Source: an uncultured Candidatus Saccharibacteria bacterium (GTDB lineage Bacteria > Patescibacteriota > Minisyncoccia > Phycocordibacterales > Zambryskibacteraceae). From it: 64,000 nucleotides of DNA. The DNA lies in NCBI GenBank assembly GCA_964446535.1, contig CAYUOR010000001.1, positions 71,283 through 135,282 of the forward strand. The letters are read 5' to 3'. The notes beneath the pieces were generated by a model. That model was not told the DNA's origin. It saw nothing but the letters and a program-made list of their open reading frames with translations, and did no database searches. Below, piece by piece: positions 1-64,000 of this stretch. Every line of letters starts with the position of its first letter. Position 1 is the stretch's first letter. Made by a program: the position numbers and the translations under genes.

Positions 1-161
1 TCATTCTGTGGCGCATATGAAAATTACCCGACTCGTCTCGGGAAAGAGCCGGTTTAGAGAGCGCGTGGTGCGAGCGTCGATTTCTCGTATGCGCCCGCGT
101 GTGTCTCATTCGTACTACCATCCCCCCACTATATCAAAAAAGCCCTTAAAAGAAAAGCGTT

Positions 162-755
162 TCAGCGTTTTGAAAGTTTTAATTTTCCGAGAAAGCTTGT
201 CCTATGAATGGCGGTTGGACCGTACTTTTGAATAGCCTTGCGATGAACTAGTGTGCCGTAACCCTTATTAATATCAAAATCATACTCTGGAAATTTTTTT
301 GAGAGTGAAATCATTTTTCTATCGCGGGTTACCTTAGCGACAATTGACGCCAGAGACACTATCGGCACCTTTTCATCTCCTCTTACGATTGTGCGTTGGT
401 GGCCAAACTCATGCGGGGCAAATATTCCTCCGTCAAGAAAAATTTGAGCGCTGGCTGGAATGTTAAGAGACCTAAGAGCACGTTTTATACCGAGCTTTAC
501 GGCGAAACTTATACCGTGGCGATCGATAACCTTTTCCGAAACAAGCGAAACGGCGAAATTAAGAACGCCCTTCTTTTTCGCTTCAAGCGCCAACGCATAC
601 CAGAGTTCTCGTTCGATCTCTGTGAGTTTTTTTGAATCCTTTATGCTTTTAAAAAAATTTTTATTGAAACCGTCCGATATTGAAACAACACCTACCGCAA
701 CTGGACCCGCCAGGGGTCCCCGACCGGCCTCATCTATTCCGACGGTGTAGCTCAT
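162..755 (-). CDS. rnhB: Ribonuclease HII
   Basis: 197 aa; N-terminal 'VGIDEAGRGPLAGPV' RNase HII active-site motif; ends in TGA (standard code). Confidence 0.85.
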   Translation of the reverse strand: MSYTVGIDEAGRGPLAGPVAVGVVSISDGFNKNFFKSIKDSKKLTEIERELWYALALEAKKKGVLNFAVSLVSEKVIDRHGISFAVKLGIKRALRSLNIPASAQIFLDGGIFAPHEFGHQRTIVRGDEKVPIVSLASIVAKVTRDRKMISLSKKFPEYDFDINKGYGTLVHRKAIQKYGPTAIHRTSFLGKLKLSKR

Positions 756-790
756 GCGTCACCGAGAATTATACTATAATTGACAAGACT

Positions 791-3700
791 ATGCGGAAAT
801 TTATTCATCTCCACACACACAGCCACTACTCCCTCCTTGAAGCTCTGCCAAAAATTCCGGATTTGGTGAAAAAGGCAAGTCTCTCCGGGATGGACGCCCT
901 TGCCTTGACCGATTCTGGAAATCTATATGGGGCAATAGAATTTTATAAGGAGTGCAGTAAAGAGAACATAAAACCGATAATCGGAGTTGATTTTTATGTT
1001 GCTGGACGAACAAGGCACGACAAGGAGGCGCGTATTGACAGTGAGCGTAGCCGATTGGTCCTTCTGGCGGAAAATAACCAGGGTTATAAAAATCTTTTAA
1101 AGCTTGTAACGGATTCTTACCTCGAAGGATTCTACTATAAGCCGAGAATTGACCGAGAACTTATAGAAAAATACCGCGAAGGATTAATCGCCATACTGCC
1201 GGCAGCGACAAGAAATGGTGCTGAAGAGTGGGCAAAATATTATTCGGAAGTTTTTGGTAAAGATAAGTTTTTTGTCGAAATTACACATCACCCGGAAGTG
1301 CGGGGACACGAAAATGCCATGAAAGATAGGGTGGCTTTCACCAAAAAACACGGGTTATCGATGGTTGCGGCACATGATGTTTATTACCTTGAACCGGAAG
1401 AGCGCCCCGTGCGGGACACGATTCTTTCGATACAGGGACACCTTGTCGGGAGTGGAGACAACGGAGCATTTGGCGATGAAGAAGAGGACTTTTCTTTTAT
1501 ATCCGAGGACACGGCTCTCAAATACTTTAAGGATTTGCCGGAAGCTCTTGAAAACAGTGTCAAGATAGCCGAGCGGTGCAACGTTACCCTAGAATTAGGC
1601 CGATGGATTTTTCCACACTTTATCGTGGAGAGCGGGCGCTCGTTCGACGAAGAGCTTCGCCATCTGGTTTATGAGGGGTTTAAAAAAAGAGGAATTGAAA
1701 AGAAAAAAGATATAGAGAAAAGGGTGGAATATGAATTAAAAATTATAAAGGATAAAAAGTTTTCACCATATTTTCTGATCGTTAGCGACCTGATTCGTCA
1801 TGCGCGAGAGAACGGCATTCTTGCCAATATTCGTGGTTCGGTTATGGGTTCTATGGTGACGTATCTCTCGGGCATCACAAACGTCAACCCGCTAGAATAC
1901 AATCTGACTTTTGAGCGTTTCCTCAATCCAGACCGTCCGTCAGCTCCCGATATAGACATGGATTTCGCGGATAATCGCCGTGACGAAATGATTGAATATG
2001 TTAAGGGCAAATATGGCGTGAATAGAGTGGCACAAATCGGAACCTTCGGGACGATGATGGCTCGTGGTGCTGTTCGTGATATCGCGCGTGCTTTGGGCTT
2101 CTCCTACACTGCCGGCGACCGCATAGCGAAACTCATACCATTCGGAGCCCAGGGTTTCCCTATGACGCTTGATCGCGCTATGGAAGAAAATCCGGATCTT
2201 AAAAAGCTCTATGAGGAAGACACGGAAGTAAAAACCATTATAGATATGGCGAAAAAAATTGAAGGCAACGCTCGCCACATTTCTGTTCACGCGGCTGGTG
2301 TTGTTATCGCACCGGAAGATCTAACAAATTACACTCCCCTGCAATACGATACCAAGGGAGAGAAGAAAGTTATCACTCAGTACGATATGTACTCTATCAC
2401 CGACGAGTACGGTGGGGTGGGTCTTCTTAAATTCGATTTTCTTGGCTTAAGAAATCTCTCAATTATTGCTGACGCAATAGAGCGCATAAAAAAAATTGAA
2501 AATATTGAGGTAGATATCGAGCGCATACCTCTGGATGATAAAAAGACTTTTGAGATGCTTGCTCGTGGAGAAACGGAAGGCACCTTTCAGCTCAACGGCA
2601 ACGCCATGACCAAGTTTCTGATGGATCTGAAACCGACAACCGTCCACGACATTCACGCCATGGTTGCGCTTTATCGCCCGGGACCAATGCAGTTTATTCC
2701 CCTCTTCATAGAAAGAAAACATGATCCAAAAAAGGTTAGCTACCCCGATCCGGCACTCAAACCTATACTTGAACGAACGTATGGCGTCTTGGTCTATCAG
2801 GATGACCTTCTCTCAATCGCCCACAACATCGCCGGATACTCGTGGGGAGAAGTGGACAAATTCCGTAAGGCCGTCGGCAAAAAAATTCCGGCAGAGATGG
2901 CAGCCCAAAAGGAAAAATTCGTACATGGATGCATTGAGCATTCAAAGTGGCCAGAAAAGAAGGCCCGCGCTCTCTGGGATTGGATTGAGCCCTTCGCGGC
3001 TTACGGCTTCAATAAAGCCCATTCGGTTTCTTACGGTCATGTCGCTTATCAGACCGCCTGGCTTAAAGCGAACTTCCCGGAAATTTATATGTCAGCGGTT
3101 TTAACAGCTGAATCCGGAGATGTCGACAAAATCGGCATCATGATAAACGAATGCAAGCGCATGGGAATCGAGGTGCTCCCGCCATCCGTCAATGAAAGTT
3201 TTTCCCAATTTACTGTGGTTAATGAAAAACCCTATAAAATAAGATTCGGTCTTACCACCATAAAAAATTTTGGCGACGGCATATCAAGTTCGATTACTGC
3301 CGAGAGAAAGCGTGGCGGCAAATTCAAAAACTTGGCTGATTTTCTAGATAGAATCAAAGACAAAAACCTTAATAAAAAATCTCTAGAATCTCTAATCAAA
3401 TGCGGGGCACTAGACGAATTCGACGAACGTGGCAAGCTCTTCGCGAATCTAGAGAGCCTTCTTGAATATCATCGAGAAAGAATGGGTACACCCAAGAACC
3501 AAAGTTCACTTTTCGGGCTTATGTCGGAAAGTGCTTCTCTGCCGGCACTCAGACTGCAAGATTCTCCCCCAGCGTCGCAAAAAGACAGGCTTTTCTGGGA
3601 AAAAGAACTTTTGGGTCTCTATATTTCGGGTCACCCTCTTGAGAGCCACAAGGACAAGCTTTTATCGGTTAAAACGAGTATCAATAAACTCCAAGAATTG

Positions 3701-3952
3701 CGAGAAGGCAGTGAGGCCGTTATCGCCGGTATCGTCGAGAATGCTAGAGATGTATTAACTAAAAGAAATGAGCGTATGGTGTTCATGAAACTTGCCGATC
3801 TCTCTGGTGCTACGGAAGTCGCGATCTTTCCCAAAGTGCTTTCTGATTTTCGTGAATTCGTACAGCAAGACGCCTGCATCGCCATCAAAGGTCGAGTGTC
3901 CAAACGTCGAGGCGAAACCTCATTCATTGCCGAAAAGATTAAGGCCTTGTAG
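791..3952 (+). CDS. dnaE: DNA polymerase III alpha subunit
   Basis: PHP domain 'HLHTHSHYSLL', polymerase core motifs ('FNKAHSVSYG'), OB-fold C-terminus; ATG at 791 chosen (ORF-track start 680 would overlap divergent rnhB). Confidence 0.9.
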   Translation: MRKFIHLHTHSHYSLLEALPKIPDLVKKASLSGMDALALTDSGNLYGAIEFYKECSKENIKPIIGVDFYVAGRTRHDKEARIDSERSRLVLLAENNQGYKNLLKLVTDSYLEGFYYKPRIDRELIEKYREGLIAILPAATRNGAEEWAKYYSEVFGKDKFFVEITHHPEVRGHENAMKDRVAFTKKHGLSMVAAHDVYYLEPEERPVRDTILSIQGHLVGSGDNGAFGDEEEDFSFISEDTALKYFKDLPEALENSVKIAERCNVTLELGRWIFPHFIVESGRSFDEELRHLVYEGFKKRGIEKKKDIEKRVEYELKIIKDKKFSPYFLIVSDLIRHARENGILANIRGSVMGSMVTYLSGITNVNPLEYNLTFERFLNPDRPSAPDIDMDFADNRRDEMIEYVKGKYGVNRVAQIGTFGTMMARGAVRDIARALGFSYTAGDRIAKLIPFGAQGFPMTLDRAMEENPDLKKLYEEDTEVKTIIDMAKKIEGNARHISVHAAGVVIAPEDLTNYTPLQYDTKGEKKVITQYDMYSITDEYGGVGLLKFDFLGLRNLSIIADAIERIKKIENIEVDIERIPLDDKKTFEMLARGETEGTFQLNGNAMTKFLMDLKPTTVHDIHAMVALYRPGPMQFIPLFIERKHDPKKVSYPDPALKPILERTYGVLVYQDDLLSIAHNIAGYSWGEVDKFRKAVGKKIPAEMAAQKEKFVHGCIEHSKWPEKKARALWDWIEPFAAYGFNKAHSVSYGHVAYQTAWLKANFPEIYMSAVLTAESGDVDKIGIMINECKRMGIEVLPPSVNESFSQFTVVNEKPYKIRFGLTTIKNFGDGISSSITAERKRGGKFKNLADFLDRIKDKNLNKKSLESLIKCGALDEFDERGKLFANLESLLEYHRERMGTPKNQSSLFGLMSESASLPALRLQDSPPASQKDRLFWEKELLGLYISGHPLESHKDKLLSVKTSINKLQELREGSEAVIAGIVENARDVLTKRNERMVFMKLADLSGATEVAIFPKVLSDFREFVQQDACIAIKGRVSKRRGETSFIAEKIKAL

Positions 3953-3962
3953 GATTAAGCGC

Positions 3963-5186
3963 ATGGAAAGAGACCACAAAAAACTCGGAAAAGAACTTGG
4001 ACTTTTTTACATAGATGAAACTGTTGGTAAGGGTCTGCCTATGCTTTTGGCAAAAGGGGCGGTTATCCGCCGAGAACTAGAGCGTTTTATCGTCGATGAG
4101 GAGATAAGGAGGGGCTACAACCACGTATATACTCCAGACCTAGCGCGACTTGAGTTATATAAAAAATCAGGACACTTCCCCCACTACCGAGACTCTATGT
4201 ACGCTCCGATAAAGATAGATGATGAAGAATTTATGCTCCGCCCCATGACTTGTCCGCACCATTTTCAACTTTATCTCTCAAAACCGCATAGTTACAGAGA
4301 GCTTCCTATGCGTATAGCCGAGGTGGCAAAACTATACAGATATGAACAATCCGGAGAACTTATGGGATTGCAGAGAGTGCGTACTTTCTGTTTATCAGAT
4401 GCACACATCATTTGTGCTTCGGAGGAGGAGGCTGTCGAAGAAATGGGCGGAGCACTTGATTTAATAGAATACGCGAACGGGAAGCTTGGTCTTAAGTTTG
4501 GTATCGATTATCGCTATCGCCTTTCCCTCGGAGATAAAAAAAATACGGAAAAATACTATAAAGACGATCAAGGTTGGGAAAAAGCGGAAGATCTATTAAG
4601 AAAACTTATGAAAAAGCGTGGGGTTGAATTTGAGGAAGCAAAGAATGAGGCTGCTTTCTATGGTCCGAAAATAGATATTCAGATGAAAAATGCGAATGGT
4701 AAAGAAGACACCGCCTTTACCGTACAATACGACCTTTGCATGCCTGAAAGATTCAACCTTACCTATATTGGAGAAGATGGCAAAGAGCACCGCGCTTTTG
4801 TGGTTCATCGCTCCTCCATAGGTGCCATAGAGCGAATAATGGCTTTTCTTATAGAAAAACATGCTGGTAACTTCCCTCTTTGGCTTTCTCCGGTGCAAGT
4901 AAAAATTTTACCCATAGGAGAAACTCATATTAAGTTTGCCGAAGAAGTCCTAAAAAAGCTTAAACAAAATGACCTTAGAGCCGAGCTGGATAACTCCGGA
5001 GAAAGTCTGGCAAAAAAAGTAAGAGAGGCGAAGGTGGAAAAGGTTCCCTATATAGCTGTTATCGGAGATAAGGAGCTCACAGAAGAAAAAATCACGCTTG
5101 AGAGTAGGGATGGTGGGAAAATAGGAAGTTTGGATATAGAAAATCTAATTACGCGACTAAAGGAGGAGATCAGCAACAGAACCTAA
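3963..5186 (+). CDS. thrS: Threonyl-tRNA synthetase, short form lacking N-terminal TGS/editing domains
   Basis: class II catalytic core ('[18 protein letters not shown]', '[10 protein letters not shown]') plus C-terminal anticodon-binding domain; internal ATG 3963 used instead of track start 3792, which overlaps dnaE. Confidence 0.8.
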
Positions 5187-6541
5187 CTTTTAGGTTTCAG
5201 AGTCGGAAAGAGTATGACTTCTTTTATGTTTTTGGTATCTGTAAGAAGCATTACTAGGCGGTCTATACCGATACCGATACCGCCGTTTGGTGGCATACCG
5301 TATTCCATGGCCTCCAGGTAATCAAGGTCTGAAGGAGAAATTTCTTTTTTGCCTTTCTGACCCTTTTTATCTTCTTCCAAATATCTTTCTTTTTGATCAA
5401 GAGGATTGTTGAGTTCAGAGAAGGCGTTGACCAATTCAAGCCCACCGGCAACCAGCTGAAACCTGTCTATAAGCTCTGGGTTGTCTTTTATACGTTTAGC
5501 AAACGGATTGTGTGAAAGAGGGTAATCAATAAGAAAGGTCGGCTGAATAAGTTTGGGACGGAGTTCTTTCTTATATTCTTCATCCGAAATATTCGGGTAT
5601 TTCATTACTTTGAAACTTTTACCGAAATCAATTTCTTCCCCCTGATATTTGAATTTGGTCTTGCCAAACATCTCCTCGGCTAAAAACTTGAAAAGTTTTT
5701 CTATAAACACGCGCTGGCTTTTGGCGTCGGCGTAAGCCTCGTTTGATTCAAGCATCGTGAACTCGGGGTTGTGCGAAGTATCTATTCCCTCGTTTCGAAA
5801 GCGCTTACCTAACTCAAAGACCTTATTCATGCCACCGACAATAAGTTTTTTAAGATAAAGTTCCTGCGCCACGGGTAAATAAAAATCCATATCCAGAGCA
5901 TTATGATGCGTCTTAAATGGCTCAGCGGTGGCCCCACCGGCTAGGGGCTGAAGGTTCGGCAATTCAACTTCAACAAACCCCGCTTCAAGGTAAAACTGCC
6001 TGATTAGCGCAATAATCTTCGCCCTCGCTATAAATCTCTCTTTAACCTCTGGATTTGAAAGCAGGTCAAGATAGCGTTTTCTAAAACGTTCTTCCACGTC
6101 TTGTAAGCCGTGCCATTTTTCCGGCATGGGTAACAGAGACTTTGCGAGCATTCTTATTTCTTCCACCAGGATTGTTTTTTCGTTCTTTTTGGTAAGAAAG
6201 AGTGTGCCTTTTACTTCTACAAAATCTCCTATATCAAAATTTTTTTCAAAAAATTCATATTGAGGAGTGGGGATGGGTTCACCACTCTTGAGCAGAGCCT
6301 GGAATCTGGCAGTTCCGTCGTCGAAATTAAAAAAAGTGATTTTGCCCTGCGCACGTAAGGAAACTATTCTTCCGACCATAAACAAACTCTTACCTGCCTT
6401 TGAGAGTTTGGTGAATTCTTTTACGGCCTCTGAGCAGGTAAGATCAATAGAACTTTCCGCAGGATACGGGTCGACTCCGCTCTCGATTAGAGCCTTGAGC
6501 TTCGAGAGTCTTGCTTGCTTTATATCTTCTAAAGACGCCAT
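5183..6541 (-). CDS. lysS: Lysyl-tRNA synthetase, class II
   Basis: N-terminal OB anticodon-binding domain and class II motifs ('FRNEGID', '[12 protein letters not shown]'). Confidence 0.9.
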
Positions 6542-7008
6542 TACTTAATGTCTATAATCTTATACGACATCATACCATTCGGCGTATCGAATGAGAAAGA
6601 TTCGCCTTTAGTTTTACCCATAGCCGCTATCCCCAGAGGCGAGCGGATTGATATTTTGCCTTGGCTCGCATCGGCTTCTTCAGAACCAACCATGGTGTAT
6701 GATTTCTTTGTTTTATCTTTGTCCTTTTCTACGGTAATAATAGAGCCAACGGCCACCACATTAACGCCGTGGGTAGAAATAATTTTCGCTGATTTTAGAA
6801 TAGACTCAAGACGGCTGATACGATCCTCGAGAACCGCCTGGCTGTCGCGAGCTTCTTGATATTCCTGGTTCTCGGAGAAGTCGCCCAGAGATTTCGCATA
6901 CTCTAGAGCTTCGGCTACTTCCTTTCTCTTAACAGTTTTTAAATTTTCAAGTTCTTTTTTAAATTCTTCGAATTTTTCTTTGGTCAGGTATTCTTGGTCG
7001 TTCTTCAT
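6541..7008 (-). CDS. greA: Transcription elongation factor GreA
   Basis: 155 aa; coiled-coil N-terminus '[18 protein letters not shown]', FKBP-like C-terminus. Confidence 0.85.
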
Positions 7009-7056
7009 AAGTTTTAAAATTAGCGAGAGATATCATATCTCAAGATCGAAACAAAA

Positions 7057-8793
7057 TCAATTTTCTCGGCTGGCAGTCAAATATTCTGGAGCGTTTGTGG
7101 CCATCCAATCAAACAATTGTCTCATAACAAAAGTGGCGCCAACGGTGTTTGAACTCGGTCCCTTTTCCATAACTGTAGCCCAGGCATATTGAGGATTATC
7201 AAATGGGAAAAACCCGACGGACCAGGAGTTGACATAAAGCTTACTGGATCCGACTTCCGCAGTACCTGTTTTTGCGGCGATTTTTACATACGGAACATTT
7301 AGGCCGACCGAGGTGCCGTAACTTACTGCTTCTCTCATACCCTCGCGTACTATCTGCCAGTCCTCTGCATTAAAGTTAAGTGCACGAACTATAGAATCAG
7401 AAGTGCCGCCAACCGTTAGAGACGGTTTTAAAATTAAGCCCCCGTTCGCGAAGGCGGCTATATAGCGCGCCATGTTAAGCGGTGTCGCCTGGGTGCCGTA
7501 CTGGCCGATTGATGTTATATAGGTGTCGCCCAGACGCCACGGCTCATTATTAAACCTTTCCTTTTTCCACTCTGGAGTTGGTATCACCCCCTCAAGTTCG
7601 CCTCCGAGGTTTATGCCAGTCAATTCCGCAAGGCCGAATAATTTAAAATATTTGTCGAGAGCGGTAATACCTAGACCCTTTTGGTTGCCAAAACCGCCGC
7701 CGATGTAATAAAAATAAGTATCCGAGGAAACTGCCAGAGCTCGCCTCATATCGGTCCAACCATGTGCTTTCCAATCTTTAAAAATTGAGGGTTTTGCCGG
7801 ATCGTAAGGATTCTCGACAACTATGGAGCCTGTGCTCTGTATTTCTTTATCTGGAGAGATAATACCTTCATTCAGGGCGGCAAGGGCCACGATAGGTTTA
7901 ATGATAGAGCCGGGAGTATAAAGCCCGCCGACAGCGCGATTAAGAAACGGCTTACTGGCGCTAGATAGCCAGTTATCGATAGTGGCGCGATCGGAACCAT
8001 CGGTTAAAACATTTGAATCGTATTCCGGATAACTTGTTAGTGCGATAACTTCCCCAGTCTTTATGTCTAAAATGACCCCTGCCCCACCGGTAAAGCCTTT
8101 GTCGAGAGCCAGGGCTTCAATGGATTTATACAGCACTTTAGAAAGACGGGAGTCGATTGAAAGTACAAGTTCGGCCCCATCAATTGGTCTACGTACGATG
8201 GCCTCGGAGGTAATGTTGCCAACTGCGTCTATCTCTCTTAACCTTAGTCCGTTCGTGCCTCTTAGAGACTCGTCGAAACTCCGTTCAACTCCGTCTTGAC
8301 CGCGATAATTCTCTTCATAGTAAAATCCGGATCTGTCGGCTAAAGGATATTTAACATAGCCAACCACATGGGCTATACCAGGAATATCGGCATAAACACG
8401 ACCGGCAAAGTCATCATTTTCCTCACGGAGCTCGTTTGTAGCCAGTTCAACCATGTTCCTGTCGTAAATTAAGCCTCTGTTTGAGAAAATTATTGTCTGC
8501 TCCAGGCGGTTGTTGTCAGAAATTTCGGCGTAAATTTCTCCATTTATTACTCCAAGAGACCAGAGTTTGAAGCCAAGACCGAAAACAAGTATTACCGAAA
8601 CAATCTTAACTACTAAAAAAGTTTTGGCTCCTACCGGCATTTCTATCCTGCCCTCAAAGCGAGTTTCGTCGAATCCAGGGAGATTTGCGGAGTCAAGAAA
8701 GACATCTTCTGGGTTTATGTCCTGATACTTGGCGCCGGAGTGCCAAGTCGGGTTAAGTTTCTTTCTTATTAATCGTATGAATCTTTTAAGCAT
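7057..8793 (-). CDS. mrdA: Penicillin-binding protein 2 (peptidoglycan D,D-transpeptidase)
   Basis: N-terminal TM, dimerisation domain, transpeptidase motifs SIIK (SxxK) and KTGTAEV (KTG); sits downstream of mreBCD. Confidence 0.8.
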   Translation of the reverse strand: MLKRFIRLIRKKLNPTWHSGAKYQDINPEDVFLDSANLPGFDETRFEGRIEMPVGAKTFLVVKIVSVILVFGLGFKLWSLGVINGEIYAEISDNNRLEQTIIFSNRGLIYDRNMVELATNELREENDDFAGRVYADIPGIAHVVGYVKYPLADRSGFYYEENYRGQDGVERSFDESLRGTNGLRLREIDAVGNITSEAIVRRPIDGAELVLSIDSRLSKVLYKSIEALALDKGFTGGAGVILDIKTGEVIALTSYPEYDSNVLTDGSDRATIDNWLSSASKPFLNRAVGGLYTPGSIIKPIVALAALNEGIISPDKEIQSTGSIVVENPYDPAKPSIFKDWKAHGWTDMRRALAVSSDTYFYYIGGGFGNQKGLGITALDKYFKLFGLAELTGINLGGELEGVIPTPEWKKERFNNEPWRLGDTYITSIGQYGTQATPLNMARYIAAFANGGLILKPSLTVGGTSDSIVRALNFNAEDWQIVREGMREAVSYGTSVGLNVPYVKIAAKTGTAEVGSSKLYVNSWSVGFFPFDNPQYAWATVMEKGPSSNTVGATFVMRQLFDWMATNAPEYLTASREN

Positions 8794-9049
8794 GATATCT
8801 TAGTCTTTCTCTAAGTGGTATAAAAACTATGGCTACAATAAGCGCGTAAAAACCAAGTGACGAGAAGATCGCGCCAAGATTTTCAAAAGCCCCACCATAA
8901 AGCGCGTCGGAGAGAAGGGCGAAAATAATACCCTCCCAATAAATTGGAAAAAGGGCTATGGCAATAAAAAGCAGGGGCAAATACACCCAGTACGGCAAAA
9001 ACAAGACTGACAAAAATAAAACCAGAGAAGTGATAATTCTCTTTGTCAT
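8786..9049 (-). CDS. mreD: Rod shape-determining protein MreD-like small membrane protein
   Basis: 87 aa, polytopic hydrophobic; position between mreC and PBP2; overlaps both neighbours by a few nt. Confidence 0.4.
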   Translation of the reverse strand: MTKRIITSLVLFLSVLFLPYWVYLPLLFIAIALFPIYWEGIIFALLSDALYGGAFENLGAIFSSLGFYALIVAIVFIPLRERLRYHA

Positions 9050-9819
9050 GGTAAAACTAGAACAAACCTTATACTAAAAATATTGGCAGGACTTTTTGCC
9101 AAAACCTCTTTGAAGGAACTTGTTGGCTCATTGGCAACATCACCTACAACCGCAAGCAACCTAGAGGAGATGTTAGCAGACAAAATTCTATCGCCGACTT
9201 CAACTGCCGTATCTTGTGGCACGATAATTTTAAAATTCCCCGCACCTGTGCCAATAAGCGTGACGGCGACATTATTCCTTTCAAGAACGGCAGGTGTTTC
9301 TATTTTATCTGCGGAGAAAAGTGTTACTCTTGCTCGATTAGAAAACACTTCCGAAACATAGCCGAGCGCCACCCCTTCAGGTAAAAAGATTCTTGAACCC
9401 ACAGAAAGTGATTCGTCGGTCCCGGCATCTATTATAATCGTGTCGTATGTTGACTGGGGAGGATGGGTCAGAACCGTGGCAATAAGTTCGGTTTCCGACC
9501 CTCTTCTACCAGCAAGCTCGAGAAGTGTCTGCCTGGTTTCTGCTCCAACCGCAGACATAAGCTCCGTCTCAAGCGACAGAACCCTTTCTTTCAGCCGCGT
9601 ATTTTCGTCATGCAGTTTGCGCTGTGATTTAAAAAAAGAACTTAGATTTCCGAAGTTTTTGGTAATGGCGCTCTCCGTTCTCCAAGCAGAAGAAAATAGC
9701 GAAACGAGAGCTTCATTAAAAATGGAAAATACTGTTGCGCCCAGTACAAAAACTGTGATTAGAATAAAAATATTTTTAACGTAACTTGTGGCGTGTCTAT
9801 TTTTTGGGAGGTAGTTCAC
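9046..9819 (-). CDS. mreC: Rod shape-determining protein MreC
   Basis: N-terminal TM, coiled coil 'LHDENTRLKERVLSLETEL', beta-rich C-terminus; synteny with mreB. Confidence 0.7.
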   Translation of the reverse strand: MNYLPKNRHATSYVKNIFILITVFVLGATVFSIFNEALVSLFSSAWRTESAITKNFGNLSSFFKSQRKLHDENTRLKERVLSLETELMSAVGAETRQTLLELAGRRGSETELIATVLTHPPQSTYDTIIIDAGTDESLSVGSRIFLPEGVALGYVSEVFSNRARVTLFSADKIETPAVLERNNVAVTLIGTGAGNFKIIVPQDTAVEVGDRILSANISSRLLAVVGDVANEPTSSFKEVLAKSPANIFSIRFVLVLP

Positions 9820-10861
9820 TTTCGTTTTCTATTAGAACATCCTTAAACTTTTCCAAGTCTTCAAGGATAATACCAGCCCCGCGAGCAACCGTTGTCAGCG
9901 GATCATCAGAGACGTAAACCGGTACATTAATTTCGCTTTCAATAAGCTCCGGTAACCCCTTAACCAAGGCGCCGCCGCCCGCAAGATAAACCCCTCTTTG
10001 CATTATGTCGCTCAAAATTTCGGGTGGAGAGGATTCAAGAACTTCTTTAATTGCTTCAACGAGACTTTCCATAGACTGTGACAGGGCGTCGCGAACATCG
10101 TTGTCGGTAATGACTATTTCCTTCGGCAGACCGGTTACCAAATCACGTCCCTTAACCGCCATCTCGAGGGGGGCGTGCGTGGGCAGGACAGAGCCAATCG
10201 AAATCTTGATTGTCTCGGCTGTTTTTTCGCCTAAAAGAACTTTAAATTGATTTCTTACGTATGCGACTATGTCCGCATTGAACTTATCTCCGGCTATACG
10301 CAAATTTTTTGACCGAACGACACCGCCTAGAGAAATGACGGCAATATCGGAGGTCCCGCCGCCAATATCAATAACCATGTTGCCCGTAGGCTCGTGAATC
10401 GGCAGACGCATACCAATAGCGGCGGCCATCGGCTCTTCTACAATATGCACTTCGCCGGCGCCTGCGTTTCTCGTGGCGTCTCTTACGGCTCGAATCTCAA
10501 CATTAGTAATATTTGAAGGTACGCCGACAACGACTCTGGGACTTAGAATTTTATTAACACCACGCGTGGCTTTACCTAAGAGATAGCTAACCATTTCCTC
10601 GGTAATTTCAAAGTCAGAAATAACACCGTCAACCAGAGGTTTTATAGCAAGAATATGGCTAGGAGTACGACCCAGCATGGCACGAGCCTCACTCCCAACA
10701 GCAACTACCTGGCCGGTTTTCTGGTTAACCGCCACGACGGACGGTTCGTTAATAACTATGCCTCGACCGCGAAGGTAGACAAGGGTGTTGGCGGTGCCCA
10801 GGTCAATACCAATGTCGTGCGAGAAAAGATTCCTCCAACCCTTTTTACCAAAAAATTTCAT
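9797..10861 (-). CDS. mreB: Rod shape-determining protein MreB (actin homolog)
   Basis: 'IGIDLGTANTLVY' phosphate-1 motif, 'DIGGGTSDIAV', 'LAGGGALV' actin/Hsp70-fold signatures. Confidence 0.9.
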   Translation of the reverse strand: MKFFGKKGWRNLFSHDIGIDLGTANTLVYLRGRGIVINEPSVVAVNQKTGQVVAVGSEARAMLGRTPSHILAIKPLVDGVISDFEITEEMVSYLLGKATRGVNKILSPRVVVGVPSNITNVEIRAVRDATRNAGAGEVHIVEEPMAAAIGMRLPIHEPTGNMVIDIGGGTSDIAVISLGGVVRSKNLRIAGDKFNADIVAYVRNQFKVLLGEKTAETIKISIGSVLPTHAPLEMAVKGRDLVTGLPKEIVITDNDVRDALSQSMESLVEAIKEVLESSPPEILSDIMQRGVYLAGGGALVKGLPELIESEINVPVYVSDDPLTTVARGAGIILEDLEKFKDVLIENESELPPKK

Positions 10862-12075
10862 TGCTGTTTCAAATCCTTTATGAGATCAGTTATGGATAAG
10901 TTCTGTGTTTTTCCGCTAGTGCGGTCTTTGACTTCAAGCGTGGTGCCTTTGGTCTTCTCGCCGACTATTACTATGGTCGGAATACCAATGAGTTCGGCGT
11001 CGGCAAACTTTTCACCCGCGCGGAGGTCGCGGTCATCGTAGAGCACCTCTACCCCTTTAGATAGAAGAGTTTCATAAATCTTATCGGCAAGTTTTTTGTT
11101 TTTATCTGAGAGAGAAATAAGATGCACCTGAAAAGGCGCGACAGATTTGGGCCATACGATACCTTTTTCGTCCGAGAGCACCTCTACGATGGTTCCCATA
11201 AGCCGCCCGAGCCCAATACCGTAAGAACCCATGATTACAGGCCTTTTTTCACCTTTTTTATCGGTAAATACAAGCCCCAGCTTTTCCGAAAAGCGAGTGC
11301 CAAGGGAAAAAATATTGCCCACTTCCACAGCTCTTTTTTCTTCTAAACCCTTGGGTGCCTCAACCTCTTTGTTTACTGCTTCTTTTTTATCCTTATTGGT
11401 TATATAAATTGTATCCTCACCTACTTCCGTCACCGTCTGAAACTCGTGAGAAAATTCCGAAAAACTCCCGCCCAGAGCTTTAGTTAGGTAAGTAAATTCA
11501 CCGATACCAACACGATCAAAAATTTTCCTGTACGCTCCTTTAATTTCCTCATAGAACTTGTTATGTTCATCTTCCGAACTTGAGAATGAATACAGATCTT
11601 TCATTACAAACTCAAGGGTGCGCATGACACCGCTTTGAGAACGGAGCTCGTTTCTGAATTTTGTCTGAAACTGATAAATATATAGAGGTAAATCTTTGTA
11701 AGAACTTACGTGTGAAGTTAGTATTTTGGTTAAAGGTTCCTCGTGGGTAAATGCCAACCCCAAGAATTGCTCACCTCTTCTTTTTGTCTTAAACCAAATG
11801 TCGTCTTCACCAAGGTCCCACCTTTCCGTTTCTCTCCAATTTTTTTCACCTTGAAGAGCGGTAAGCGAGAGCTCCTGACCACCTATCACATTCATCTCCT
11901 CTCTAATCAAATTCTCGAGCTTCTTGATGACTCTCAGACCCAGAGGCAGAAAATCGTAAACCCCCGCCATTTCTTTATTGATAAAACCTGCCCTGATAAG
12001 AAGCTTGGCGTTTTTGGCTTCTTCGTCCTTGGGTGCCTCCCTACGCGTCTTGGTGAATAGCTCGGTCTGTCGCAT
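10858..12075 (-). CDS. proS: Prolyl-tRNA synthetase, short bacterial form without INS editing domain
   Basis: 405 aa; class II motifs, 'FRNELRSQSGVMRTLEF' motif 2-like, anticodon-binding C-terminus. Confidence 0.8.
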   Translation of the reverse strand: MRQTELFTKTRREAPKDEEAKNAKLLIRAGFINKEMAGVYDFLPLGLRVIKKLENLIREEMNVIGGQELSLTALQGEKNWRETERWDLGEDDIWFKTKRRGEQFLGLAFTHEEPLTKILTSHVSSYKDLPLYIYQFQTKFRNELRSQSGVMRTLEFVMKDLYSFSSSEDEHNKFYEEIKGAYRKIFDRVGIGEFTYLTKALGGSFSEFSHEFQTVTEVGEDTIYITNKDKKEAVNKEVEAPKGLEEKRAVEVGNIFSLGTRFSEKLGLVFTDKKGEKRPVIMGSYGIGLGRLMGTIVEVLSDEKGIVWPKSVAPFQVHLISLSDKNKKLADKIYETLLSKGVEVLYDDRDLRAGEKFADAELIGIPTIVIVGEKTKGTTLEVKDRTSGKTQNLSITDLIKDLKQQ

Positions 12076-12113
12076 CGCACCATTCTACAAAAATCCGCCC
12101 CAAAAACAAAGTT

Positions 12114-13187
12114 CTAGAAAATATTTCTGACGTCCTGAATTGTGATAAGAACCATAAGAAAAATCAGAAGAGCGAACCCTATGCCGTTAGCGACATTGGC
12201 AACTCTTGCCGGAATGGTGCGACGAGTTAGAGCCTCAATACCGACGAAGAGCAGTCGTCCGCCGTCGAGCGCCGGAAAAGGTAAGAGGTTAATAATCGCA
12301 AGATTTATTGAAATAAGTGCCGTGAATGTCAGCACGTAACCGAGACCAAGCTCCTTGACATCGCCCACCATACCGACAATGCCAACGGGACCGGTAACAC
12401 CGGAAAGATCAGCTTTACCGCTCACGGCCTGAAAGAGAAAATTTCCGATGGCTTTTGCTGTTGCAACTGTAAGTTCGGAAGTGGTTTTCAATCCATGCCA
12501 TAAGGCGAGGTGTAGCGGTAATTTAGCGATACCAACGACCTCCATAGAAATACCGATGGCGGGTCTATCACCGATGATTCCCCCCTCGGGGGTAACCATT
12601 TTTTCCGACACTTCACCGCCACGGTCTATGCCGAAGACTAGTGGCTCATACGACTGGGCGATAAAAAGAGAAAGTTCCTCCGGTGTAAGCCCGGAAGAGT
12701 TAATTCCCCTGGTAAGAGAAATGATAGTATCACCAGATTTTATACCGGCCTCTGCCGCCGGAGAGCCTGGCAGGACTGTTGTTATGGTCGTTTTTGGATT
12801 CTCCACGGGTAGGGTTGAGTTGGCGGGAGCCGGAATGCCAACGATAAACCCCAGAGAAAAAAGAACCCAGGCGAAAAGGAAATTGCCGACTACTCCGGCT
12901 ACTAAAACCGACGATTGAATTGCACGATTTTTCGACACAAAGCTTTCTTTGTTTGTCGTATCGCCTTCTTCGGGATTTTCACCGAAAATTTTGACAAACC
13001 CGCCGAATGGCAGCCAGTTTAAAGTAAAAGGGGTATTCTTCCAGGAAAAAAGTGTCTTAGCCCTTGGCGGAAAACCGAGGCCGAATTCATCAACCCGAAT
13101 ACCGAAATATCGCGCCACAAGAAAGTGCCCAAGCTCGTGGACTATGATGAGGGTGCTGAGAATGATTAGGAAAATAAGTATTGACAC
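12114..13187 (-). CDS. rseP: Site-2 protease (RseP family zinc metalloprotease, M50)
   Basis: 'HELGHFLVA' HExxH in TM1, PDZ-like central region, 'LNLLPFPALDGG' LDG motif. Confidence 0.75.
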   Translation of the reverse strand: MSILIFLIILSTLIIVHELGHFLVARYFGIRVDEFGLGFPPRAKTLFSWKNTPFTLNWLPFGGFVKIFGENPEEGDTTNKESFVSKNRAIQSSVLVAGVVGNFLFAWVLFSLGFIVGIPAPANSTLPVENPKTTITTVLPGSPAAEAGIKSGDTIISLTRGINSSGLTPEELSLFIAQSYEPLVFGIDRGGEVSEKMVTPEGGIIGDRPAIGISMEVVGIAKLPLHLALWHGLKTTSELTVATAKAIGNFLFQAVSGKADLSGVTGPVGIVGMVGDVKELGLGYVLTFTALISINLAIINLLPFPALDGGRLLFVGIEALTRRTIPARVANVANGIGFALLIFLMVLITIQDVRNIF

Positions 13188-13193
13188 GACTGG

Positions 13194-13745
13194 TTATGCT
13201 AAAATTTCTTTCTCTTTTTTGGTTGAGAGCTCCTCTAGCTTCTTGTTTGCATCATCAACGAGTTTTTGTAATTCGTTTCTCAATCTAAACTTATCGTCTT
13301 TGTTTAGAGTTCCATCTTTTTCTTTCTTATCAAGTCCCGAAAGAATTTTTTCGCGTTCCACACGAATCTTTATTCGCGCTTCTTCTAACTTCTCCTTTAG
13401 CGTCTTCGTGAGAATATTGCGACGCTCCGCGGTCAAATCAGGAAACGAAACTCTAATACCCTGCGAGTCCGTAGCGACCGAGAGACCAAGATTAGCTTCA
13501 CGGATACTCTTATCAATCTCGGCGGCAACGGCCTTATCCCAAGGTGCGATAAGAAGCGACTTTGGGCCAGAGGTGGTAATAGATGCCACTTGTTTTACCG
13601 GAACTTTTGAACCATAGGATTCAACCATAACAGAGTCAAGAATGGTGGGGGTGGCTTGTCCGGTCCGTAAACCAAGATACTCACGTCTAAGCCAGTCAAG
13701 AGTGGCTTCGCTAGTCTTTTTAAATCCACCGAAATCGTAAGACAT
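13194..13745 (-). CDS. frr: Ribosome recycling factor
   Basis: 183 aa; full-length match to RRF ('LRTGQATPTILDSVMVESYG', 'RRNILTKTLKE'). Confidence 0.85.
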   Translation of the reverse strand: MSYDFGGFKKTSEATLDWLRREYLGLRTGQATPTILDSVMVESYGSKVPVKQVASITTSGPKSLLIAPWDKAVAAEIDKSIREANLGLSVATDSQGIRVSFPDLTAERRNILTKTLKEKLEEARIKIRVEREKILSGLDKKEKDGTLNKDDKFRLRNELQKLVDDANKKLEELSTKKEKEILA

Positions 13746-13752
13746 GGCGAGA

Positions 13753-14358
13753 TTATATCACTAAGGCGAGATGTTCTATAACAATTCTCGCTCCTATATT
13801 TTGGTCCCTTAAAAGTCTGCGGATACCGTATGCTTTTGCCAGAATCTCGGTTTGCTTTTCTTTTTTCATAAGAAATATTAAGTCGTCTAAAAACGCCGAT
13901 AAATCGCCATTATCTTCTGCAAATTTTGATGCGAAGGCGAGCCTTTTCTTCAGGGGCAGCGTGTAGAAGTCCTTGACCCGGTTTAGATCTTCTGTTTTTT
14001 CCAGGAATACTATATTCATTCTCGAAAGGAGGGTTGGAACGATAAGACTTTTCTCCCGAGTGGCAAGGAAGAAATATGTGCCGGGAGCCGGGTCTTCAAA
14101 AAGTTTTAAGAGTGCATTTTGTGCCTCAAGAGTAATCTTGTCTGGCAAGATAAGAAAAAATTTTTCTGCCCCAAGGGCCTTCCTTGAAGCAAGCTTCTTT
14201 AGCTCTCTTACTTCATCTATGCCAAGAGTATTGGGTTTTATCACGAGGAAATCGGGATTGTTTACCAATTTAACACCGACCTCCTCAAGGTGCCTACGTA
14301 AAAAGCGCTCCGCTTCAAACGGCGCACCCACAAGAAGATTGGCGTGGTGATTTTTCAA
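13753..14358 (-). CDS. holB: DNA polymerase III delta-prime subunit-like (clamp-loader, no P-loop)
   Basis: 'EAQNALLKLFEDPAPGTYFFLATREKSLIVPTLLSRMNIVFL' matches clamp-loader sensor-1/SRC region; no Walker A. Confidence 0.55.
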   Translation of the reverse strand: MKNHHANLLVGAPFEAERFLRRHLEEVGVKLVNNPDFLVIKPNTLGIDEVRELKKLASRKALGAEKFFLILPDKITLEAQNALLKLFEDPAPGTYFFLATREKSLIVPTLLSRMNIVFLEKTEDLNRVKDFYTLPLKKRLAFASKFAEDNGDLSAFLDDLIFLMKKEKQTEILAKAYGIRRLLRDQNIGARIVIEHLALVI

Positions 14359-14378
14359 TATTTTTTAACTATTTACCC

Positions 14379-14837
14379 CTAATTTTTCTTTACGTCGAGA
14401 AGTTCAACCTCAAAGATTAGTGTGGAGTTCGGTGGTATGGGACCAGCACCGCTTACACCATAGGCATAGTCGGGAGCAATAATAAGTACTCGCCTGCCTC
14501 CAGTCTTCATACCAAGAAGTCCTTCGTCCCAACCTCTAATAACACCCCCAGCACCCAAGGTAAACTCGAATGGCACATTTCTATCGAGAGAGCTGTCAAA
14601 AACTCTACCGTCAAGAAAACTGCCAACATAGTGAACGGTGACAACATCACCCCTACCTGCCTCCGAGCCGGTGCCAAGAACTAAATCTTCTGCAACAAAC
14701 CCAGTTTCTGGCACTTCGGTATTCGAACGCGGTGAACCGCTGAAAAGATTCATGATTGGATTAGAAAATAAAAGATAACCAAGGAGACCTACGCTTGTAA
14801 AAACGGCAATCCACTGGTTTCTCGATAAATGTTTCAT
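14379..14837 (-). CDS. FKBP-type peptidyl-prolyl cis-trans isomerase, membrane-anchored
   Basis: N-terminal TM; '[16 protein letters not shown]...[26 protein letters not shown]' FKBP fold. Confidence 0.75.
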
Positions 14838-14881
14838 AATTATTTTGCTTTAAGAGCTTCGTTATATGATATGATAGCCCT

Positions 14882-15568
14882 ATGAAAGAATCAAACGGAA
14901 GTCCCCTGACCCTGAGCCGAAGGGAAATGCATGCCCTGACGAAGAAAAGGATTGAGGAAATTACCAAAGAGTTTACGGAGGGTTTCAAGTTCCTAGAGGA
15001 CTACCCAAGATCGGTCACTTTTTTCGGTGGAAACCAGCTTAGGGAGGACAATAAATACTATAAAAGCGCGCAAACCTTGGCGTCGCGACTGGTAAAAGAG
15101 CTTGGTCTGTCAGTTATCTCTGGAGGGGGGCCAGGGATTATGGAGGCGGCAAATCGCGGCGCCTTTGAAGCTGGTGGAAAATCCTTAGGTCTTCTTATAA
15201 GACTCCCGGATGGCCAAATTACCAATAAATACATCACGGCTGAGTTTTTGGCCCATTATTTTTTCGTAAGAAAGGTTTGTCTAACTTTTTCGGCTGAGGC
15301 GTTTATCTTTTTCCCTGGCGGTTTCGGAACCCTTGACGAATTTTTCGAAATAGCAACGCTAGTTCAAACAAAAAAAGTAAAAGGGGTGCCGATAATCTGT
15401 GTCGGGTCAGATTACTGGAACTCACTCAAGGAGTTTATGAAAAAAGAATTACAAACGCGTGGCACCGTAAATGAAGAGGACCTGGGACTTTTCCACATTA
15501 CGGATGATCATGACGAAGTTGTGGAAATATTGAACAAATTACCTTTTAATAACGGAAATAACATCTAG
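14882..15568 (+). CDS. LOG family protein (TIGR00730; cytokinin riboside 5'-monophosphate phosphoribohydrolase-like)
   Basis: 'GGGPGIMEAANRGAFEAGG' and 'PGGFGTLDEFFE' LOG signatures. Confidence 0.75.
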   Translation: MKESNGSPLTLSRREMHALTKKRIEEITKEFTEGFKFLEDYPRSVTFFGGNQLREDNKYYKSAQTLASRLVKELGLSVISGGGPGIMEAANRGAFEAGGKSLGLLIRLPDGQITNKYITAEFLAHYFFVRKVCLTFSAEAFIFFPGGFGTLDEFFEIATLVQTKKVKGVPIICVGSDYWNSLKEFMKKELQTRGTVNEEDLGLFHITDDHDEVVEILNKLPFNNGNNI

Positions 15569-15891
15569 TGGATTTAAAGAATAAACACTGCAGACCCTGC
15601 GAAGATGGTGCCGAGCCAATGTCGGCGAAGGATGTTGAGAAATTTAATAAAGAGATCGGTCTGTGGAACATTATTGATAGCGCAAGACTTGAAAAAACTT
15701 TTACATTCAAAGACTTCGGAGAAGCGCTTACTTTCGTAAACAAGGTCGGAGAAATTGCTGAGAGCGAAGGGCACCACCCGAATATTTATCTCTTTGATTA
15801 CAAAAAAGTAAAGATTGAGCTTTATACACACTCTGTAAACGGACTCTCCGAGAACGATTTTATCCTCGCCTCGCGAATTAATGAACTCTAA
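15568..15891 (+). CDS. Pterin-4a-carbinolamine dehydratase (PCD/DCoH)
   Basis: 107 aa; 'EGHHPNIYLFDYKKVKIELYTHS' PCD signature; GTG start. Confidence 0.75.
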   Translation: MDLKNKHCRPCEDGAEPMSAKDVEKFNKEIGLWNIIDSARLEKTFTFKDFGEALTFVNKVGEIAESEGHHPNIYLFDYKKVKIELYTHSVNGLSENDFILASRINEL

Positions 15892-15922
15892 ATTATAAAA
15901 GACCAGCACCGAGGTGCTGGTC
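15891..15922 (-). terminator. Rho-independent terminator hairpin for the minus-strand gene 15932..16459 (may also stop plus-strand PCD transcript)
   Basis: 9-bp stem gaccagcac/gtgctggtc with 4-nt loop; U-tract on minus strand (plus aattataaaa). Confidence 0.55.
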
Positions 15923-15931
15923 TGTGGATAG

Positions 15932-16459
15932 TCAGTACTGGCTGACTTTGCGTCGCGGCTCGCGAGCGGGCATGAAATGCCCTTGCGGCCGAGTGATACG
16001 CTGCGCCCTTTGGGCTGGTATGGAACGCCGGTAGCGCTCCTTGTGGTCGCGGTAACTGTGATAGTCACCGTCGTGGTCGAGAGTGAATCCGAGAGCGAGC
16101 TCTCGTGCGACCCTCTCGAGAATCACCTGACGGGCCACTGCTTCCCTGCAGATGGCAACACACGATTCCGTCGAGAACTCGAAAGCCCACGAAGGAACCA
16201 GGCCGTCTTCTTTTTGTAACTGAACAAATGCTGACCCGCTGACACAATCCGTGTCGAAGAGGGCCACCATCCCCGCAACAGGCTCCATCAGCCGTGCATC
16301 CTCGATGGACTTCAGCACACAAGCACGATGGCTCATGCTCTTCAGTGCCAGAATCACTTCGCGGCTTCTGGGATTTTGAATCCCGTTGCCACCGTGAAGT
16401 GTGAGGAAGACGAGCTGTTCACGGACTTTTCCGTCCGCTGGATAGGTTTTTGTATCCAC
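15932..16459 (-). CDS. Hypothetical protein (first gene of high-GC island)
   Basis: 175-aa ORF in the ~55% GC segment; own terminator; no motif recognised with confidence (a 'DCVSGS' Cys motif weakly recalls NlpC/P60-type hydrolases). Confidence 0.35.
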   Translation of the reverse strand: MDTKTYPADGKVREQLVFLTLHGGNGIQNPRSREVILALKSMSHRACVLKSIEDARLMEPVAGMVALFDTDCVSGSAFVQLQKEDGLVPSWAFEFSTESCVAICREAVARQVILERVARELALGFTLDHDGDYHSYRDHKERYRRSIPAQRAQRITRPQGHFMPAREPRRKVSQY

Positions 16460-16556
16460 CTGTTACCCCTTAAGGACGTTGAGAAAGGACAACATAGTCC
16501 CACAAAATAGTCTACCGAAAACCTCTGAAATGTCAAGGTGGGTTTAGGGGTACCCC

Positions 16557-16585
16557 TTGCATTTTTAAAAGCTTTATTGTATAAT
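16557..16585 (+). promoter_or_regulatory. Sigma70-type promoter, near-consensus, with extended -10
   Basis: TTGCAT, 17-nt spacer, TGnTATAAT; GAGGAG Shine-Dalgarno 8 nt before ATG 16653. Confidence 0.6.
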
Positions 16586-16652
16586 CCCGCCTAGACTTTG
16601 GTACTTAGTACCTTTCAATTACTTCAAAGCGCTCAAGCGCGAGGAGATTCAA

Positions 16653-17732
16653 ATGTTTTTCGTGATTGGGTTAATTCTTGCGACAGCAATCGCCCTCGGT
16701 CTCGTGGTTGCCCTGCGGCGCTTTGCCGCAAGGGAGAACCCGACCATCATAACCTTCCCACCAGCCCAAAGACACGCTCTGGTGACAACCAAGAGTGTCT
16801 CGCCGGAGAAGGTCAAGAGCAATGACAAGACGGAGGAGCAGGGTAACGTCGTTGACGTCGTTCATGCGATTCCGGGCAAGTGGCTCGACAAGTCAGGAGA
16901 CGATCCGTGGAACTGGTGCTACAAAGACGAGGACGAAGAACATAAGGAACCGCGAGGTCTCCTCTATGTTCTCTTCGGCATTGCCTTTATCGGCTTCTTC
17001 CGATACCTGCGCCTCAATGAGGTGAGAACCTTCCGTTGGGGCAGGAAGGAAGAAGAGACGGAGTATCACATGCTCTCCAAGAGTTCGCTGACGCGCTTCC
17101 CGTTCTTTTCGGGACAGCACGACATCAGACTCAAGGGCATTGAGACCAAGCAAATCCTCAAGGTTGATCTTCTCTTGAACATCATCTTTGAGGAAACGTA
17201 CCCTGTCAGGGTGCGTCTCCGTACGGCCGATCCTTACGCCGTCTTGACTATGATGGTCTCCAAGCTCACCATCAGTCTCATCGGCGGACACGATGCCAAG
17301 GATATTGTTCAGAAGAAAGAGCTCCAGGATGACCTCGCGCGTGACATTGAGAATGCTGTCAAGAAGAGCGTCGTCGAAGAGCTTGGCATCACCATCAAAA
17401 AGGTGACGCTCGCCGAAATCGATTTCGAAGAGGAAACCAAAAAACTCCTCGAACTCGAAGCCAAAACCGACCTTGAGAACAGGGCGCGGCTCGCCCTGGC
17501 GGATAACTATAAAGAAACAGAGATCAGAAAGGCCGAAGGCGACAGGCAGGCGCGTATCCTTCGCAATGAAGGAGATGCGCACCGAGTGGAACACGTCATC
17601 AAGCCAGTTGTTGGCCTTGGTGAACTTGGCGTTCAGGTGCGCCAGGCCGAAGCGTATGAGACCAACAAGACCATGACGACTCTCGTCGTCGGTCAGGGTG
17701 CGACCCCGGTCGTTCCCGTTGGAGCGAAGTAA
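16653..17732 (+). CDS. SPFH/band-7 (stomatin/prohibitin/flotillin-like) domain membrane protein with N-terminal extension
   Basis: two N-terminal TM segments; 'VRVRLRTADPYAVL', 'VEELGITIKKVTLAEIDFEEET' and 'AEGDRQARILRNEGDA' match the SPFH core and its C-terminal charged helix. Confidence 0.55.
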   Translation: MFFVIGLILATAIALGLVVALRRFAARENPTIITFPPAQRHALVTTKSVSPEKVKSNDKTEEQGNVVDVVHAIPGKWLDKSGDDPWNWCYKDEDEEHKEPRGLLYVLFGIAFIGFFRYLRLNEVRTFRWGRKEEETEYHMLSKSSLTRFPFFSGQHDIRLKGIETKQILKVDLLLNIIFEETYPVRVRLRTADPYAVLTMMVSKLTISLIGGHDAKDIVQKKELQDDLARDIENAVKKSVVEELGITIKKVTLAEIDFEEETKKLLELEAKTDLENRARLALADNYKETEIRKAEGDRQARILRNEGDAHRVEHVIKPVVGLGELGVQVRQAEAYETNKTMTTLVVGQGATPVVPVGAK

Positions 17733-17738
17733 TCATTG

Positions 17739-17772
17739 AGAGCCGAGTAGCAATACTCGGCTCTTTTTTATT
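17739..17772 (+). terminator. Rho-independent terminator after SPFH gene
   Basis: stem gagccgagta / tactcggctc, loop gcaa, followed by tttttt. Confidence 0.65.
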
Positions 17773-17775
17773 AAG

Positions 17776-17805
17776 TTGACAAATGCTAAGTTATTGTGAT
17801 ATAAT
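17776..17805 (+). promoter_or_regulatory. Sigma70-type consensus promoter
   Basis: TTGACA, 18-nt spacer, TGaTATAAT; GAGGTGA Shine-Dalgarno before ATG 17841. Confidence 0.6.
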
Positions 17806-17840
17806 TAGAGCAGATTGAACTTTAACACGTGAGGTGATTT

Positions 17841-18878
17841 ATGAGTGGGTTCTGGACTAAATTTGGTGGTGTTGCAGACCAGCTGGATGCACTCGCTGGT
17901 CGAGTCATCCTCAAGGTCTGGAATCGGATCAGGCCGAGAATCTGGGCAATCACAGGGATGAAGGTGCTTTTTTCACTTTTCATCCTCTTTGCCTGGTGGC
18001 TCGGAAAGATGGCTGAGAAGGCGGCATCATCCGTCGGCTCAATCCCCTCTTACGCATGGTGGTGGATCGTCGGTATTCCTACTGCGATTGTCGTTATCGT
18101 TCTTCTCTGGAAGAACAGGTCCACAGTGCTCACACCGCTCGGACAAGTGAGGGCGAAATTTAGTTTCGCGCGGGTTCTCGGGGTTCTGGCGATTGTCGGT
18201 GTCGTCACACTCATCGTCTTCAATGACGAGATCAAGGGTGCGGCTAGAGGATACCTCCAAGACAAGGAAATCGGCGGTCTGCCGATTCTTGCTAGGGGTA
18301 AGCCCGCTTCACCCGAGGCGACTCTCGCGATCATCGCCGAGTGCGAGTCGGGGGGTAGACACTGGAACGACGACGGCTCTGTCGTTACGAATAAAAACAA
18401 AGACGGCAGTATCGACATCGGTCGCTGGCAGATTAACTCTCAGCACTGGGAGAGAGCGAAGTCCATGGGTCATGATGTATCAACCGAGGAGGGCAATGAG
18501 GCATTCGCCAAGGTGCTCTTCAACAAGTACGGTACAGATCCGTGGAACTCGTCTCGAGAGTGCTGGGGAGACAAGATCTACGCACACTACGCAAAGAGCT
18601 TCTCGGGCGAGACCGTCGCGACTGGCACTATTCGTGTCGGACGAGACTGGTCTAGTTGGGTCTCTGTTCCTCCAGGGCAGGAACTCTTCTTTCAACGAAT
18701 GGATGATACCGTTTCGTTCGAAATTGAGATTCAGGACGGAGATCGTTTCGAGTTCAAGCCGAATTTCCCTGGACACAAGAGGTTCGCGCTGATCCAGAGG
18801 GCCAGGTTCCGAGTCACGGATGAGAAGGCTGAAGAACTTTCTATCTGGCTTAGATTCTCGCCGTATGAAATCACTTAA
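17841..18878 (+). CDS. Multi-pass membrane protein with Rpf/transglycosylase-like (lysozyme-fold) domain
   Basis: four predicted N-terminal TM helices, then 'ATLAIIAECESGGRHWNDDG...DIGRWQINSQHW...YGTDPWNSSRECW'. This matches the 'IAQCESGGNW...G.LQF' core of resuscitation-promoting factor / transglycosylase-like domains. Confidence 0.55.
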   Translation: MSGFWTKFGGVADQLDALAGRVILKVWNRIRPRIWAITGMKVLFSLFILFAWWLGKMAEKAASSVGSIPSYAWWWIVGIPTAIVVIVLLWKNRSTVLTPLGQVRAKFSFARVLGVLAIVGVVTLIVFNDEIKGAARGYLQDKEIGGLPILARGKPASPEATLAIIAECESGGRHWNDDGSVVTNKNKDGSIDIGRWQINSQHWERAKSMGHDVSTEEGNEAFAKVLFNKYGTDPWNSSRECWGDKIYAHYAKSFSGETVATGTIRVGRDWSSWVSVPPGQELFFQRMDDTVSFEIEIQDGDRFEFKPNFPGHKRFALIQRARFRVTDEKAEELSIWLRFSPYEIT

Positions 18879-18885
18879 CGCAAAA

Positions 18886-18914
18886 GCCCCGACAATGATG
18901 TCGGGGCTTTTTTT
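18886..18914 (+). terminator. Rho-independent terminator, possibly bidirectional
   Basis: stem gccccgaca / tgtcggggc, loop atga, then 7 T; lies between convergent genes. Confidence 0.65.
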
Positions 18915-18930
18915 CTGTGCGGATTCTTTT

Positions 18931-19194
18931 TTAGTTGAAGGGATACCCGGGAGTTACTCCAAGGGTTCCAAGAATCAGACGAATCAGACCATAGGCGGAA
19001 ATCATGATGAACATCCCGAAGAGTCCCCAGAAAATCTTCCTCTTCCCCGTCGCTCGTTCGTCATCTGCGGTTTGACTACCGATAAACTGTATTATCCCTG
19101 CAAGAAAGATAACGAAAGCTATGGCGAAGATAAGAATTATCAGGGGGTTCAGTATGTATTGACTGATAGCCCCGAGAAATCCAGAGATATCCAC
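18931..19194 (-). CDS. Small two-TM membrane protein, VirB2/TrbC-like (T4SS pilin-like) paralog 1
   Basis: 87 aa; TM1, charged loop 'SQTADDERATGKRK', TM2 'IFWGLFGMFIMISAYGL'; same architecture as downstream paralogs; no signal peptide. Confidence 0.35.
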   Translation of the reverse strand: MDISGFLGAISQYILNPLIILIFAIAFVIFLAGIIQFIGSQTADDERATGKRKIFWGLFGMFIMISAYGLIRLILGTLGVTPGYPFN

Positions 19195-19210
19195 TTTGGT
19201 CTAATTTAAC

Positions 19211-19561
19211 TTAGTTCAAAGGTACACCAGGAACGGCTTGAAGATCTTCACCCTGGTTGATGCCAAGAGCATTGCCGATAAACTCGACCAAGCCCCAAAC
19301 AGAAACCATAACGAAGAGGGCGATGAGACCCCAGAGCATGATCTTCTTCGCATCGGCCTTAGCTTCTTCATTGCCTTGGGCAAAGATGAATTTGACCAAG
19401 CCCCAGAAGAAGACCAGGAGGGCGATCGCAACGACGATCGGTAACAGGGTGTTTACCAGGTCACCAATGTTCGTGACGAAGGTGTCGATGTTACCCAGAG
19501 TCTGAGCTCCGACAAAAGCCGGAAGAGCAAGAAGCGATCCCAGAATTAATGCTTTTTTCAT
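19211..19561 (-). CDS. VirB2/TrbC-like small membrane protein paralog 2
   Basis: 116 aa; signal peptide 'MKKALILGSLLALPAFVGAQ'; 'LLVFFWGLVKFIFAQGNEEAKADAKKIMLWGLIALFVMVSVWGLV' two-helix core. Confidence 0.45.
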   Translation of the reverse strand: MKKALILGSLLALPAFVGAQTLGNIDTFVTNIGDLVNTLLPIVVAIALLVFFWGLVKFIFAQGNEEAKADAKKIMLWGLIALFVMVSVWGLVEFIGNALGINQGEDLQAVPGVPLN

Positions 19562-19697
19562 TTATTTAACTTATAGGCTTTGGCTAGTAATCTAGCCGTT
19601 ATTTCTAATATACCTAAGCGGTACTACCCCATAATATCCTTTGTCTGTAACTACCGCAATCAAGTTATCCACGCCTCTTTTTCAAGGGTTTTTGGGA

Positions 19698-20093
19698 TTA
19701 CGGTATTGGACTCCAGGGTGGCTGTGGTCCTGGGCCTCCAGGCGGTAGAGCTCCGCCACTACCAGGAGGAGTGGCTCCGGGAGTCGGCGAGGGTCCTGGA
19801 AGAAACGCGTCTTCAAGAAAGGCGACGATACCCCAGACCGAGACCATAACGAAAAGAGCTATAAGACCCCAGATCATAAGCTTTTTGCCGGCCTCAACTG
19901 CCTTCTCGTCGCCCCCGACTCGAAAGATAAACTTAGCGAGTCCCCAGAAAAAAACTAGAAGCCCTATAGCCACGAGTACTCCTATTGTCGGATTTATAAG
20001 ATCGCCAAAACTCTGAAGAAGACCGCTAATCCCCGCTTGGGCGAAGGCGGTAGACGGCGCGAGTATTAAAAAAAGTAATAAGTAATTATTCAT
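19698..20093 (-). CDS. VirB2/TrbC-like small membrane protein paralog 3 with Pro/Gly-rich tail
   Basis: start taken at the internal ATG giving 'MNNYLLLFLILAPSTAFAQ' signal peptide; core 'LLVFFWGLAKFIFRVGGDEKAVEAGKKLMIWGLIALFVMVSVWGIV' nearly identical to paralog 2; C-terminal 'PGPSPTPGATPPGSGG'. Confidence 0.45.
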   Translation of the reverse strand: MNNYLLLFLILAPSTAFAQAGISGLLQSFGDLINPTIGVLVAIGLLVFFWGLAKFIFRVGGDEKAVEAGKKLMIWGLIALFVMVSVWGIVAFLEDAFLPGPSPTPGATPPGSGGALPPGGPGPQPPWSPIP

Positions 20094-20104
20094 TCCTAGA
20101 AACA

Positions 20105-20398
20105 TCACTCCGGTAAAAGTGGTAAGCCAAAAGAATTGGAAAACCCTAAATCGTCGTGGAAGAGAGCAAGGATACCCCAGACCGAGACCATTATAAAAAG
20201 AGCTACGAGACCCCATTTCATAAGGTTCTTGCCATCGGCTATGGCCTTATCGCTATCTCCCCCTATACGAAAGATAAACTTAACGAGCCCCCAGATAAAA
20301 ACAAGAAGCGCTAAGGCATAAAGAATAGGCACAAGAATCTGGATAATGTCCAGAAAAACTTCCGTCAGCTCTTGAAAGGTTGTTGGAGCAGGCTGCAT
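20105..20398 (-). CDS. VirB2/TrbC-like small membrane protein paralog 4
   Basis: 97 aa; 'LLVFIWGLVKFIFRIGGDSDKAIADGKNLMKWGLVALFIMVSVWGIL'. Confidence 0.4.
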   Translation of the reverse strand: MQPAPTTFQELTEVFLDIIQILVPILYALALLVFIWGLVKFIFRIGGDSDKAIADGKNLMKWGLVALFIMVSVWGILALFHDDLGFSNSFGLPLLPE

Positions 20399-20401
20399 TT
20401 T

Positions 20402-20794
20402 TTATATAGGGCAAGCGGGGCCACCAAGGGCGGCAATCGTTCTGCAGACAACATTTGCTATGACCCAGGCGCCGAGGAGTACAGCCGTACCGATTGATGT
20501 ATAGAGAAGTGCTCTGTGGGCTTCTTTGAGCTTAGTTTCATTACCCTGCGCCGTGACATAGAGAAACCCAGAGAATATAAAAGCAAGGACGGCAATTACT
20601 CCACCTATCGGCAAGACCACGTCGTTAATAATAGTTCTGATAAGACCAAAGAGAGAATCCTGCGTGCCGAATGGATTGTTTAGAGTAACACTTATGGACG
20701 GGTTACCTCCGCTCCCTTGAGCGAGGACTAGGTCAAAAGATATGACGAAAAAAAGAAGTAGGGGTGTAAGTATTATAAGTAATTTTTTCATCAT
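20402..20794 (-). CDS. VirB2/TrbC-like small membrane protein paralog 5
   Basis: 130 aa; signal peptide, 'VIAVLAFIFSGFLYVTAQGNETKLKEAHRALLYTSIGTAVLLGAWVI'. The hydrophobic-GG(N/K)E-basic loop-hydrophobic pattern is typical of T4SS pilin-like families. Confidence 0.5.
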   Translation of the reverse strand: MMKKLLIILTPLLLFFVISFDLVLAQGSGGNPSISVTLNNPFGTQDSLFGLIRTIINDVVLPIGGVIAVLAFIFSGFLYVTAQGNETKLKEAHRALLYTSIGTAVLLGAWVIANVVCRTIAALGGPACPI

Positions 20795-21159
20795 TATTGT
20801 GACAGAAGAGAAAATCCTGGCGCCAGAAGACTAGTAATAGTGTAAACGATAAGCCAGGCCGCGAGTATCCACAGGTAGCCGATGAAGACCTTTCTGAAAA
20901 TTTCTTTGGCCCTGGTTTTCTGTGCCTCCTTACCGCCAGAAGTCATAAGAAGAAAGCCGGCGTAGATAAAGGCGATGACCGCGAGAAATGAGGAGAGAAG
21001 GACCAGGGTTCTTATAACATTTTGAGCAAGTTCTATCAGGTGGCCAAAGGTACACGGGTCGGCGGCACTACCGTCACAAACAATCAAATCGAAACCTTGA
21101 GCCGAAGCTGAATTAGCAAACATAAGAACTAGAGCGACGACGAAAGAAAAATACTTCAT
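20794..21159 (-). CDS. VirB2/TrbC-like small membrane protein paralog 6
   Basis: 121 aa; signal peptide 'MKYFSFVVALVLMFANSASAQ', 'LAVIAFIYAGFLLMTSGGKEAQKTRAKEIFRKVFIGYLWILAAWLIV'. Confidence 0.5.
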   Translation of the reverse strand: MKYFSFVVALVLMFANSASAQGFDLIVCDGSAADPCTFGHLIELAQNVIRTLVLLSSFLAVIAFIYAGFLLMTSGGKEAQKTRAKEIFRKVFIGYLWILAAWLIVYTITSLLAPGFSLLSQ

Positions 21160-22442
21160 CTCTGTTTGATTATTGCATCAAGGTCCCGGTTCATCTTCCC
21201 TACCGCCTCTTGAACTCTCGCCCTGCCGCTCGTGACCGATTCTATAGCCTCGCGAAAGACTGTCTCAGTTTGCTTATCCGACGGATCAAGCCAACCCCGA
21301 GACTGTAGAGCAGAGTCGTAGAAAACGGAAAGTACGGCGTCGGTCGGTTTTCTCGCCAAGAGATCACGCCTGGTCGGCGGCAGAAACAGTGCGTCGGAGA
21401 GTTGCTTTTCGGAGCTTGCCGAAGTTAGCTTCCTGGCAACCTCAAGTGCAATAGCTGGATTCCTGGTACCGCGCGCCACGGCAATGCCGCGTAGATTGCC
21501 GAAGGTGGTCACTCTTGTTGAAACTCTGGATTGCGGCACAGGGGCAACGCCGAAGTTTAAATTTGGACTTTTATTTTTTAGAATTCGGTACTCGGAAGCA
21601 AAGCCAAGGTAGTAAGCAGAATCACCGCTCGTGAAGTGTGTTTGTGCGTCTATTAGAGAGCGGTTCCAGCTGTAGAAAATCTTGGTTGGATTTGAAAACT
21701 GGGTGTAGAACTCAAGGGCCGCCTCACCAGGCACAACCGGCAAGTTGAAGCTTTCTGATATCTGGGCCCTAAGATCGTTCTCGATAATTCTGGTTATCGG
21801 AGTGCCAGCCTGAAGCATGAGAAGGGAAAGGATATCTTTGGCGTGCGGAATGTTTCTAGACTCGCCGAGCGCCATAACGGAAGATATTAGATTTCCTGCA
21901 ATATCTTTTTTCGACATATCGGCGGCAGAGGCATAAATTTCGTCCCAATATCCGATCGGATTGGCCCGACCCGCGGCAGAGAGCATATCTCTGTTGTAGT
22001 AGAGAACCATGGGGTCGATTAGGAGCGGTATGGCGTAGATACCGTTCCTATCCAGAAAGAGTTCCCCTTCTTCAATAAAAGTATTTTTAAAGTCGCGCTC
22101 ACTGTAGGCCTCATAGGGAATGACTAGAAGCTTCGGTTTATTTTCAAGAAACCTATCTTGGGTAAGGATAATAAGGTCTGGCCCAGCGTCTCGAGCAAGG
22201 GCCTCGGTAAATTCAGTATCAATCGAAGAGGCAGAAATTTCCCTATAAATCACACTAAAAGCCTTATTGCTTGAAAACTCTGGAGTGCTTAGAAGCTGGT
22301 TGAAATCGAAAGACGGGATGTCGCCCCAGATGGTAACCCTAGTATCACCGCCGGAGGCGCCGCGGTATGAGGAGAAAACTATTACCGCAACGACGATAAA
22401 GGCGCCGAAGACCACCATGAGTATTATTTGAAACTTCGACAT
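21156..22442 (-). CDS. Membrane-anchored extracellular solute-binding protein, family 1 (MalE-like), orphan
   Basis: N-terminal TM; 'DAGPDLIILTQDRFLEN' and 'YAIPLLIDPMVLYYNRDML' align to MalE 'DGPDIIFWAHDRFGGY' and 'IAYPIAVEALSLIYNKDLL'; no permease or ATPase nearby; stop overlaps start of pilin-like paralog 6. Confidence 0.55.
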   Translation of the reverse strand: MSKFQIILMVVFGAFIVVAVIVFSSYRGASGGDTRVTIWGDIPSFDFNQLLSTPEFSSNKAFSVIYREISASSIDTEFTEALARDAGPDLIILTQDRFLENKPKLLVIPYEAYSERDFKNTFIEEGELFLDRNGIYAIPLLIDPMVLYYNRDMLSAAGRANPIGYWDEIYASAADMSKKDIAGNLISSVMALGESRNIPHAKDILSLLMLQAGTPITRIIENDLRAQISESFNLPVVPGEAALEFYTQFSNPTKIFYSWNRSLIDAQTHFTSGDSAYYLGFASEYRILKNKSPNLNFGVAPVPQSRVSTRVTTFGNLRGIAVARGTRNPAIALEVARKLTSASSEKQLSDALFLPPTRRDLLARKPTDAVLSVFYDSALQSRGWLDPSDKQTETVFREAIESVTSGRARVQEAVGKMNRDLDAIIKQR

Positions 22443-22489
22443 AGCTATCTAGATTCTACCGAGAGTAGAGAGGCCGCGCAACGAATAAC

Positions 22490-24934
22490 TTAAAGGCAGA
22501 TTAGAGATGCTATGGAATCGCCTTCTCTAAGCTTCATGATGCGTACACCCTGGGTCTGGCGACCGAGCACCGGAATCTCTTTGAGATCAACACGAACGAC
22601 CTGACTCTTTTTAGAAATAGCCATGACCTCGGTTTCTTCCTCGGTAACAACTTGAGAAGTAATAACTAGTCCGGTTTTAGACGTCACCTTTGACGTTAGA
22701 ACACCGGAACCTCCTCTACCCTGAACCTTGTATTCCTTAAGTGTGGTTCGTTTGCCGTAACCATTTGCCGAAATAACCAAAAGGTGTCCCGCCCTTGATT
22801 TATCGTCAATAGCATGCGCGCCGACAACGGCATCGGATTTGTCTAGTTTGATGGCCCTGACGCCACCGGCCGCTCTACCCATCTCACGAATTGCCGATTC
22901 TTTAAATCTGATTGATTGACCATGTTTTGTGACTATGGAAATATCGTCGCCCTTCTTTACAAGCTCAACCGAAACCAGTTTATCTTTCGGTGCAAGCTTT
23001 ACCGCGATGATGCCGGAAGCTCTGACGTCTTGAAAACTTTTAGCGGCAACCTTCTTTGCAACGCCATTTTCCGTCACCATGAAAAGCGAGTTGCCGGCGT
23101 TCTCCGATGTTTTCGGCATAGCTAGGATGGAAGTTACCCTTTCCCCTTCCACCAGAGATATGAAATTCATAATAGATTTACCGCGAGTGGCGCGCTTGCC
23201 TTCCGGTATTTCAAACATTTTTATCTGATAGACCTTACCGCGATCTGTGAAGAAAAGCAGGTTTGCATGAGTGCTTGCTGTGAGAAAATTTGTGACAAAA
23301 TCCTCTTCTTTTGTATCCAGATCCACAACACCGACACCGCCGCGCTTCTGGCGCCTGTATTCGTCTGGATTGGTGCGCTTGATATAGCCGCCGGAAGTAA
23401 GAACCAGGGCATTTTCTTCTTCGGGCACAAGATCTTCAACAGAGAGAATCTTTACCCCACCTTTCATAACCTTTGTTCTCCTGTCATCACCATACTTCTT
23501 TTTAAGGTCTTCGAGCTCTGTCTTTATTACCCGAAGAATCTTGGTGTTAGAGCCGAGGAGCTCTTTCATTTCTTTGATAAATGCCTGGACCTCCTTAAGT
23601 TCGTCCTCAACTTTCTTGCGTTCTAGCCCGGCAAGCTTTTGAAGTTTCATCTCGAGAATGGCATTCGCCTGAAGTTCCGAGAGCTTGAAGGTCTTCATTA
23701 AATCACGGCGAGCATCTTCAACGGTTTTCGAAGCGCGAATAAGTTTTATAACCTTATCTATATTGTCGAGCGCCTTAACAAGACCCAAAAGAATGTGTTC
23801 GCGCTCCTCCGCTCTTGCAATCTCGTATGCCGTGCGGCGCTTAACTACTGTTTCGCGGTGTTTAAGGAACTCCGTAAGCATGCTCTTGAGCGACAGGGTC
23901 TGCGGCACGCCGTCGACGAGGGCTACTAGGTTTAGGTGGAAGGTATCTTCAAGCTGGGTGTGTTTATAGAGAGAATTTAAAATCTTTTGTGGCTGACTGC
24001 CGTTTTTAAGATCAATTGCGATTCTTATATCTTTGGTAGACTCGTCACGAAGACCCTTTATGCCTTCTATTTTTTTCTCGCGGACTAGGTCAGCTATTTT
24101 TTCTATCAAGTCCGCTTTGTTGACGCGATAAGGAATGGCGCTTACGACAATCTGGAACTGTCCCGACTTCGTCTCGGTGATGTCCGCTACACCGCGGGTG
24201 ACTATAGGTCCTCGGCCAGTGGCATAGGCGTGATGTATGTCTTTTTCATTAAAAATAATACCGCCGGTCGGAAAATCTGGACCCTTGATAAAGCCAAGCA
24301 GGTCTTCGGTTGTAGCGTCGCGCTTATCCGCAAGGTGGATCGTGGCGTCTATCACTTCGGAGAGATTGTGCGGCGGGATATTCGTTGCCATACCGACAGC
24401 AATTCCCAGAGTGCCGTTTAAAAGGAGGTTCGGAGCGGCCGACGGTAAAACTGTTGGCTCCGTCTTGGTTCCGTCGTAGTTTGGTCTAAAGTCAACCGTT
24501 TCCTTTTCTATATCTTTAAGCATCTCTGCCGAAAGGCGGCTCATCTTTGCTTCTGTGTATCGGTAAGCCGCAGCGCCGTCACCGTCGATTGAACCAAAGT
24601 TGCCTTGCCCGATTACTAATGGGTAGCGCATGGAAAAGTCTTGCGCCATTTTTACCATGGCCTCGTAGACTGACGTATCGCCATGCGGGTGATATTTACC
24701 TAAAACATCTCCGACAATGGTGGCTGATTTCTTGGTTTTGGCCGAAGACGAGAGGCCGATCTCGTTCATGGCGTAAAGAATTCTTCTGTGAACCGGTTTC
24801 AGGCCGTCGCGGACATCCGGCAGAGCTCGGTCGGTGATAACCGACATCGCGTAGTCGATAAACGACTCTTTCATCTCAGCCGTGATGGCTCGATTTACTA
24901 CTCTTTGTTCTTCCTTGTTACTCATAACTTTCAA
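22490..24934 (-). CDS. gyrA: DNA gyrase subunit A
   Basis: '[21 protein letters not shown]' with active-site Tyr region, C-terminal beta-pinwheel repeats. Confidence 0.9.
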
Positions 24935-25244
24935 GGGCGTTATCCCTCATCTCACGATACTCAAGCTCCAGATTTATATCATTAACACCTTGTTTTATTC
25001 CGTTTAGACTATTTTTAACCGCTTCCAAACTTGAGCCAAGATTCGAGCGCATAGAATTTAAGGGGCTAACCTCGTTTACCGGCTGATTGTTTTCTACCTT
25101 TTTTGCAAGCTCCGCATTTCCGCCGAAATTTACCATAGACCAAACGGAGAAAATAATTATTGTTACCACCCCTGATACAAAAAGTGCAAAATTTTTCTTA
25201 TGGCGATCTGATCTTCTGTGCAGTTGGGATAAATATTTTCTCAT
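24918..25244 (-). CDS. Hypothetical small membrane protein
   Basis: 108 aa, one TM '[20 protein letters not shown]'; overlaps gyrA start by 8-17 nt. Confidence 0.3.
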
Positions 25245-25250
25245 AAAATT

Positions 25251-25865
25251 TTATTCTTCCTTTAGTACGACAATTTCGCCCTCTTTCCCCTCTATATCCT
25301 TTTTCTTTACTACGAGTTTTTCTAGTGGCTCAACTTTGGTTTCGCTTCCCTCTTTTATAAACTTATCCAAGTTTTGTTTCAAATAATACATGGGAATAAT
25401 GATGCCGGGTTCAAGAGAGACGGCGAGTTTATAGGCAGCAGAAGGGTCAATGGTACCCCCCTCGCCTATCGGTGCAAATAAAATATCGACATCTTCTATT
25501 GCCTCAAGGATTTCTTCCGAAAGGGTCGGGTTCGCAAGAGCTCCGAGGAAGCAAAGATTCATACCTTCAAAAGAGATGAGGTAGATGGTATTTATTTTCT
25601 TACCTGGACCTTCCGATGGAAATCCTTTGATAAAAATATTTTTGATTTCATACTCTCCTGGACCGTCTATAACGAAAGAGGCGGAGTCGCCACGAGAAGT
25701 TTGGTCTCGACCGTTAAAGTCAGGAAGGTTTGTGGTGATGAGAGTGACGTCGGCACCGAACCTCGTGGCCTTAAATTTTGAGTCTTTTGATATGGGGTTA
25801 AGGGCGAGGGTTATGTTTCCCTGCGAGATTTTGAAGCACTCGGCGCCGTGGTAACTCACTATCAT
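25251..25865 (-). CDS. MBL-fold hydrolase-like protein (UPF0173-like), His motif degenerate
   Basis: 'MIVSYHGAECFKISQGNITLALNPI' resembles 'ITYLGHSAFLIE..ILIDP'; HxHxDH position reads 'TLITTNLPDFNG'. Confidence 0.5.
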   Translation of the reverse strand: MIVSYHGAECFKISQGNITLALNPISKDSKFKATRFGADVTLITTNLPDFNGRDQTSRGDSASFVIDGPGEYEIKNIFIKGFPSEGPGKKINTIYLISFEGMNLCFLGALANPTLSEEILEAIEDVDILFAPIGEGGTIDPSAAYKLAVSLEPGIIIPMYYLKQNLDKFIKEGSETKVEPLEKLVVKKKDIEGKEGEIVVLKEE

Positions 25866-26013
25866 TTACGCTCATTTTATCATAATTTGCTTGCTTTCGC
25901 ACGCGCTTTTTGCTAATCTTTTTCTCGTTCCTTACTAGTACCCGCTAACGTAATCCCGTCCGAGTTCGGCACACAAGGAAAGAAACTCGACGGACCGAAA
26001 GCGGCCCACTCAT

Positions 26014-27084
26014 TTGACTGAAAAAATTGACGAACGAGAGTTATTTCTCTCTGAACTTCCCAAACCGCCTGCCATAGACGAGCTCGTGGAAGGCCCTGTA
26101 ATAAGTATCGACAAGGGAGCGGTCTTCATAGACTTGCCGCCTTTCGGCACCGGTATTATTTACGGCCGGGAATTTATCAACGCTCGAGACATTATTAAAA
26201 AGATTAACGTAGGCGACATCGTTGCCGGCAAGGTTGTCGGCATGGGTGGTAAAGACGGCTACATAGAAATCTCACTCAAGGAGGCAAGGCAGGCTTTAAT
26301 CTGGGGTGAGGCGGAAGAAGCTATTAGTGAAAAAAGGGTGTTTGAGCTCGCCGTAGTTGATGCCAACAAAGGTGGTCTTATTATCAACTGGCAAGGTATT
26401 TCTGGCTTCTTACCTGCATCACAGTTAAAGCCAGAACACTATCCTCGTGTCTCGGACGGAGACAAGGACAAAATTCTTGATGAGCTTAGAAAGCTTGTAG
26501 GAGAAAAACTGCCGGTTACCATCATTGGTGCAAACCCTAAAGAAGGAAAACTTATCTTCTCCGAGAAAAGTCCTGAAACCAAGGACAAGGAAAATATTGT
26601 CGCAAGATACGCTCTTGGAGACGAACTTACGGGAGAAGTTACCGGTCTCGTTGATTTCGGAGTCTTTGTTAAGCTTGAAGAGGGGCTTGAGGGTCTGGTT
26701 CATATTTCGGAAATTGACTGGGGCTTAGTGGAGAATCCAAAAACGATGTTTAAAATTGGAGAGAAAGTGAGAGTCAAAGTTATTGAAATCAAGGATGATA
26801 AAATCTCGCTCTCCATCAAGGCTCTAAAAGAGAATCCGTGGCGCGAAGCAGAGAAAAAGTATAAAAAAGACGACACTGTCGAGGGCATTATCATCAAATT
26901 CAATAAATATGGCGCCCTAGCTTCCATAGAAGAGGGTGTAGCCGGTCTTGTTCATCTCTCCGAATTCGGCTCCGAAGAGAAGCTCCGTGAGAAACTCGAG
27001 ATGGGTAAGGTCTACAACTTCAAAATAACTCTCTTTGACCCCAAAGAGCAGAAGATGGCCCTCTCGTTCGTCGATAAAAAATAA
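26014..27084 (+). CDS. rpsA: S1 RNA-binding domain protein (short ribosomal protein S1-like)
   Basis: four S1-type repeats ('GEVTGLVDFGVFVKLEEGLEGLVHISEI'); TTG start. Confidence 0.65.
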   Translation: MTEKIDERELFLSELPKPPAIDELVEGPVISIDKGAVFIDLPPFGTGIIYGREFINARDIIKKINVGDIVAGKVVGMGGKDGYIEISLKEARQALIWGEAEEAISEKRVFELAVVDANKGGLIINWQGISGFLPASQLKPEHYPRVSDGDKDKILDELRKLVGEKLPVTIIGANPKEGKLIFSEKSPETKDKENIVARYALGDELTGEVTGLVDFGVFVKLEEGLEGLVHISEIDWGLVENPKTMFKIGEKVRVKVIEIKDDKISLSIKALKENPWREAEKKYKKDDTVEGIIIKFNKYGALASIEEGVAGLVHLSEFGSEEKLREKLEMGKVYNFKITLFDPKEQKMALSFVDKK

Positions 27085-27092
27085 TCCAAGAT

Positions 27093-27626
27093 TTAGTTCG
27101 ACTGATTGAAGCGGCTCATGGCAACTTCCTTGCCGTCTGTAACTATTGTTTCGAGCGCCTCTGATGTTTTCTTAAATATTTTTTTGAGTACCGCTTCTTC
27201 AGCTGGTTTAAACTTGCCGAGAATAAAATCAAGAACCGCTTTTTCACCCTTCGGTTTTCGAACTTTGCCTGATGGGGTGCTAGGTGCGATGCCGATACGA
27301 ATGCGGATAAAATCTTCGGTCTTAAGAGCGCGAATGATCGACTCCACTCCCCTGTGACCGCCCGAGGATCTGCCGAAAGAAATCTTGAAGCGCCCTAAAG
27401 GTAAGTCGAGGTCATCATAAAGAACGATTAGTTTCTCCGCTGCTTTCTTACTTTTCACATACTTAGAGACGAAGGTGCCCGACTTATTCATAAAAACATC
27501 CGAGAAGATAAAATTTGCTTTTATCTTTTTATTTTCTGAAACAAACTCTTCGGCTAGGCGCCCGGCGTTGTGTCGGGTGTTCTCGTACATTTCTCCCGGA
27601 TTACCCAAACCTACGACGATATACAT
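27093..27626 (-). CDS. pth: Peptidyl-tRNA hydrolase
   Basis: 'MYIVVGLGNPGEMYENTRHNAG' Pth signature. Confidence 0.85.
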   Translation of the reverse strand: MYIVVGLGNPGEMYENTRHNAGRLAEEFVSENKKIKANFIFSDVFMNKSGTFVSKYVKSKKAAEKLIVLYDDLDLPLGRFKISFGRSSGGHRGVESIIRALKTEDFIRIRIGIAPSTPSGKVRKPKGEKAVLDFILGKFKPAEEAVLKKIFKKTSEALETIVTDGKEVAMSRFNQSN

Positions 27627-27673
27627 GTCGCTATTGTGTCAAATAAGATTAAATAATACAATTCTTAAAAATT

Positions 27674-28225
27674 ATGGATTCTAATTTTTGGAAAGAGCTC
27701 ATTAAACTTCTTGTCATCTCGGTCGTAGTCGTTGTCCCTTTCCGACTTTATGTGGCTCAACCCTTCATCGTCGAGGGGGCCTCGATGGATCCAACTTTCG
27801 AGTCTGGAGACTACCTCATAGTCGACGAATTTACCTATCATTTCAAGGCGCCGCTTCGCGGTTCTGTTCTTATCTTCAAATATCCCAAAGATACTAAAAA
27901 ATCTTTTATTAAAAGGGTTATTGGCCTACCCAACGAGACGGTCATAATCTCAAACGGAGTCATAGCTATAGTCAATTCTGAGAATCCAGAAGGCTTTATT
28001 CTAGATGAGCCATATATAAAACTTACGAAGAAAGAAAACTCGCTATACAAGCTCGGCCCGAATGAATACTTTGTTCTGGGAGACAACCGTCCGGCAAGTT
28101 CGGACTCGCGCGTCTGGGGGCCGGTGCCTGAAGATAATATTATCGGGCGACCGATTATCAGATTTTTCCCGCCAGGCTATCTTCCGGGAGATAAGACGGG
28201 GAGCTACGGTTCTATAAATAATTAA
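27674..28225 (+). CDS. lepB: Signal peptidase I
   Basis: 'GASMDPTF' (Ser box), 'IKRVIGLPNETV', 'YFVLGDNRPASSDSRVWG'. Confidence 0.8.
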   Translation: MDSNFWKELIKLLVISVVVVVPFRLYVAQPFIVEGASMDPTFESGDYLIVDEFTYHFKAPLRGSVLIFKYPKDTKKSFIKRVIGLPNETVIISNGVIAIVNSENPEGFILDEPYIKLTKKENSLYKLGPNEYFVLGDNRPASSDSRVWGPVPEDNIIGRPIIRFFPPGYLPGDKTGSYGSINN

Positions 28226-29376
28226 TGGCAAAAAACGGCACATATTTAAAAAAGAGTTTGAGCGAGTTTGACAGAGCTTTGGTTGTTGCCAACTACTTTG
28301 GATTCTCTCCAACTTTTGCGCCAAAGGTCACTAGGCAGGACCTAGAGCTTGTCCGCGACTGCCCGGACCACCCACACTACGACGCGAGTGAAAAGATGGC
28401 GGTGTTAAGAAATTATATAGAGGCAAGCTCGAATTCTCTCCCCCATCCAAGCGCTTTCATTTACGAAAAGCCGCCATCCAGAAAAAAATTCGGTAGTCAT
28501 GCCTTGCACTTTATCGGCACCGTTTCGGCCGTGGCGGAAGCTAGTTTAATCAGGGCCGCTCTCTCTATCCTAGCGGAAGAAGGTTATAAGAATCTGCGAG
28601 TAGAAATGAATTGTATCGGTGACAAAGAATCTATCGGTACATATGAAAAAGAACTTCTGAACCACGTTAGAAAGTCTGGTATAAATCTCGACGACGAACT
28701 AAGACAAATTATCAGGAAAGATGTTTTTAGTATTTTCAGATTAGAGCGTTCAGAAATAGCGCCACTTCTCGAAAACGCGCCGTCCTCAATTACCTTCCTC
28801 TCGGCACAAAGTCGAGCCCACTTTAAAGAAATCCTGGAGTATATTGAGGCTCTCGGTATTGAGTTCAGATTGACACCAAAGCTTGTAGGAGAAAGAAACC
28901 ACGCCTCACACACCATCTTTGCCATAAAAAATACTGTAGAGGAGAAAGATCATACTTTAGCCCTTGGTTATCGTTATTCAAGACTTGGAAAATTCCTCGG
29001 ACTTCGTAGAGAAATACCGGTAGCCGGAGTAAATGTTTTCTCAGAACCGAAAGAAGAGAAAGAAAAAAGAATTTACAAAAAACTCCCAAAACCAAAGTTT
29101 TATCTAATCCAGCTCGGACGTGAAGCTAAAATCAAAACTCTCTCCATTATAGAGCTCCTACGAACTCACCGAATTCCGCTCTATCACCTCCTTGGAAAAG
29201 ACAAGCTTGGAGTCCAGCTTTCTCACGCAGAAAGTCTGAAGGTACCCTACCTCATCATCATTGGGCAGAAAGAAGCCCTTGAAAATACTGCCACGATAAG
29301 GAATGTTGTAACTCGTGCCCAGGATACGGTCGGTATCGCTCAATTACCCCAATATTTAAAGAGTATCGCCCTCTAG
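28225..29376 (+). CDS. Histidyl-tRNA synthetase-like protein with degenerate catalytic motifs, retaining anticodon-binding domain
   Basis: 'LLENAPSSITFLSAQSRAHFKEILEYIEALGIEFRLTPKLV' aligns to HisRS '[41 protein letters not shown]'; 'FRHERP' reads 'IYEKPP'; 'GGRYD' reads 'GYRYS'; 'RGLDYY' absent; C-terminal 'VPYLIIIGQKEALENTATIRN' HGTP anticodon domain; ATG overlaps lepB stop (taATGg). Confidence 0.5.
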   Translation: MAKNGTYLKKSLSEFDRALVVANYFGFSPTFAPKVTRQDLELVRDCPDHPHYDASEKMAVLRNYIEASSNSLPHPSAFIYEKPPSRKKFGSHALHFIGTVSAVAEASLIRAALSILAEEGYKNLRVEMNCIGDKESIGTYEKELLNHVRKSGINLDDELRQIIRKDVFSIFRLERSEIAPLLENAPSSITFLSAQSRAHFKEILEYIEALGIEFRLTPKLVGERNHASHTIFAIKNTVEEKDHTLALGYRYSRLGKFLGLRREIPVAGVNVFSEPKEEKEKRIYKKLPKPKFYLIQLGREAKIKTLSIIELLRTHRIPLYHLLGKDKLGVQLSHAESLKVPYLIIIGQKEALENTATIRNVVTRAQDTVGIAQLPQYLKSIAL

Positions 29377-29426
29377 AACATAATTTGCGAGGTCGAGACA
29401 AATGTGTTAGAGTGCCGGGATACAAA

Positions 29427-29684
29427 ATGGCGAATAACGTCAACATAGAGGTGGTTAAAGGCTCAACGGAAAATAATTTGAGCGTTTTGAGACGTTTTAC
29501 TAAACGGGTACAGTCGGCTGGGGTTCTGCCGAAGGTTAGGACTAAGCGCTATACCCAGCGTCCGCCTTCGCGCAACACCAGGCGCGCAAAAACTCTTGCC
29601 TATTTGAAAAAGAAGGAGCTTTACAATGAGCTTCTAAGACTCGGTAAGGTAACCGAGGTAAGCAGGACAACCAGGCGCCGATAA
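29427..29684 (+). CDS. rpsU: 30S ribosomal protein S21
   Basis: 'LRRFTKRVQSAGVLPKVRTKRYTQRPPSRNTRRAK' matches S21 '[34 protein letters not shown]'; internal ATG 29427. Confidence 0.6.
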   Translation: MANNVNIEVVKGSTENNLSVLRRFTKRVQSAGVLPKVRTKRYTQRPPSRNTRRAKTLAYLKKKELYNELLRLGKVTEVSRTTRRR

Positions 29685-29685
29685 G

Positions 29686-30075
29686 TTGAGGACAAATAAA
29701 AAATTTTCTATTCCGTTTGATCGTCTAAAGGAAAGGGTCCTGGGCAAGGATTATGAGCTTTCGCTGGTTTTCGCTGACGATAAGTTGTCTCGACGCTTAA
29801 ACAGGATTTATCGTGGTAAGAATAAATCGGCCAATGTCTTGAGCTTTCCCTTGTCAAAAAAGAGCGGAGAGATTTTTTTAGACCTTGTTACTGCAGAAAA
29901 AGAGGCGCCAAGTTACAATCTTTCGTACAAAAACTTTGTCACCTTTTTGTTTATCCACGGACTGCTTCATTTGAAAGGAATGGGACACGGGCGTAAAATG
30001 ACAGAGACAGAAAAAAAATTACTATATGGCACGTCAAGTCTCAGTCGGCATAGACATAGGAACATCAGAAGTTAG
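29686..30075 (+). CDS. ybeY: Endoribonuclease YbeY (rRNA maturation factor)
   Basis: 'HGLLHLKGMGH' H-x3-H-x5-H zinc motif; 3' end overlaps ftsA by ~50 nt. Confidence 0.7.
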   Translation: MRTNKKFSIPFDRLKERVLGKDYELSLVFADDKLSRRLNRIYRGKNKSANVLSFPLSKKSGEIFLDLVTAEKEAPSYNLSYKNFVTFLFIHGLLHLKGMGHGRKMTETEKKLLYGTSSLSRHRHRNIRS

Positions 30076-31228
30076 GGTTGTTATAGCTGAGGCATTTCAA
30101 GATAACGGCAAACATGTGCCGAGAATCATCGGTACCGGCTCGGCGGAATCGCGCGGAGTCTATCGGGGTTATATAACTAACATAAACGAAGCGTCAAAGA
30201 GTCTAGAGGTCGCTCTTCGCCAGGCGGAGAAGACCGCCGGACTAAAAGTAAGAAACGCCTATGTTTCCTTCGGTGGAATAGGGCTTGGTAGTCTTACCTC
30301 TACCGGCTCTACTACAGTCTCCAGGGCAGATATGGAAATAACCGAAAAAGATCTTGAATCCGTAGCAGAAGCGGCTGGAGCACTCATCCCGCCGGCGGCC
30401 TCCATAAACAGGAAAATTTTAAACACGGTACCGATAGAATATAAAATTGATGGGAAACCAGTCTGGGGGCAGGCTCTTGGGCTTAAGGCGCAGAAACTTG
30501 AGGTCAGGGCGCTCTTTATTACCTGTCTGGAACACCATTTGGCAGACTTATTTAGCGTTGTTGAAGGGGTTGGTGTGGAGGTAAACGATGTCGTGGCGGC
30601 ACCCCTTGCAGCAAGCATGGTCACTCTGACGAAAAAGCAGAAGCGTGCCGGTGCCCTACTTGCCGACTTTGGCGCAGAAACTCTTTCTATTATGGTTTTT
30701 GAGAATAACAACATCTTGTCGCTTGAAGTTTTTCCAGTCGGTGGGAACGATATCACCAACGACATTGCTCTCGGTCTAAAGATTTCTCCAGAAAACGCCG
30801 AAGAGCTCAAGATCGGCCACGACCGCGGGCTTTCTTATCCGAAAAAGAAATTGGAAGAGATAATCGCCTCACGCTTACGCGCCGCCTTTGATTCGGTTGA
30901 CTCCCATCTAAAATCCATAGGCAGAAATGGCCTCTTACCGGCCGGCATCATCATCGCTGGTGGTAGTGCCTCGCTAACAGGGATAAAAACCGTTGCGGAA
31001 AGTTCTCTAAAACTCCCTTCCCAATTGGCGGAGGTGTATTTCGGTGATGCCAGTGAGGGTCGGATAAAAAATCGCACCTGGGCGGTCGCCTGCGGTCTGG
31101 CTCTTTTCGGCTTGAGCGCGGATGATGATGCCAGTATGGCAAGTATCGGAGGTAATACTCAAATTACTAAGCATGGAAAGAACCTTTGGGCATCGGTTAA
31201 GCGTTCGGTTCGTCAATTTTTACCATAA
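30026..31228 (+). CDS. ftsA: Cell division protein FtsA
   Basis: 'VGIDIGTSEVRVVIAE' actin-like phosphate-1 motif, SHS2 insert, synteny with ftsZ. Confidence 0.85.
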   Translation: MARQVSVGIDIGTSEVRVVIAEAFQDNGKHVPRIIGTGSAESRGVYRGYITNINEASKSLEVALRQAEKTAGLKVRNAYVSFGGIGLGSLTSTGSTTVSRADMEITEKDLESVAEAAGALIPPAASINRKILNTVPIEYKIDGKPVWGQALGLKAQKLEVRALFITCLEHHLADLFSVVEGVGVEVNDVVAAPLAASMVTLTKKQKRAGALLADFGAETLSIMVFENNNILSLEVFPVGGNDITNDIALGLKISPENAEELKIGHDRGLSYPKKKLEEIIASRLRAAFDSVDSHLKSIGRNGLLPAGIIIAGGSASLTGIKTVAESSLKLPSQLAEVYFGDASEGRIKNRTWAVACGLALFGLSADDDASMASIGGNTQITKHGKNLWASVKRSVRQFLP

Positions 31229-31275
31229 CACTTTAAAATAGTTGTCAACTACTTTTATCGAAATCCTTTGGTAAT

Positions 31276-32496
31276 ATGGGCGCATCTAAACGAGAATTTA
31301 GCATGCCACAAATAAAACCAGAGGTAGAATCATTTGCAAGAATTAAGGTTATAGGTATCGGCGGTTCCGGTAAAAACACGGTTAACCATATGATTAATTC
31401 CAAGGTTAAGGGTGTTGATTTTATCGCTGCCAACACTGACGTTCAGGATCTTCACCACTCTCTAGCTAAGAAAAAAGTTCATATCGGAAAGAATTTAACG
31501 AGGGGGCTTGGCACCGGTATGAACCCGGAGCTTGGCAAACGAGCTGTTGAAGAAACGAAAGAAGAGCTACAAGAAGCCATTAAGGGTGCGGACATGGTCT
31601 TTATCGCGGGAGGTATGGGTGGAGGCACTGGTTCTGGCGCGGCTCCAGTGGTGGCCAGAGTAGCGAAGGAAAATGGCTGCTTGACCGTCGCTGTCGTTAC
31701 GAAACCATTTTTCTTTGAAGGTCAGCAGAGAATGAGAATTGCCGAACAGGCAATAGAAGAACTGAAGCAGGCGGTCGACGCACTCATCATCATCCCAAAT
31801 GACAGACTGCTTCAAACGATAGATAAAGAAGTTACGGCTAAAAATGCCTTCGCCATCTGCGACAACATTCTAAAAGAAGCCGTAGAAGGAATTTCTGATA
31901 TTATCACCACACCCGGAATTATTAATATAGATTTCGCCGATATTCGTTCCGTTATGGAGAACGCTGGTGCGGCTCTTATGGGCATCGGCTCCGCATCGGG
32001 AGAAAGTCGAGCGGTCGAAGCGGCTAAAGCAGCTATCAGCTCCCCTCTTCTTGAAATCTCTATCAACGGTGCCAAGGGCGTTCTCTTCTCCATTGCTGGC
32101 GGCGATGATGTCACTATGTTTGAAATACAGGATGCCGCGAAAATTATTACCGAGTCGGTAGATCCAAACGCTAAAATTATCTTCGGTACAACCCGAAACG
32201 ATAAGCTCAAAAAAGGTGAGGTAAAAATTACCGTTATTGCTTCTAATTTCCCGGAAAACTATCCAAGAAAATCAAACTCGCTTTTCCAAACGTTTGCCGG
32301 AGAGGAAGAAAGGGCCAAGAGCAAACTTTTCCAGGCTCCTCACGCCAAGGAACCGATGAAGCAGCCGGTGGCCGCATCAGAGGTTCGAGATAAGAGGGTC
32401 GAAATGAAGCAAACTCCCCCTCCCCCGCCTGTAGAAGACAATGATGATGACTGGAGCGCTGTTCCCGCATTTCTCCGACGTTCGAAATTAAAGTAA
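31276..32496 (+). CDS. ftsZ: Cell division protein FtsZ
   Basis: 'IKVIGIGGSGKNTVNHM', 'GGMGGGTGSGAAPVVA' tubulin signature, acidic and basic C-terminal tail. Confidence 0.9.
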   Translation: MGASKREFSMPQIKPEVESFARIKVIGIGGSGKNTVNHMINSKVKGVDFIAANTDVQDLHHSLAKKKVHIGKNLTRGLGTGMNPELGKRAVEETKEELQEAIKGADMVFIAGGMGGGTGSGAAPVVARVAKENGCLTVAVVTKPFFFEGQQRMRIAEQAIEELKQAVDALIIIPNDRLLQTIDKEVTAKNAFAICDNILKEAVEGISDIITTPGIINIDFADIRSVMENAGAALMGIGSASGESRAVEAAKAAISSPLLEISINGAKGVLFSIAGGDDVTMFEIQDAAKIITESVDPNAKIIFGTTRNDKLKKGEVKITVIASNFPENYPRKSNSLFQTFAGEEERAKSKLFQAPHAKEPMKQPVAASEVRDKRVEMKQTPPPPPVEDNDDDWSAVPAFLRRSKLK

Positions 32497-32576
32497 GACC
32501 TATAGCTCTGCTACAGATTCGCTCGGTATCTTAAAACGAGCTTTTATTAAGTCGCTCTCTGAAGTAAAATAGTCAG

Positions 32577-33491
32577 ATGTTTGAATTATGTATTGTCGGT
32601 GGTGGACCCGCTGGAGTCTCTGCTGGTGTTTATGCGGCACGAAAACAGCTAAAAACTCTTTTTATAACGGAGTCATTCGGCGGACAAAGCACTGAGTCAA
32701 TGGGAATTGAAAACTGGATTGGTACTAAGAAAATCTCCGGTGCGGATTTCGGCAAGATTCTTGAAGAACACTTGCGTTCCTACGAGTCAGAGACGTTAGA
32801 GATAAAAAGTGGAGAGAGGGTTAATAATATTTCAAAAGATGCTGGCGGTTTTAAGATTACGACTAGCAAAGGCTCCTACACGGCAAAAACTGTTCTCATA
32901 ACGACTGGCAGTACTAGAAGGAAGTTAGGGGTTCCGGGAGCCGTAGAATTTGAGAATAAGGGTATTACCTATTGCGCTTCCTGTGACGGGCCGCTCTTTG
33001 CAGGGCAGGATGTTGCTGTCATCGGGGGCGGCAACGCTGCGTTTGAAACCGCGGCCCAACTACTTTCCTATGCAAAGTCCGTAACTCTGTTTAATAGGGG
33101 TGATAAATTCAAAGCCGACGAAATAACGGTTAAAAAAGTGCTTGCCCATCCGAATATGAAAGCTCTGACGAATGTGGCGCTCAAGGAGATTAAAGGGGAT
33201 AAATTTGTGACATCTCTAGTTTATGAACTAGGAGGCAAGACGGGAGAGCTTCCGGTTTCAGGTATTTTTGTGGAAATAGGTCTTGTGCCAACAACCAATT
33301 TTGTAAAAGATTTGGTAGAACTTAATCAATACGGACAGATTATCGTTGATCCTAAAAATCAGAGGACAAAAATAGAGGGTATATGGGCAGCCGGAGATTC
33401 AACTGACGGACTCTTCCACCAGAACAACATTGCCTCGGGTGACGCTGTTAAAGCGCTTGAAGACATATATCTTCATCTTCGAGCCAGATAA
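32577..33491 (+). CDS. trxB: Thioredoxin-disulfide reductase family flavoprotein
   Basis: 'CIVGGGPAGVSAGVYA' FAD site, 'CASCDGPLF' redox-active disulfide, 'AVIGGGNAAFE' NADPH site. Confidence 0.65.
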   Translation: MFELCIVGGGPAGVSAGVYAARKQLKTLFITESFGGQSTESMGIENWIGTKKISGADFGKILEEHLRSYESETLEIKSGERVNNISKDAGGFKITTSKGSYTAKTVLITTGSTRRKLGVPGAVEFENKGITYCASCDGPLFAGQDVAVIGGGNAAFETAAQLLSYAKSVTLFNRGDKFKADEITVKKVLAHPNMKALTNVALKEIKGDKFVTSLVYELGGKTGELPVSGIFVEIGLVPTTNFVKDLVELNQYGQIIVDPKNQRTKIEGIWAAGDSTDGLFHQNNIASGDAVKALEDIYLHLRAR

Positions 33492-33497
33492 ATTTTG

Positions 33498-33570
33498 TGC
33501 GCGATAGAGGACTTGAACCTCTGACCCTCCCCACGTCAAGGGGATGCTCTACCAACTGAGCTAACCGCGC
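33498..33570 (-). tRNA. tRNA-Val (anticodon GAC)
   Basis: hand-folded cloverleaf: acceptor GCGCGGT/ATCGCGC, anticodon loop TTGACGT, T-loop GGTTCAAGTCC; CCA not encoded. Confidence 0.75.
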
Positions 33571-33627
33571 GACGACGGAAATATTAACATTTTTCTTTAA
33601 ATTTGCTAGTATAGGCAAGCTCAAGCG

Positions 33628-33714
33628 GGAGGCGTGGCTGAGTGGTTGAAGGCACCGGTTTCGAAAACCGGCAGGTCCGCAAGGGTCTCAGAGGTTCGAA
33701 TCCTCTCGCCTCCG
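33628..33714 (+). tRNA. tRNA-Ser (anticodon CGA)
   Basis: acceptor GGAGGCG/CGCCTCC, anticodon loop TTCGAAA, long variable arm, T-loop GGTTCGAATCC; CCA not encoded. Confidence 0.75.
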
Positions 33715-33728
33715 CCCCCAAAATAAAA

Positions 33729-33800
33729 GGCCCTATCGTCTATCGGTTAGGACACGAGCTTTTCAAGCTCGGAAGCCGGGTTCGATTCCCGGTAGGGTCA
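33729..33800 (+). tRNA. tRNA-Glu (anticodon TTC)
   Basis: acceptor GGCCCTA/TAGGGTC, anticodon loop TTTTCAA, T-loop GGTTCGATTCC; ends 5 nt before tsaD ATG. Confidence 0.75.
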
Positions 33801-33805
33801 CAAAA

Positions 33806-34879
33806 ATGAAAATTTTAGCAATAGAGACAAGTTGTGACGAAACCGCAGTCACGCTCTTGGATATAGACGGCCCTCTTGAAAAACCCAATATAAAAGTACT
33901 CGGCGACTCTTACCTTTCTCAAGCTAAGTTGCATGAAAAATATGGTGGCGTCTATCCAAACCTCGCCAAACGAGAACACGAAAAAAACCTACCAATTCTT
34001 CTTGAGAAAACGCTCAAAGAGTCTGGAGAAAGTTCAGAAAATCCAAATATAGATTATATTGCCGTAACGGAAGGGCCGGGCCTAGAGCCGGCACTCTGGA
34101 CTGGTATTACTTTCGCACTGGATCTCGCTAAGAGGTGGCAGAAGCCGATAATTCCCGTAAATCACATGGAGGGTCATGTTTTTTCTGTTCTTTTTAATGC
34201 TCGTGCTTCCTTAGAGCTTCCGGCATTGGCACTTCTCGTCTCCGGCGGCCATACGGAACTTGTCCTGGTGAAAGATTTCAGGAATTACGAAATTATAGGA
34301 AAAACCAGAGATGATGCTGTCGGTGAATCGTTCGACAAGGTGGCACGCATGCTCGGACTTCCCTATCCCGGCGGACCCGAGATCTCCAGACTTGCCGAGG
34401 AATCACGAATTGAAAAAGAAAGGGTCGAAATAGAGTTTCCGAGACCGATGATTCATTCCGACAATCTCGATTTTTCATTCTCAGGATTAAAAACTGCAGT
34501 GCTTTATAAATTGAAAACGAAAAAGAGTATTAGTGAAGAGTTTAAAAAAGAAGTAGCTCGCGCCTTTGAGGATGCGGCAGTAGCAGTTTTAATAGAGAAA
34601 ACGAATAAGGCGCTTTTGGAGCTTGGAGATATAAAAACTTTAATTGTCGCTGGAGGAGTGTCGGCCAATATTCATCTAAACCGCGAACTTGCCGGTTTGG
34701 TCTCTAAGTTTAAACATGTCAAACTCTACGCCCCCACAAGGTATCTATCAACCGACAACGCGGTAATGATCGGAATAGCGGCTTTTATCCGTGCCAGGAA
34801 GGAATCAGAGATTTTGAAGAAACAAGTATCAATAAGGGCGCGCGGTAATCTTTCTATTTCTTCGGCCCCATTACTATAA
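33806..34879 (+). CDS. tsaD: tRNA N6-adenosine threonylcarbamoyltransferase TsaD
   Basis: 'MKILAIETSCDETAV', 'VSGGHTELV', 'VAGGVSAN' Kae1/TsaD signatures. Confidence 0.85.
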   Translation: MKILAIETSCDETAVTLLDIDGPLEKPNIKVLGDSYLSQAKLHEKYGGVYPNLAKREHEKNLPILLEKTLKESGESSENPNIDYIAVTEGPGLEPALWTGITFALDLAKRWQKPIIPVNHMEGHVFSVLFNARASLELPALALLVSGGHTELVLVKDFRNYEIIGKTRDDAVGESFDKVARMLGLPYPGGPEISRLAEESRIEKERVEIEFPRPMIHSDNLDFSFSGLKTAVLYKLKTKKSISEEFKKEVARAFEDAAVAVLIEKTNKALLELGDIKTLIVAGGVSANIHLNRELAGLVSKFKHVKLYAPTRYLSTDNAVMIGIAAFIRARKESEILKKQVSIRARGNLSISSAPLL

Positions 34880-37800
34880 CTTTGTCGATAGGTGGTTTGG
34901 TGTCTGCATCTTTCTTTGCGGTAAGTATTTCTTTAACTGGCTCTTTGGTAATCTCGGTTGGTTTGGTTATATTCTTACCAATTGATTTAGCGCGAGCGAG
35001 CACTACCAGATACCAAGATTTTACAGAAGCTCTAATCGAGTTATGTTCCGGGTAAAGCGAGGTCCAAGTAAGAGATAAAGCTAAGAGGATAAATAGCGGT
35101 AAGACAAACCACCACTTGAAAACAAGTGAGGCGACTATACCGAGAACCAAACCCAGATCAACCACGACCCACTTGGTGATAAACCTTTTTCTAAGATTTC
35201 CCGGTGTATTTTTATAAAAGACATCTTTAAGGACATTTCCCAGAACGTAAAGGGCAATTACAAAAACCAATAGGCCATAAATTGATTTAGCGATATCACC
35301 CATACTTTCTGGATTAGCAACTATCGCCGTGGCTAATCCCCTAACAACCCCCAGACTTCCATTAGTGGTGTCGGAAGATTGAACTCCGACAACTGGAATT
35401 ATAGGAGTGGTTGTTGAGCCCGACGAATCAGCATCATTTTCAGTTTGTATATAAGAAGGAATTGGTTCAATACCCTGGGCTCTTAGGTTGTCTAAAAGAG
35501 CTTTAAAGGCCGCAATTTCATAAATCTGTGCTTCGTTCAGAGGAAATAGGCGCTGGCAGTATATTTCGTTTATTTTCTTCAGAGTAAGAATATAGACATA
35601 GCCTGTCGGGTCGGTGTGTCCCCATGGCTCCAGAATATCCTCGGCGTACTTGAGCTGGAAGAGCGAGACCGCCTCAAGGGTTGCGTCGTCAAAGACCCCG
35701 GTAAGCGAGACACCTTCGCGCATATCAAAATTTATCAGAAATGCCTGGAGCTTCAATACTTCCTGCGGATTATTGTTTAAATCTCTCCTCATATAATCTC
35801 TAAGGTAGAAACAGACATTAGGATCAGCTGGAACGGTTGTGGCACCAAGAACTTGTCCATCGTCTTCCGTATTGTCGGACGGCACGTAAGAATTCGGATT
35901 TGAGGCGTCTCCGTCAGAGTGACAACCCGGGTCAAGCGCATCTATTAGACCATCACCGTCATCATCTCTAGAATTTGAGCAGGGTGCATTTCCGCCGCCA
36001 CCTCCGCCGCCGCCGTTTGTCGTATCGTATTTGCATGGTAGAGCTTCGCCCCAGTTGCTCGCCTTATTATCTTCGCAAAGATTTGAACCACCCGGAACGT
36101 TGGTTTCGTCGTTATCGTTCGGATCGTATGAGTCGGGATTGTCGGCATTACCATCGCTGTGGCATCCTGGATCATCGGCATCGACAAAACCATCCTCATC
36201 GTTATCTATCGCATCTGAACAGATTGGAGACGGTGAGACACAGTCACCGTTCTGAGAAACAAGTCCCTGCGGCACCATTATCTGAATGCCGTCTAGGTTA
36301 GCACAAACATCTGTCGGATTTGTTTCATCACTGTCATTCGGGTCGTATGAATCGGGATTATTAGAATCCGCATCGGTATGACAACCAGGATCCGCGCTAT
36401 CTGCGACACCGTCATTATCATTATCAAACGTGTCAGAACATACGGCCCTAACCTGAACCGTGAGCGTCTGCTGGGTAGCTTTTGCACCGTGGCTATCTGT
36501 TGCGTCATAAGTAACAACATAATCTCCAACCGTATTGGTAAGGACAGTGTCTCCGCCGACAACAAGATTCGGCTCCGGATCGTCCTCGTCATCGTTTACC
36601 GTGGCATGACCGAGCGGATCAAAACTTCCACCCAAAGTAACGATTACCAGAGTATCTGCGGTAATAACCGGAGGCGTATTTTCATCGTCATCTTCTTCGT
36701 TAGTACATCCTGGATCATCCGGGAAGTCGATAAGGTTGTCGCCGTCATTGTCCATCCCGTCTGAGCATTCTGACGGTGGCGCGCTTACTTTTACCGTTCG
36801 GGTCTTTTCTGTTGCGGAGAGTCCGTCCGAATCAACTACGTTGTAGGTTATGACATAAGTACCGGTATTTGAAGTGTCAACCGTGTCGCCGGAAATCACG
36901 ACATCCCCCGTCAGATCGCCATCTTCCAGGTCTGTGGCGACAAACCCTGGATCAGCGTAAGGTTCAGAGCTTACAAGAATATTATGAGGATTCGGCCCGT
37001 CGATAGTTATGACTGGCGCCTGGTTTTCATGATTAATAAAGGTGCAAGAAACAATGTCATTTGAATCAATGGAAAGATCCGTGACACTAAGACCCTCTCG
37101 AGTACCCGAAGGAGAACCGTTTACGAGACACTTCGCGTCCAAAAGTTTGAAATTATTTTGCAAAACTTCTGTGACACTATAGACACCCTGATCAACCTCA
37201 AGAGAGGGCGTGAAACCGTCTGCCCCAGTGGTTTTTGAAACTGTCTGGGAGTTTTTTATCTCAAAGGTCCAACCTGCGGCAGGAAGTTGGTCGTCTGTTG
37301 TCGTTAGATCGTTATCGGAATCTAGAATCTTCTTTACAGTGATCGTACCACCGCAAAGTTCCTGTGCCAAATCAGCCAAATCATCAGCTAAAGTATCAAA
37401 GCCGGAAGTATAAACCGCATCAGAACTTGATATCGCTTTAAGGTTATTTACTTTAAGGTTGTCTCCGATACCTAGCGCGATGATGCGAGTACCTGAACCC
37501 TTAATTTCATTTGCCTTCGTTATAGCAAGCTTTAACGCCTCCGTTGAATCAGTCGGTCTGTTTGGATTTCCGTCAGAAGCAAATACAATGAGATTCGGAT
37601 GTTCGTCTCCTGTTCGAGGATCAAATGTGCCGAAAGCCTTACCAAGGCCGTCTGCCCAGTTCGTATTTCCGCCTGAGACTGGGGTATTTATCGCTATATG
37701 GATAAGTCCGAGGTTATTGGTAAAACTTTGAAGAACCTGACCATTAGTATCAAAATCAGTTACTGAAAAGAGCGTATCTGTGCCGGGTAAAAATGAGTCA

Positions 37801-38072
37801 ACAAAGCCGTTGAAGGCGCTTTTCATCTGATTTAGCTCACTTGTACTTATGCTTCCGGAGCTATCTAAAACAAGAGCTATATCAAAGCCACACGATGCCT
37901 TTAATTCTGGGTTCGGAGCTGGGGTTGGATTACTGCTTCCCGTAGCCAGAGTCATGGCGGGAGTAAATATAAATAGCAGAGAGATTATAAAGGCGCTGGC
38001 CGTGGCAGGATTTAGATTAGGTTGTTCTCGTTTAGCTTTATTGTTCATAGTCCATAAATTACGTTTCCACAC
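34854..38072 (-). CDS. Large surface protein: signal/TM, VWA domain, Ig-like domain, tandem acidic Cys-containing Ca-binding-type repeats, PG_binding_1 domain, C-terminal multi-TM anchor
   Basis: 1072 aa; VWA MIDAS 'DIALVLDSSGSIS ... IVFASDGNPN' (aa ~62-235); Ig-like 'ITIDGPNPHNILVSSEPYADPGFVATDLEDGDLTGDV' (aa ~352-432); four 'CSDxxDNDxDGxxDxxDPGCHxDxDxxNPDSYDPND' repeats plus poly-Gly (aa ~435-740); 'RDYMRRDLNNNPQEVLKLQAFLINFDMREGVSLTGVFDDATLEAVSLFQ' PG_binding_1; several TM helices aa ~930-1005. Confidence 0.6.
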   Translation of the reverse strand: MWKRNLWTMNNKAKREQPNLNPATASAFIISLLFIFTPAMTLATGSSNPTPAPNPELKASCGFDIALVLDSSGSISTSELNQMKSAFNGFVDSFLPGTDTLFSVTDFDTNGQVLQSFTNNLGLIHIAINTPVSGGNTNWADGLGKAFGTFDPRTGDEHPNLIVFASDGNPNRPTDSTEALKLAITKANEIKGSGTRIIALGIGDNLKVNNLKAISSSDAVYTSGFDTLADDLADLAQELCGGTITVKKILDSDNDLTTTDDQLPAAGWTFEIKNSQTVSKTTGADGFTPSLEVDQGVYSVTEVLQNNFKLLDAKCLVNGSPSGTREGLSVTDLSIDSNDIVSCTFINHENQAPVITIDGPNPHNILVSSEPYADPGFVATDLEDGDLTGDVVISGDTVDTSNTGTYVITYNVVDSDGLSATEKTRTVKVSAPPSECSDGMDNDGDNLIDFPDDPGCTNEEDDDENTPPVITADTLVIVTLGGSFDPLGHATVNDDEDDPEPNLVVGGDTVLTNTVGDYVVTYDATDSHGAKATQQTLTVQVRAVCSDTFDNDNDGVADSADPGCHTDADSNNPDSYDPNDSDETNPTDVCANLDGIQIMVPQGLVSQNGDCVSPSPICSDAIDNDEDGFVDADDPGCHSDGNADNPDSYDPNDNDETNVPGGSNLCEDNKASNWGEALPCKYDTTNGGGGGGGGNAPCSNSRDDDGDGLIDALDPGCHSDGDASNPNSYVPSDNTEDDGQVLGATTVPADPNVCFYLRDYMRRDLNNNPQEVLKLQAFLINFDMREGVSLTGVFDDATLEAVSLFQLKYAEDILEPWGHTDPTGYVYILTLKKINEIYCQRLFPLNEAQIYEIAAFKALLDNLRAQGIEPIPSYIQTENDADSSGSTTTPIIPVVGVQSSDTTNGSLGVVRGLATAIVANPESMGDIAKSIYGLLVFVIALYVLGNVLKDVFYKNTPGNLRKRFITKWVVVDLGLVLGIVASLVFKWWFVLPLFILLALSLTWTSLYPEHNSIRASVKSWYLVVLARAKSIGKNITKPTEITKEPVKEILTAKKDADTKPPIDKVIVMGPKK
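35852..36770. repeat. Intragenic tandem repeats encoding 4 copies of a ~40-75 aa acidic Cys-containing module
   Basis: recurring gaYccgaaYgaYaaYgaYga-type DNA segments; near-identical copies at about 36305-36440 and 36090-36220. Confidence 0.55.
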
Positions 38073-38333
38073 AACAAAGTCAAGTTTTTTGGCTTATATC
38101 GGATTTAATAAAATGTCCTTGTTTATCAACATATTATATGTCTTTGTCCTTTATATATTTATTGTCTCTTACAAAAGGTCATGATGCGTCAATATCTTTC
38201 TAATAAATATGGATAAATAGAGGATAAGCTTTATTCTCTATATATTATTATGTGATGTCTGTTTAATTTGTCCTTTATAAACTACGGTAAGTAATTTAGC
38301 TTAAATCTTGGGCGTGCTATCATTAAAACACTT

Positions 38334-40403
38334 ATGAATGATAAGTTTCTTAAGCCCTATAATCCCAACGAAATAGAGCCAGAAATATATAAAATTTGGG
38401 AGAAAAGTGGATTTTTTAACCCAGATAACCTGCCCGGTAAAAGGGGTCCTGCCTTTACTATTATTATGCCTCCGCCTAACGCCAACGGGAGTCTTCACTC
38501 TGGACACGTACTCTTCATCACTCTGGAGGATATTATGGTGAGGTTCAAGAGAATGTGTGGCTTTAGAGCTCTTTGGCTCCCAGGAGCAGATCATGCTGGT
38601 TTTGAAACACAGGTCGTTTTTGAAAAAAAACTTGAAAAAGAGGGCAGCTCCAGGTTCGGTATGGACCCGACCGAGCTTTATCAAAGGATTCTTACCTTTA
38701 CACTCGAGAATAAGAAGCATATGGAAAGCCAGGTTAAATCCCTCGGCGCCTCTTGTGACTGGTCACGAGAAAAGTTCACTCTAGACCCAGATATCATAGA
38801 AAAAACTCAAGAAACATTTATAAAAATGTTTGAGGACGGATTAATTTATCGCGGAGAGAGAACAATCAACTGGTGCTCAAAACATGCTACCTCTCTTTCT
38901 GAAGTGGAAACTGAGTCTGTTGAAGAGGTTTCACCTTTTTATTATTTTCGATACGGCCCATTCGAGATAGGTACCGTTAGACCCGAAACTAAATTCGGTG
39001 ATAAGTATGTTGTTATGAATCCTAATGATAAGCGTTATTTAAAATACAAACATGGAGAGACTCTTGAGGTTGAGTGGATAAACGGACCGATAAAAGCAAC
39101 TGTTATAAAAGACGATGCGGTCGACATGGAGTTTGGCACCGGTGTTATGACTATTACACCCTGGCACTCACAAATAGATCTCGAGATTGCGGAGCGCCAC
39201 GGACTTGATGTAGAGCAGATTATAGACTGGCGAGGAAAACTTTTGCCGATAGCTGGAGAATTTAGTGGTATGAATATAAAAGAAGCTCGTCCAAAAATCG
39301 TTGAAAAGCTAAGAGCTAAGGGTCTTCTCACCAGGATTGATGAAAATTATAAAAATGTAATTAAGAAATGTTACAAGTGTAATACCGTTATAGAACCGCA
39401 AGTGAAAAAGCAGTGGTTCGTCAAAATGGAGCCTTTAGCGAAAATGGCGCTAAAGGCTGTAAGTGACGGGAAAATTAAATTTATTCCTGATAATTATGAA
39501 AAAATTTTCCGATATTGGATGGAGAATACAACTGACTGGAACATTTCTCGTCAGATAGTTTGGGGTATTTCTATCCCAGCTTGGTTTCGTGGAGAAGATG
39601 TCGCGGTTAGCCTTGATAAGCCCTCTGGCGAAGGCTGGGCGAGAGATCCTGATACGTTTGATACATGGTTTTCAAGCGGTCAATGGCCTCTTTTCATGAC
39701 TGGCTATCCGGACGGCAAAGATTTTAAAAAATTTTACCCTACGGACGTGATGGAGACTGGGCACGACCTTATATTCAAATGGGTGCCGCGCATGGTTATC
39801 TTTGGCCTATATTTAACCAAAAAAGTGCCTTTTCACACCGTTTACCTCCACGGCCTGGTTAACGATGCCCAGGGTAAAAAGATGAGCAAGTCGAAAGGTA
39901 ATGTTGTTGATCCGCTTGTATTAACCGGAAAATACGGTACTGATGCCCTGCGTATGACTCTTGTTGTCGGTAATACTCCTGGCACCGATCTCTCGCTTAG
40001 AGAGGAGAAAATAAAGGGTTATAAAAATTTTGCCAACAAGCTCTGGAATATAACTCGTTTTGTACTCTCTCGAGAAGATAGGGGTGCCTTGGATAAAAAA
40101 CTTGTTAAAGAGTTCAATTCTCTCGCAAAGGATGTGACGAATGACATGGAAAACTTCAGATTCTATTTGGCGGCTGAAAAGCTTTATGCCTATATCTGGC
40201 ACACCTTTGCTGATAAAATTATTGAAGAGAGTAAAAATTCTGAGGAAGCGGGAAAAACTCTTTATTACATTCTAGAGAATTCACTAAAACTTCTTCACCC
40301 ATTTATGCCGTTTATTACAGAAGAAATCTGGCAAGAACTGCGTGCTAAGAATAAAAAGATAGGTAAGGAAGACCTTCTGATGATTGAACCCTGGCCAGTA
40401 TGA
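38334..40403 (+). CDS. valS: Valyl-tRNA synthetase, short form without C-terminal coiled-coil
   Basis: 'PPPNANGSLHSGHVL' HIGH region of ValRS type, CP1 editing region, 'KMSKSKGNVVDP' KMSKS; 689 aa. Confidence 0.8.
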   Translation: MNDKFLKPYNPNEIEPEIYKIWEKSGFFNPDNLPGKRGPAFTIIMPPPNANGSLHSGHVLFITLEDIMVRFKRMCGFRALWLPGADHAGFETQVVFEKKLEKEGSSRFGMDPTELYQRILTFTLENKKHMESQVKSLGASCDWSREKFTLDPDIIEKTQETFIKMFEDGLIYRGERTINWCSKHATSLSEVETESVEEVSPFYYFRYGPFEIGTVRPETKFGDKYVVMNPNDKRYLKYKHGETLEVEWINGPIKATVIKDDAVDMEFGTGVMTITPWHSQIDLEIAERHGLDVEQIIDWRGKLLPIAGEFSGMNIKEARPKIVEKLRAKGLLTRIDENYKNVIKKCYKCNTVIEPQVKKQWFVKMEPLAKMALKAVSDGKIKFIPDNYEKIFRYWMENTTDWNISRQIVWGISIPAWFRGEDVAVSLDKPSGEGWARDPDTFDTWFSSGQWPLFMTGYPDGKDFKKFYPTDVMETGHDLIFKWVPRMVIFGLYLTKKVPFHTVYLHGLVNDAQGKKMSKSKGNVVDPLVLTGKYGTDALRMTLVVGNTPGTDLSLREEKIKGYKNFANKLWNITRFVLSREDRGALDKKLVKEFNSLAKDVTNDMENFRFYLAAEKLYAYIWHTFADKIIEESKNSEEAGKTLYYILENSLKLLHPFMPFITEEIWQELRAKNKKIGKEDLLMIEPWPV

Positions 40404-41107
40404 TAGATCCTGATATCATCTTTTACGCGCTTCTGGGTGGAATTATGCCGTCTCTTATCTGGCTTGCTTTCTGGTTGCGTGAGGATTACAGACACCCGGA
40501 GCCTAAAGCCTTGATTTTAAAAACATTTCTTTTAGGGATGGCTTCAGTCGGCCTTGTTCTACCTTTTCAAGATGCGATTGATAACTGGCTGCCGGGCATG
40601 GCTTTTGCGGCGATACTTCTTTGGGTTGTGTTTGAGGAGACTTTTAAGCTCGGGGCTGCTTATGTCGGTGGTATAAACACTACGGCCGACAATGAGCCGA
40701 TAGATCCGATGATCTATATGATTACTGCGGCACTCGGCTTTGCGGCTATGGAAAATACACTTTTTATTATAGAACCTTTGATTGGCGAGAAGATCTTAGA
40801 CGGCGTTATAACGGGGAATCTTCGCTTTATAGGAGCAAGCCTTCTCCATGTTGTATCTTCCGGAATCGTGGGGGCCTTTCTCGCCTTTTCATTTTATAAA
40901 TCTAGGCATGAGCGTATTAAAATGGTTGCCCTCGGCTTGCTGCTCGCAATTATTACTCATACGGCATTCAACTTGCTACTTATCAAGTGGAATACTTCCG
41001 GAGCAATTTTGGGCTTCGGATTAGTCTGGATAGGAGTAATCCTTCTTCTTCTTGCATTTGAGCGAGCAAAAGCAATTGCGCGCCAAAGAAAGTGGGACTA
41101 TAATTAG
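40400..41107 (+). CDS. PrsW-family intramembrane protease-like protein
   Basis: polytopic; 'VVFEETFKLGAAY' (EExxK) and 'FAAMENTLF' motifs of PrsW/YpdC glutamic-type proteases. Confidence 0.55.
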   Translation: MIDPDIIFYALLGGIMPSLIWLAFWLREDYRHPEPKALILKTFLLGMASVGLVLPFQDAIDNWLPGMAFAAILLWVVFEETFKLGAAYVGGINTTADNEPIDPMIYMITAALGFAAMENTLFIIEPLIGEKILDGVITGNLRFIGASLLHVVSSGIVGAFLAFSFYKSRHERIKMVALGLLLAIITHTAFNLLLIKWNTSGAILGFGLVWIGVILLLLAFERAKAIARQRKWDYN

Positions 41108-41113
41108 AGAACA

Positions 41114-41572
41114 ATGCAAAACAAAAGATCTTTTTTCGAAAGACTTACGGGTGCGGTTAGATTAGATGAGGGACCCTTGGAAGAGACGGTAGAGCTAAAC
41201 AAACCCGCTCCGAAACCCAGCATCTTTGAAGAAGCTGAAGAAGAGGCGCAACTTACTGTCGATGTATACAACACCCCATCAGAAATTGTCATAAAAACTA
41301 TGGTGGCGGGAGTCCGCCCAGACGACCTCGATGTCTCCATCACGAGAGACTCGGTTACTATCCGTGGCAAACGAAGCGAGGATAGAACGGTAACTGGTGA
41401 AGATTATCTCCATAGAGAACTTTACTGGGGCTCATTCGCCCGTACCATCACCCTGCCGGAGGAGGTTGACGTTGATAATGCCGAAGCTGTTGAAAAATAC
41501 GGTATGTTGGTCCTCCACCTACCGAAGATAGACAAAAACCGACAGACAAAACTGCGGGTTAAAGGAAACTAG
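41114..41572 (+). CDS. Hsp20/alpha-crystallin family small heat-shock protein
   Basis: alpha-crystallin domain 'VDVYNTPSEIVIKTMVAGVRPDDLDVSITRDSVTIRGKR ... GSFARTITLPEEVD'. Confidence 0.8.
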   Translation: MQNKRSFFERLTGAVRLDEGPLEETVELNKPAPKPSIFEEAEEEAQLTVDVYNTPSEIVIKTMVAGVRPDDLDVSITRDSVTIRGKRSEDRTVTGEDYLHRELYWGSFARTITLPEEVDVDNAEAVEKYGMLVLHLPKIDKNRQTKLRVKGN

Positions 41573-41574
41573 GG

Positions 41575-41647
41575 TGTCGAGAGGCGGGCTCGAACCGCCG
41601 ACCCTTCGCTCTTCAGGCGAATGCTCTACCAACTGAGCTATCTCGAC
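41575..41647 (-). tRNA. tRNA-Phe (anticodon GAA)
   Basis: acceptor GTCGAGA/TCTCGAC, anticodon loop CTGAAGA, T-loop GGTTCGAGCCC; CCA not encoded. Confidence 0.75.
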
Positions 41648-41871
41648 GTATTAAGAAGTTCCATTGCGTTGTTGAAATTGTCCATTGCCGGTTTAAGAAA
41701 CGGTTGAATGAAGAGATAACCAGCAATAATTGGTACAACAATAATGGCCACTTTTATTAATCCCCAGAGCACAGCCCAACGAGCCTTTTTATCTATTTTG
41801 CGCAATATCTCGTTGTTCTCTTCAGAAAGCTTTAGGGTGCGCTCCAAAAGCACTTTGTCCTCGGGATTCAT
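41638..41871 (-). CDS. Hypothetical small membrane protein
   Basis: 77 aa; N-terminal 'KVLLERTLKLSEENNEILRKIDKK' then TM 'WAVLWGLIKVAIIVVPIIAGYLFI'; 3' end overlaps tRNA-Phe by ~10 nt. Confidence 0.25.
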   Translation of the reverse strand: MNPEDKVLLERTLKLSEENNEILRKIDKKARWAVLWGLIKVAIIVVPIIAGYLFIQPFLKPAMDNFNNAMELLNTSR

Positions 41872-41951
41872 GGGAAGAAATTATAGCAGAATACTCGCCT
41901 CGCGTCGAAGCGGGTCGGTTTTTCTCAAATTCCGTGATATATTCAAAATTC

Positions 41952-42023
41952 GCCCCCATAGCTCAACGGATAGAGCATTCCCGTCCTAAGGGAGAGATGT
42001 TGGTTCAATTCCTGCTGGGGGCA
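41952..42023 (+). tRNA. tRNA-Arg (anticodon CCT)
   Basis: acceptor GCCCCCA/TGGGGGC perfect, anticodon loop GTCCTAA, T-loop TTCAATT with one T-T mismatch in T-stem; CCA not encoded. Confidence 0.65.
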
Positions 42024-42269
42024 CTACTTAGCCGGAACAGAAAGGAGTTGCGAGAGGCGCTCACGGTCGAAGCCGATGACGACATCTTTGCCGTCTATAA
42101 CGATAACAGGCACACCGAGCTGTCCGCTTTTATCAACCATCTCTTTTCTCTTTTCTAAATCTGTTCCCACATTGTAATCGGTAAAGGGAATGTTATTCAC
42201 GGCGAAAAATTCTTTGGCGGCGTGGCAGAAGTGGCAGGTAGCTGTTGAATATATTTCTACTTTCTTCAT
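42024..42269 (-). CDS. Glutaredoxin-like protein with atypical CHFC active site
   Basis: 81 aa; 'VEIYSTATCHFCHAAKEFF ... GQLGVPVIVIDGKDVVIGF' thioredoxin-fold glutaredoxin/NrdH layout. Confidence 0.6.
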   Translation of the reverse strand: MKKVEIYSTATCHFCHAAKEFFAVNNIPFTDYNVGTDLEKRKEMVDKSGQLGVPVIVIDGKDVVIGFDRERLSQLLSVPAK

Positions 42270-42649
42270 TTACTTCCAATTATAGCAACCCAGAAGCGTT
42301 TGTACCATGGGGATTTCTCCGTCTCTTCCGTACTTGTGCCCCTTCTTTCGTCAACAATAACCGCCACAAACTCTCCTTCCTCCGTCACGCTGAATTTATC
42401 CTTTATTTCCTCTCTTATACCTTCTTCTGTTTCAAGGCGGGCGATATCTTCTTTTAGCTCCATCTCCCGCATGGCAAGCGCGGTCGCTTTTTCTTCAAGA
42501 TTTCTTGTTATCTTAGAGCTTTCTTTCCCTTTTTCCAAGACGCCGATAGCTCCCTTAGCTAAAACGAAGGTTACTACGGCGAGGACAATAAGAGATGGTA
42601 AAGAATAGAAAATGTGTCGGGTTTTTCGTCTTTTCTGGAGCTCTTTCAT
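42266..42649 (-). CDS. FtsB/DivIC-like septum formation initiator family protein (tentative)
   Basis: 127 aa: N-terminal TM, coiled coil 'LAMREMELKEDIARLETEEGIREEIKDKF', short beta C-terminus. Confidence 0.3.
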   Translation of the reverse strand: MKELQKRRKTRHIFYSLPSLIVLAVVTFVLAKGAIGVLEKGKESSKITRNLEEKATALAMREMELKEDIARLETEEGIREEIKDKFSVTEEGEFVAVIVDERRGTSTEETEKSPWYKRFWVAIIGSK

Positions 42650-42794
42650 GGATGAATTTATCTCTCCTTTATGTTAGCATAGCGCATATGCTTTTCGATA
42701 AAAGGAACAAAAAGAAATTTAGGGCCATCTGGATAGTGCTCTCAATCTTGATTATTTTAAGTATGGTTCTGCTCTACGCCCCTATCCTGCCGTC

Positions 42795-44570
42795 TTAGCT
42801 ATCTCTTCTTATCATTTTCAGAAAAACGTCTTGGGGAATGTTAACCCTACCTAGAGCTTTCATCTTTTTTTTGCCTTTCTTCTGCTTTTCTCGCAGTTTC
42901 ATCTTACGAGTAATGTCGCCACCGTACATATGCTGAGTCACGTTTTTCTTCATACCACTTAGGGTGCGCGAGGCGATAATTCGGCCACCAGCCGAAGCTT
43001 GGATTTTTGTCGTGAACATTTGTCTAGGCAAAATCTTGTGAAGTCTCTCAACGGCATCTTCGGCCTCATTCTGAAACTGCCTTTTAGACACAACTTTGGC
43101 AAAGGCGGGGATCGGTTCGTCGGCAATTAAAATATCAAGCCGTCCGACATCAGCCAGGCGCTCACCAATAATTGAATAAGAAATAGAGCCGAAGCCAGAA
43201 GTGACACTTTTAAGTCTGTCGAAAAATCCACGCATAAGTTCGCGTAGAGGCATATCAAATTTAAGTGTGGTACGCAGGGTCCCGATGTTTTCCGTTTCTT
43301 TAAGTTCGGCTTCAAAGTCGTAGAGCATTTTTACCACCGGACTAGTGTAAGAAGGTGGGATAATAACCGTAACGGAAACCCATGGTTCCAGAACCTCTTT
43401 TATCAAATGTTCGTCTGGAAAAAACGATGGAGTATATATTGTCTTTTCTTTACCATCTTTGAAAACCACCTTATAAGTGATACTGGGAAGTGTAATAACC
43501 AAATTTAATTTGAACTCGCGGCGAAGTCTTTCGGTAATAATTTCCAGGTGAAGCATGCCCAGGAAACCGACTCTAAATCCCCTACCGAGTATTCCCGACG
43601 ACTCCTCCTCAAAGCTAAATGCCGAGTCGGACAAACTTAGCTTCATCAGGGCCTGGCGTAGGAGAGTAAAGTCGTCCTGACTTTCCGGATAGATTGAAGC
43701 CCAGACAACCGGTCGCGCCCTCTGATAACCGTGTAACGCCGGAGTCATATCTGTAAAGAGAGATATGGTGTCTCCCACGGAGGCAATATTCGGCTCTTTT
43801 ATGCCAGTGACGATATAACCGATTTCACCGGAAGATAACCTTGCCGTTGGCTTTTCTTCGGGGGTAAAGACGCCAACCTCCAGCGCTTGGAAACTTTTGT
43901 CGGCGACTTTAAATTTAAGTTTAGCTCCCTTCTCCGCTTCGCCGGAAAACACACGAACGAACACTATTACCCCGCGGTGATTTGAGTATTTAAAATCAAA
44001 GACTAGGGCTTCTAGAGACGCCTTCCCTTTTATTTTAGGCGGAGGAATCCTTGCTATTACAGCATCAAGGAGCGCCTCTACGCCCTCGCCCGTCTTGCCC
44101 GACACAAGTAAAATTTCTTCTCTTTTAACAGCAAGAAGTTTAGTCAGCTCCTCGACAACCTCCTCTATTCTGGCAAGACTAGAATCAATTTTTGAGACAA
44201 CCGGAATAATGGTGAGCCCGGATTCAAGTGCCTGTTCAAGGGTGGTTAGAGTCTGAGCCTGAACACCCTGTGTGGCGTCAACTAGAAGAATAGAGCCCTC
44301 CACGGCACCCAGGGCGCGCGAAACTTCATAGGAGAAATCGATGTGCCCCGGCGTGTCTATTAGATTTAAAACGTGCTCGCGCCAGAGCATTCTCACCGGC
44401 TGCATCTTTATGGTTATACCGCGCTCTCGCTCAAGTTCCATAGAATCGAGAACCTGTTCGCGCATGTCTCTTTTCTCTATAGTGCCCGTAAGCTCAAGCA
44501 TCCTGTCGGCTAGAGTGGACTTGCCGTGATCAATATGCGCAATAATAGAAAAATTTCTTTTACGATCCAT
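42795..44570 (-). CDS. lepA: Elongation factor 4 (LepA)
   Basis: 'FSIIAHIDHGKSTLADR' G1, 'DTPGHIDF' G3, LepA C-terminal domain. Confidence 0.9.
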   Translation of the reverse strand: MDRKRNFSIIAHIDHGKSTLADRMLELTGTIEKRDMREQVLDSMELERERGITIKMQPVRMLWREHVLNLIDTPGHIDFSYEVSRALGAVEGSILLVDATQGVQAQTLTTLEQALESGLTIIPVVSKIDSSLARIEEVVEELTKLLAVKREEILLVSGKTGEGVEALLDAVIARIPPPKIKGKASLEALVFDFKYSNHRGVIVFVRVFSGEAEKGAKLKFKVADKSFQALEVGVFTPEEKPTARLSSGEIGYIVTGIKEPNIASVGDTISLFTDMTPALHGYQRARPVVWASIYPESQDDFTLLRQALMKLSLSDSAFSFEEESSGILGRGFRVGFLGMLHLEIITERLRREFKLNLVITLPSITYKVVFKDGKEKTIYTPSFFPDEHLIKEVLEPWVSVTVIIPPSYTSPVVKMLYDFEAELKETENIGTLRTTLKFDMPLRELMRGFFDRLKSVTSGFGSISYSIIGERLADVGRLDILIADEPIPAFAKVVSKRQFQNEAEDAVERLHKILPRQMFTTKIQASAGGRIIASRTLSGMKKNVTQHMYGGDITRKMKLREKQKKGKKKMKALGRVNIPQDVFLKMIRRDS

Positions 44571-44581
44571 GGCTAGAGACT

Positions 44582-46255
44582 TTATATCATCTCAGAGTCG
44601 GCGGCAATAACCTTATTTCTCCAGAACCTGTTTTTTATAACCCTAAATACTTCCGCTAATTCGCCGCTCTTCAGGACTACCAAGGTGCCAATGCCGGCTA
44701 GAAGACCCAAGGCGCCGGCGAATAGACCTTGAAGGAAAATACCGGCAAGAGTCGTGGTATCTATCATTGAGGCCAAAATATTGAGACCAAAGTATGAGAC
44801 AACGCCGACAACTAGGGCGGCGACAAAGTTTTGAAAAAAGGCGCCGATAACCAGAGTGGAGAAACCTTTAAACTTTTTCTCGAAAACAATCCAGTGTAAG
44901 ACTCCATTTATTATCGTGGCAAGAGAAAACCCGAGGGGAAGCATCAAAACCTCCGTACCAGCCAAATCTTCTACTCTAAAGAGAGTTGTAATAAAAGTGC
45001 TGAAGGCGGCCGAAAGATCAAATAATTTAATCAAAAACCAGGTGCCGACTAGCATAACAGCGGTCGATATGCTGTTTATGATCAAAGGAATCTTGGTAAG
45101 ACCAGCCGAATAAAAGCCCCTGATAAAAAGAAGGCAGAGACACTGAAACATCGATGAGAGGGCAAAAAGCGCCAGGAGAGCCGCCGTTAGACGAGTGTCG
45201 TTCCAATCAAATTGTCCTGAACCTAGAATCACTCTTACAATTTGAGCCCGAACAATAACCAGTATCGCCGTTAAAGGTAGTGCCCAAAAGATTATGAATC
45301 TTGCCGCGACCGCCATCTGGCTCAGAAAGGCACTGAAATTATTTTCCCTAAAACTCCTGGATAAATTAGGGAAAGCCGCCAGTGAATACGAAACACCAAT
45401 TATTGAAATAAGAACCGCTTGAATATTGAAGGAAAATGACAATACAGAAACAGAACCCTCCGGCATAAGAGATGCCATCGAGACGAGAAAAATCAATCCG
45501 ACGGAGCTCATAGATAAAGTCAGGGTCCTTGGTAGTGAAAGCTTCACTACATCGCGCACAATTCCGAAATTCACTGCAGAATATTTTGGAAAAAGTTTAT
45601 TTTTCAGAATTGGTGGAACTTGTATCAGGGCGTGCATTAGCGCGCCCAGTATCACACCCAGAGCAACACCCCTAACGCCAAAGCGCTCTCCGAGAAAAAG
45701 AACTCCGACAACGATACCCGCATTATAGAGAATCGGGGCAAGGGCGGCCGTTGTAAACCTGTTATAAGCCTGATTCAGTGAGCCGAAAAGGCTTGAAAAG
45801 CCAAGTATTATCGGAGAGAGAAGCATGAGACGCGAAATAAAAATCGTTTCTTTTAAGGCTGCGTCTGAAAAACCTTTGAATAGAAACTTGGAAATTTCCG
45901 GCATTAAAACGAAAGCAATGGCAGACGTGGTAATGATCAAAAGGCAGAAAAAAGAAAAAATATTATTTATAAAAGTGCGAAGAGCCTCAGGTCCTGAATT
46001 GTCTTTTTCAACGAGGAAAGGTATGAGTACGGATAAAGATACGGTCGAGGCGGCAATAACGAAGATGAAGTCTGGCACCCTAAACGCTGCATAATATATG
46101 TCAAGTTCGCTTGAGGCGCCGAAGATGTGGGCGAGCAGCCTGTCACGTATAAACGCCAAGAGGTGCGATAGGAATGCGAAAAGCCCCAAAAGAAGTGCGG
46201 CCTGGTTTAGGGTTCCCGTCTCCCTATAAAGAAAGTTGAGAATCTTTTGAACCAT
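44582..46255 (-). CDS. murJ: Lipid II flippase MurJ
   Basis: 557 aa, 14 TM; 'AFIRDRLLAHIFGAS' and MOP-family MviN/MurJ conserved N-terminus. Confidence 0.85.
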   Translation of the reverse strand: MVQKILNFLYRETGTLNQAALLLGLFAFLSHLLAFIRDRLLAHIFGASSELDIYYAAFRVPDFIFVIAASTVSLSVLIPFLVEKDNSGPEALRTFINNIFSFFCLLIITTSAIAFVLMPEISKFLFKGFSDAALKETIFISRLMLLSPIILGFSSLFGSLNQAYNRFTTAALAPILYNAGIVVGVLFLGERFGVRGVALGVILGALMHALIQVPPILKNKLFPKYSAVNFGIVRDVVKLSLPRTLTLSMSSVGLIFLVSMASLMPEGSVSVLSFSFNIQAVLISIIGVSYSLAAFPNLSRSFRENNFSAFLSQMAVAARFIIFWALPLTAILVIVRAQIVRVILGSGQFDWNDTRLTAALLALFALSSMFQCLCLLFIRGFYSAGLTKIPLIINSISTAVMLVGTWFLIKLFDLSAAFSTFITTLFRVEDLAGTEVLMLPLGFSLATIINGVLHWIVFEKKFKGFSTLVIGAFFQNFVAALVVGVVSYFGLNILASMIDTTTLAGIFLQGLFAGALGLLAGIGTLVVLKSGELAEVFRVIKNRFWRNKVIAADSEMI

Positions 46256-46258
46256 TCT

Positions 46259-48577
46259 CTAACCTCCTATCTCGTCTAGAAATGAAGTGTCCCCTTCTCT
46301 TAGTGATTCAATAATGTTTTCTACGTCAGCGTTACCCGGATTAGTGCGTGTCAGAGATTCAAACTGCTCAAGTGCTTCTTCTAGACGTCCGAGTTGTGCC
46401 AAGGTAAGTCCTAGATAGTATTGCGCATTGGCATAGTCTGGAGTGATGCTGAGCGCCTGTCTAAAGGTCCTTTCGGCGCCGGCATAGTCACCCACGGAAT
46501 ATTTCAAAACTCCGAGTTCGAAATAGACACCGGGGTTATCTGGTGTAAGAAGCGAAAGCTGCTCTGCCGACTCTATCGCCCCCTTAGTATTACCAGCCTG
46601 TATTTCAAGTTGAGCAAGGAGAAGGTGGGCATCGGCATAGTCCTGCTTAAGAGCTATAGCACTTTTAACTTCCGAAATAGCCGAGTCCCTGTCGTCATTA
46701 TTAAGCTCAAGCTGAGCTCTAAAGAGGTGTATTTCTGGATTCAGGGGATTAAGTTTTTCCGCTTCATCATAAGCGAAGGAAGCGTTCTCATAGGCGCCGG
46801 AAACAGAGAGTGGGGGCGGCACAAGGGCGCTGTAAATTAAGCCGAGAGAAATCCAGTTTTGGTAGCCAGACGGATTGACTATGGTTGCCTGTCTTGCCGC
46901 TTCAATACTTTTACGCAGTGATTCTTCAAAAATCGCCTGGTTTTCCTCAGGAGTACCTTCGGTCGCATTTACCGCATTCTGAGCTTTGACGAAATTAATT
47001 CTTGATAGAGCTATATAGTAGGCATCGGTCGGTATTGAAGAAATTGATTTGTTTACCAGGCTCTCCACCTCCTCAAGTTGCGTCCCGGAAACATTGGCAA
47101 GATCAACCGCCTTTTTAAAGTGGAATGCGGCGGTGGTCCTTGTATAACTTGACCAGCCAAGATAGATAGTGCCAGCGAATACTGCAGCCATAAGTACAAG
47201 AGAGACCGCCTTGTTTCTCGGCATATCTTTAAGATTCAGTAGGCGAGAATTCAAAACATGAGAAACTTGGTTTGCGGCAAGAAGAAGGCCAGAGAAGATA
47301 AACGCGAAGACCAACACCGTGGCGGACGGAGCGTAAACAAAACTTGCTGTCCAAAGGAAAAGAACAATAAAGGCGATAGATATCGTGCTAAACCGTTCTG
47401 CCCTAGATTCCGTAAGACGCATTAGAGACTTTATGACCAAAACAAGCAGAGCAACAAAGAAAGCCAGCCACGCGACTGTGCCTAGGGCTCCCGTGGTAGG
47501 AATCTGAGTCGGCAAGAAGCCGACACCGAATGGGAAGCTAATCGCCCAGAATGGGGTGGTATTAATTTCGGCTGTCTTATAAATAAGCCAATCACGATCG
47601 AAGGTATTAGGCCCAGATCCAAGGAAACTTTTCTCAAGAAGAACCGCCTTCGAAACACCGAGGGTAGCTGAGAAAGAGGGTCTGACATCGACATTTTGAA
47701 CATTGAAGGTGTTGGCGACAACATCACCCAGGGCGCCACGTGAGTCGGAAATCGTCGGGTTTATAAGGAAAATAATGGAAACAATACCAAGAACAATGGG
47801 CAGAAATAGAGGTCTGGTAAAGAAGTTGCCGCCTTGTGGTTCGTTGTTTGCAAAGCGTTTTTCAAGTCTTGAGAAGTAGAGAATAAGCAGAGCGGAGGCG
47901 GCGAGCGTTAGAGCAAATGCGACCGAGAAATTGATCACAACCATAAGGAATAGCCCCAGGAGAAAGGCAACATAAACAAGAAGACGTGCCGAGAGCTTCA
48001 TGGGTAAGAGTCCGATAGTGAGAGCGGAAAACGAGACAAGCAGACCGAAGACGACAGCTAGATCGGTCCAGCTACCTATAGGATTTCCCATATTGCCGAA
48101 GAAGTTGCCGAAGACAAGAGCCTCGCCCCCAGAGATAATTTTTACGAAAACGAAGAGCGCTAGTACCGATATGGAGAGAAAGAAAGCCACAAGTGCTTGA
48201 AGAATCCTTGAGGTATCAGCGTAAATAATGCTGAAAAGAACTACCAGAAGAGCTCCGATAAGAATGTAACCGAAAGTGCCGACTTCAAAATTGTATCCTA
48301 GAAGTGATAATGAAGACGGGGTGGAAATAAAAGCAGAAACAAAATATACAATCGGAAGAAATAGAACCAGAGCCACAATAGGATGCCAGGGAAAATTTAT
48401 TCTACCTTCGCGCCAGGTGCCAAAGAGAAACAAAATAAGCGCTACAACCGTGCCGAGGACAAGTAGTGCTGATTTGGCGGCACCGAGACCCAGAGCCGAA
48501 CCGGGAACAAAAAATAATGGTAAGAGAAAAATAAAACCAAGAGTTACAAAGAGAGCTGACTTATTTGTCTGAAGCAT
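46259..48577 (-). CDS. O-antigen ligase (Wzy_C)-like polytopic membrane protein with C-terminal TPR repeats
   Basis: ~12 TM N-terminal half, large loop, C-terminal ~5 TPR units ('YFELGVLKYSVGDYAGAERTFRQALSITPDYANAQYYLGLTLAQLGRLEEALEQF'). Confidence 0.55.
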   Translation of the reverse strand: MLQTNKSALFVTLGFIFLLPLFFVPGSALGLGAAKSALLVLGTVVALILFLFGTWREGRINFPWHPIVALVLFLPIVYFVSAFISTPSSLSLLGYNFEVGTFGYILIGALLVVLFSIIYADTSRILQALVAFFLSISVLALFVFVKIISGGEALVFGNFFGNMGNPIGSWTDLAVVFGLLVSFSALTIGLLPMKLSARLLVYVAFLLGLFLMVVINFSVAFALTLAASALLILYFSRLEKRFANNEPQGGNFFTRPLFLPIVLGIVSIIFLINPTISDSRGALGDVVANTFNVQNVDVRPSFSATLGVSKAVLLEKSFLGSGPNTFDRDWLIYKTAEINTTPFWAISFPFGVGFLPTQIPTTGALGTVAWLAFFVALLVLVIKSLMRLTESRAERFSTISIAFIVLFLWTASFVYAPSATVLVFAFIFSGLLLAANQVSHVLNSRLLNLKDMPRNKAVSLVLMAAVFAGTIYLGWSSYTRTTAAFHFKKAVDLANVSGTQLEEVESLVNKSISSIPTDAYYIALSRINFVKAQNAVNATEGTPEENQAIFEESLRKSIEAARQATIVNPSGYQNWISLGLIYSALVPPPLSVSGAYENASFAYDEAEKLNPLNPEIHLFRAQLELNNDDRDSAISEVKSAIALKQDYADAHLLLAQLEIQAGNTKGAIESAEQLSLLTPDNPGVYFELGVLKYSVGDYAGAERTFRQALSITPDYANAQYYLGLTLAQLGRLEEALEQFESLTRTNPGNADVENIIESLREGDTSFLDEIGG

Positions 48578-48631
48578 GGAACTTATAAATTAAAACTTGT
48601 TAATGATTATATTTTAGCATATAATATTCGC

Positions 48632-49046
48632 GGTGTCGGATAGTTGCTCCGAGGAAACTTGGGGAGGAAAGTCCGAACATTCACTCTGAGGTGTCGCACA
48701 TGTGCAATCTCAGAGAAAGGTAGCAGGTAACGCCTGTCGGGAGCGATCCCAGAGGTGCGAACAGAAACGACCCGGTTTAGTCCGGCTGAAACGGCAAAAT
48801 CCTTACCCGAATGCAAGGCCGTGTCCCGATGCAAAACTCGGGAAGTGCCGCTAGAGCTTGACGGTGACGTCTAGCCCAGATAAATAACTATCGCCAATTT
48901 TGTTCACCGCAGGTGATTACAAAATTGAGCGTCTCGCCGTAGTCTTGACGTAGGCGGACCCGCTTCCGCTAAAGCTTCAGCGAGGTACTCAGTTTTGCGA
49001 CACCTTCGGTGGGCAAAACTGGTACAGAATTCGGCTTATAGACACC
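48632..49046 (+). ncRNA. rnpB: RNase P RNA, bacterial type A
   Basis: conserved blocks 'GGAGGAAAGTCCGaac' (P4 5' strand), 'GCAGGTAACGCCTGTCGGGaGCGATCCC', 'ACAGAAacGAcCCGG', 'ACAGAATTCGGCTTATAGACACC' (P4 3' strand / 3' end); P1 GGTGTC...GACACC pairs the ends; no ORF support. Confidence 0.7.
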
Positions 49047-49049
49047 AAG

Positions 49050-49083
49050 CTACCCCGACGCAAGTCGGGGTAGCTTTATTTTT
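49050..49083 (+). terminator. Rho-independent terminator of rnpB
   Basis: stem ctaccccgac / gtcggggtag, loop gcaa, followed by ctttatttttc. Confidence 0.7.
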
Positions 49084-49101
49084 CAAAAATATTTGGAAAT
49101 A

Positions 49102-52100
49102 CTACTGACCTGTTGAGTAAGCCGATCTCGACTTCGGTCCGAAGTAACCGCTTGAAGGCAAGATTGCCTTAGCTCTCTGCCACCTGATTACGGCGGACTG
49201 AGTTGCGGGACCGAAATAAGTACTCTCATTCCCTACCGAGCCAAGACCGGAGGACGAAACGGTAAAGCCCTGGGAGTTAAGATACTTCTGGAGACAGCGC
49301 ACATCCTCACCGGATGAACCGAGAGTTAGGTCTCTAGTAAAGGAACACGTTCCTGAAGGCAGGCCGGCCCCCTGAGAGATGAGAAAATTTATGAGGGTCT
49401 GAAGCTCTAAGATTTTGGCTGTGAGGATTGAGATCTGCTGGGCTTCAGGGAGCGAGTTGAAGTTTGAAGGTAAAACACCAATAGATGACGGGATAGAAAC
49501 TGGGCTACCGCCTCCACCACCGCCACGTCCTCCACCGCCCGAAGAGACTGGCGGATCTTGAGGCGTTGGAATCGGCGTTGGCGGGTTAATAGATTCTGGG
49601 GCGGTGAAGCTTACCGTGGCCGGATCAGAATAGTTTTCCTGATCGTCGTAGACAAAGAGTGAGTAGTAATAGACTGTTCCGGGAGTAACAGAAGTATCGG
49701 TAAAGCTAGAGCCAGTGACTCGAGCTACTTCAAAATTCGCATCGTATTGATTGAGGTAGCCGGTGGTGGAGCGCAAGATTGCCACACCAGAGTAGCCTGT
49801 GAAAGATATTGGACTCCAGTTTAGGATGATAGAGCCAGGTGAGGCTGTGACTAGGTTGATTCTTGGTGGCCGACTTCTTACGGTGAAGGTGGTGTTATTG
49901 GAAAGCCCAGTAAGGTTGTTGGCGACTGATCTTGCTCTGGCATTGTAGCTACCAGAATTAAAGCCAGAAACAACAACCTCATGAGAAGTTCTTAAGATGG
50001 TGCTCACAGCCGACTGGGTCCCATAAGCAGTGGTTGCGCCGTATTCAACTTGAGATGTTGCCGGTCTATCCGTGTTCCACCTGAATCTTGCTTCTCCTTG
50101 TCTAACTTGAACCGAGAAATTTGAAACAGTCGGCGCTGCAGTAATCGGCGGTGCGGACGCCACCGTGACAGAGGTACTTGTATTAGAATTTCCCCCACTT
50201 CCCGTGCAGGTAAGGGTGTATGTGGTGTTTGCGGTTGGTGTTACCGACTGCGTTCCGCTTGTGCTCTTCGTACCACTCCAGCCGTTTGATGCTGTGCAAC
50301 TCGTGGCATTTGTTGAACTCCAGGTGAGAGTGCTTGAATTGCCAGAAGTGACTGACGTCGGGTTAGCCGAAAGAGAAACGGTTGGGGCGGGGGTTGGTGA
50401 TGGTGGCGGAGGCGAGGTCTGACCGCCAGAATTGTTGTATGTTGGTAAGGCTGATTCAGAGGTCGCCATGGCGAAATCATCCATATACATCCATGTGTCC
50501 CTATTACGATAGAGACGGCTGTCCACGAACTCGCCCCAGGTTGTGGGCATTCTAAGAATTCTGTGTCCTCTAGACACCTGCTCAGGTGGTAGTATCCAAT
50601 TAAAGTTCGGTGTAACACCGTGGATCCATTCGGCAACCTTAACCCAATCCTGTCCGAGTGGTCGTATCCACGCCTCATACTTCCCTGTGCCGTCAGAGGT
50701 GTCCATATGGAGCTTAACAAGTTGCCAGCGGTTCGGGGTAATAAATTCATTTCTATTTTGCTGATACAGTTTCCATTGATCCCAATCGGGTTCGGTCAAT
50801 ATATCCGCGCCAGTACCAAGATTTTTCATAAAGGCGCTACCAGTATCGTAACTTTCAGGAGCAGGATTATCTAAGACAAAGAGCCAGTTGTGGTATTGGC
50901 CGGTACCCGGGCACGGATAAGACCTATTGCACGGATAGATAAATTTGCCACCAGTAAAACCGCTATTCTGAAATTGATTCTTGTTAATGTATACCCAGAA
51001 CTGGAACCAAACGTTGCTAGGAATATAGTTTTCAAATTCCGTACCATCTCCTCCCATCTGAAGATAGAAATCAGTTTGGCCATTCAGGGTTGCTGATAAG
51101 CCTTCTATTGCGAGAGCGCGCGAACCGCCACTTGGAAATGGGCTAGTTGTTCCGGGAATATTTGTAACGGTGTATAGGTAACCACCAGCACCTCCAGGCC
51201 TTGTTGTTTCGTCTTTAAGTCCGGTCCAACCAGCTGATGTAAAAGCGGAAGCTTTCGTCGCTCCAGAATCAAATTTTCCTACTGGATACTCAAAGTTATC
51301 AAATAAGAGGAGACCTGATGGTGTTGGTGCGGGCGGTGTTGGTGCGGGCGGTGTTGGTGCGGGCGGTGTTGGTGTCGGCACGGTCGTCACCGTAATAGAA
51401 GTATTAGCGCTGGCACTCCCTCCACTTCCCGTGCAGGTAAGGATGTATGTGGTGTTGGTGGTGGGCGTTACCGACTGCGTTCCGCTTGTGCTCTTCGTGC
51501 CGCTCCAGCCGTTTGATGCTGTGCAACTCGTGGCGTTCGTTGAACTCCAGGTGAGGGTGCTTGAACCGCCTTGAGTAATTGAAGTTGGATTGGCCGAAAG
51601 AGAGACGGTTGGGGCTGGTGTCGGCGATGGAGGTGGTGGCGGTGCTGGGTCGGTATAGGGGTTGAGGAAGTCATCTGCAACCCAGCCGTCAAAAGAGGTA
51701 TCAAAGTTAATTCCCCACCACCAGTAATTTGTGCCAGAGAGAGATGCGTAAGTGGGTCCGCCGGTAACAGTACCAGTCGCACCAGAGGGTTGTGTACCGA
51801 GCGAGGTACCGGCTGCTGTTGAGCGGACATTCACCGTTGCGTTCGTCTGAATACGACTACCAGTAGTAAAGCGCGTTGGCGGCACAATTTGTGTTGGCGG
51901 AGGAGGTGGAGGTAGTGGCGTAGAGCCGTATGTCGGCAGGGCTGATTCTGAAGTCGCCATGGCGAAATCGTCCATGTAGAGCCAAGCATCGTAGTTCGTA
52001 TTATCAGAGAAGTTGGCTGTGCCCCAAGTGGATGGCATTCTCAAAACTCTATGCCCGCCCTCAGAACCACTGGGAATGTCCCAGACGAAGCCGGGTGTAA

Positions 52101-55100
52101 CTCCGCCAATCCATTCGGCAACCTTTGTCCAAGAACCTCCCATAGGTCGAAGCCACATTTCCCAAGAGTTACCAGAGGTTCTCGTGGTGTTGAAATGCAT
52201 TTTCACCAAGGTCCAGCGGTTTTCCCTCGGCCACTCGGAAAGAGTTTGTTGTCCGATGTTGCCGGTAGAATACGGATCGTAATTTGGTCCAGTGTATTCA
52301 ATGTTACTTAACCCTGCCGATTCAGTGAGACCAAAAAGCACATCACCTTGTGAAGGGTTGCCAAACGGCCACGGATCCATAAGCGGACGGTCAGCACGTG
52401 CCGCTGAGTGGGCAATCCAGAGATGGCTGTGACAGCCGTAGCTTCCGTTGCATGGATAAAGGAATTTGTTGCGTGCAGCAAATCTTGAAAGTTGGCTTCC
52501 ATAATATTGTGGATATACCCAGAATTGGAACCAAACGTCACCTGGGATGTAGTCGTCGTAAGCCGCAGAGGCACCACCACCGAGTTGTAGATAGAAATCA
52601 GTCTGATTCCTGTAAGTACCAGGACCTCCGGAGAAGTCGCCCATGGTCGTTGGCAGACCTTCCATAAGTAGTGCCCGTGAGCCAGTCCCAGGAAATGCGC
52701 CCGTGTATCCAGGGATGCTTGTAACTGTCGAAAGGTAACCCGATGCACCGCCGGGTCTGGTTGTCTCGTCTTTAAGATCTGTCCAGCCAGCCGATGTAAA
52801 CGCAGAAGCTTTGGTAGCGGCGGAATCAAACTTACTAACTGGATACTCAAAGTTATCAAAGAAGATAAGTCCGGAAGGTGTTGGTGTCGTAGTATTAGAA
52901 ACCGTTACGGAAACTATAGGAGAGGTGGCCAAGTTCCCTGCTGCATCTCTCGCCACTGCCGTAAGATTGTGCGTACCATTTGTGGCGGAGGTGGTGTTCC
53001 ACACAATAGAGTATGGTGCCGTGGTGTCCTCTGCTCCGAGATTTGCTCCGTCTAGTCTAAACTGGACGCCTACTACTCCCGTGTTATCCGAAGCGTTGGC
53101 AGAGACTGTGACGGAAGAACCAGAAACCGTTGAGCCACTAGAAGGCGTACTAATAGAGACCGTTGGAGGAGTTGTGTCCGAGGGGGAAGGCGGTGCTGAC
53201 GATGCGGGTGGTATATCTGTCGGCCAACCAGGAGTAATACGAAGTCTGTCGAGTGCGACATACATCTGGCTAAGAGACGAGCCGAGAGCCGAGCCGCCGA
53301 CCATATCATCCCAGTAACCAAACAGGGGTGAGAATAGACCGTAGAAACCGTAACCAGGATAAGGATTCAATCCCTGACTTTCACAACCACGGGCAGCCCT
53401 TGATACATTCGTAGCACCCTCGGGTCTGTAATAAATAGAGATGCATCTGTCAGCTGGGTTTGAAGACCTCATATCAACAACAAATGCCATCCAAACCCAC
53501 TGATCCGCATACGGTCTCCAGTCCTGACTATCTACGACATCTGGTCCAGCCCCACCAGCAAGAATCGTCCAGCGTGGTGGATTTTCTCCGAAGTGTATTC
53601 CATTTCTGTTTCCTTCTGCTCCTGTGCTAGTTCGATATTTAAAGTCTAAGGTTTTATTTCTGTGAGCCCAGAAACCGCCACTTGTATTGTCTATCGCGTT
53701 AAGAAGAGTGGCGGGCATTTTTAGCATAAAGGAGAAGACGGTAAAGTTATGATTGCCACCGGCAAACGGCGCTGTCTCAACGGGTGCCCAACCAGCGCTG
53801 TCTTCGTTGTCGGTGCACGTCGCACAGGGTTCTGGAATTGCGCGCCAACCGCCGGACGGACCGTAACCGTAATTTGCGCCCCACTCCATCCTTACAAGTC
53901 CGGGTTGAGACAAAACGTCTGACGCAACCTGCGTTTCATAATCTCTTGAATATAGAACGGTGCTCGTCTCTGGCAGACCGTCAGGGTTATTGGCGGTACC
54001 GACACTTGGCGGTGGGGGTGGCGGTGGAGGAGGTGCGGATGAATTGGAGACATTTACCACGATATTGGCCGAGGTTACAGTGTTACCTGAAGTGTCTCTA
54101 GCAATAGCGGTGATGGTGTGGAAGCCATTAGAAACGCTTGTGGTATTCCAGCTTATAGAATACGGTGATGTGGTATCTTCTGGACCTATGGATACCGTAT
54201 CAACCCTAAACTCAACACCAGCAACGCCAACATTGTCTGAAGCGTTGGCTGTAATACTCGTTGTACCAGAAACGGTAGCGCTACTTGCTGGTGAGGTGAT
54301 AGAGACACTCGGTGGTGTTGTATCAGATGGTGGAGGAGGCGAAGAAGGTGGTGGTGTAGAGCCGCCACGCGCAGAGATGGCTCTTAGTTTGAAATAGTCA
54401 TGCTGTCCATCAAAAGTTGAAATAGAGGCACGACCGGCGATAGCGCCGTTGTCGTTAGTTAAGCCGGCGATCCTTGTCGCACTTGAGTCGGTGAAAGTTA
54501 TCTGCGGACTCGAGTCGTTTCCAATCCAGCCGGGGTCGCCGGGTTTCGTCGGACCGTGGTCAACTACCCAGATGTTAAGTGTGACATTCCCGCCGACCCC
54601 ACCCGATGCTGCCAAACGCATTGTATAAAAATTTCCGCCAGTAAAGGTAACTGGTATAGCGAAGGATTGAACGTTGGTGCGCGCTCCGTTGTTATATCGT
54701 TGAATGATTACTCCCCCGTTTTCAATAGTCATACCGTAACCGTTATCGACGCCAGCGTTGTCCCACCTGACACCGGGACCAACGAGACGTGTCGAGGTAT
54801 TTGCGCGCGCCGTCACCTGTGCCTCATGATCAATGCTTCCCGGAGAACTCGTGTAGCGGATTGCTACATCGTTGTCGTCAACAATATCGAGATCAAAGTT
54901 TACCGAGTCCCAGGTCGCACCCTTTATTTCGTTAACCCAGCGACCGGCGTATGGATTGGTATTAAAGTTGTCAGAATATTCGGCAACTTGCGCGAAGCTT
55001 GTGTCAGCATCAAAGCGCGCCAGACTGACAGAGAGCCACATCAAAGTAAAGGAAGCGAAAAGGAAAAGAGCCCAGTGGTAGTGAGAGTGGTACTCGTGCT

Positions 55101-55161
55101 TATGCCAGTCGGCATAAGCTGGTGAGGATTCCAAGAGCTGTTGATGCAATTTCGTCGTCAA
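49102..55161 (-). CDS. Giant cell-surface protein (2019 aa): N-terminal TM anchor, Ig-like domains, two ~380-aa duplicated modules, PT-rich linkers, two FN3-like domains, Gly-rich spacer, C-terminal PG_binding_1 domain
   Basis: N-terminal 'HYHWALFLFASFTLMWLSVSLA'; 'DTTPPSVSITSPASSATVSGTTSITANASDNVGVAGVEFRVD' Ig-like, twice; duplicated modules beginning 'TPSGLIFFDNFEYPVSKFDSAATKASAFTSAGW' and 'TPSGLLLFDNFEYPVGKFDSGATKASAFTSAGW'; '(PAPTP)n'; 'SSGGGGRGGGGGGSP'; C-terminal 'VRCLQKYLNSQGFTVSSSGLGSVGNESTYFGPATQSAVIRWQ'. Confidence 0.6.
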   Translation of the reverse strand: MTTKLHQQLLESSPAYADWHKHEYHSHYHWALFLFASFTLMWLSVSLARFDADTSFAQVAEYSDNFNTNPYAGRWVNEIKGATWDSVNFDLDIVDDNDVAIRYTSSPGSIDHEAQVTARANTSTRLVGPGVRWDNAGVDNGYGMTIENGGVIIQRYNNGARTNVQSFAIPVTFTGGNFYTMRLAASGGVGGNVTLNIWVVDHGPTKPGDPGWIGNDSSPQITFTDSSATRIAGLTNDNGAIAGRASISTFDGQHDYFKLRAISARGGSTPPPSSPPPPSDTTPPSVSITSPASSATVSGTTSITANASDNVGVAGVEFRVDTVSIGPEDTTSPYSISWNTTSVSNGFHTITAIARDTSGNTVTSANIVVNVSNSSAPPPPPPPPPSVGTANNPDGLPETSTVLYSRDYETQVASDVLSQPGLVRMEWGANYGYGPSGGWRAIPEPCATCTDNEDSAGWAPVETAPFAGGNHNFTVFSFMLKMPATLLNAIDNTSGGFWAHRNKTLDFKYRTSTGAEGNRNGIHFGENPPRWTILAGGAGPDVVDSQDWRPYADQWVWMAFVVDMRSSNPADRCISIYYRPEGATNVSRAARGCESQGLNPYPGYGFYGLFSPLFGYWDDMVGGSALGSSLSQMYVALDRLRITPGWPTDIPPASSAPPSPSDTTPPTVSISTPSSGSTVSGSSVTVSANASDNTGVVGVQFRLDGANLGAEDTTAPYSIVWNTTSATNGTHNLTAVARDAAGNLATSPIVSVTVSNTTTPTPSGLIFFDNFEYPVSKFDSAATKASAFTSAGWTDLKDETTRPGGASGYLSTVTSIPGYTGAFPGTGSRALLMEGLPTTMGDFSGGPGTYRNQTDFYLQLGGGASAAYDDYIPGDVWFQFWVYPQYYGSQLSRFAARNKFLYPCNGSYGCHSHLWIAHSAARADRPLMDPWPFGNPSQGDVLFGLTESAGLSNIEYTGPNYDPYSTGNIGQQTLSEWPRENRWTLVKMHFNTTRTSGNSWEMWLRPMGGSWTKVAEWIGGVTPGFVWDIPSGSEGGHRVLRMPSTWGTANFSDNTNYDAWLYMDDFAMATSESALPTYGSTPLPPPPPPTQIVPPTRFTTGSRIQTNATVNVRSTAAGTSLGTQPSGATGTVTGGPTYASLSGTNYWWWGINFDTSFDGWVADDFLNPYTDPAPPPPPSPTPAPTVSLSANPTSITQGGSSTLTWSSTNATSCTASNGWSGTKSTSGTQSVTPTTNTTYILTCTGSGGSASANTSITVTTVPTPTPPAPTPPAPTPPAPTPSGLLLFDNFEYPVGKFDSGATKASAFTSAGWTGLKDETTRPGGAGGYLYTVTNIPGTTSPFPSGGSRALAIEGLSATLNGQTDFYLQMGGDGTEFENYIPSNVWFQFWVYINKNQFQNSGFTGGKFIYPCNRSYPCPGTGQYHNWLFVLDNPAPESYDTGSAFMKNLGTGADILTEPDWDQWKLYQQNRNEFITPNRWQLVKLHMDTSDGTGKYEAWIRPLGQDWVKVAEWIHGVTPNFNWILPPEQVSRGHRILRMPTTWGEFVDSRLYRNRDTWMYMDDFAMATSESALPTYNNSGGQTSPPPPSPTPAPTVSLSANPTSVTSGNSSTLTWSSTNATSCTASNGWSGTKSTSGTQSVTPTANTTYTLTCTGSGGNSNTSTSVTVASAPPITAAPTVSNFSVQVRQGEARFRWNTDRPATSQVEYGATTAYGTQSAVSTILRTSHEVVVSGFNSGSYNARARSVANNLTGLSNNTTFTVRSRPPRINLVTASPGSIILNWSPISFTGYSGVAILRSTTGYLNQYDANFEVARVTGSSFTDTSVTPGTVYYYSLFVYDDQENYSDPATVSFTAPESINPPTPIPTPQDPPVSSGGGGRGGGGGGSPVSIPSSIGVLPSNFNSLPEAQQISILTAKILELQTLINFLISQGAGLPSGTCSFTRDLTLGSSGEDVRCLQKYLNSQGFTVSSSGLGSVGNESTYFGPATQSAVIRWQRAKAILPSSGYFGPKSRSAYSTGQ

Positions 55162-55465
55162 GGTTTGTACTTAGATTTTAGCAAGAAATTTATAAAACCT
55201 TAGGTAAAATCATGAGATTTTTACCCGATTCTCTTATTTAATTCCGGTTAGATTTTGACGAAAGAGTATTCCAACCAAATTTTGTTCCAAGTTTTAGTGA
55301 TTTGAAATTAGTTAGTATGTTGCGTTTCTCCTTATTAATGTTTATAAAGGTTCATTAAGAACAAAATTTAGAAAAATAACTGGGTATATGGGGTGAAAAA
55401 TGTTTAAAATAGCTAAAAATTAAGTCACTTTTTCACTAAAAAAGATATCCACAGTTATCTAGAAT

Positions 55466-56320
55466 TTACCTAAAATTCACTCCCCCTCTAACACTTGTAC
55501 CGCCTCTTATTTTTACTGGCGGGATAGAGGCGCCTCCCTCATATTCCGTCCAGCTCGTGATATTCATTTTGTTCTCTAGGGGCTCACTGTAGTCAGAAGC
55601 AATAAATATATTGTCCAAGTGGTGGTCAAATGTACCGCCAGCACCTAAAGAATCTCCAATTCGCAACACATCCAAACCCTGCGGTTGGTCAAAGTTCGTG
55701 GTTAGGTTCTCAAAGGCATGTCGCAGTGAACCGTTGTCATTATAAACTTCTATACGCATATCGCTATTCGGCTCGTCCCACCTAGCGACGAGAAAATACC
55801 AGGTATTCGTCTGTAGATCAGCATCCGTTGTAGTTATAGAAACATTACTGACACCCGCTCGACGCACTCTAAGCGTAATTTCTCTCCCAGTTGCATCGTC
55901 AGTTCCGGCGGAAAAAATAGCAATATTGTTTGCTGCCTGACCAGTTTGTTGCGCCAAAAAGTGAAAATGGCTGACGTTCCAAGTTACATATCTAAACCAG
56001 AAACCTATGGCGCCCTCAACGTTGCTTATAATGTCATTACTGCTTACCGCAAACTCGGCATAGGAGTCATTGCTGGCTGAGTCAAGACCGTTGGTACCAA
56101 TTTTAACCGCATCGGTATTCAGGGCGGCACTAGCATTAAGTGTTGCCGTGGTATCTCCGGCGGAGAAGTCGTGTGTGCCGTCAAGTGTCGTCCCCTCTGC
56201 CCGCCAGAAAAATGTAACACTATTTACCGCCTCTACTCTGTTGAAATACGCGACGCCGAGAAGGAGTAGGGCTAGAGCAATGCCAGAAAATAAAAGCCAG
56301 TTTGTTTTATAAGTCTTCAT
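55466..56320 (-). CDS. Secreted ConA-like lectin/glucanase (LamG-like) domain protein
   Basis: signal/TM 'WLLFSGIALALLLLGVAYF'; beta-rich 'GAIGFWFRYVTW ... WYFLVARWDEPNSDMRIEVYNDNG' as in LamG jelly-roll. Confidence 0.45.
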   Translation of the reverse strand: MKTYKTNWLLFSGIALALLLLGVAYFNRVEAVNSVTFFWRAEGTTLDGTHDFSAGDTTATLNASAALNTDAVKIGTNGLDSASNDSYAEFAVSSNDIISNVEGAIGFWFRYVTWNVSHFHFLAQQTGQAANNIAIFSAGTDDATGREITLRVRRAGVSNVSITTTDADLQTNTWYFLVARWDEPNSDMRIEVYNDNGSLRHAFENLTTNFDQPQGLDVLRIGDSLGAGGTFDHHLDNIFIASDYSEPLENKMNITSWTEYEGGASIPPVKIRGGTSVRGGVNFR

Positions 56321-56323
56321 TTT

Positions 56324-56881
56324 TTACAGGAATCGCCATGTCTCTATTATATCCGATAGCCAGTTTTCAAGGCTTTTGGTTGTACTAACTTCGTAAAGTA
56401 GCCCTCGGTGGATAAACCAAATTTCCCAGGTCTCGCCCAGTCTCTCACTCTGGCCGTAGAAGGATGTGGCCGGCGCGCTGTCGATTTCAAGATCTTTTGG
56501 GCTATTCATCACACCTAGCGGAGAATCTTTCAGGAATCTTTCCTCCGTAATTTTTTCCTCGCCATACGGGACAACAAATATCTGGAAACCGGCTCCCGCC
56601 TCTTTATCTTCAAAGGTTATGGTGCTCGCTCCCCCGCCCTCGTCATACTGGGTAATCGTTAATCCTTCCTTGTGTAGCAGAGAGAATCCATGAAGCTCGT
56701 TTCTATACTCTTTCCAGCCTGCCGGAATTATTCGGACACCTGTTTTTTTAAATTCAAGCTCCTGGAGAAGGCCTGCTTTACTTTCACTTCTCTCGTGCGA
56801 AAGAAGAAAAAAAGCGGCAAGAGCTAGTGCCGAAAGTCCAATAACAACAGCGATAATTTTTAATTTCCCTTTTAAATTCAT
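56324..56881 (-). CDS. Hypothetical membrane-anchored protein
   Basis: 185 aa; N-terminal TM 'IIAVVIGLSALALAAFFLL'; no recognised motif. Confidence 0.3.
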   Translation of the reverse strand: MNLKGKLKIIAVVIGLSALALAAFFLLSHERSESKAGLLQELEFKKTGVRIIPAGWKEYRNELHGFSLLHKEGLTITQYDEGGGASTITFEDKEAGAGFQIFVVPYGEEKITEERFLKDSPLGVMNSPKDLEIDSAPATSFYGQSERLGETWEIWFIHRGLLYEVSTTKSLENWLSDIIETWRFL

Positions 56882-56882
56882 C

Positions 56883-59486
56883 TCATTGTTGATTCAGAAT
56901 TGCACGACCATTTAGAAAAAGAAGATTCCCGAACAAGCGAGTGTTACGCTGGCTTGTTGAATTCCCTGTGGTAAAGCTTTTTATAGTACCGACACCTGTA
57001 CCAGCGCCGTTTGTAACATAAGCGCGGTAGAAATAAGTTTGGTCTGAAGAAAGTCCAGTTATGTAGCTTGTAAAGGCGTGATTGCCTAGAAGGGCACCTA
57101 GGGTCGTAGTTGAAACCCCTGTTACTAGCGCCGAGTCGGTAGAGTAAGCGAAGCCGTGCTCCGTGCCGTCTGAACCGCCAGTTTTTACCCCGTGAAGCGT
57201 CGCGGAGTTAAAGCCAGGTGTGGCAAAGTTTGTAGTGACAGTAGGAAGAACAGTTGACTCCTCCTGCGCACTGATAGTGTAGAAGGTGGATGTTGAGTTT
57301 TGGTTGTTGTAGCCGGTTAGTATCCAGTCGGCGCTACGAGCGCTATTTGAAATCCTTACTTCATCAATAATGCCGTCAAAAAATATTGAAGAGCCATTGG
57401 AGCGAAAACCTTGTCCAAACAACAGGTTGTTGCCATTGGTTGCGAAAGACTTAAGCGTTGATGTAGCAACAGAGGAAGACGCCATCATCTGTCCATTGAC
57501 GAAAAATGTCATCCAAGTGCCGTCGTGAGTTACCACCACGTGCTCAAAGGTTCCGGCGCTCGTCGTTGTAGAAAAGGTCGCCGGCTTACCCGTCCAGTCG
57601 AAGACATAGCCGTTGGCCAATTGAATTAGTTCATACGCTTGGAGTTTTGAGACAAAAGGATGGGCGGGAAGCGAAGATGAGCTCGTGTAAAAGGCGGTTC
57701 TCGTCGTATCGTGAGCAAAAGCTGAATAATAGAGCGTTTTGCCATCAGACTCTATTGATGGGTCAGCCGTGTCGGCGGAAGCGCCGGTACCATTAGGGTA
57801 GTGCTGTGTAGAAGTAGCGTTAATCCAACCCCCGGTTGGTACGGAACCTTCAGCGGTGGAAGAAGCCAAGCGATAAACCATATTCGCAGCAATACCGCTA
57901 TTGCCATAAAATACGCGGTAGCGCATTCCACCCACTAAGGCTGCGTCAACGTTTGACCAATTCGTAGCGCCTCCGCCGTCAGGATCGCCCGCACCTGCCC
58001 AGGTTGTTACAGTCTGGCCTTGAAGGGGATAAATTTTTGCCGATTCGGCAATTTCGGTAGTGCCGTTAACACAGACTGACGTGTAGTATAGCGCAAACCC
58101 GCTCGTATCCACGGAGAGACTGCATCCTTCAGACGCACCCGAGCCGTTTGGTTGGTCGCCAGGATCAATCCAGCCGGTCCAACCACTGCCGTCAGTCTTA
58201 ATTCTTGCGATAAAAAAGTTTTCTGTTGTGCCGTTGGCCATAGTGGTACCAAGGTATACATGATCACCGGTTATCGTGATGTCTATTGGAGAATTTTCGG
58301 CAGAACCGGCACCAGCGGGCGCGGCACCCGGCTGAATCCAGGCGCTGAAATTTGTTAAAGATAGCGTAGAGGTGGCGTAGGAAAATTGTTCCACGGCGTC
58401 CGTTGCATTGCCGTTGTGAGCCATTACCGCATACCAAATGTAGGAATCATCAGAGTCAACTCCTATTGAAAATCCGCCGTTGTTGCCACAAGTGGCCATA
58501 CCCGTGACGGAGCGACTGGTCCAGACGGAGAATTGTAAGCCATCAAGTGTTGATGTGGCAGTATAGAATCTCGCAGTTCCATCAGAACACAAGGCGGCTC
58601 CATAATAGATCAGTTCTCCAACAATGACTGAATCTATTTCGCTATAGTCTGCTGTTCCTGCTGTTCCAAGGGTGGACGTGGCGATACGGTTCCAAGTTGG
58701 GTTTGGGATGGTTGCCGCCGAAGTATCGTCTGTCTGAATCCAGGCTTCTATTGTTCCTGCGGTTGTTAAATCCAAATCATTATGGTCAGTCACGGTTGAA
58801 ACATCATTCGTGCCGTCAAAGTCGTAGGCGGTGGCAATTTTGCCAACGGCACCAGCGGTTGCTCCTGAAACAGTGCCATTTTGAGCGGTACCGGCCGAAT
58901 CGCTGTTCGATGAGCCCGAGTCGTCCATATGCCAGACGCCAACATAATTTGAATCCCAAGTTCCGGATACGTTTTCTTGAGAACTTGTCACGGATGAGTT
59001 GCCATAGAACATATAAACGACTGTGTTGTCGTCAAAGTCTAGAGTCGGGATCTCAACCCAAGCAGTAATCTCGCCTGTCGTCGGAGTATATCTTTCTCGT
59101 TCGTAATCAAGCGGTGTTGAGCCCGCTGCATCGGAGGTAAAAATTATATCGTCGCCCTGAGCGTCGGTTACATTTCCACCATTAGCCGTTGTACGAAATT
59201 CGGGTTCAGTAAAAGACATTAATACGGGAAAATTAGTTAAGTTAGAGGTGCCTGTCACTTGCGACTCTTGAATAGTAATAGTTCTCCGATACGAATAACC
59301 ATTTGCGAACTGGGCTTCGGCTTTGTTAACTTCTACTCCTAAACTCATTTTCGACCCAGTGCCTTCGTTAGAAATATTTATAATCGGAACTAGGGGTGTA
59401 AAAAACCACGCTAAAATTAAAAAGGCGGTAAAAAATTTTATTGGAAATCTAATCCGTCTATCTTTTGTTAATTTTAAAAAATTCAT
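56883..59486 (-). CDS. DUF2341 + LamG-domain large surface protein (paralog A, 867 aa)
   Basis: N-terminal TM; DUF2341-like 'YSYRRTITIQESQVTGTSNLTNFPVLMSF ... DIIFTSDAAGSTPLDYERERYTPTTGEITAWVEIPTLDFDDNTVVYMFYGN'; LamG-like 'GVWHMDDSGSSNSDSAGTAQNGTVSGATAGAVGKIATAYDFDGTNDV'; second LamG-like and FN3-like C-terminus. Confidence 0.6.
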   Translation of the reverse strand: MNFLKLTKDRRIRFPIKFFTAFLILAWFFTPLVPIINISNEGTGSKMSLGVEVNKAEAQFANGYSYRRTITIQESQVTGTSNLTNFPVLMSFTEPEFRTTANGGNVTDAQGDDIIFTSDAAGSTPLDYERERYTPTTGEITAWVEIPTLDFDDNTVVYMFYGNSSVTSSQENVSGTWDSNYVGVWHMDDSGSSNSDSAGTAQNGTVSGATAGAVGKIATAYDFDGTNDVSTVTDHNDLDLTTAGTIEAWIQTDDTSAATIPNPTWNRIATSTLGTAGTADYSEIDSVIVGELIYYGAALCSDGTARFYTATSTLDGLQFSVWTSRSVTGMATCGNNGGFSIGVDSDDSYIWYAVMAHNGNATDAVEQFSYATSTLSLTNFSAWIQPGAAPAGAGSAENSPIDITITGDHVYLGTTMANGTTENFFIARIKTDGSGWTGWIDPGDQPNGSGASEGCSLSVDTSGFALYYTSVCVNGTTEIAESAKIYPLQGQTVTTWAGAGDPDGGGATNWSNVDAALVGGMRYRVFYGNSGIAANMVYRLASSTAEGSVPTGGWINATSTQHYPNGTGASADTADPSIESDGKTLYYSAFAHDTTRTAFYTSSSSLPAHPFVSKLQAYELIQLANGYVFDWTGKPATFSTTTSAGTFEHVVVTHDGTWMTFFVNGQMMASSSVATSTLKSFATNGNNLLFGQGFRSNGSSIFFDGIIDEVRISNSARSADWILTGYNNQNSTSTFYTISAQEESTVLPTVTTNFATPGFNSATLHGVKTGGSDGTEHGFAYSTDSALVTGVSTTTLGALLGNHAFTSYITGLSSDQTYFYRAYVTNGAGTGVGTIKSFTTGNSTSQRNTRLFGNLLFLNGRAILNQQ

Positions 59487-59498
59487 TCTGTGTGAAAA

Positions 59499-62042
59499 TC
59501 ATTGTTGATGGACTATCGCCCTCCCGTTCAAAAATTTCATCGTACCGAAGAGCCGGATATTGCGTGAGACATTAGAATTCCCTGTGGTAAAACTATTTAT
59601 AGTACCGAAGCCCGTGCCGGCGCCGTTTGTAACATATGCTCTATAGTAATAAACCTGGCTGGGTGAAAGACCAGTAATGTAGTTAGAAAAAGCATGATTG
59701 CCCAAGAGAGCACCCAGAGTGGTTGTCGAAACACCGCTTGAGAGGGTGGCGTTGGTTGAATAGGCGAAACCGTGTTCCGTGCCGTCAGTGCCACCGGTTT
59801 TTACGCCATGAAGATTAGCAGAATCAAACCCGGGGGTCGCGAAGTTTGTGGTTACTGTTGGCAAAACATCGTTCTCTTCTTGGGCGCTGATGGTGTAAAA
59901 TGTGGATGTTGAGTTCTGGTTGTTATAGCCAGTTTGTATCCAGGGTATACTTTGTGTACTACTTGAAACACGGATCTCGTCTAGAATTCCATTAAAAAAT
60001 ATCGTTGAACCATTAGCTCGGTGGCCTTGGCCAAACAGAAGATCATTGGCATTTGTGGCAAAATCAGTTGTAACCGTTGTGCTTGAATATTCCTGACCAT
60101 TGATAAAGTAGCGCATAACTGAACCACTGTGTGTAACCGCTACGTGATAGAACGTACTGGCGGCTGTTGTTGAGCCAAACGTCGTTGGTTTCCCAGCCCA
60201 GTCAAACACATATCCTGGACCAGTCTGAATCAGTTCATAAGCATTGCGTTTAGAAACAAATGGGTGGGCTGGGAGTGTAGTAGATGAGACCTGAAATAAT
60301 TCAGTTGCAGTGTTGTGTGCATATGCGCCGTAGTAAATATTTTTACCGTCAGATTCTACCGAAGGAACAGACGACTCCACCGCACCGGCACCATCGGGAA
60401 GACTCGGAGCAGAACTTGAGGACACAATCCATGAACTGACTGACCCACCTTGGGGTGACGAAGAAGCAATGACCCAGTTTTCGTCAACTGATTCGTGTCC
60501 ATAAAATGCGTGGTAACTAAAACCTCCGACAATAGTAGAATCCACTTGATTAAATTCAGTATCACCAGCAACTCCTGCCGCTGGGTCAGTATCATTTTGC
60601 CAACCGCTAAACCCAGTCCCGTCAAAGTTTGACCACGCCCTACCGTATGTAGAGGTTGTACCGCTGTGACAGTGGCCAGAATAATAAAGCTTTGCTCCAT
60701 CAGTATCTATGCCCACTGAACAACTTTCACCGGTTCCACCTGTCATGTTTGTAGTGGATTGGGATGTCCAACCAGTCCAGCCGCTTCCGTCTAATTGAAC
60801 GCTTCCGGTTCGAAATGCTTCAGTTGTTCCATTCAAAAGCAATACTGCAAAATAGGCTCTTTCACCAGAGACAACAATATCTATACTTGATCCTTCGGCC
60901 GCGCCAGCAAGAGTTGTAAGGTTGTTTAGAGATTTCCATGAAGCAAGTGCCCAGCCTGTGTAATCTAATGTGGAAGTTGCATAAGCTATACGAGTATTCG
61001 TTCCAGCGTCGGAAGACATTACAACGTGCCATATGTAAACTCCGTCAGAATCTACGCCGATATCACAGCCACCGGTATTGGCTGGAGTTCCAGTGGCCGT
61101 TCTTGAAGTCCATGCTGATAAGTCGCCGGTACCTAATGGTCTAGTGGCGGTTCGAAAGGTTGCCACAGTATCCGCGCACAGTAAGCCCGCAAAATATTCT
61201 GTCTCACCGATTATGACACTATCCACTCCACTCCAATCGGACGCACCAGCTCCGTCGGGTGCATTTTGGCTGACCCAAAGAGTACTAAAAGATGGAGCTG
61301 TTGAGACATCGTCTGTTCTCACCCACGCCTCAAATGTTGCTGTATTAGTGTAGTCGAGAATAGCCGCATCTGTTACAGTTGAAACATCGTTTATGCCATC
61401 AAAATCGTAAGCGGGTCCAATTTTTCCAACCGCGCCAGCAGTTGCCCCTGAAACCGTTCCGTTGTTGGCAGTACCGGCTGAATCAACGTTTGTTGAACCA
61501 GAATCATCCATATGCCAAACTCCGTCATAAGTGGTGTCCCAAGTTCCCGCTACGTTTTCTTGCGAACTCGTCACTGAGGAGTTGCCATAGAACATATAGA
61601 CAACAGTGTTGTCGTCAAAGTCTAGAGTCGGTATTTCCACCCAAGCAATAATCTCACCGGTAGTTGGCGTATACCTTTCACGCTCGAAGTCCAGCAAAGT
61701 TGTGCCTTGTGAGTTTAGCGAAAAGATTATGTCATCCCCTTGGGCATCTGTAACATTGCCGCCGTTTCCAGTTGTTCGGAGCTCCGGTTCTGTAAATGAC
61801 ATTAGAACCGGAAAGTTTGTTAAGTTTGAACCGCCAGTAACTTGTGATTCCTGGATCGTGATGGTTCTTCTGTAGGAATAACCGCTTGAAAATTGAGCTT
61901 CGGCTTTACTGACCTCTATACCCAGTTTTATTTTCTCTCCTTCTTCTGTTTGGGTAACCCGTAGAACTGGCACAACAGGAGAAAGCACCCAGATAAATAT
62001 CAAGGTTATCGCTAATATTTTTTTAAAAATCTTTACATTCAC
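59499..62042 (-). CDS. DUF2341 + LamG-domain large surface protein (paralog B, 847 aa)
   Basis: same architecture as paralog A, near-identical N- and C-terminal ~200 aa, divergent central region. Confidence 0.6.
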   Translation of the reverse strand: MNVKIFKKILAITLIFIWVLSPVVPVLRVTQTEEGEKIKLGIEVSKAEAQFSSGYSYRRTITIQESQVTGGSNLTNFPVLMSFTEPELRTTGNGGNVTDAQGDDIIFSLNSQGTTLLDFERERYTPTTGEIIAWVEIPTLDFDDNTVVYMFYGNSSVTSSQENVAGTWDTTYDGVWHMDDSGSTNVDSAGTANNGTVSGATAGAVGKIGPAYDFDGINDVSTVTDAAILDYTNTATFEAWVRTDDVSTAPSFSTLWVSQNAPDGAGASDWSGVDSVIIGETEYFAGLLCADTVATFRTATRPLGTGDLSAWTSRTATGTPANTGGCDIGVDSDGVYIWHVVMSSDAGTNTRIAYATSTLDYTGWALASWKSLNNLTTLAGAAEGSSIDIVVSGERAYFAVLLLNGTTEAFRTGSVQLDGSGWTGWTSQSTTNMTGGTGESCSVGIDTDGAKLYYSGHCHSGTTSTYGRAWSNFDGTGFSGWQNDTDPAAGVAGDTEFNQVDSTIVGGFSYHAFYGHESVDENWVIASSSPQGGSVSSWIVSSSSAPSLPDGAGAVESSVPSVESDGKNIYYGAYAHNTATELFQVSSTTLPAHPFVSKRNAYELIQTGPGYVFDWAGKPTTFGSTTAASTFYHVAVTHSGSVMRYFINGQEYSSTTVTTDFATNANDLLFGQGHRANGSTIFFNGILDEIRVSSSTQSIPWIQTGYNNQNSTSTFYTISAQEENDVLPTVTTNFATPGFDSANLHGVKTGGTDGTEHGFAYSTNATLSSGVSTTTLGALLGNHAFSNYITGLSPSQVYYYRAYVTNGAGTGFGTINSFTTGNSNVSRNIRLFGTMKFLNGRAIVHQQ

Positions 62043-63016
62043 GAATTATTTGCAGTTGAGAAAAATTGGTAACTCATATTAGATATCGCACGCATAATAC
62101 TCGCTGCTTTTTCGAAAGCAGTTTTTTCTTCTACCTCACCTTTTATTTCAACCATAACGGTTATGAGATACGGTCTGTTTGGAATATAGACCACCCCGGA
62201 GTCGCTGTATGTGTTATTGCTAGAACCAGCACCGAACTTATGCGGAAACGAGACATCGCTTGGTACAACTCCTCGCATAAAATCTTTAAATTCTGCCCCA
62301 TCAAGTAACTCCAGAAGATATTGCGAATTTTCCCTATTAAGATAGTTGGCCGTGTAGAGAGAGCGGAAAAGGCGCGAATATTCTTTGGTTGTAACTGTTC
62401 CATTTTCGTCAAAAAGTTTTTCCAGACCTATCGCCTCAACTACGTTATCAATTTCAGAAGTGGGTATGTTGCGTAGCAATATTCTGTAGGCAGTGTTATC
62501 AGAGCGAACCAATAGTTCTTCCAAAAGTTTCTTTATTGTAAATTTTGTGCCTATAGGTTGAGTATGCAGTGTTGATGACACCGGATAAATATCTTCTTCT
62601 TCAAGAGTGAGTACTTGATCTGGTGACCAAATATCATGTTCTATCGCGCCCATAGTAGCCATGGCTATTGGAATTTTCGATAAACTAGAAGGTATAAATC
62701 GATCTTCGGGCAACAGATTTATATTCGCACCAGTATTTAAGTACTCTATATAAATTGAAATACGCGCATTTGGCTCGGTTGCTACAAGCTCTCGAAGTTT
62801 AGTGCGTAACGGCTGGAGAGTCGGGAGAAAATGCTCTTTGTCTATTAAATGTCGTGATATGTCTATAAGCGGATACTTCTCTCGCGCCTCACGTATTGAC
62901 ATGCCTTCGCCTTCATAAATATATGAGTGATACGAAACACCAAGTAGCGCTATAAGCAATGCTAGACTTGCATATTTCCACTTTTTGTTTTCGGTTTGTA
63001 TTTCTTTCTCTCTCAT
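62039..63016 (-). CDS. Class A beta-lactamase-like serine hydrolase, membrane-anchored
   Basis: N-terminal TM; 'SSLSK' (SxxK), 'RSDNTAYRILL' (SDN loop), 'HKFGAGSS' (K[TS]G-like) in class-A order. Confidence 0.45.
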   Translation of the reverse strand: MREKEIQTENKKWKYASLALLIALLGVSYHSYIYEGEGMSIREAREKYPLIDISRHLIDKEHFLPTLQPLRTKLRELVATEPNARISIYIEYLNTGANINLLPEDRFIPSSLSKIPIAMATMGAIEHDIWSPDQVLTLEEEDIYPVSSTLHTQPIGTKFTIKKLLEELLVRSDNTAYRILLRNIPTSEIDNVVEAIGLEKLFDENGTVTTKEYSRLFRSLYTANYLNRENSQYLLELLDGAEFKDFMRGVVPSDVSFPHKFGAGSSNNTYSDSGVVYIPNRPYLITVMVEIKGEVEEKTAFEKAASIMRAISNMSYQFFSTANNS

Positions 63017-63018
63017 AA

Positions 63019-64000
63019 TTATGTGGTCGGCTCACCTGAACCAGATGCTGTTTCGCCTCCCCCATTTTCGGCTGGGGGTTCAGGAGCTGGAGCTGGTTCG
63101 GGTTCAGGGACTGGTTCGGGTGCCGGCTCTTCAGCGGGTGGTTCTTCGGCTGGCGGCTCTTCAGCGGGTGGTTCTTCGGCTGGTGGCTCTTCACTTGGCG
63201 GTTCTTCTGCAGGGGGTTCCTCAACGGGTGGTTCTTCAGCCGGTGGTTCTTCTGTTGGTGGAGTTTGACCGCCGACAAGTTGGAGAAGTGCCGAGAGCTG
63301 GTCTCTGTTTATACAGACGTCTTCTATACATACTTGTTTGGTGTAGACAATCTCCGAGCTGATAGCTTTGGCAAAGAAGTTTTCTATACCATTGGTGGCA
63401 TCAGCAAACCAGGTCTTTAATCGACCAAAGAGTCCCGTGAAGAAACTGTCGGCAAAGGCGCGCGAAGCATCAGTTGAGCTCGCGGTTGTGGAGGCGATGG
63501 TGGCGAGGTTAAGGTCAAGCTCTTGAAGCCCCTTAACTGTAAGCGAGAGAATCGCCGTTGAGTTTATGGTTTGTACCGAACCATCTTTATTAAAGTAAGA
63601 GAGGTGCGGACTGGTAGAAGCTGTTTCTTCTGCAATGAAGCCCCAATGGTCAAGCGTAGTGGTGCTTAGATCATCGTTATATCTGAAGGAGACGGGGCGG
63701 AGAGTTCTAACAAGGTCTAGTCCAGTATCAGGTAGCGACTCAATAGAGTTCTTGAATCTCGCAGAAGAGGCGTTGCAGGTATCTCCCGACTGCGTTGTAA
63801 TTTCTAAAGTGGTGCCGTCTATACAGATAGAATTATCTGCGCCAGTCACAGAGGAGAGGCCGTTTATCGCCATCGTGCCGTTTATGGAAAGCGTTCGCCA
63901 CGGCGTGGTTGAACTAATACCTGTCAGGAGCGAGGAGCCCTTTGTTATTGTGAGAGCAACTTGTGAGGAGAAGTTGGTTGAAGAAGCGATGTTGAAGGAC
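63019..64000 (-). CDS. Tail-fibre-like surface protein, N-terminus beyond window; S74-type intramolecular chaperone domain followed by (PPAEE)n tail
   Basis: frame stays open upstream of Met at 63873 to the window edge; 'SSARFKNSIESLPDTGLDLVRTLRPVSFRYNDD ... HWGFIAEE' matches the chaperone domain 'SDRRLKENI...LRPVSF.W...GFIAQE'; C-terminal 'PPTEEPPAEEPPVEEPPAEEPP...'. Confidence 0.45.
   Translation of the reverse strand, partial: SFNIASSTNFSSQVALTITKGSSLLTGISSTTPWRTLSINGTMAINGLSSVTGADNSICIDGTTLEITTQSGDTCNASSARFKNSIESLPDTGLDLVRTLRPVSFRYNDDLSTTTLDHWGFIAEETASTSPHLSYFNKDGSVQTINSTAILSLTVKGLQELDLNLATIASTTASSTDASRAFADSFFTGLFGRLKTWFADATNGIENFFAKAISSEIVYTKQVCIEDVCINRDQLSALLQLVGGQTPPTEEPPAEEPPVEEPPAEEPPSEEPPAEEPPAEEPPAEEPPAEEPAPEPVPEPEPAPAPEPPAENGGGETASGSGEPTT
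63050..63260. repeat. Tandem 15/30-nt repeats encoding the (PPAEE)n tail
   Basis: ggtggttcttcggctggcggctcttcagcg unit repeated ~7 times; produces spurious ORFs in other frames. Confidence 0.7.

Follow-up and report, generated by a model that had tools for sequence, protein, structure and literature searches.

A giant candidate surface protein of a CPR bacterium with duplicated, predicted beta-jelly-roll modules and a C-terminal PG_binding_1 domain

Polysaccharide lyases built on a beta-jelly roll employ a catalytic set of Lys or His together with Tyr, with Gln or Arg as the neutraliser; in the PL36 family this takes the form of a Lys/Tyr pair. The described structures closest to the protein reported here are of this kind or share the fold: the PL14 alginate/glucuronan lyases AkAly30 (5GMT) and Chlorella virus vAL-1 (3A0N/3GNE), the PL36 alginate lyase Aly36B (6KCW/6KCV), the PL20 glucuronan lyase TrGL (2ZZJ), Cip1 and the CAZy X122 domains (8Q2A, 8Q28). 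The protein itself is encoded in the genome of a Minisyncoccia bacterium (CPR/Patescibacteria). The prevailing view of CPR bacteria is of a life attached to other cells, and large repetitive surface proteins are common in their genomes; to our knowledge, hardly any of the molecules that mediate the contact are known.

The open reading frame occupies 49102..55161 of the window (the whole stretch of DNA analysed, 64,000 nucleotides) on the (-) strand, where all parts of the protein given below also lie, and encodes 2019 aa when read from the TTG at 55161. The start Met of an orthologue from another CPR assembly, P0130, aligns to residue 10 of this product, and the TTG at 55134 (codon 10) is therefore the likelier start, giving a protein of ~2010 aa. 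Hydropathy reveals a single N-terminal hydrophobic segment (aa 29-50, 55012..55077) which is kept in P0130; judged from its sequence it may serve as a Sec signal peptide that is cleaved off or as a signal anchor, the option taken in the earlier note, and the motifs SLA/RF and SFA/QV come after it. Next is an N-terminal domain of ~215 aa (aa 55-270, 54352..54999) that is 63% conserved in P0130, that gave no match in sequence searches of Pfam, NCBIfam and PDB, and that has no relation to the profile of the modules described below. An earlier note on this DNA had overlooked this domain.

It is clear from self-alignment that the protein is internally duplicated at a level far beyond chance, as the earlier note had claimed. 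Residues 763-1078 and 1282-1575 align with 51% identity over 324 columns (E 5e-87; BLASTP, with a tblastn check), and define module A (aa 761-1078, 51928..52881) and its paralogue, module B (aa 1280-1575, 50437..51324), the latter sharing 83% identity with the module found in the Minisyncoccia orthologue in L010. The modules are 318 and 296 aa long, and are 51% identical with gaps counted or 58% at aligned positions; the length of ~380 aa and the identity of 60-70% originally estimated were too high, B reaching ~390 aa only if its linker and Ig unit are included. The two Ig-like units are more alike than the modules: residues 1181-1270 and 1590-1678 share ~80-81% amino acid identity (E 3e-31), with 67% identity at third codon positions. 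Unit 1 (aa 1187-1262, 51376..51603) is of the 'LTWSSTNATSCTASNGWSG' type and has no Pfam or PDB match; unit 2 (aa 1596-1671, 50149..50376) is missing in the L010 orthologue. Unit 2 is a recent copy of unit 1, and modules A and B are ancient duplicates. Each module had been described as followed by an Ig unit, and both units are indeed present, but A and its unit are separated by ~100 aa. The duplication can be recovered at the DNA level, but only over limited stretches, the Ig units being 83% alike over 261 nt and the module N-termini 77% over 196 nt. All of the motifs previously quoted were located: TPSGL[IL][FL]FDNFEYPV at residues 761/1280, YMDDFAMATSESALPTY at 1078/1575 and SLSANPTS... at 1187/1596. 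The same type of Ig unit also stands before the module in P0060, P0067 and P0108. A further paralogous pair is formed by two Big_7 Ig domains, copy 1 (aa 279-379, 54025..54327) and copy 2 (aa 661-755, 52897..53181), which together score 126.6 bits with Pfam PF17957, above the gathering score, and are 59% identical to one another (279-379 against 661-762, E 3e-27).

Module A is followed by an SH3-like insert (aa 1095-1170, 51652..51879), kept in the same place in P0130, whose match to SH3_3 (PF08239) is weak (16.2 bits, E 0.012, below the cut-off of 27); this insert had also escaped notice. Two FN3-like domains (aa 1675-1860, 49582..50139) lie in a region kept in L010 and P0130. The second was corroborated by a match to fibronectin-derived monobodies (E 1e-4; best Pfam FN3 only E 0.25), whereas the first is recognised by sequence pattern only. 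Between these and the C-terminal PG_binding_1 domain (aa 1946-2019, 49105..49326) the sequence reads as a Pro-rich linker, a Gly-rich spacer and a linker of helix-like character (aa 1861-1945, 49327..49581); the PT-rich linkers and Gly-rich spacer are present as reported. The assignment of the terminal domain stands, since PF01471 matches at aa 1950-2009 with 38.4 bits against a cut-off of 23 (E 1.4e-9), and the nearest PDB sequence to the region is the PG-binding domain of 1lbu.

A 321-aa segment (aa 759-1079) was used to model module A; in its numbering, used hereafter, K141 and Y144 are K899 and Y902 of the protein. The AlphaFold model is a beta-jelly roll (pLDDT 93.9, pTM 0.92) whose top PDB matches in Foldseek are 5gmt (PL14), 6kcw/6kcv (PL36), 8q2a/8q28 (X122), 2zzj (PL20), 3a0n (PL14) and 4le4 (GH131), with E from 3e-7 (5gmt) to 4e-6 for 5gmt, 6kcw and 6kcv. 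Lectins rank below the lyases and orphan relatives in this list. The likeness to solved structures is at the level of the fold (TM about 0.36-0.57, rmsd 7-11 Å, 11-14% identity). Any concanavalin-like jelly roll tends to match these same structures. The lyase-like or otherwise carbohydrate-active beta fold foreseen for the module, in a family without a name, was borne out by structure prediction: a jelly roll whose nearest folds are of the lyase type and which belongs to no named sequence family.

A third beta-jelly roll, domain X (aa 388-655, 53197..54000; model pLDDT 77.9), is missing in P0130 and had not been noticed before. Its family is rare, with 8 homologues, and has no profile relation to the module family; its best Foldseek match is the same as that of module A, PL14 5gmt (TM 0.50). 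Both models consist almost entirely of beta strands and their structural matches are all of the concanavalin A-like lectin/glucanase class, and the modules and domain X are accordingly modelled as two-sheet beta-sandwich jelly rolls of that class.

Conservation was examined over 60 members of the module family with 32-57% identity. K141 and Y144 are invariant, and Q95, D97, Q121 and four Trp are conserved in at least 90%. The acidic residues D97 and D307 are also conserved in at least 90%, and E76, E243 and D300 reach this level in a closer set; E243 and E76 fall below 90% in the divergent alignment, in which K141 and Y144 remain invariant. The Cys pair of the YPCNxSYxC motif is found in at least 70% of members. 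Modules A and B both retain every family-invariant residue.

A search of 1.84 billion proteins places 329 clusters (50% identity) in the module family, which is small and sharply bounded, with 329, 293 and 225 matches at E 1e-3, 1e-10 and 1e-30 and no twilight zone. Neither module has a Pfam, NCBIfam or PDB sequence match, and these searches tied them by sequence to no PL or GH family. Searches with phmmer and with a 66-sequence profile against all PDB chains, 5GMT, 3A0N and 6KCV included, returned nothing relevant at E up to 10; the Polysacc_lyase profile PF14099, which covers the PL20 and heparin-lyase-I type, had no hit in either module up to E 10, and matched one of the 66 family members faintly (E 0.01). 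Members are spread over more than 12 bacterial phyla and one DPANN archaeon. They are mostly stand-alone secreted proteins of ~350 aa, an enzyme-like size, with signal peptides or lipoprotein signals, and occur mainly in Acidobacteriota, Nitrospirota, Gammaproteobacteria, Planctomycetota, Myxococcota and others; the suggestion that the protein is typical of episymbionts does not, therefore, hold for its module. Of the nine stand-alone homologues whose genes are properly called, six lie within clusters for exopolysaccharide (EPS) biosynthesis, accompanied by Wzy, glycosyltransferases, UDP-glucose dehydrogenase, DegT, sulfotransferase and exosortase. Among species-representative loci a polysaccharide-synthesis context was seen in 7 of 55, from three phyla, and not in the other 48, and a Pfam census of nearest neighbours is heterogeneous. 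Elsewhere the module is fused to F5/8-type-C, PKD, Glucodextran_B and weak beta-helix domains, which are typical CAZyme accessory modules.

The reading preferred here, to which a probability of roughly 45% is given, is that of a wall-tethered, glycan-targeting surface protein whose modules, going by their model, probably cleave polysaccharide. The N-terminal hydrophobic segment would direct Sec export, the C-terminal PG_binding_1 domain would hold the protein non-covalently on the cell wall, and the Big_7, Ig-like and FN3 domains with the Pro/Thr-rich linkers would serve as spacers. The working parts would then be at least three beta-jelly rolls, modules A and B and the sequence-unrelated domain X. 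The modules may bind a bacterial polysaccharide, probably acidic, through an aromatic and polar face of W119, Q121, W123, W225 and W245 with K141 and Y144, and may cleave it, most likely by beta-elimination as the PL14, PL36 and PL20 lyases do. That the target is a glycan is suggested by the conserved face rich in Trp, by the EPS clusters in which the closest homologues are found and by fusion partners of the CBM type; it could belong to the cell's own glycocalyx or to the envelope or matrix of a neighbour or host, and the host-envelope role put forward in the earlier note would be one of these cases. Since modules A and B differ most in their loops, the two copies probably have different specificities. 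A wider proposal is speculative and rather unlikely as a whole: that the module is a new polysaccharide lyase or hydrolase family acting on acidic bacterial EPS, an EPS-cluster trimming enzyme in free-living bacteria, of which CPR and DPANN independently built several diverged copies into giant proteins anchored to the wall or membrane, and so gained a means of cutting the glycocalyx of a host or neighbour.

On the models, a purely lectin-like role of the modules is nearly as likely as cleavage. In its full form, in which the modules and domain X are all non-catalytic lectin or adhesin domains of a wall-tethered adhesin binding host, neighbour or matrix glycans, it is a tentative but real contender. 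Legume lectins, clostridial neurotoxin Hc domains and sialidase CBMs share the fold and are among the Foldseek matches, the stalk-like Ig and FN3 build is typical of adhesins, adjoining genes in the window encode LamG/DUF2341 proteins and most family loci are without a polysaccharide-metabolism context. Furthermore, no enzymatic activity could be detected for the X122 domains, which are structurally close, and that of Cip1 as a lyase was not significant (PMC10916295). However, lyases rank above lectins for the models of both module A and domain X, and Lys and Tyr are invariant, with Gln and Asp conserved, down to 32% identity. The fusion of the module to binding modules (F5/8-type-C, PKD) is the usual layout of a catalytic domain with a CBM, and secreted stand-alone copies within EPS biosynthesis operons resemble processing enzymes. 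Alternatively, the modules could be glycoside hydrolases or transglycosylases that use conserved carboxylates to attack a neutral glycan, perhaps a polymer associated with the cell's own wall. GH131 (4le4), GH16-type glucanases and carrageenase among the fold matches, the conserved acidic residues, and the PG_binding_1 domain with a MurJ neighbour would suit such a role, but this is improbable given that these fold matches are weaker than those to lyases, that no ExDxxE-type motif is seen in the module sequence and that E243 and E76 drift in the divergent alignment where K141 and Y144 do not. It is more improbable still that the modules have nothing to do with carbohydrates and act in protein-protein recognition of the LamG/thrombospondin type or in envelope structure; thrombospondin, COMP, NEL and collagen NC4 domains do appear among the weaker fold matches, but the Trp-rich face, the closest homologues with their EPS context and the partners of CBM type argue against it.

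That the long ORF is an assembly chimera produced by its repeats, or a decaying gene, is scarcely credible, although it does contain repeats and no orthologue has the A-Ig-B-Ig junctions of this window. With at most 83% identity over 261 nt, the repeats have diverged too far to confuse an assembler, the reading frame is open over 6 kb, and modules A and B have all of their invariant residues intact. The orthologues in the two other CPR assemblies, L010 and P0130, lie at the same locus, with the TPR-membrane protein, MurJ and LepA, and the locus is syntenic with a Minisyncoccia MAG, which shows that the gene comes from a CPR bacterium. Both flanks and most internal junctions are backed by these orthologues, N-Big7 and Big7-A-SH3 by P0130 and B-FN3-PGB by L010. 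Domain content differs between orthologues, P0130 being without domain X and L010 without Ig-like unit 2; the earlier note had overlooked this variation in architecture.

As a putative wall-tethered array of lyase-like domains in a tiny groundwater-type CPR bacterium, the protein is a concrete and testable candidate for a role in cell contact. Its module defines a compact cross-phylum family of ~330 clusters, absent from Pfam, NCBIfam and PDB, and its closest members lie in operons for exopolysaccharide. Should the family prove catalytic, it would add a family to CAZy and supply a novel tool for degrading bacterial EPS and biofilm; if it is only a lectin, the protein would be an ordinary case of a large repetitive surface protein.

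In its putative tether the protein resembles PG_binding_1-anchored proteins such as the Streptomyces Zn DD-peptidase (1LBU) and endolysins, having a terminal PG_binding_1 domain above the Pfam cut-off; it differs in that the domains attached are not recognisable peptidoglycan hydrolases. The LamG (Laminin_G_3)/DUF2341 surface proteins of CPR bacteria, such as those encoded by the adjacent genes at 56883-62042, are likewise large and exported, with concanavalin-like jelly rolls and Ig/FN3 spacers. By contrast, no HMM match to Laminin_G_3 (PF13385) or DUF2341 (PF10102), which the adjacent genes do match, was found anywhere in the giant protein, modules and domain X included, and the structural neighbours of the modules and domain X are lyases, not LamG. 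With PL20 TrGL, Cip1 and X122 the modelled module would share a jelly roll with a conserved concave-face patch, and no sequence relation; like X122 it is an orphan domain in large multi-domain extracellular proteins (PMC10916295), although the proteins that carry X122 are redox and CBM-containing ones from a symbiont that degrades wood. The PL14 lyases, secreted like the present protein, have the beta-jelly roll in common with it, and 5GMT is the best match of both module A and domain X, but the module is ~70-90 aa longer, with 11-14% identity and TM 0.36-0.52, and neither sequence nor profile searches gave a match. CAZy delimits its families by sequence; the model agrees with PL14 and PL36 in its jelly-roll fold, and significant sequence similarity to either was not found in the searches of PDB chains. 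Aly36B of PL36, at ranks 3-5 of the PDB search, is similarly related by the fold only (TM 0.35-0.53, no sequence relation). The title of 6KCV names a K143A/Y185A mutant, which fits the Lys/Tyr pair of PL36, and the invariant Lys and Tyr of the module family may parallel that pair.

The gene at 49102..55161 (-) is a real open reading frame, and encodes 2019 amino acids when counted from TTG 55161. This codon lacks an obvious ribosome-binding site ahead of it, and the orthologue starts at the position of an in-frame TTG 27 nucleotides further on (interval 55134-55161 (-)). TTG 55134 is more likely to be the start, since the initial methionine of P0130, the orthologous protein from a Hainich groundwater assembly, aligns with residue 10 of the giant protein. 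Hydropathy places a hydrophobic segment at residues 29-50, and this is followed by an N-domain (55-270) which has no family in Pfam, NCBIfam or the PDB sequences. Pfam identifies two Big_7 domains (279-379 and 661-755), and between them lies domain X (388-655), a predicted jelly roll. Module A (761-1078) was delimited by paralogy and an AlphaFold model, and module B (1280-1575) by paralogy and the orthologue at L010, a locus in a Minisyncoccia MAG. Paralogy also defines Ig-like unit 1 (1187-1262) and Ig-like unit 2 (1596-1671), while residues 1095-1170 match SH3_3 weakly (Pfam E 0.012). The remainder consists of two FN3-like domains (1675-1860), the second of which matches FN3 monobodies (E 1e-4), a Gly-rich spacer and linker read from the sequence (1861-1945), and a terminal PG_binding_1 domain (1950-2009; 38.4 bits, cut-off 23).

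Pfam contained no family for the modules, domain X or the N-domain, whether the whole protein, eight separate pieces or all 66 family members were searched; NCBIfam gave no match to the modules or N-domain, and phmmer and profile searches of PDB sequences found nothing relevant for the modules, N-domain or Ig-like units. When the module profile was compared by hhalign with the N-domain and with domain X, the latter both as one sequence and as a 9-sequence profile, no relation was seen; the three unassigned domains are thus not detectable paralogues. The Ig-like unit, of the type LTWSSTNATSCTASG.WSG, had no Pfam or PDB match; it also stands ahead of the module in three metagenomic proteins, P0060, P0067 and P0108, the first of which is named Myxococcota by one source.

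The internal duplication that the earlier note had read from the sequence is clear when one half of the protein is compared with the other. Three paralogous pairs were obtained: the modules (residues 763-1078 and 1282-1575, 51% identity, E 5e-87), the Ig-like units (1181-1270 and 1590-1678, 80%, E 3e-31) and the Big_7 domains (59%, E 3e-27). The details given there for the modules require correction. Their identity is not 60-70% but 51%, or 58% counting aligned positions; they measure 318 and 296 residues rather than ~380; and they are not both directly followed by an Ig unit, as the SH3-like insert separates module A from its own. Third-codon-position identity between the modules is ~40%, near saturation, and their duplication is therefore old. 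The Ig-like units have 67-79% third-position identity (82% nucleotide identity, 50149-50376 against 51376-51603, (-)), so that unit 2 is a recent copy of unit 1. At the DNA level, similarity within the gene is limited to two stretches, of 261 nt (83%) and 196 nt (77%). The N-termini of the modules are highly similar, but recent gene conversion was ruled out as the cause, third-position identity there being only 40-50%. The two modules are most divergent at residues 937-969 (17% identity) and differ by two ~10-aa indels; we infer that loop specificity has diverged between them. No further copies of any domain of the giant protein were found elsewhere in the 64-kb window.

The gene lies in a window that carries the housekeeping genes for DnaE, GyrA, LeuRS, LepA and MurJ. 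At L010 the C-terminal part of an orthologue matches residues 1282-1579 and 1671-2015 with 83% identity and is without Ig unit 2; it is followed, as in the window, by the membrane/TPR protein (78%), MurJ (77%) and LepA (87%). The gene order around P0130 is also that of the window (beta-lactamase-like, small ORF, LamG-like, giant, TPR-membrane, MurJ, LepA). P0130 itself is 1342 aa long, arranged as N-domain, Big_7, Big_7, module A, SH3-like, Big_7, two FN3 and PG_binding_1, and lacks domain X, module B and the 'LTWSS' Ig units. From these comparisons the window belongs to a CPR (Minisyncoccia) chromosome, and the giant gene is a conserved locus whose domain content was enlarged in the lineage of the window. 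A recent horizontal origin of the modules was not supported; their GC3 (0.42-0.48) agrees with that of the neighbours (0.44-0.46) and so gives no sign of recent foreign origin.

Several of the neighbouring genes also encode surface proteins. Directly upstream of the giant gene, 55466-62042 (-) is a surface-protein island, a run of exported jelly-roll proteins which includes a 284-aa ORF that is LamG-like by eye (its 279-aa counterpart at L063, a locus in another CPR assembly, matches Laminin_G_3 weakly) and two ~850-aa proteins with DUF2341 and Laminin_G_3. In the adjacent pair 63019-63873 (-) / 62039-63016 (-), a 284-aa protein with a Pro-rich extensin-like tail bears a Peptidase_S74 domain, the intramolecular chaperone of endosialidases and tail spikes, and adjoins a Beta-lactamase2-family protein; a beta-lactamase-like gene is also kept upstream of the L063 orthologue. 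On the other side, 46259-48577 (-) encodes a polytopic membrane protein of 772 aa with TPR repeats at its C-terminal end. In 3/3 CPR assemblies (the window, L010 and L063) it stands beside the giant gene, and MurJ and LepA come next. Its best NCBIfam match, the PEP-CTERM TPR protein PrsT, is sub-threshold and partial, and its membrane part has no family. Further away, 34854-38072 (-) encodes another large exported protein (1072 aa, VWA and Bact_surface_Ig-like domains), unrelated to the giant protein. The region 16000-20300 reaches a G+C of 0.52 against a background of ~0.45, and contains two ~350-aa ORFs without Pfam match (16653-17732 and 17841-18878) and a T4SS-pilin-domain protein (19698-20216, -).

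In a collection of 5.8 billion proteins, 279 homologues of module A were found at E <=1e-3; nearly all are unnamed, 320-390 aa long and without any Pfam domain. When 1.84 billion cluster representatives were searched exhaustively with an HMM, 329 matched at E 1e-3, 293 at 1e-10 and 225 at 1e-30; the family is small, has sharp bounds and shows no twilight zone toward a larger one. Neither single sequences nor the profile linked it to Pfam, NCBIfam or PDB, apart from one faint match to PF14099 (E 0.01) in 1/66 members; tblastn with module A found no match in phage and plasmid collections, and no paper describing the family was found. Species-representative genomes contain 55 family loci, from Acidobacteriota, Bdellovibrionota, Nitrospirota, Gammaproteobacteria (including Ca. 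Thiodiazotropha), Myxococcota, Planctomycetota, Verrucomicrobiota, Bacteroidota, Desulfobacterota, Binatia and Minisyncoccia to a single Woesearchaeota archaeon. Members that stand alone have a signal peptide or a lipoprotein signal; where the module forms part of a longer protein, its fusion partners are F5/8-type-C, PKD, Big_7, Glucodextran_B or a weak beta-helix. P0129, a metagenomic protein of 1095 aa, comprises a signal peptide, two tandem modules, Glucodextran_B/PKD-like domains and an F5/8-type-C domain; its tandem pair is independent of A/B, so duplication of the module has recurred within the family. The archaeal locus L035 (7923-12218 of the complete genome CP060218.1) codes for a protein of 1431 aa in which a signal peptide, a module at 37% identity, and FN3 and Pur_ac_phosph_N repeats are combined with a C-terminal TM anchor. 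Here the module was recruited a second time, apparently independently, to a giant surface protein, that of an ultra-small DPANN organism. A by-eye likeness between domain X and a ~250-aa region of this protein, which share an 'NEDxAG' motif, was not significant and was rejected (hhalign E 0.015, probability 3%).

By the collection's own gene calls, 6/9 stand-alone homologues lie inside polysaccharide biosynthesis clusters and 3/9 outside. Homologues from EPS operons include P0028, of the Acidobacteriota MAG CAWIWL010000003.1, and P0045. Present in the clusters are exosortase EpsH/EpsI, Wzy_C, several glycosyltransferases, rml genes, UDP-glucose dehydrogenase, DegT, sulfotransferases, a polysaccharide deacetylase and AsnB-like amidotransferases. 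Crude ORF calling at 38 loci, with a Pfam count over the two closest ORFs to either side, gave a heterogeneous picture and no EPS enrichment among the 25 commonest families; this is superseded by a search of the 55 species-representative loci by tblastn, for which 27 labelled probes of EPS-cluster genes were used. In this, at least three categories were present at 7/55 loci (Acidobacteriota, Nitrospirota, Gammaproteobacteria), a single category at 1/55 and none at 47/55. Together with the clustered homologues, these counts show the EPS-operon link to be recurrent and cross-phylum, yet confined to a minority of loci; it is concentrated in the closest relatives of the window's modules. In one EPS cluster, on the metagenomic contig L064, the stand-alone module gene P0068 has directly upstream of it a 943-aa protein (4327-7158) of Laminin_G_3, Big_7 and Laminin_G_3, domain types shared with the CPR locus.

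The AlphaFold model of module A (pLDDT 93.9, pTM 0.92, 66-sequence alignment) is an almost all-beta jelly roll. Foldseek against PDB ranked the PL14 alginate lyase 5gmt best (E 3e-7), and then PL36 Aly36B, Teredinibacter X122 domains, PL20 glucuronan lyase 2zzj, PL14 vAL-1 and GH131; legume lectins and neurotoxin Hc domains came after these lyases and GH131. With TM-scores of 0.36-0.57 and 11-14% identity, the predicted likeness to PL families is one of fold, not of family membership. A search of BFVD matched only unnamed or generic ConA-like viral proteins. Domain X, with only 8 homologues, was modelled as a jelly roll (pLDDT 77.9), and again 5gmt was the best structural match. Modules A and B retain 25/25 positions that are invariant in the closer alignment. 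Among 60 divergent sequences (32-57% identity), D11, F13, P115, K141, Y144, W245 and L317 are invariant (numbered in the modelled segment, residues 759-1079), and Y15, K39, Q95, D97, W119, Q121, W123, W225, Y304 and D307 are at least 90% conserved. In the predicted strands hydrophobic residues alternate with W119, Q121, W123 and Y125, and likewise with W225, L227, K229 and H231; from this alternation each set would form one exposed sheet face.

The best-supported reading is of an exported protein, held on the wall by PG_binding_1, with jelly rolls that target polysaccharide. After export the PG_binding_1 domain would keep the protein on the cell wall, and the several jelly rolls would be displayed on Ig/FN3 spacers and aimed at polysaccharide, which may be that of the cell's own glycocalyx or of the surface or matrix of another cell. 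We favour modules that are catalytic, most likely lyase-like, because lyases rank first among the structural neighbours, a Lys and a Tyr are invariant, close relatives occur in EPS operons and the module is found fused to CBM-type domains. A purely lectin or adhesin role for the jelly rolls is almost as likely; lectins are among the structural neighbours, at the lower ranks. If the modules are indeed catalytic, the mechanism may, with less probability, be that of a hydrolase. The broader proposal, that the module is a new EPS-cleaving enzyme family recruited by the giant surface proteins of CPR and DPANN, we consider unlikely as it stands.

Giant repetitive surface proteins of CPR genomes are already known as a kind of architecture; the module and domain X each represent an unnamed sequence family inside a known fold class. 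Jelly-roll lyases use residue sets of the kind Lys and Tyr with Gln, and the invariant Lys and Tyr and conserved Gln of the modules resemble such a set at the level of sequence conservation.
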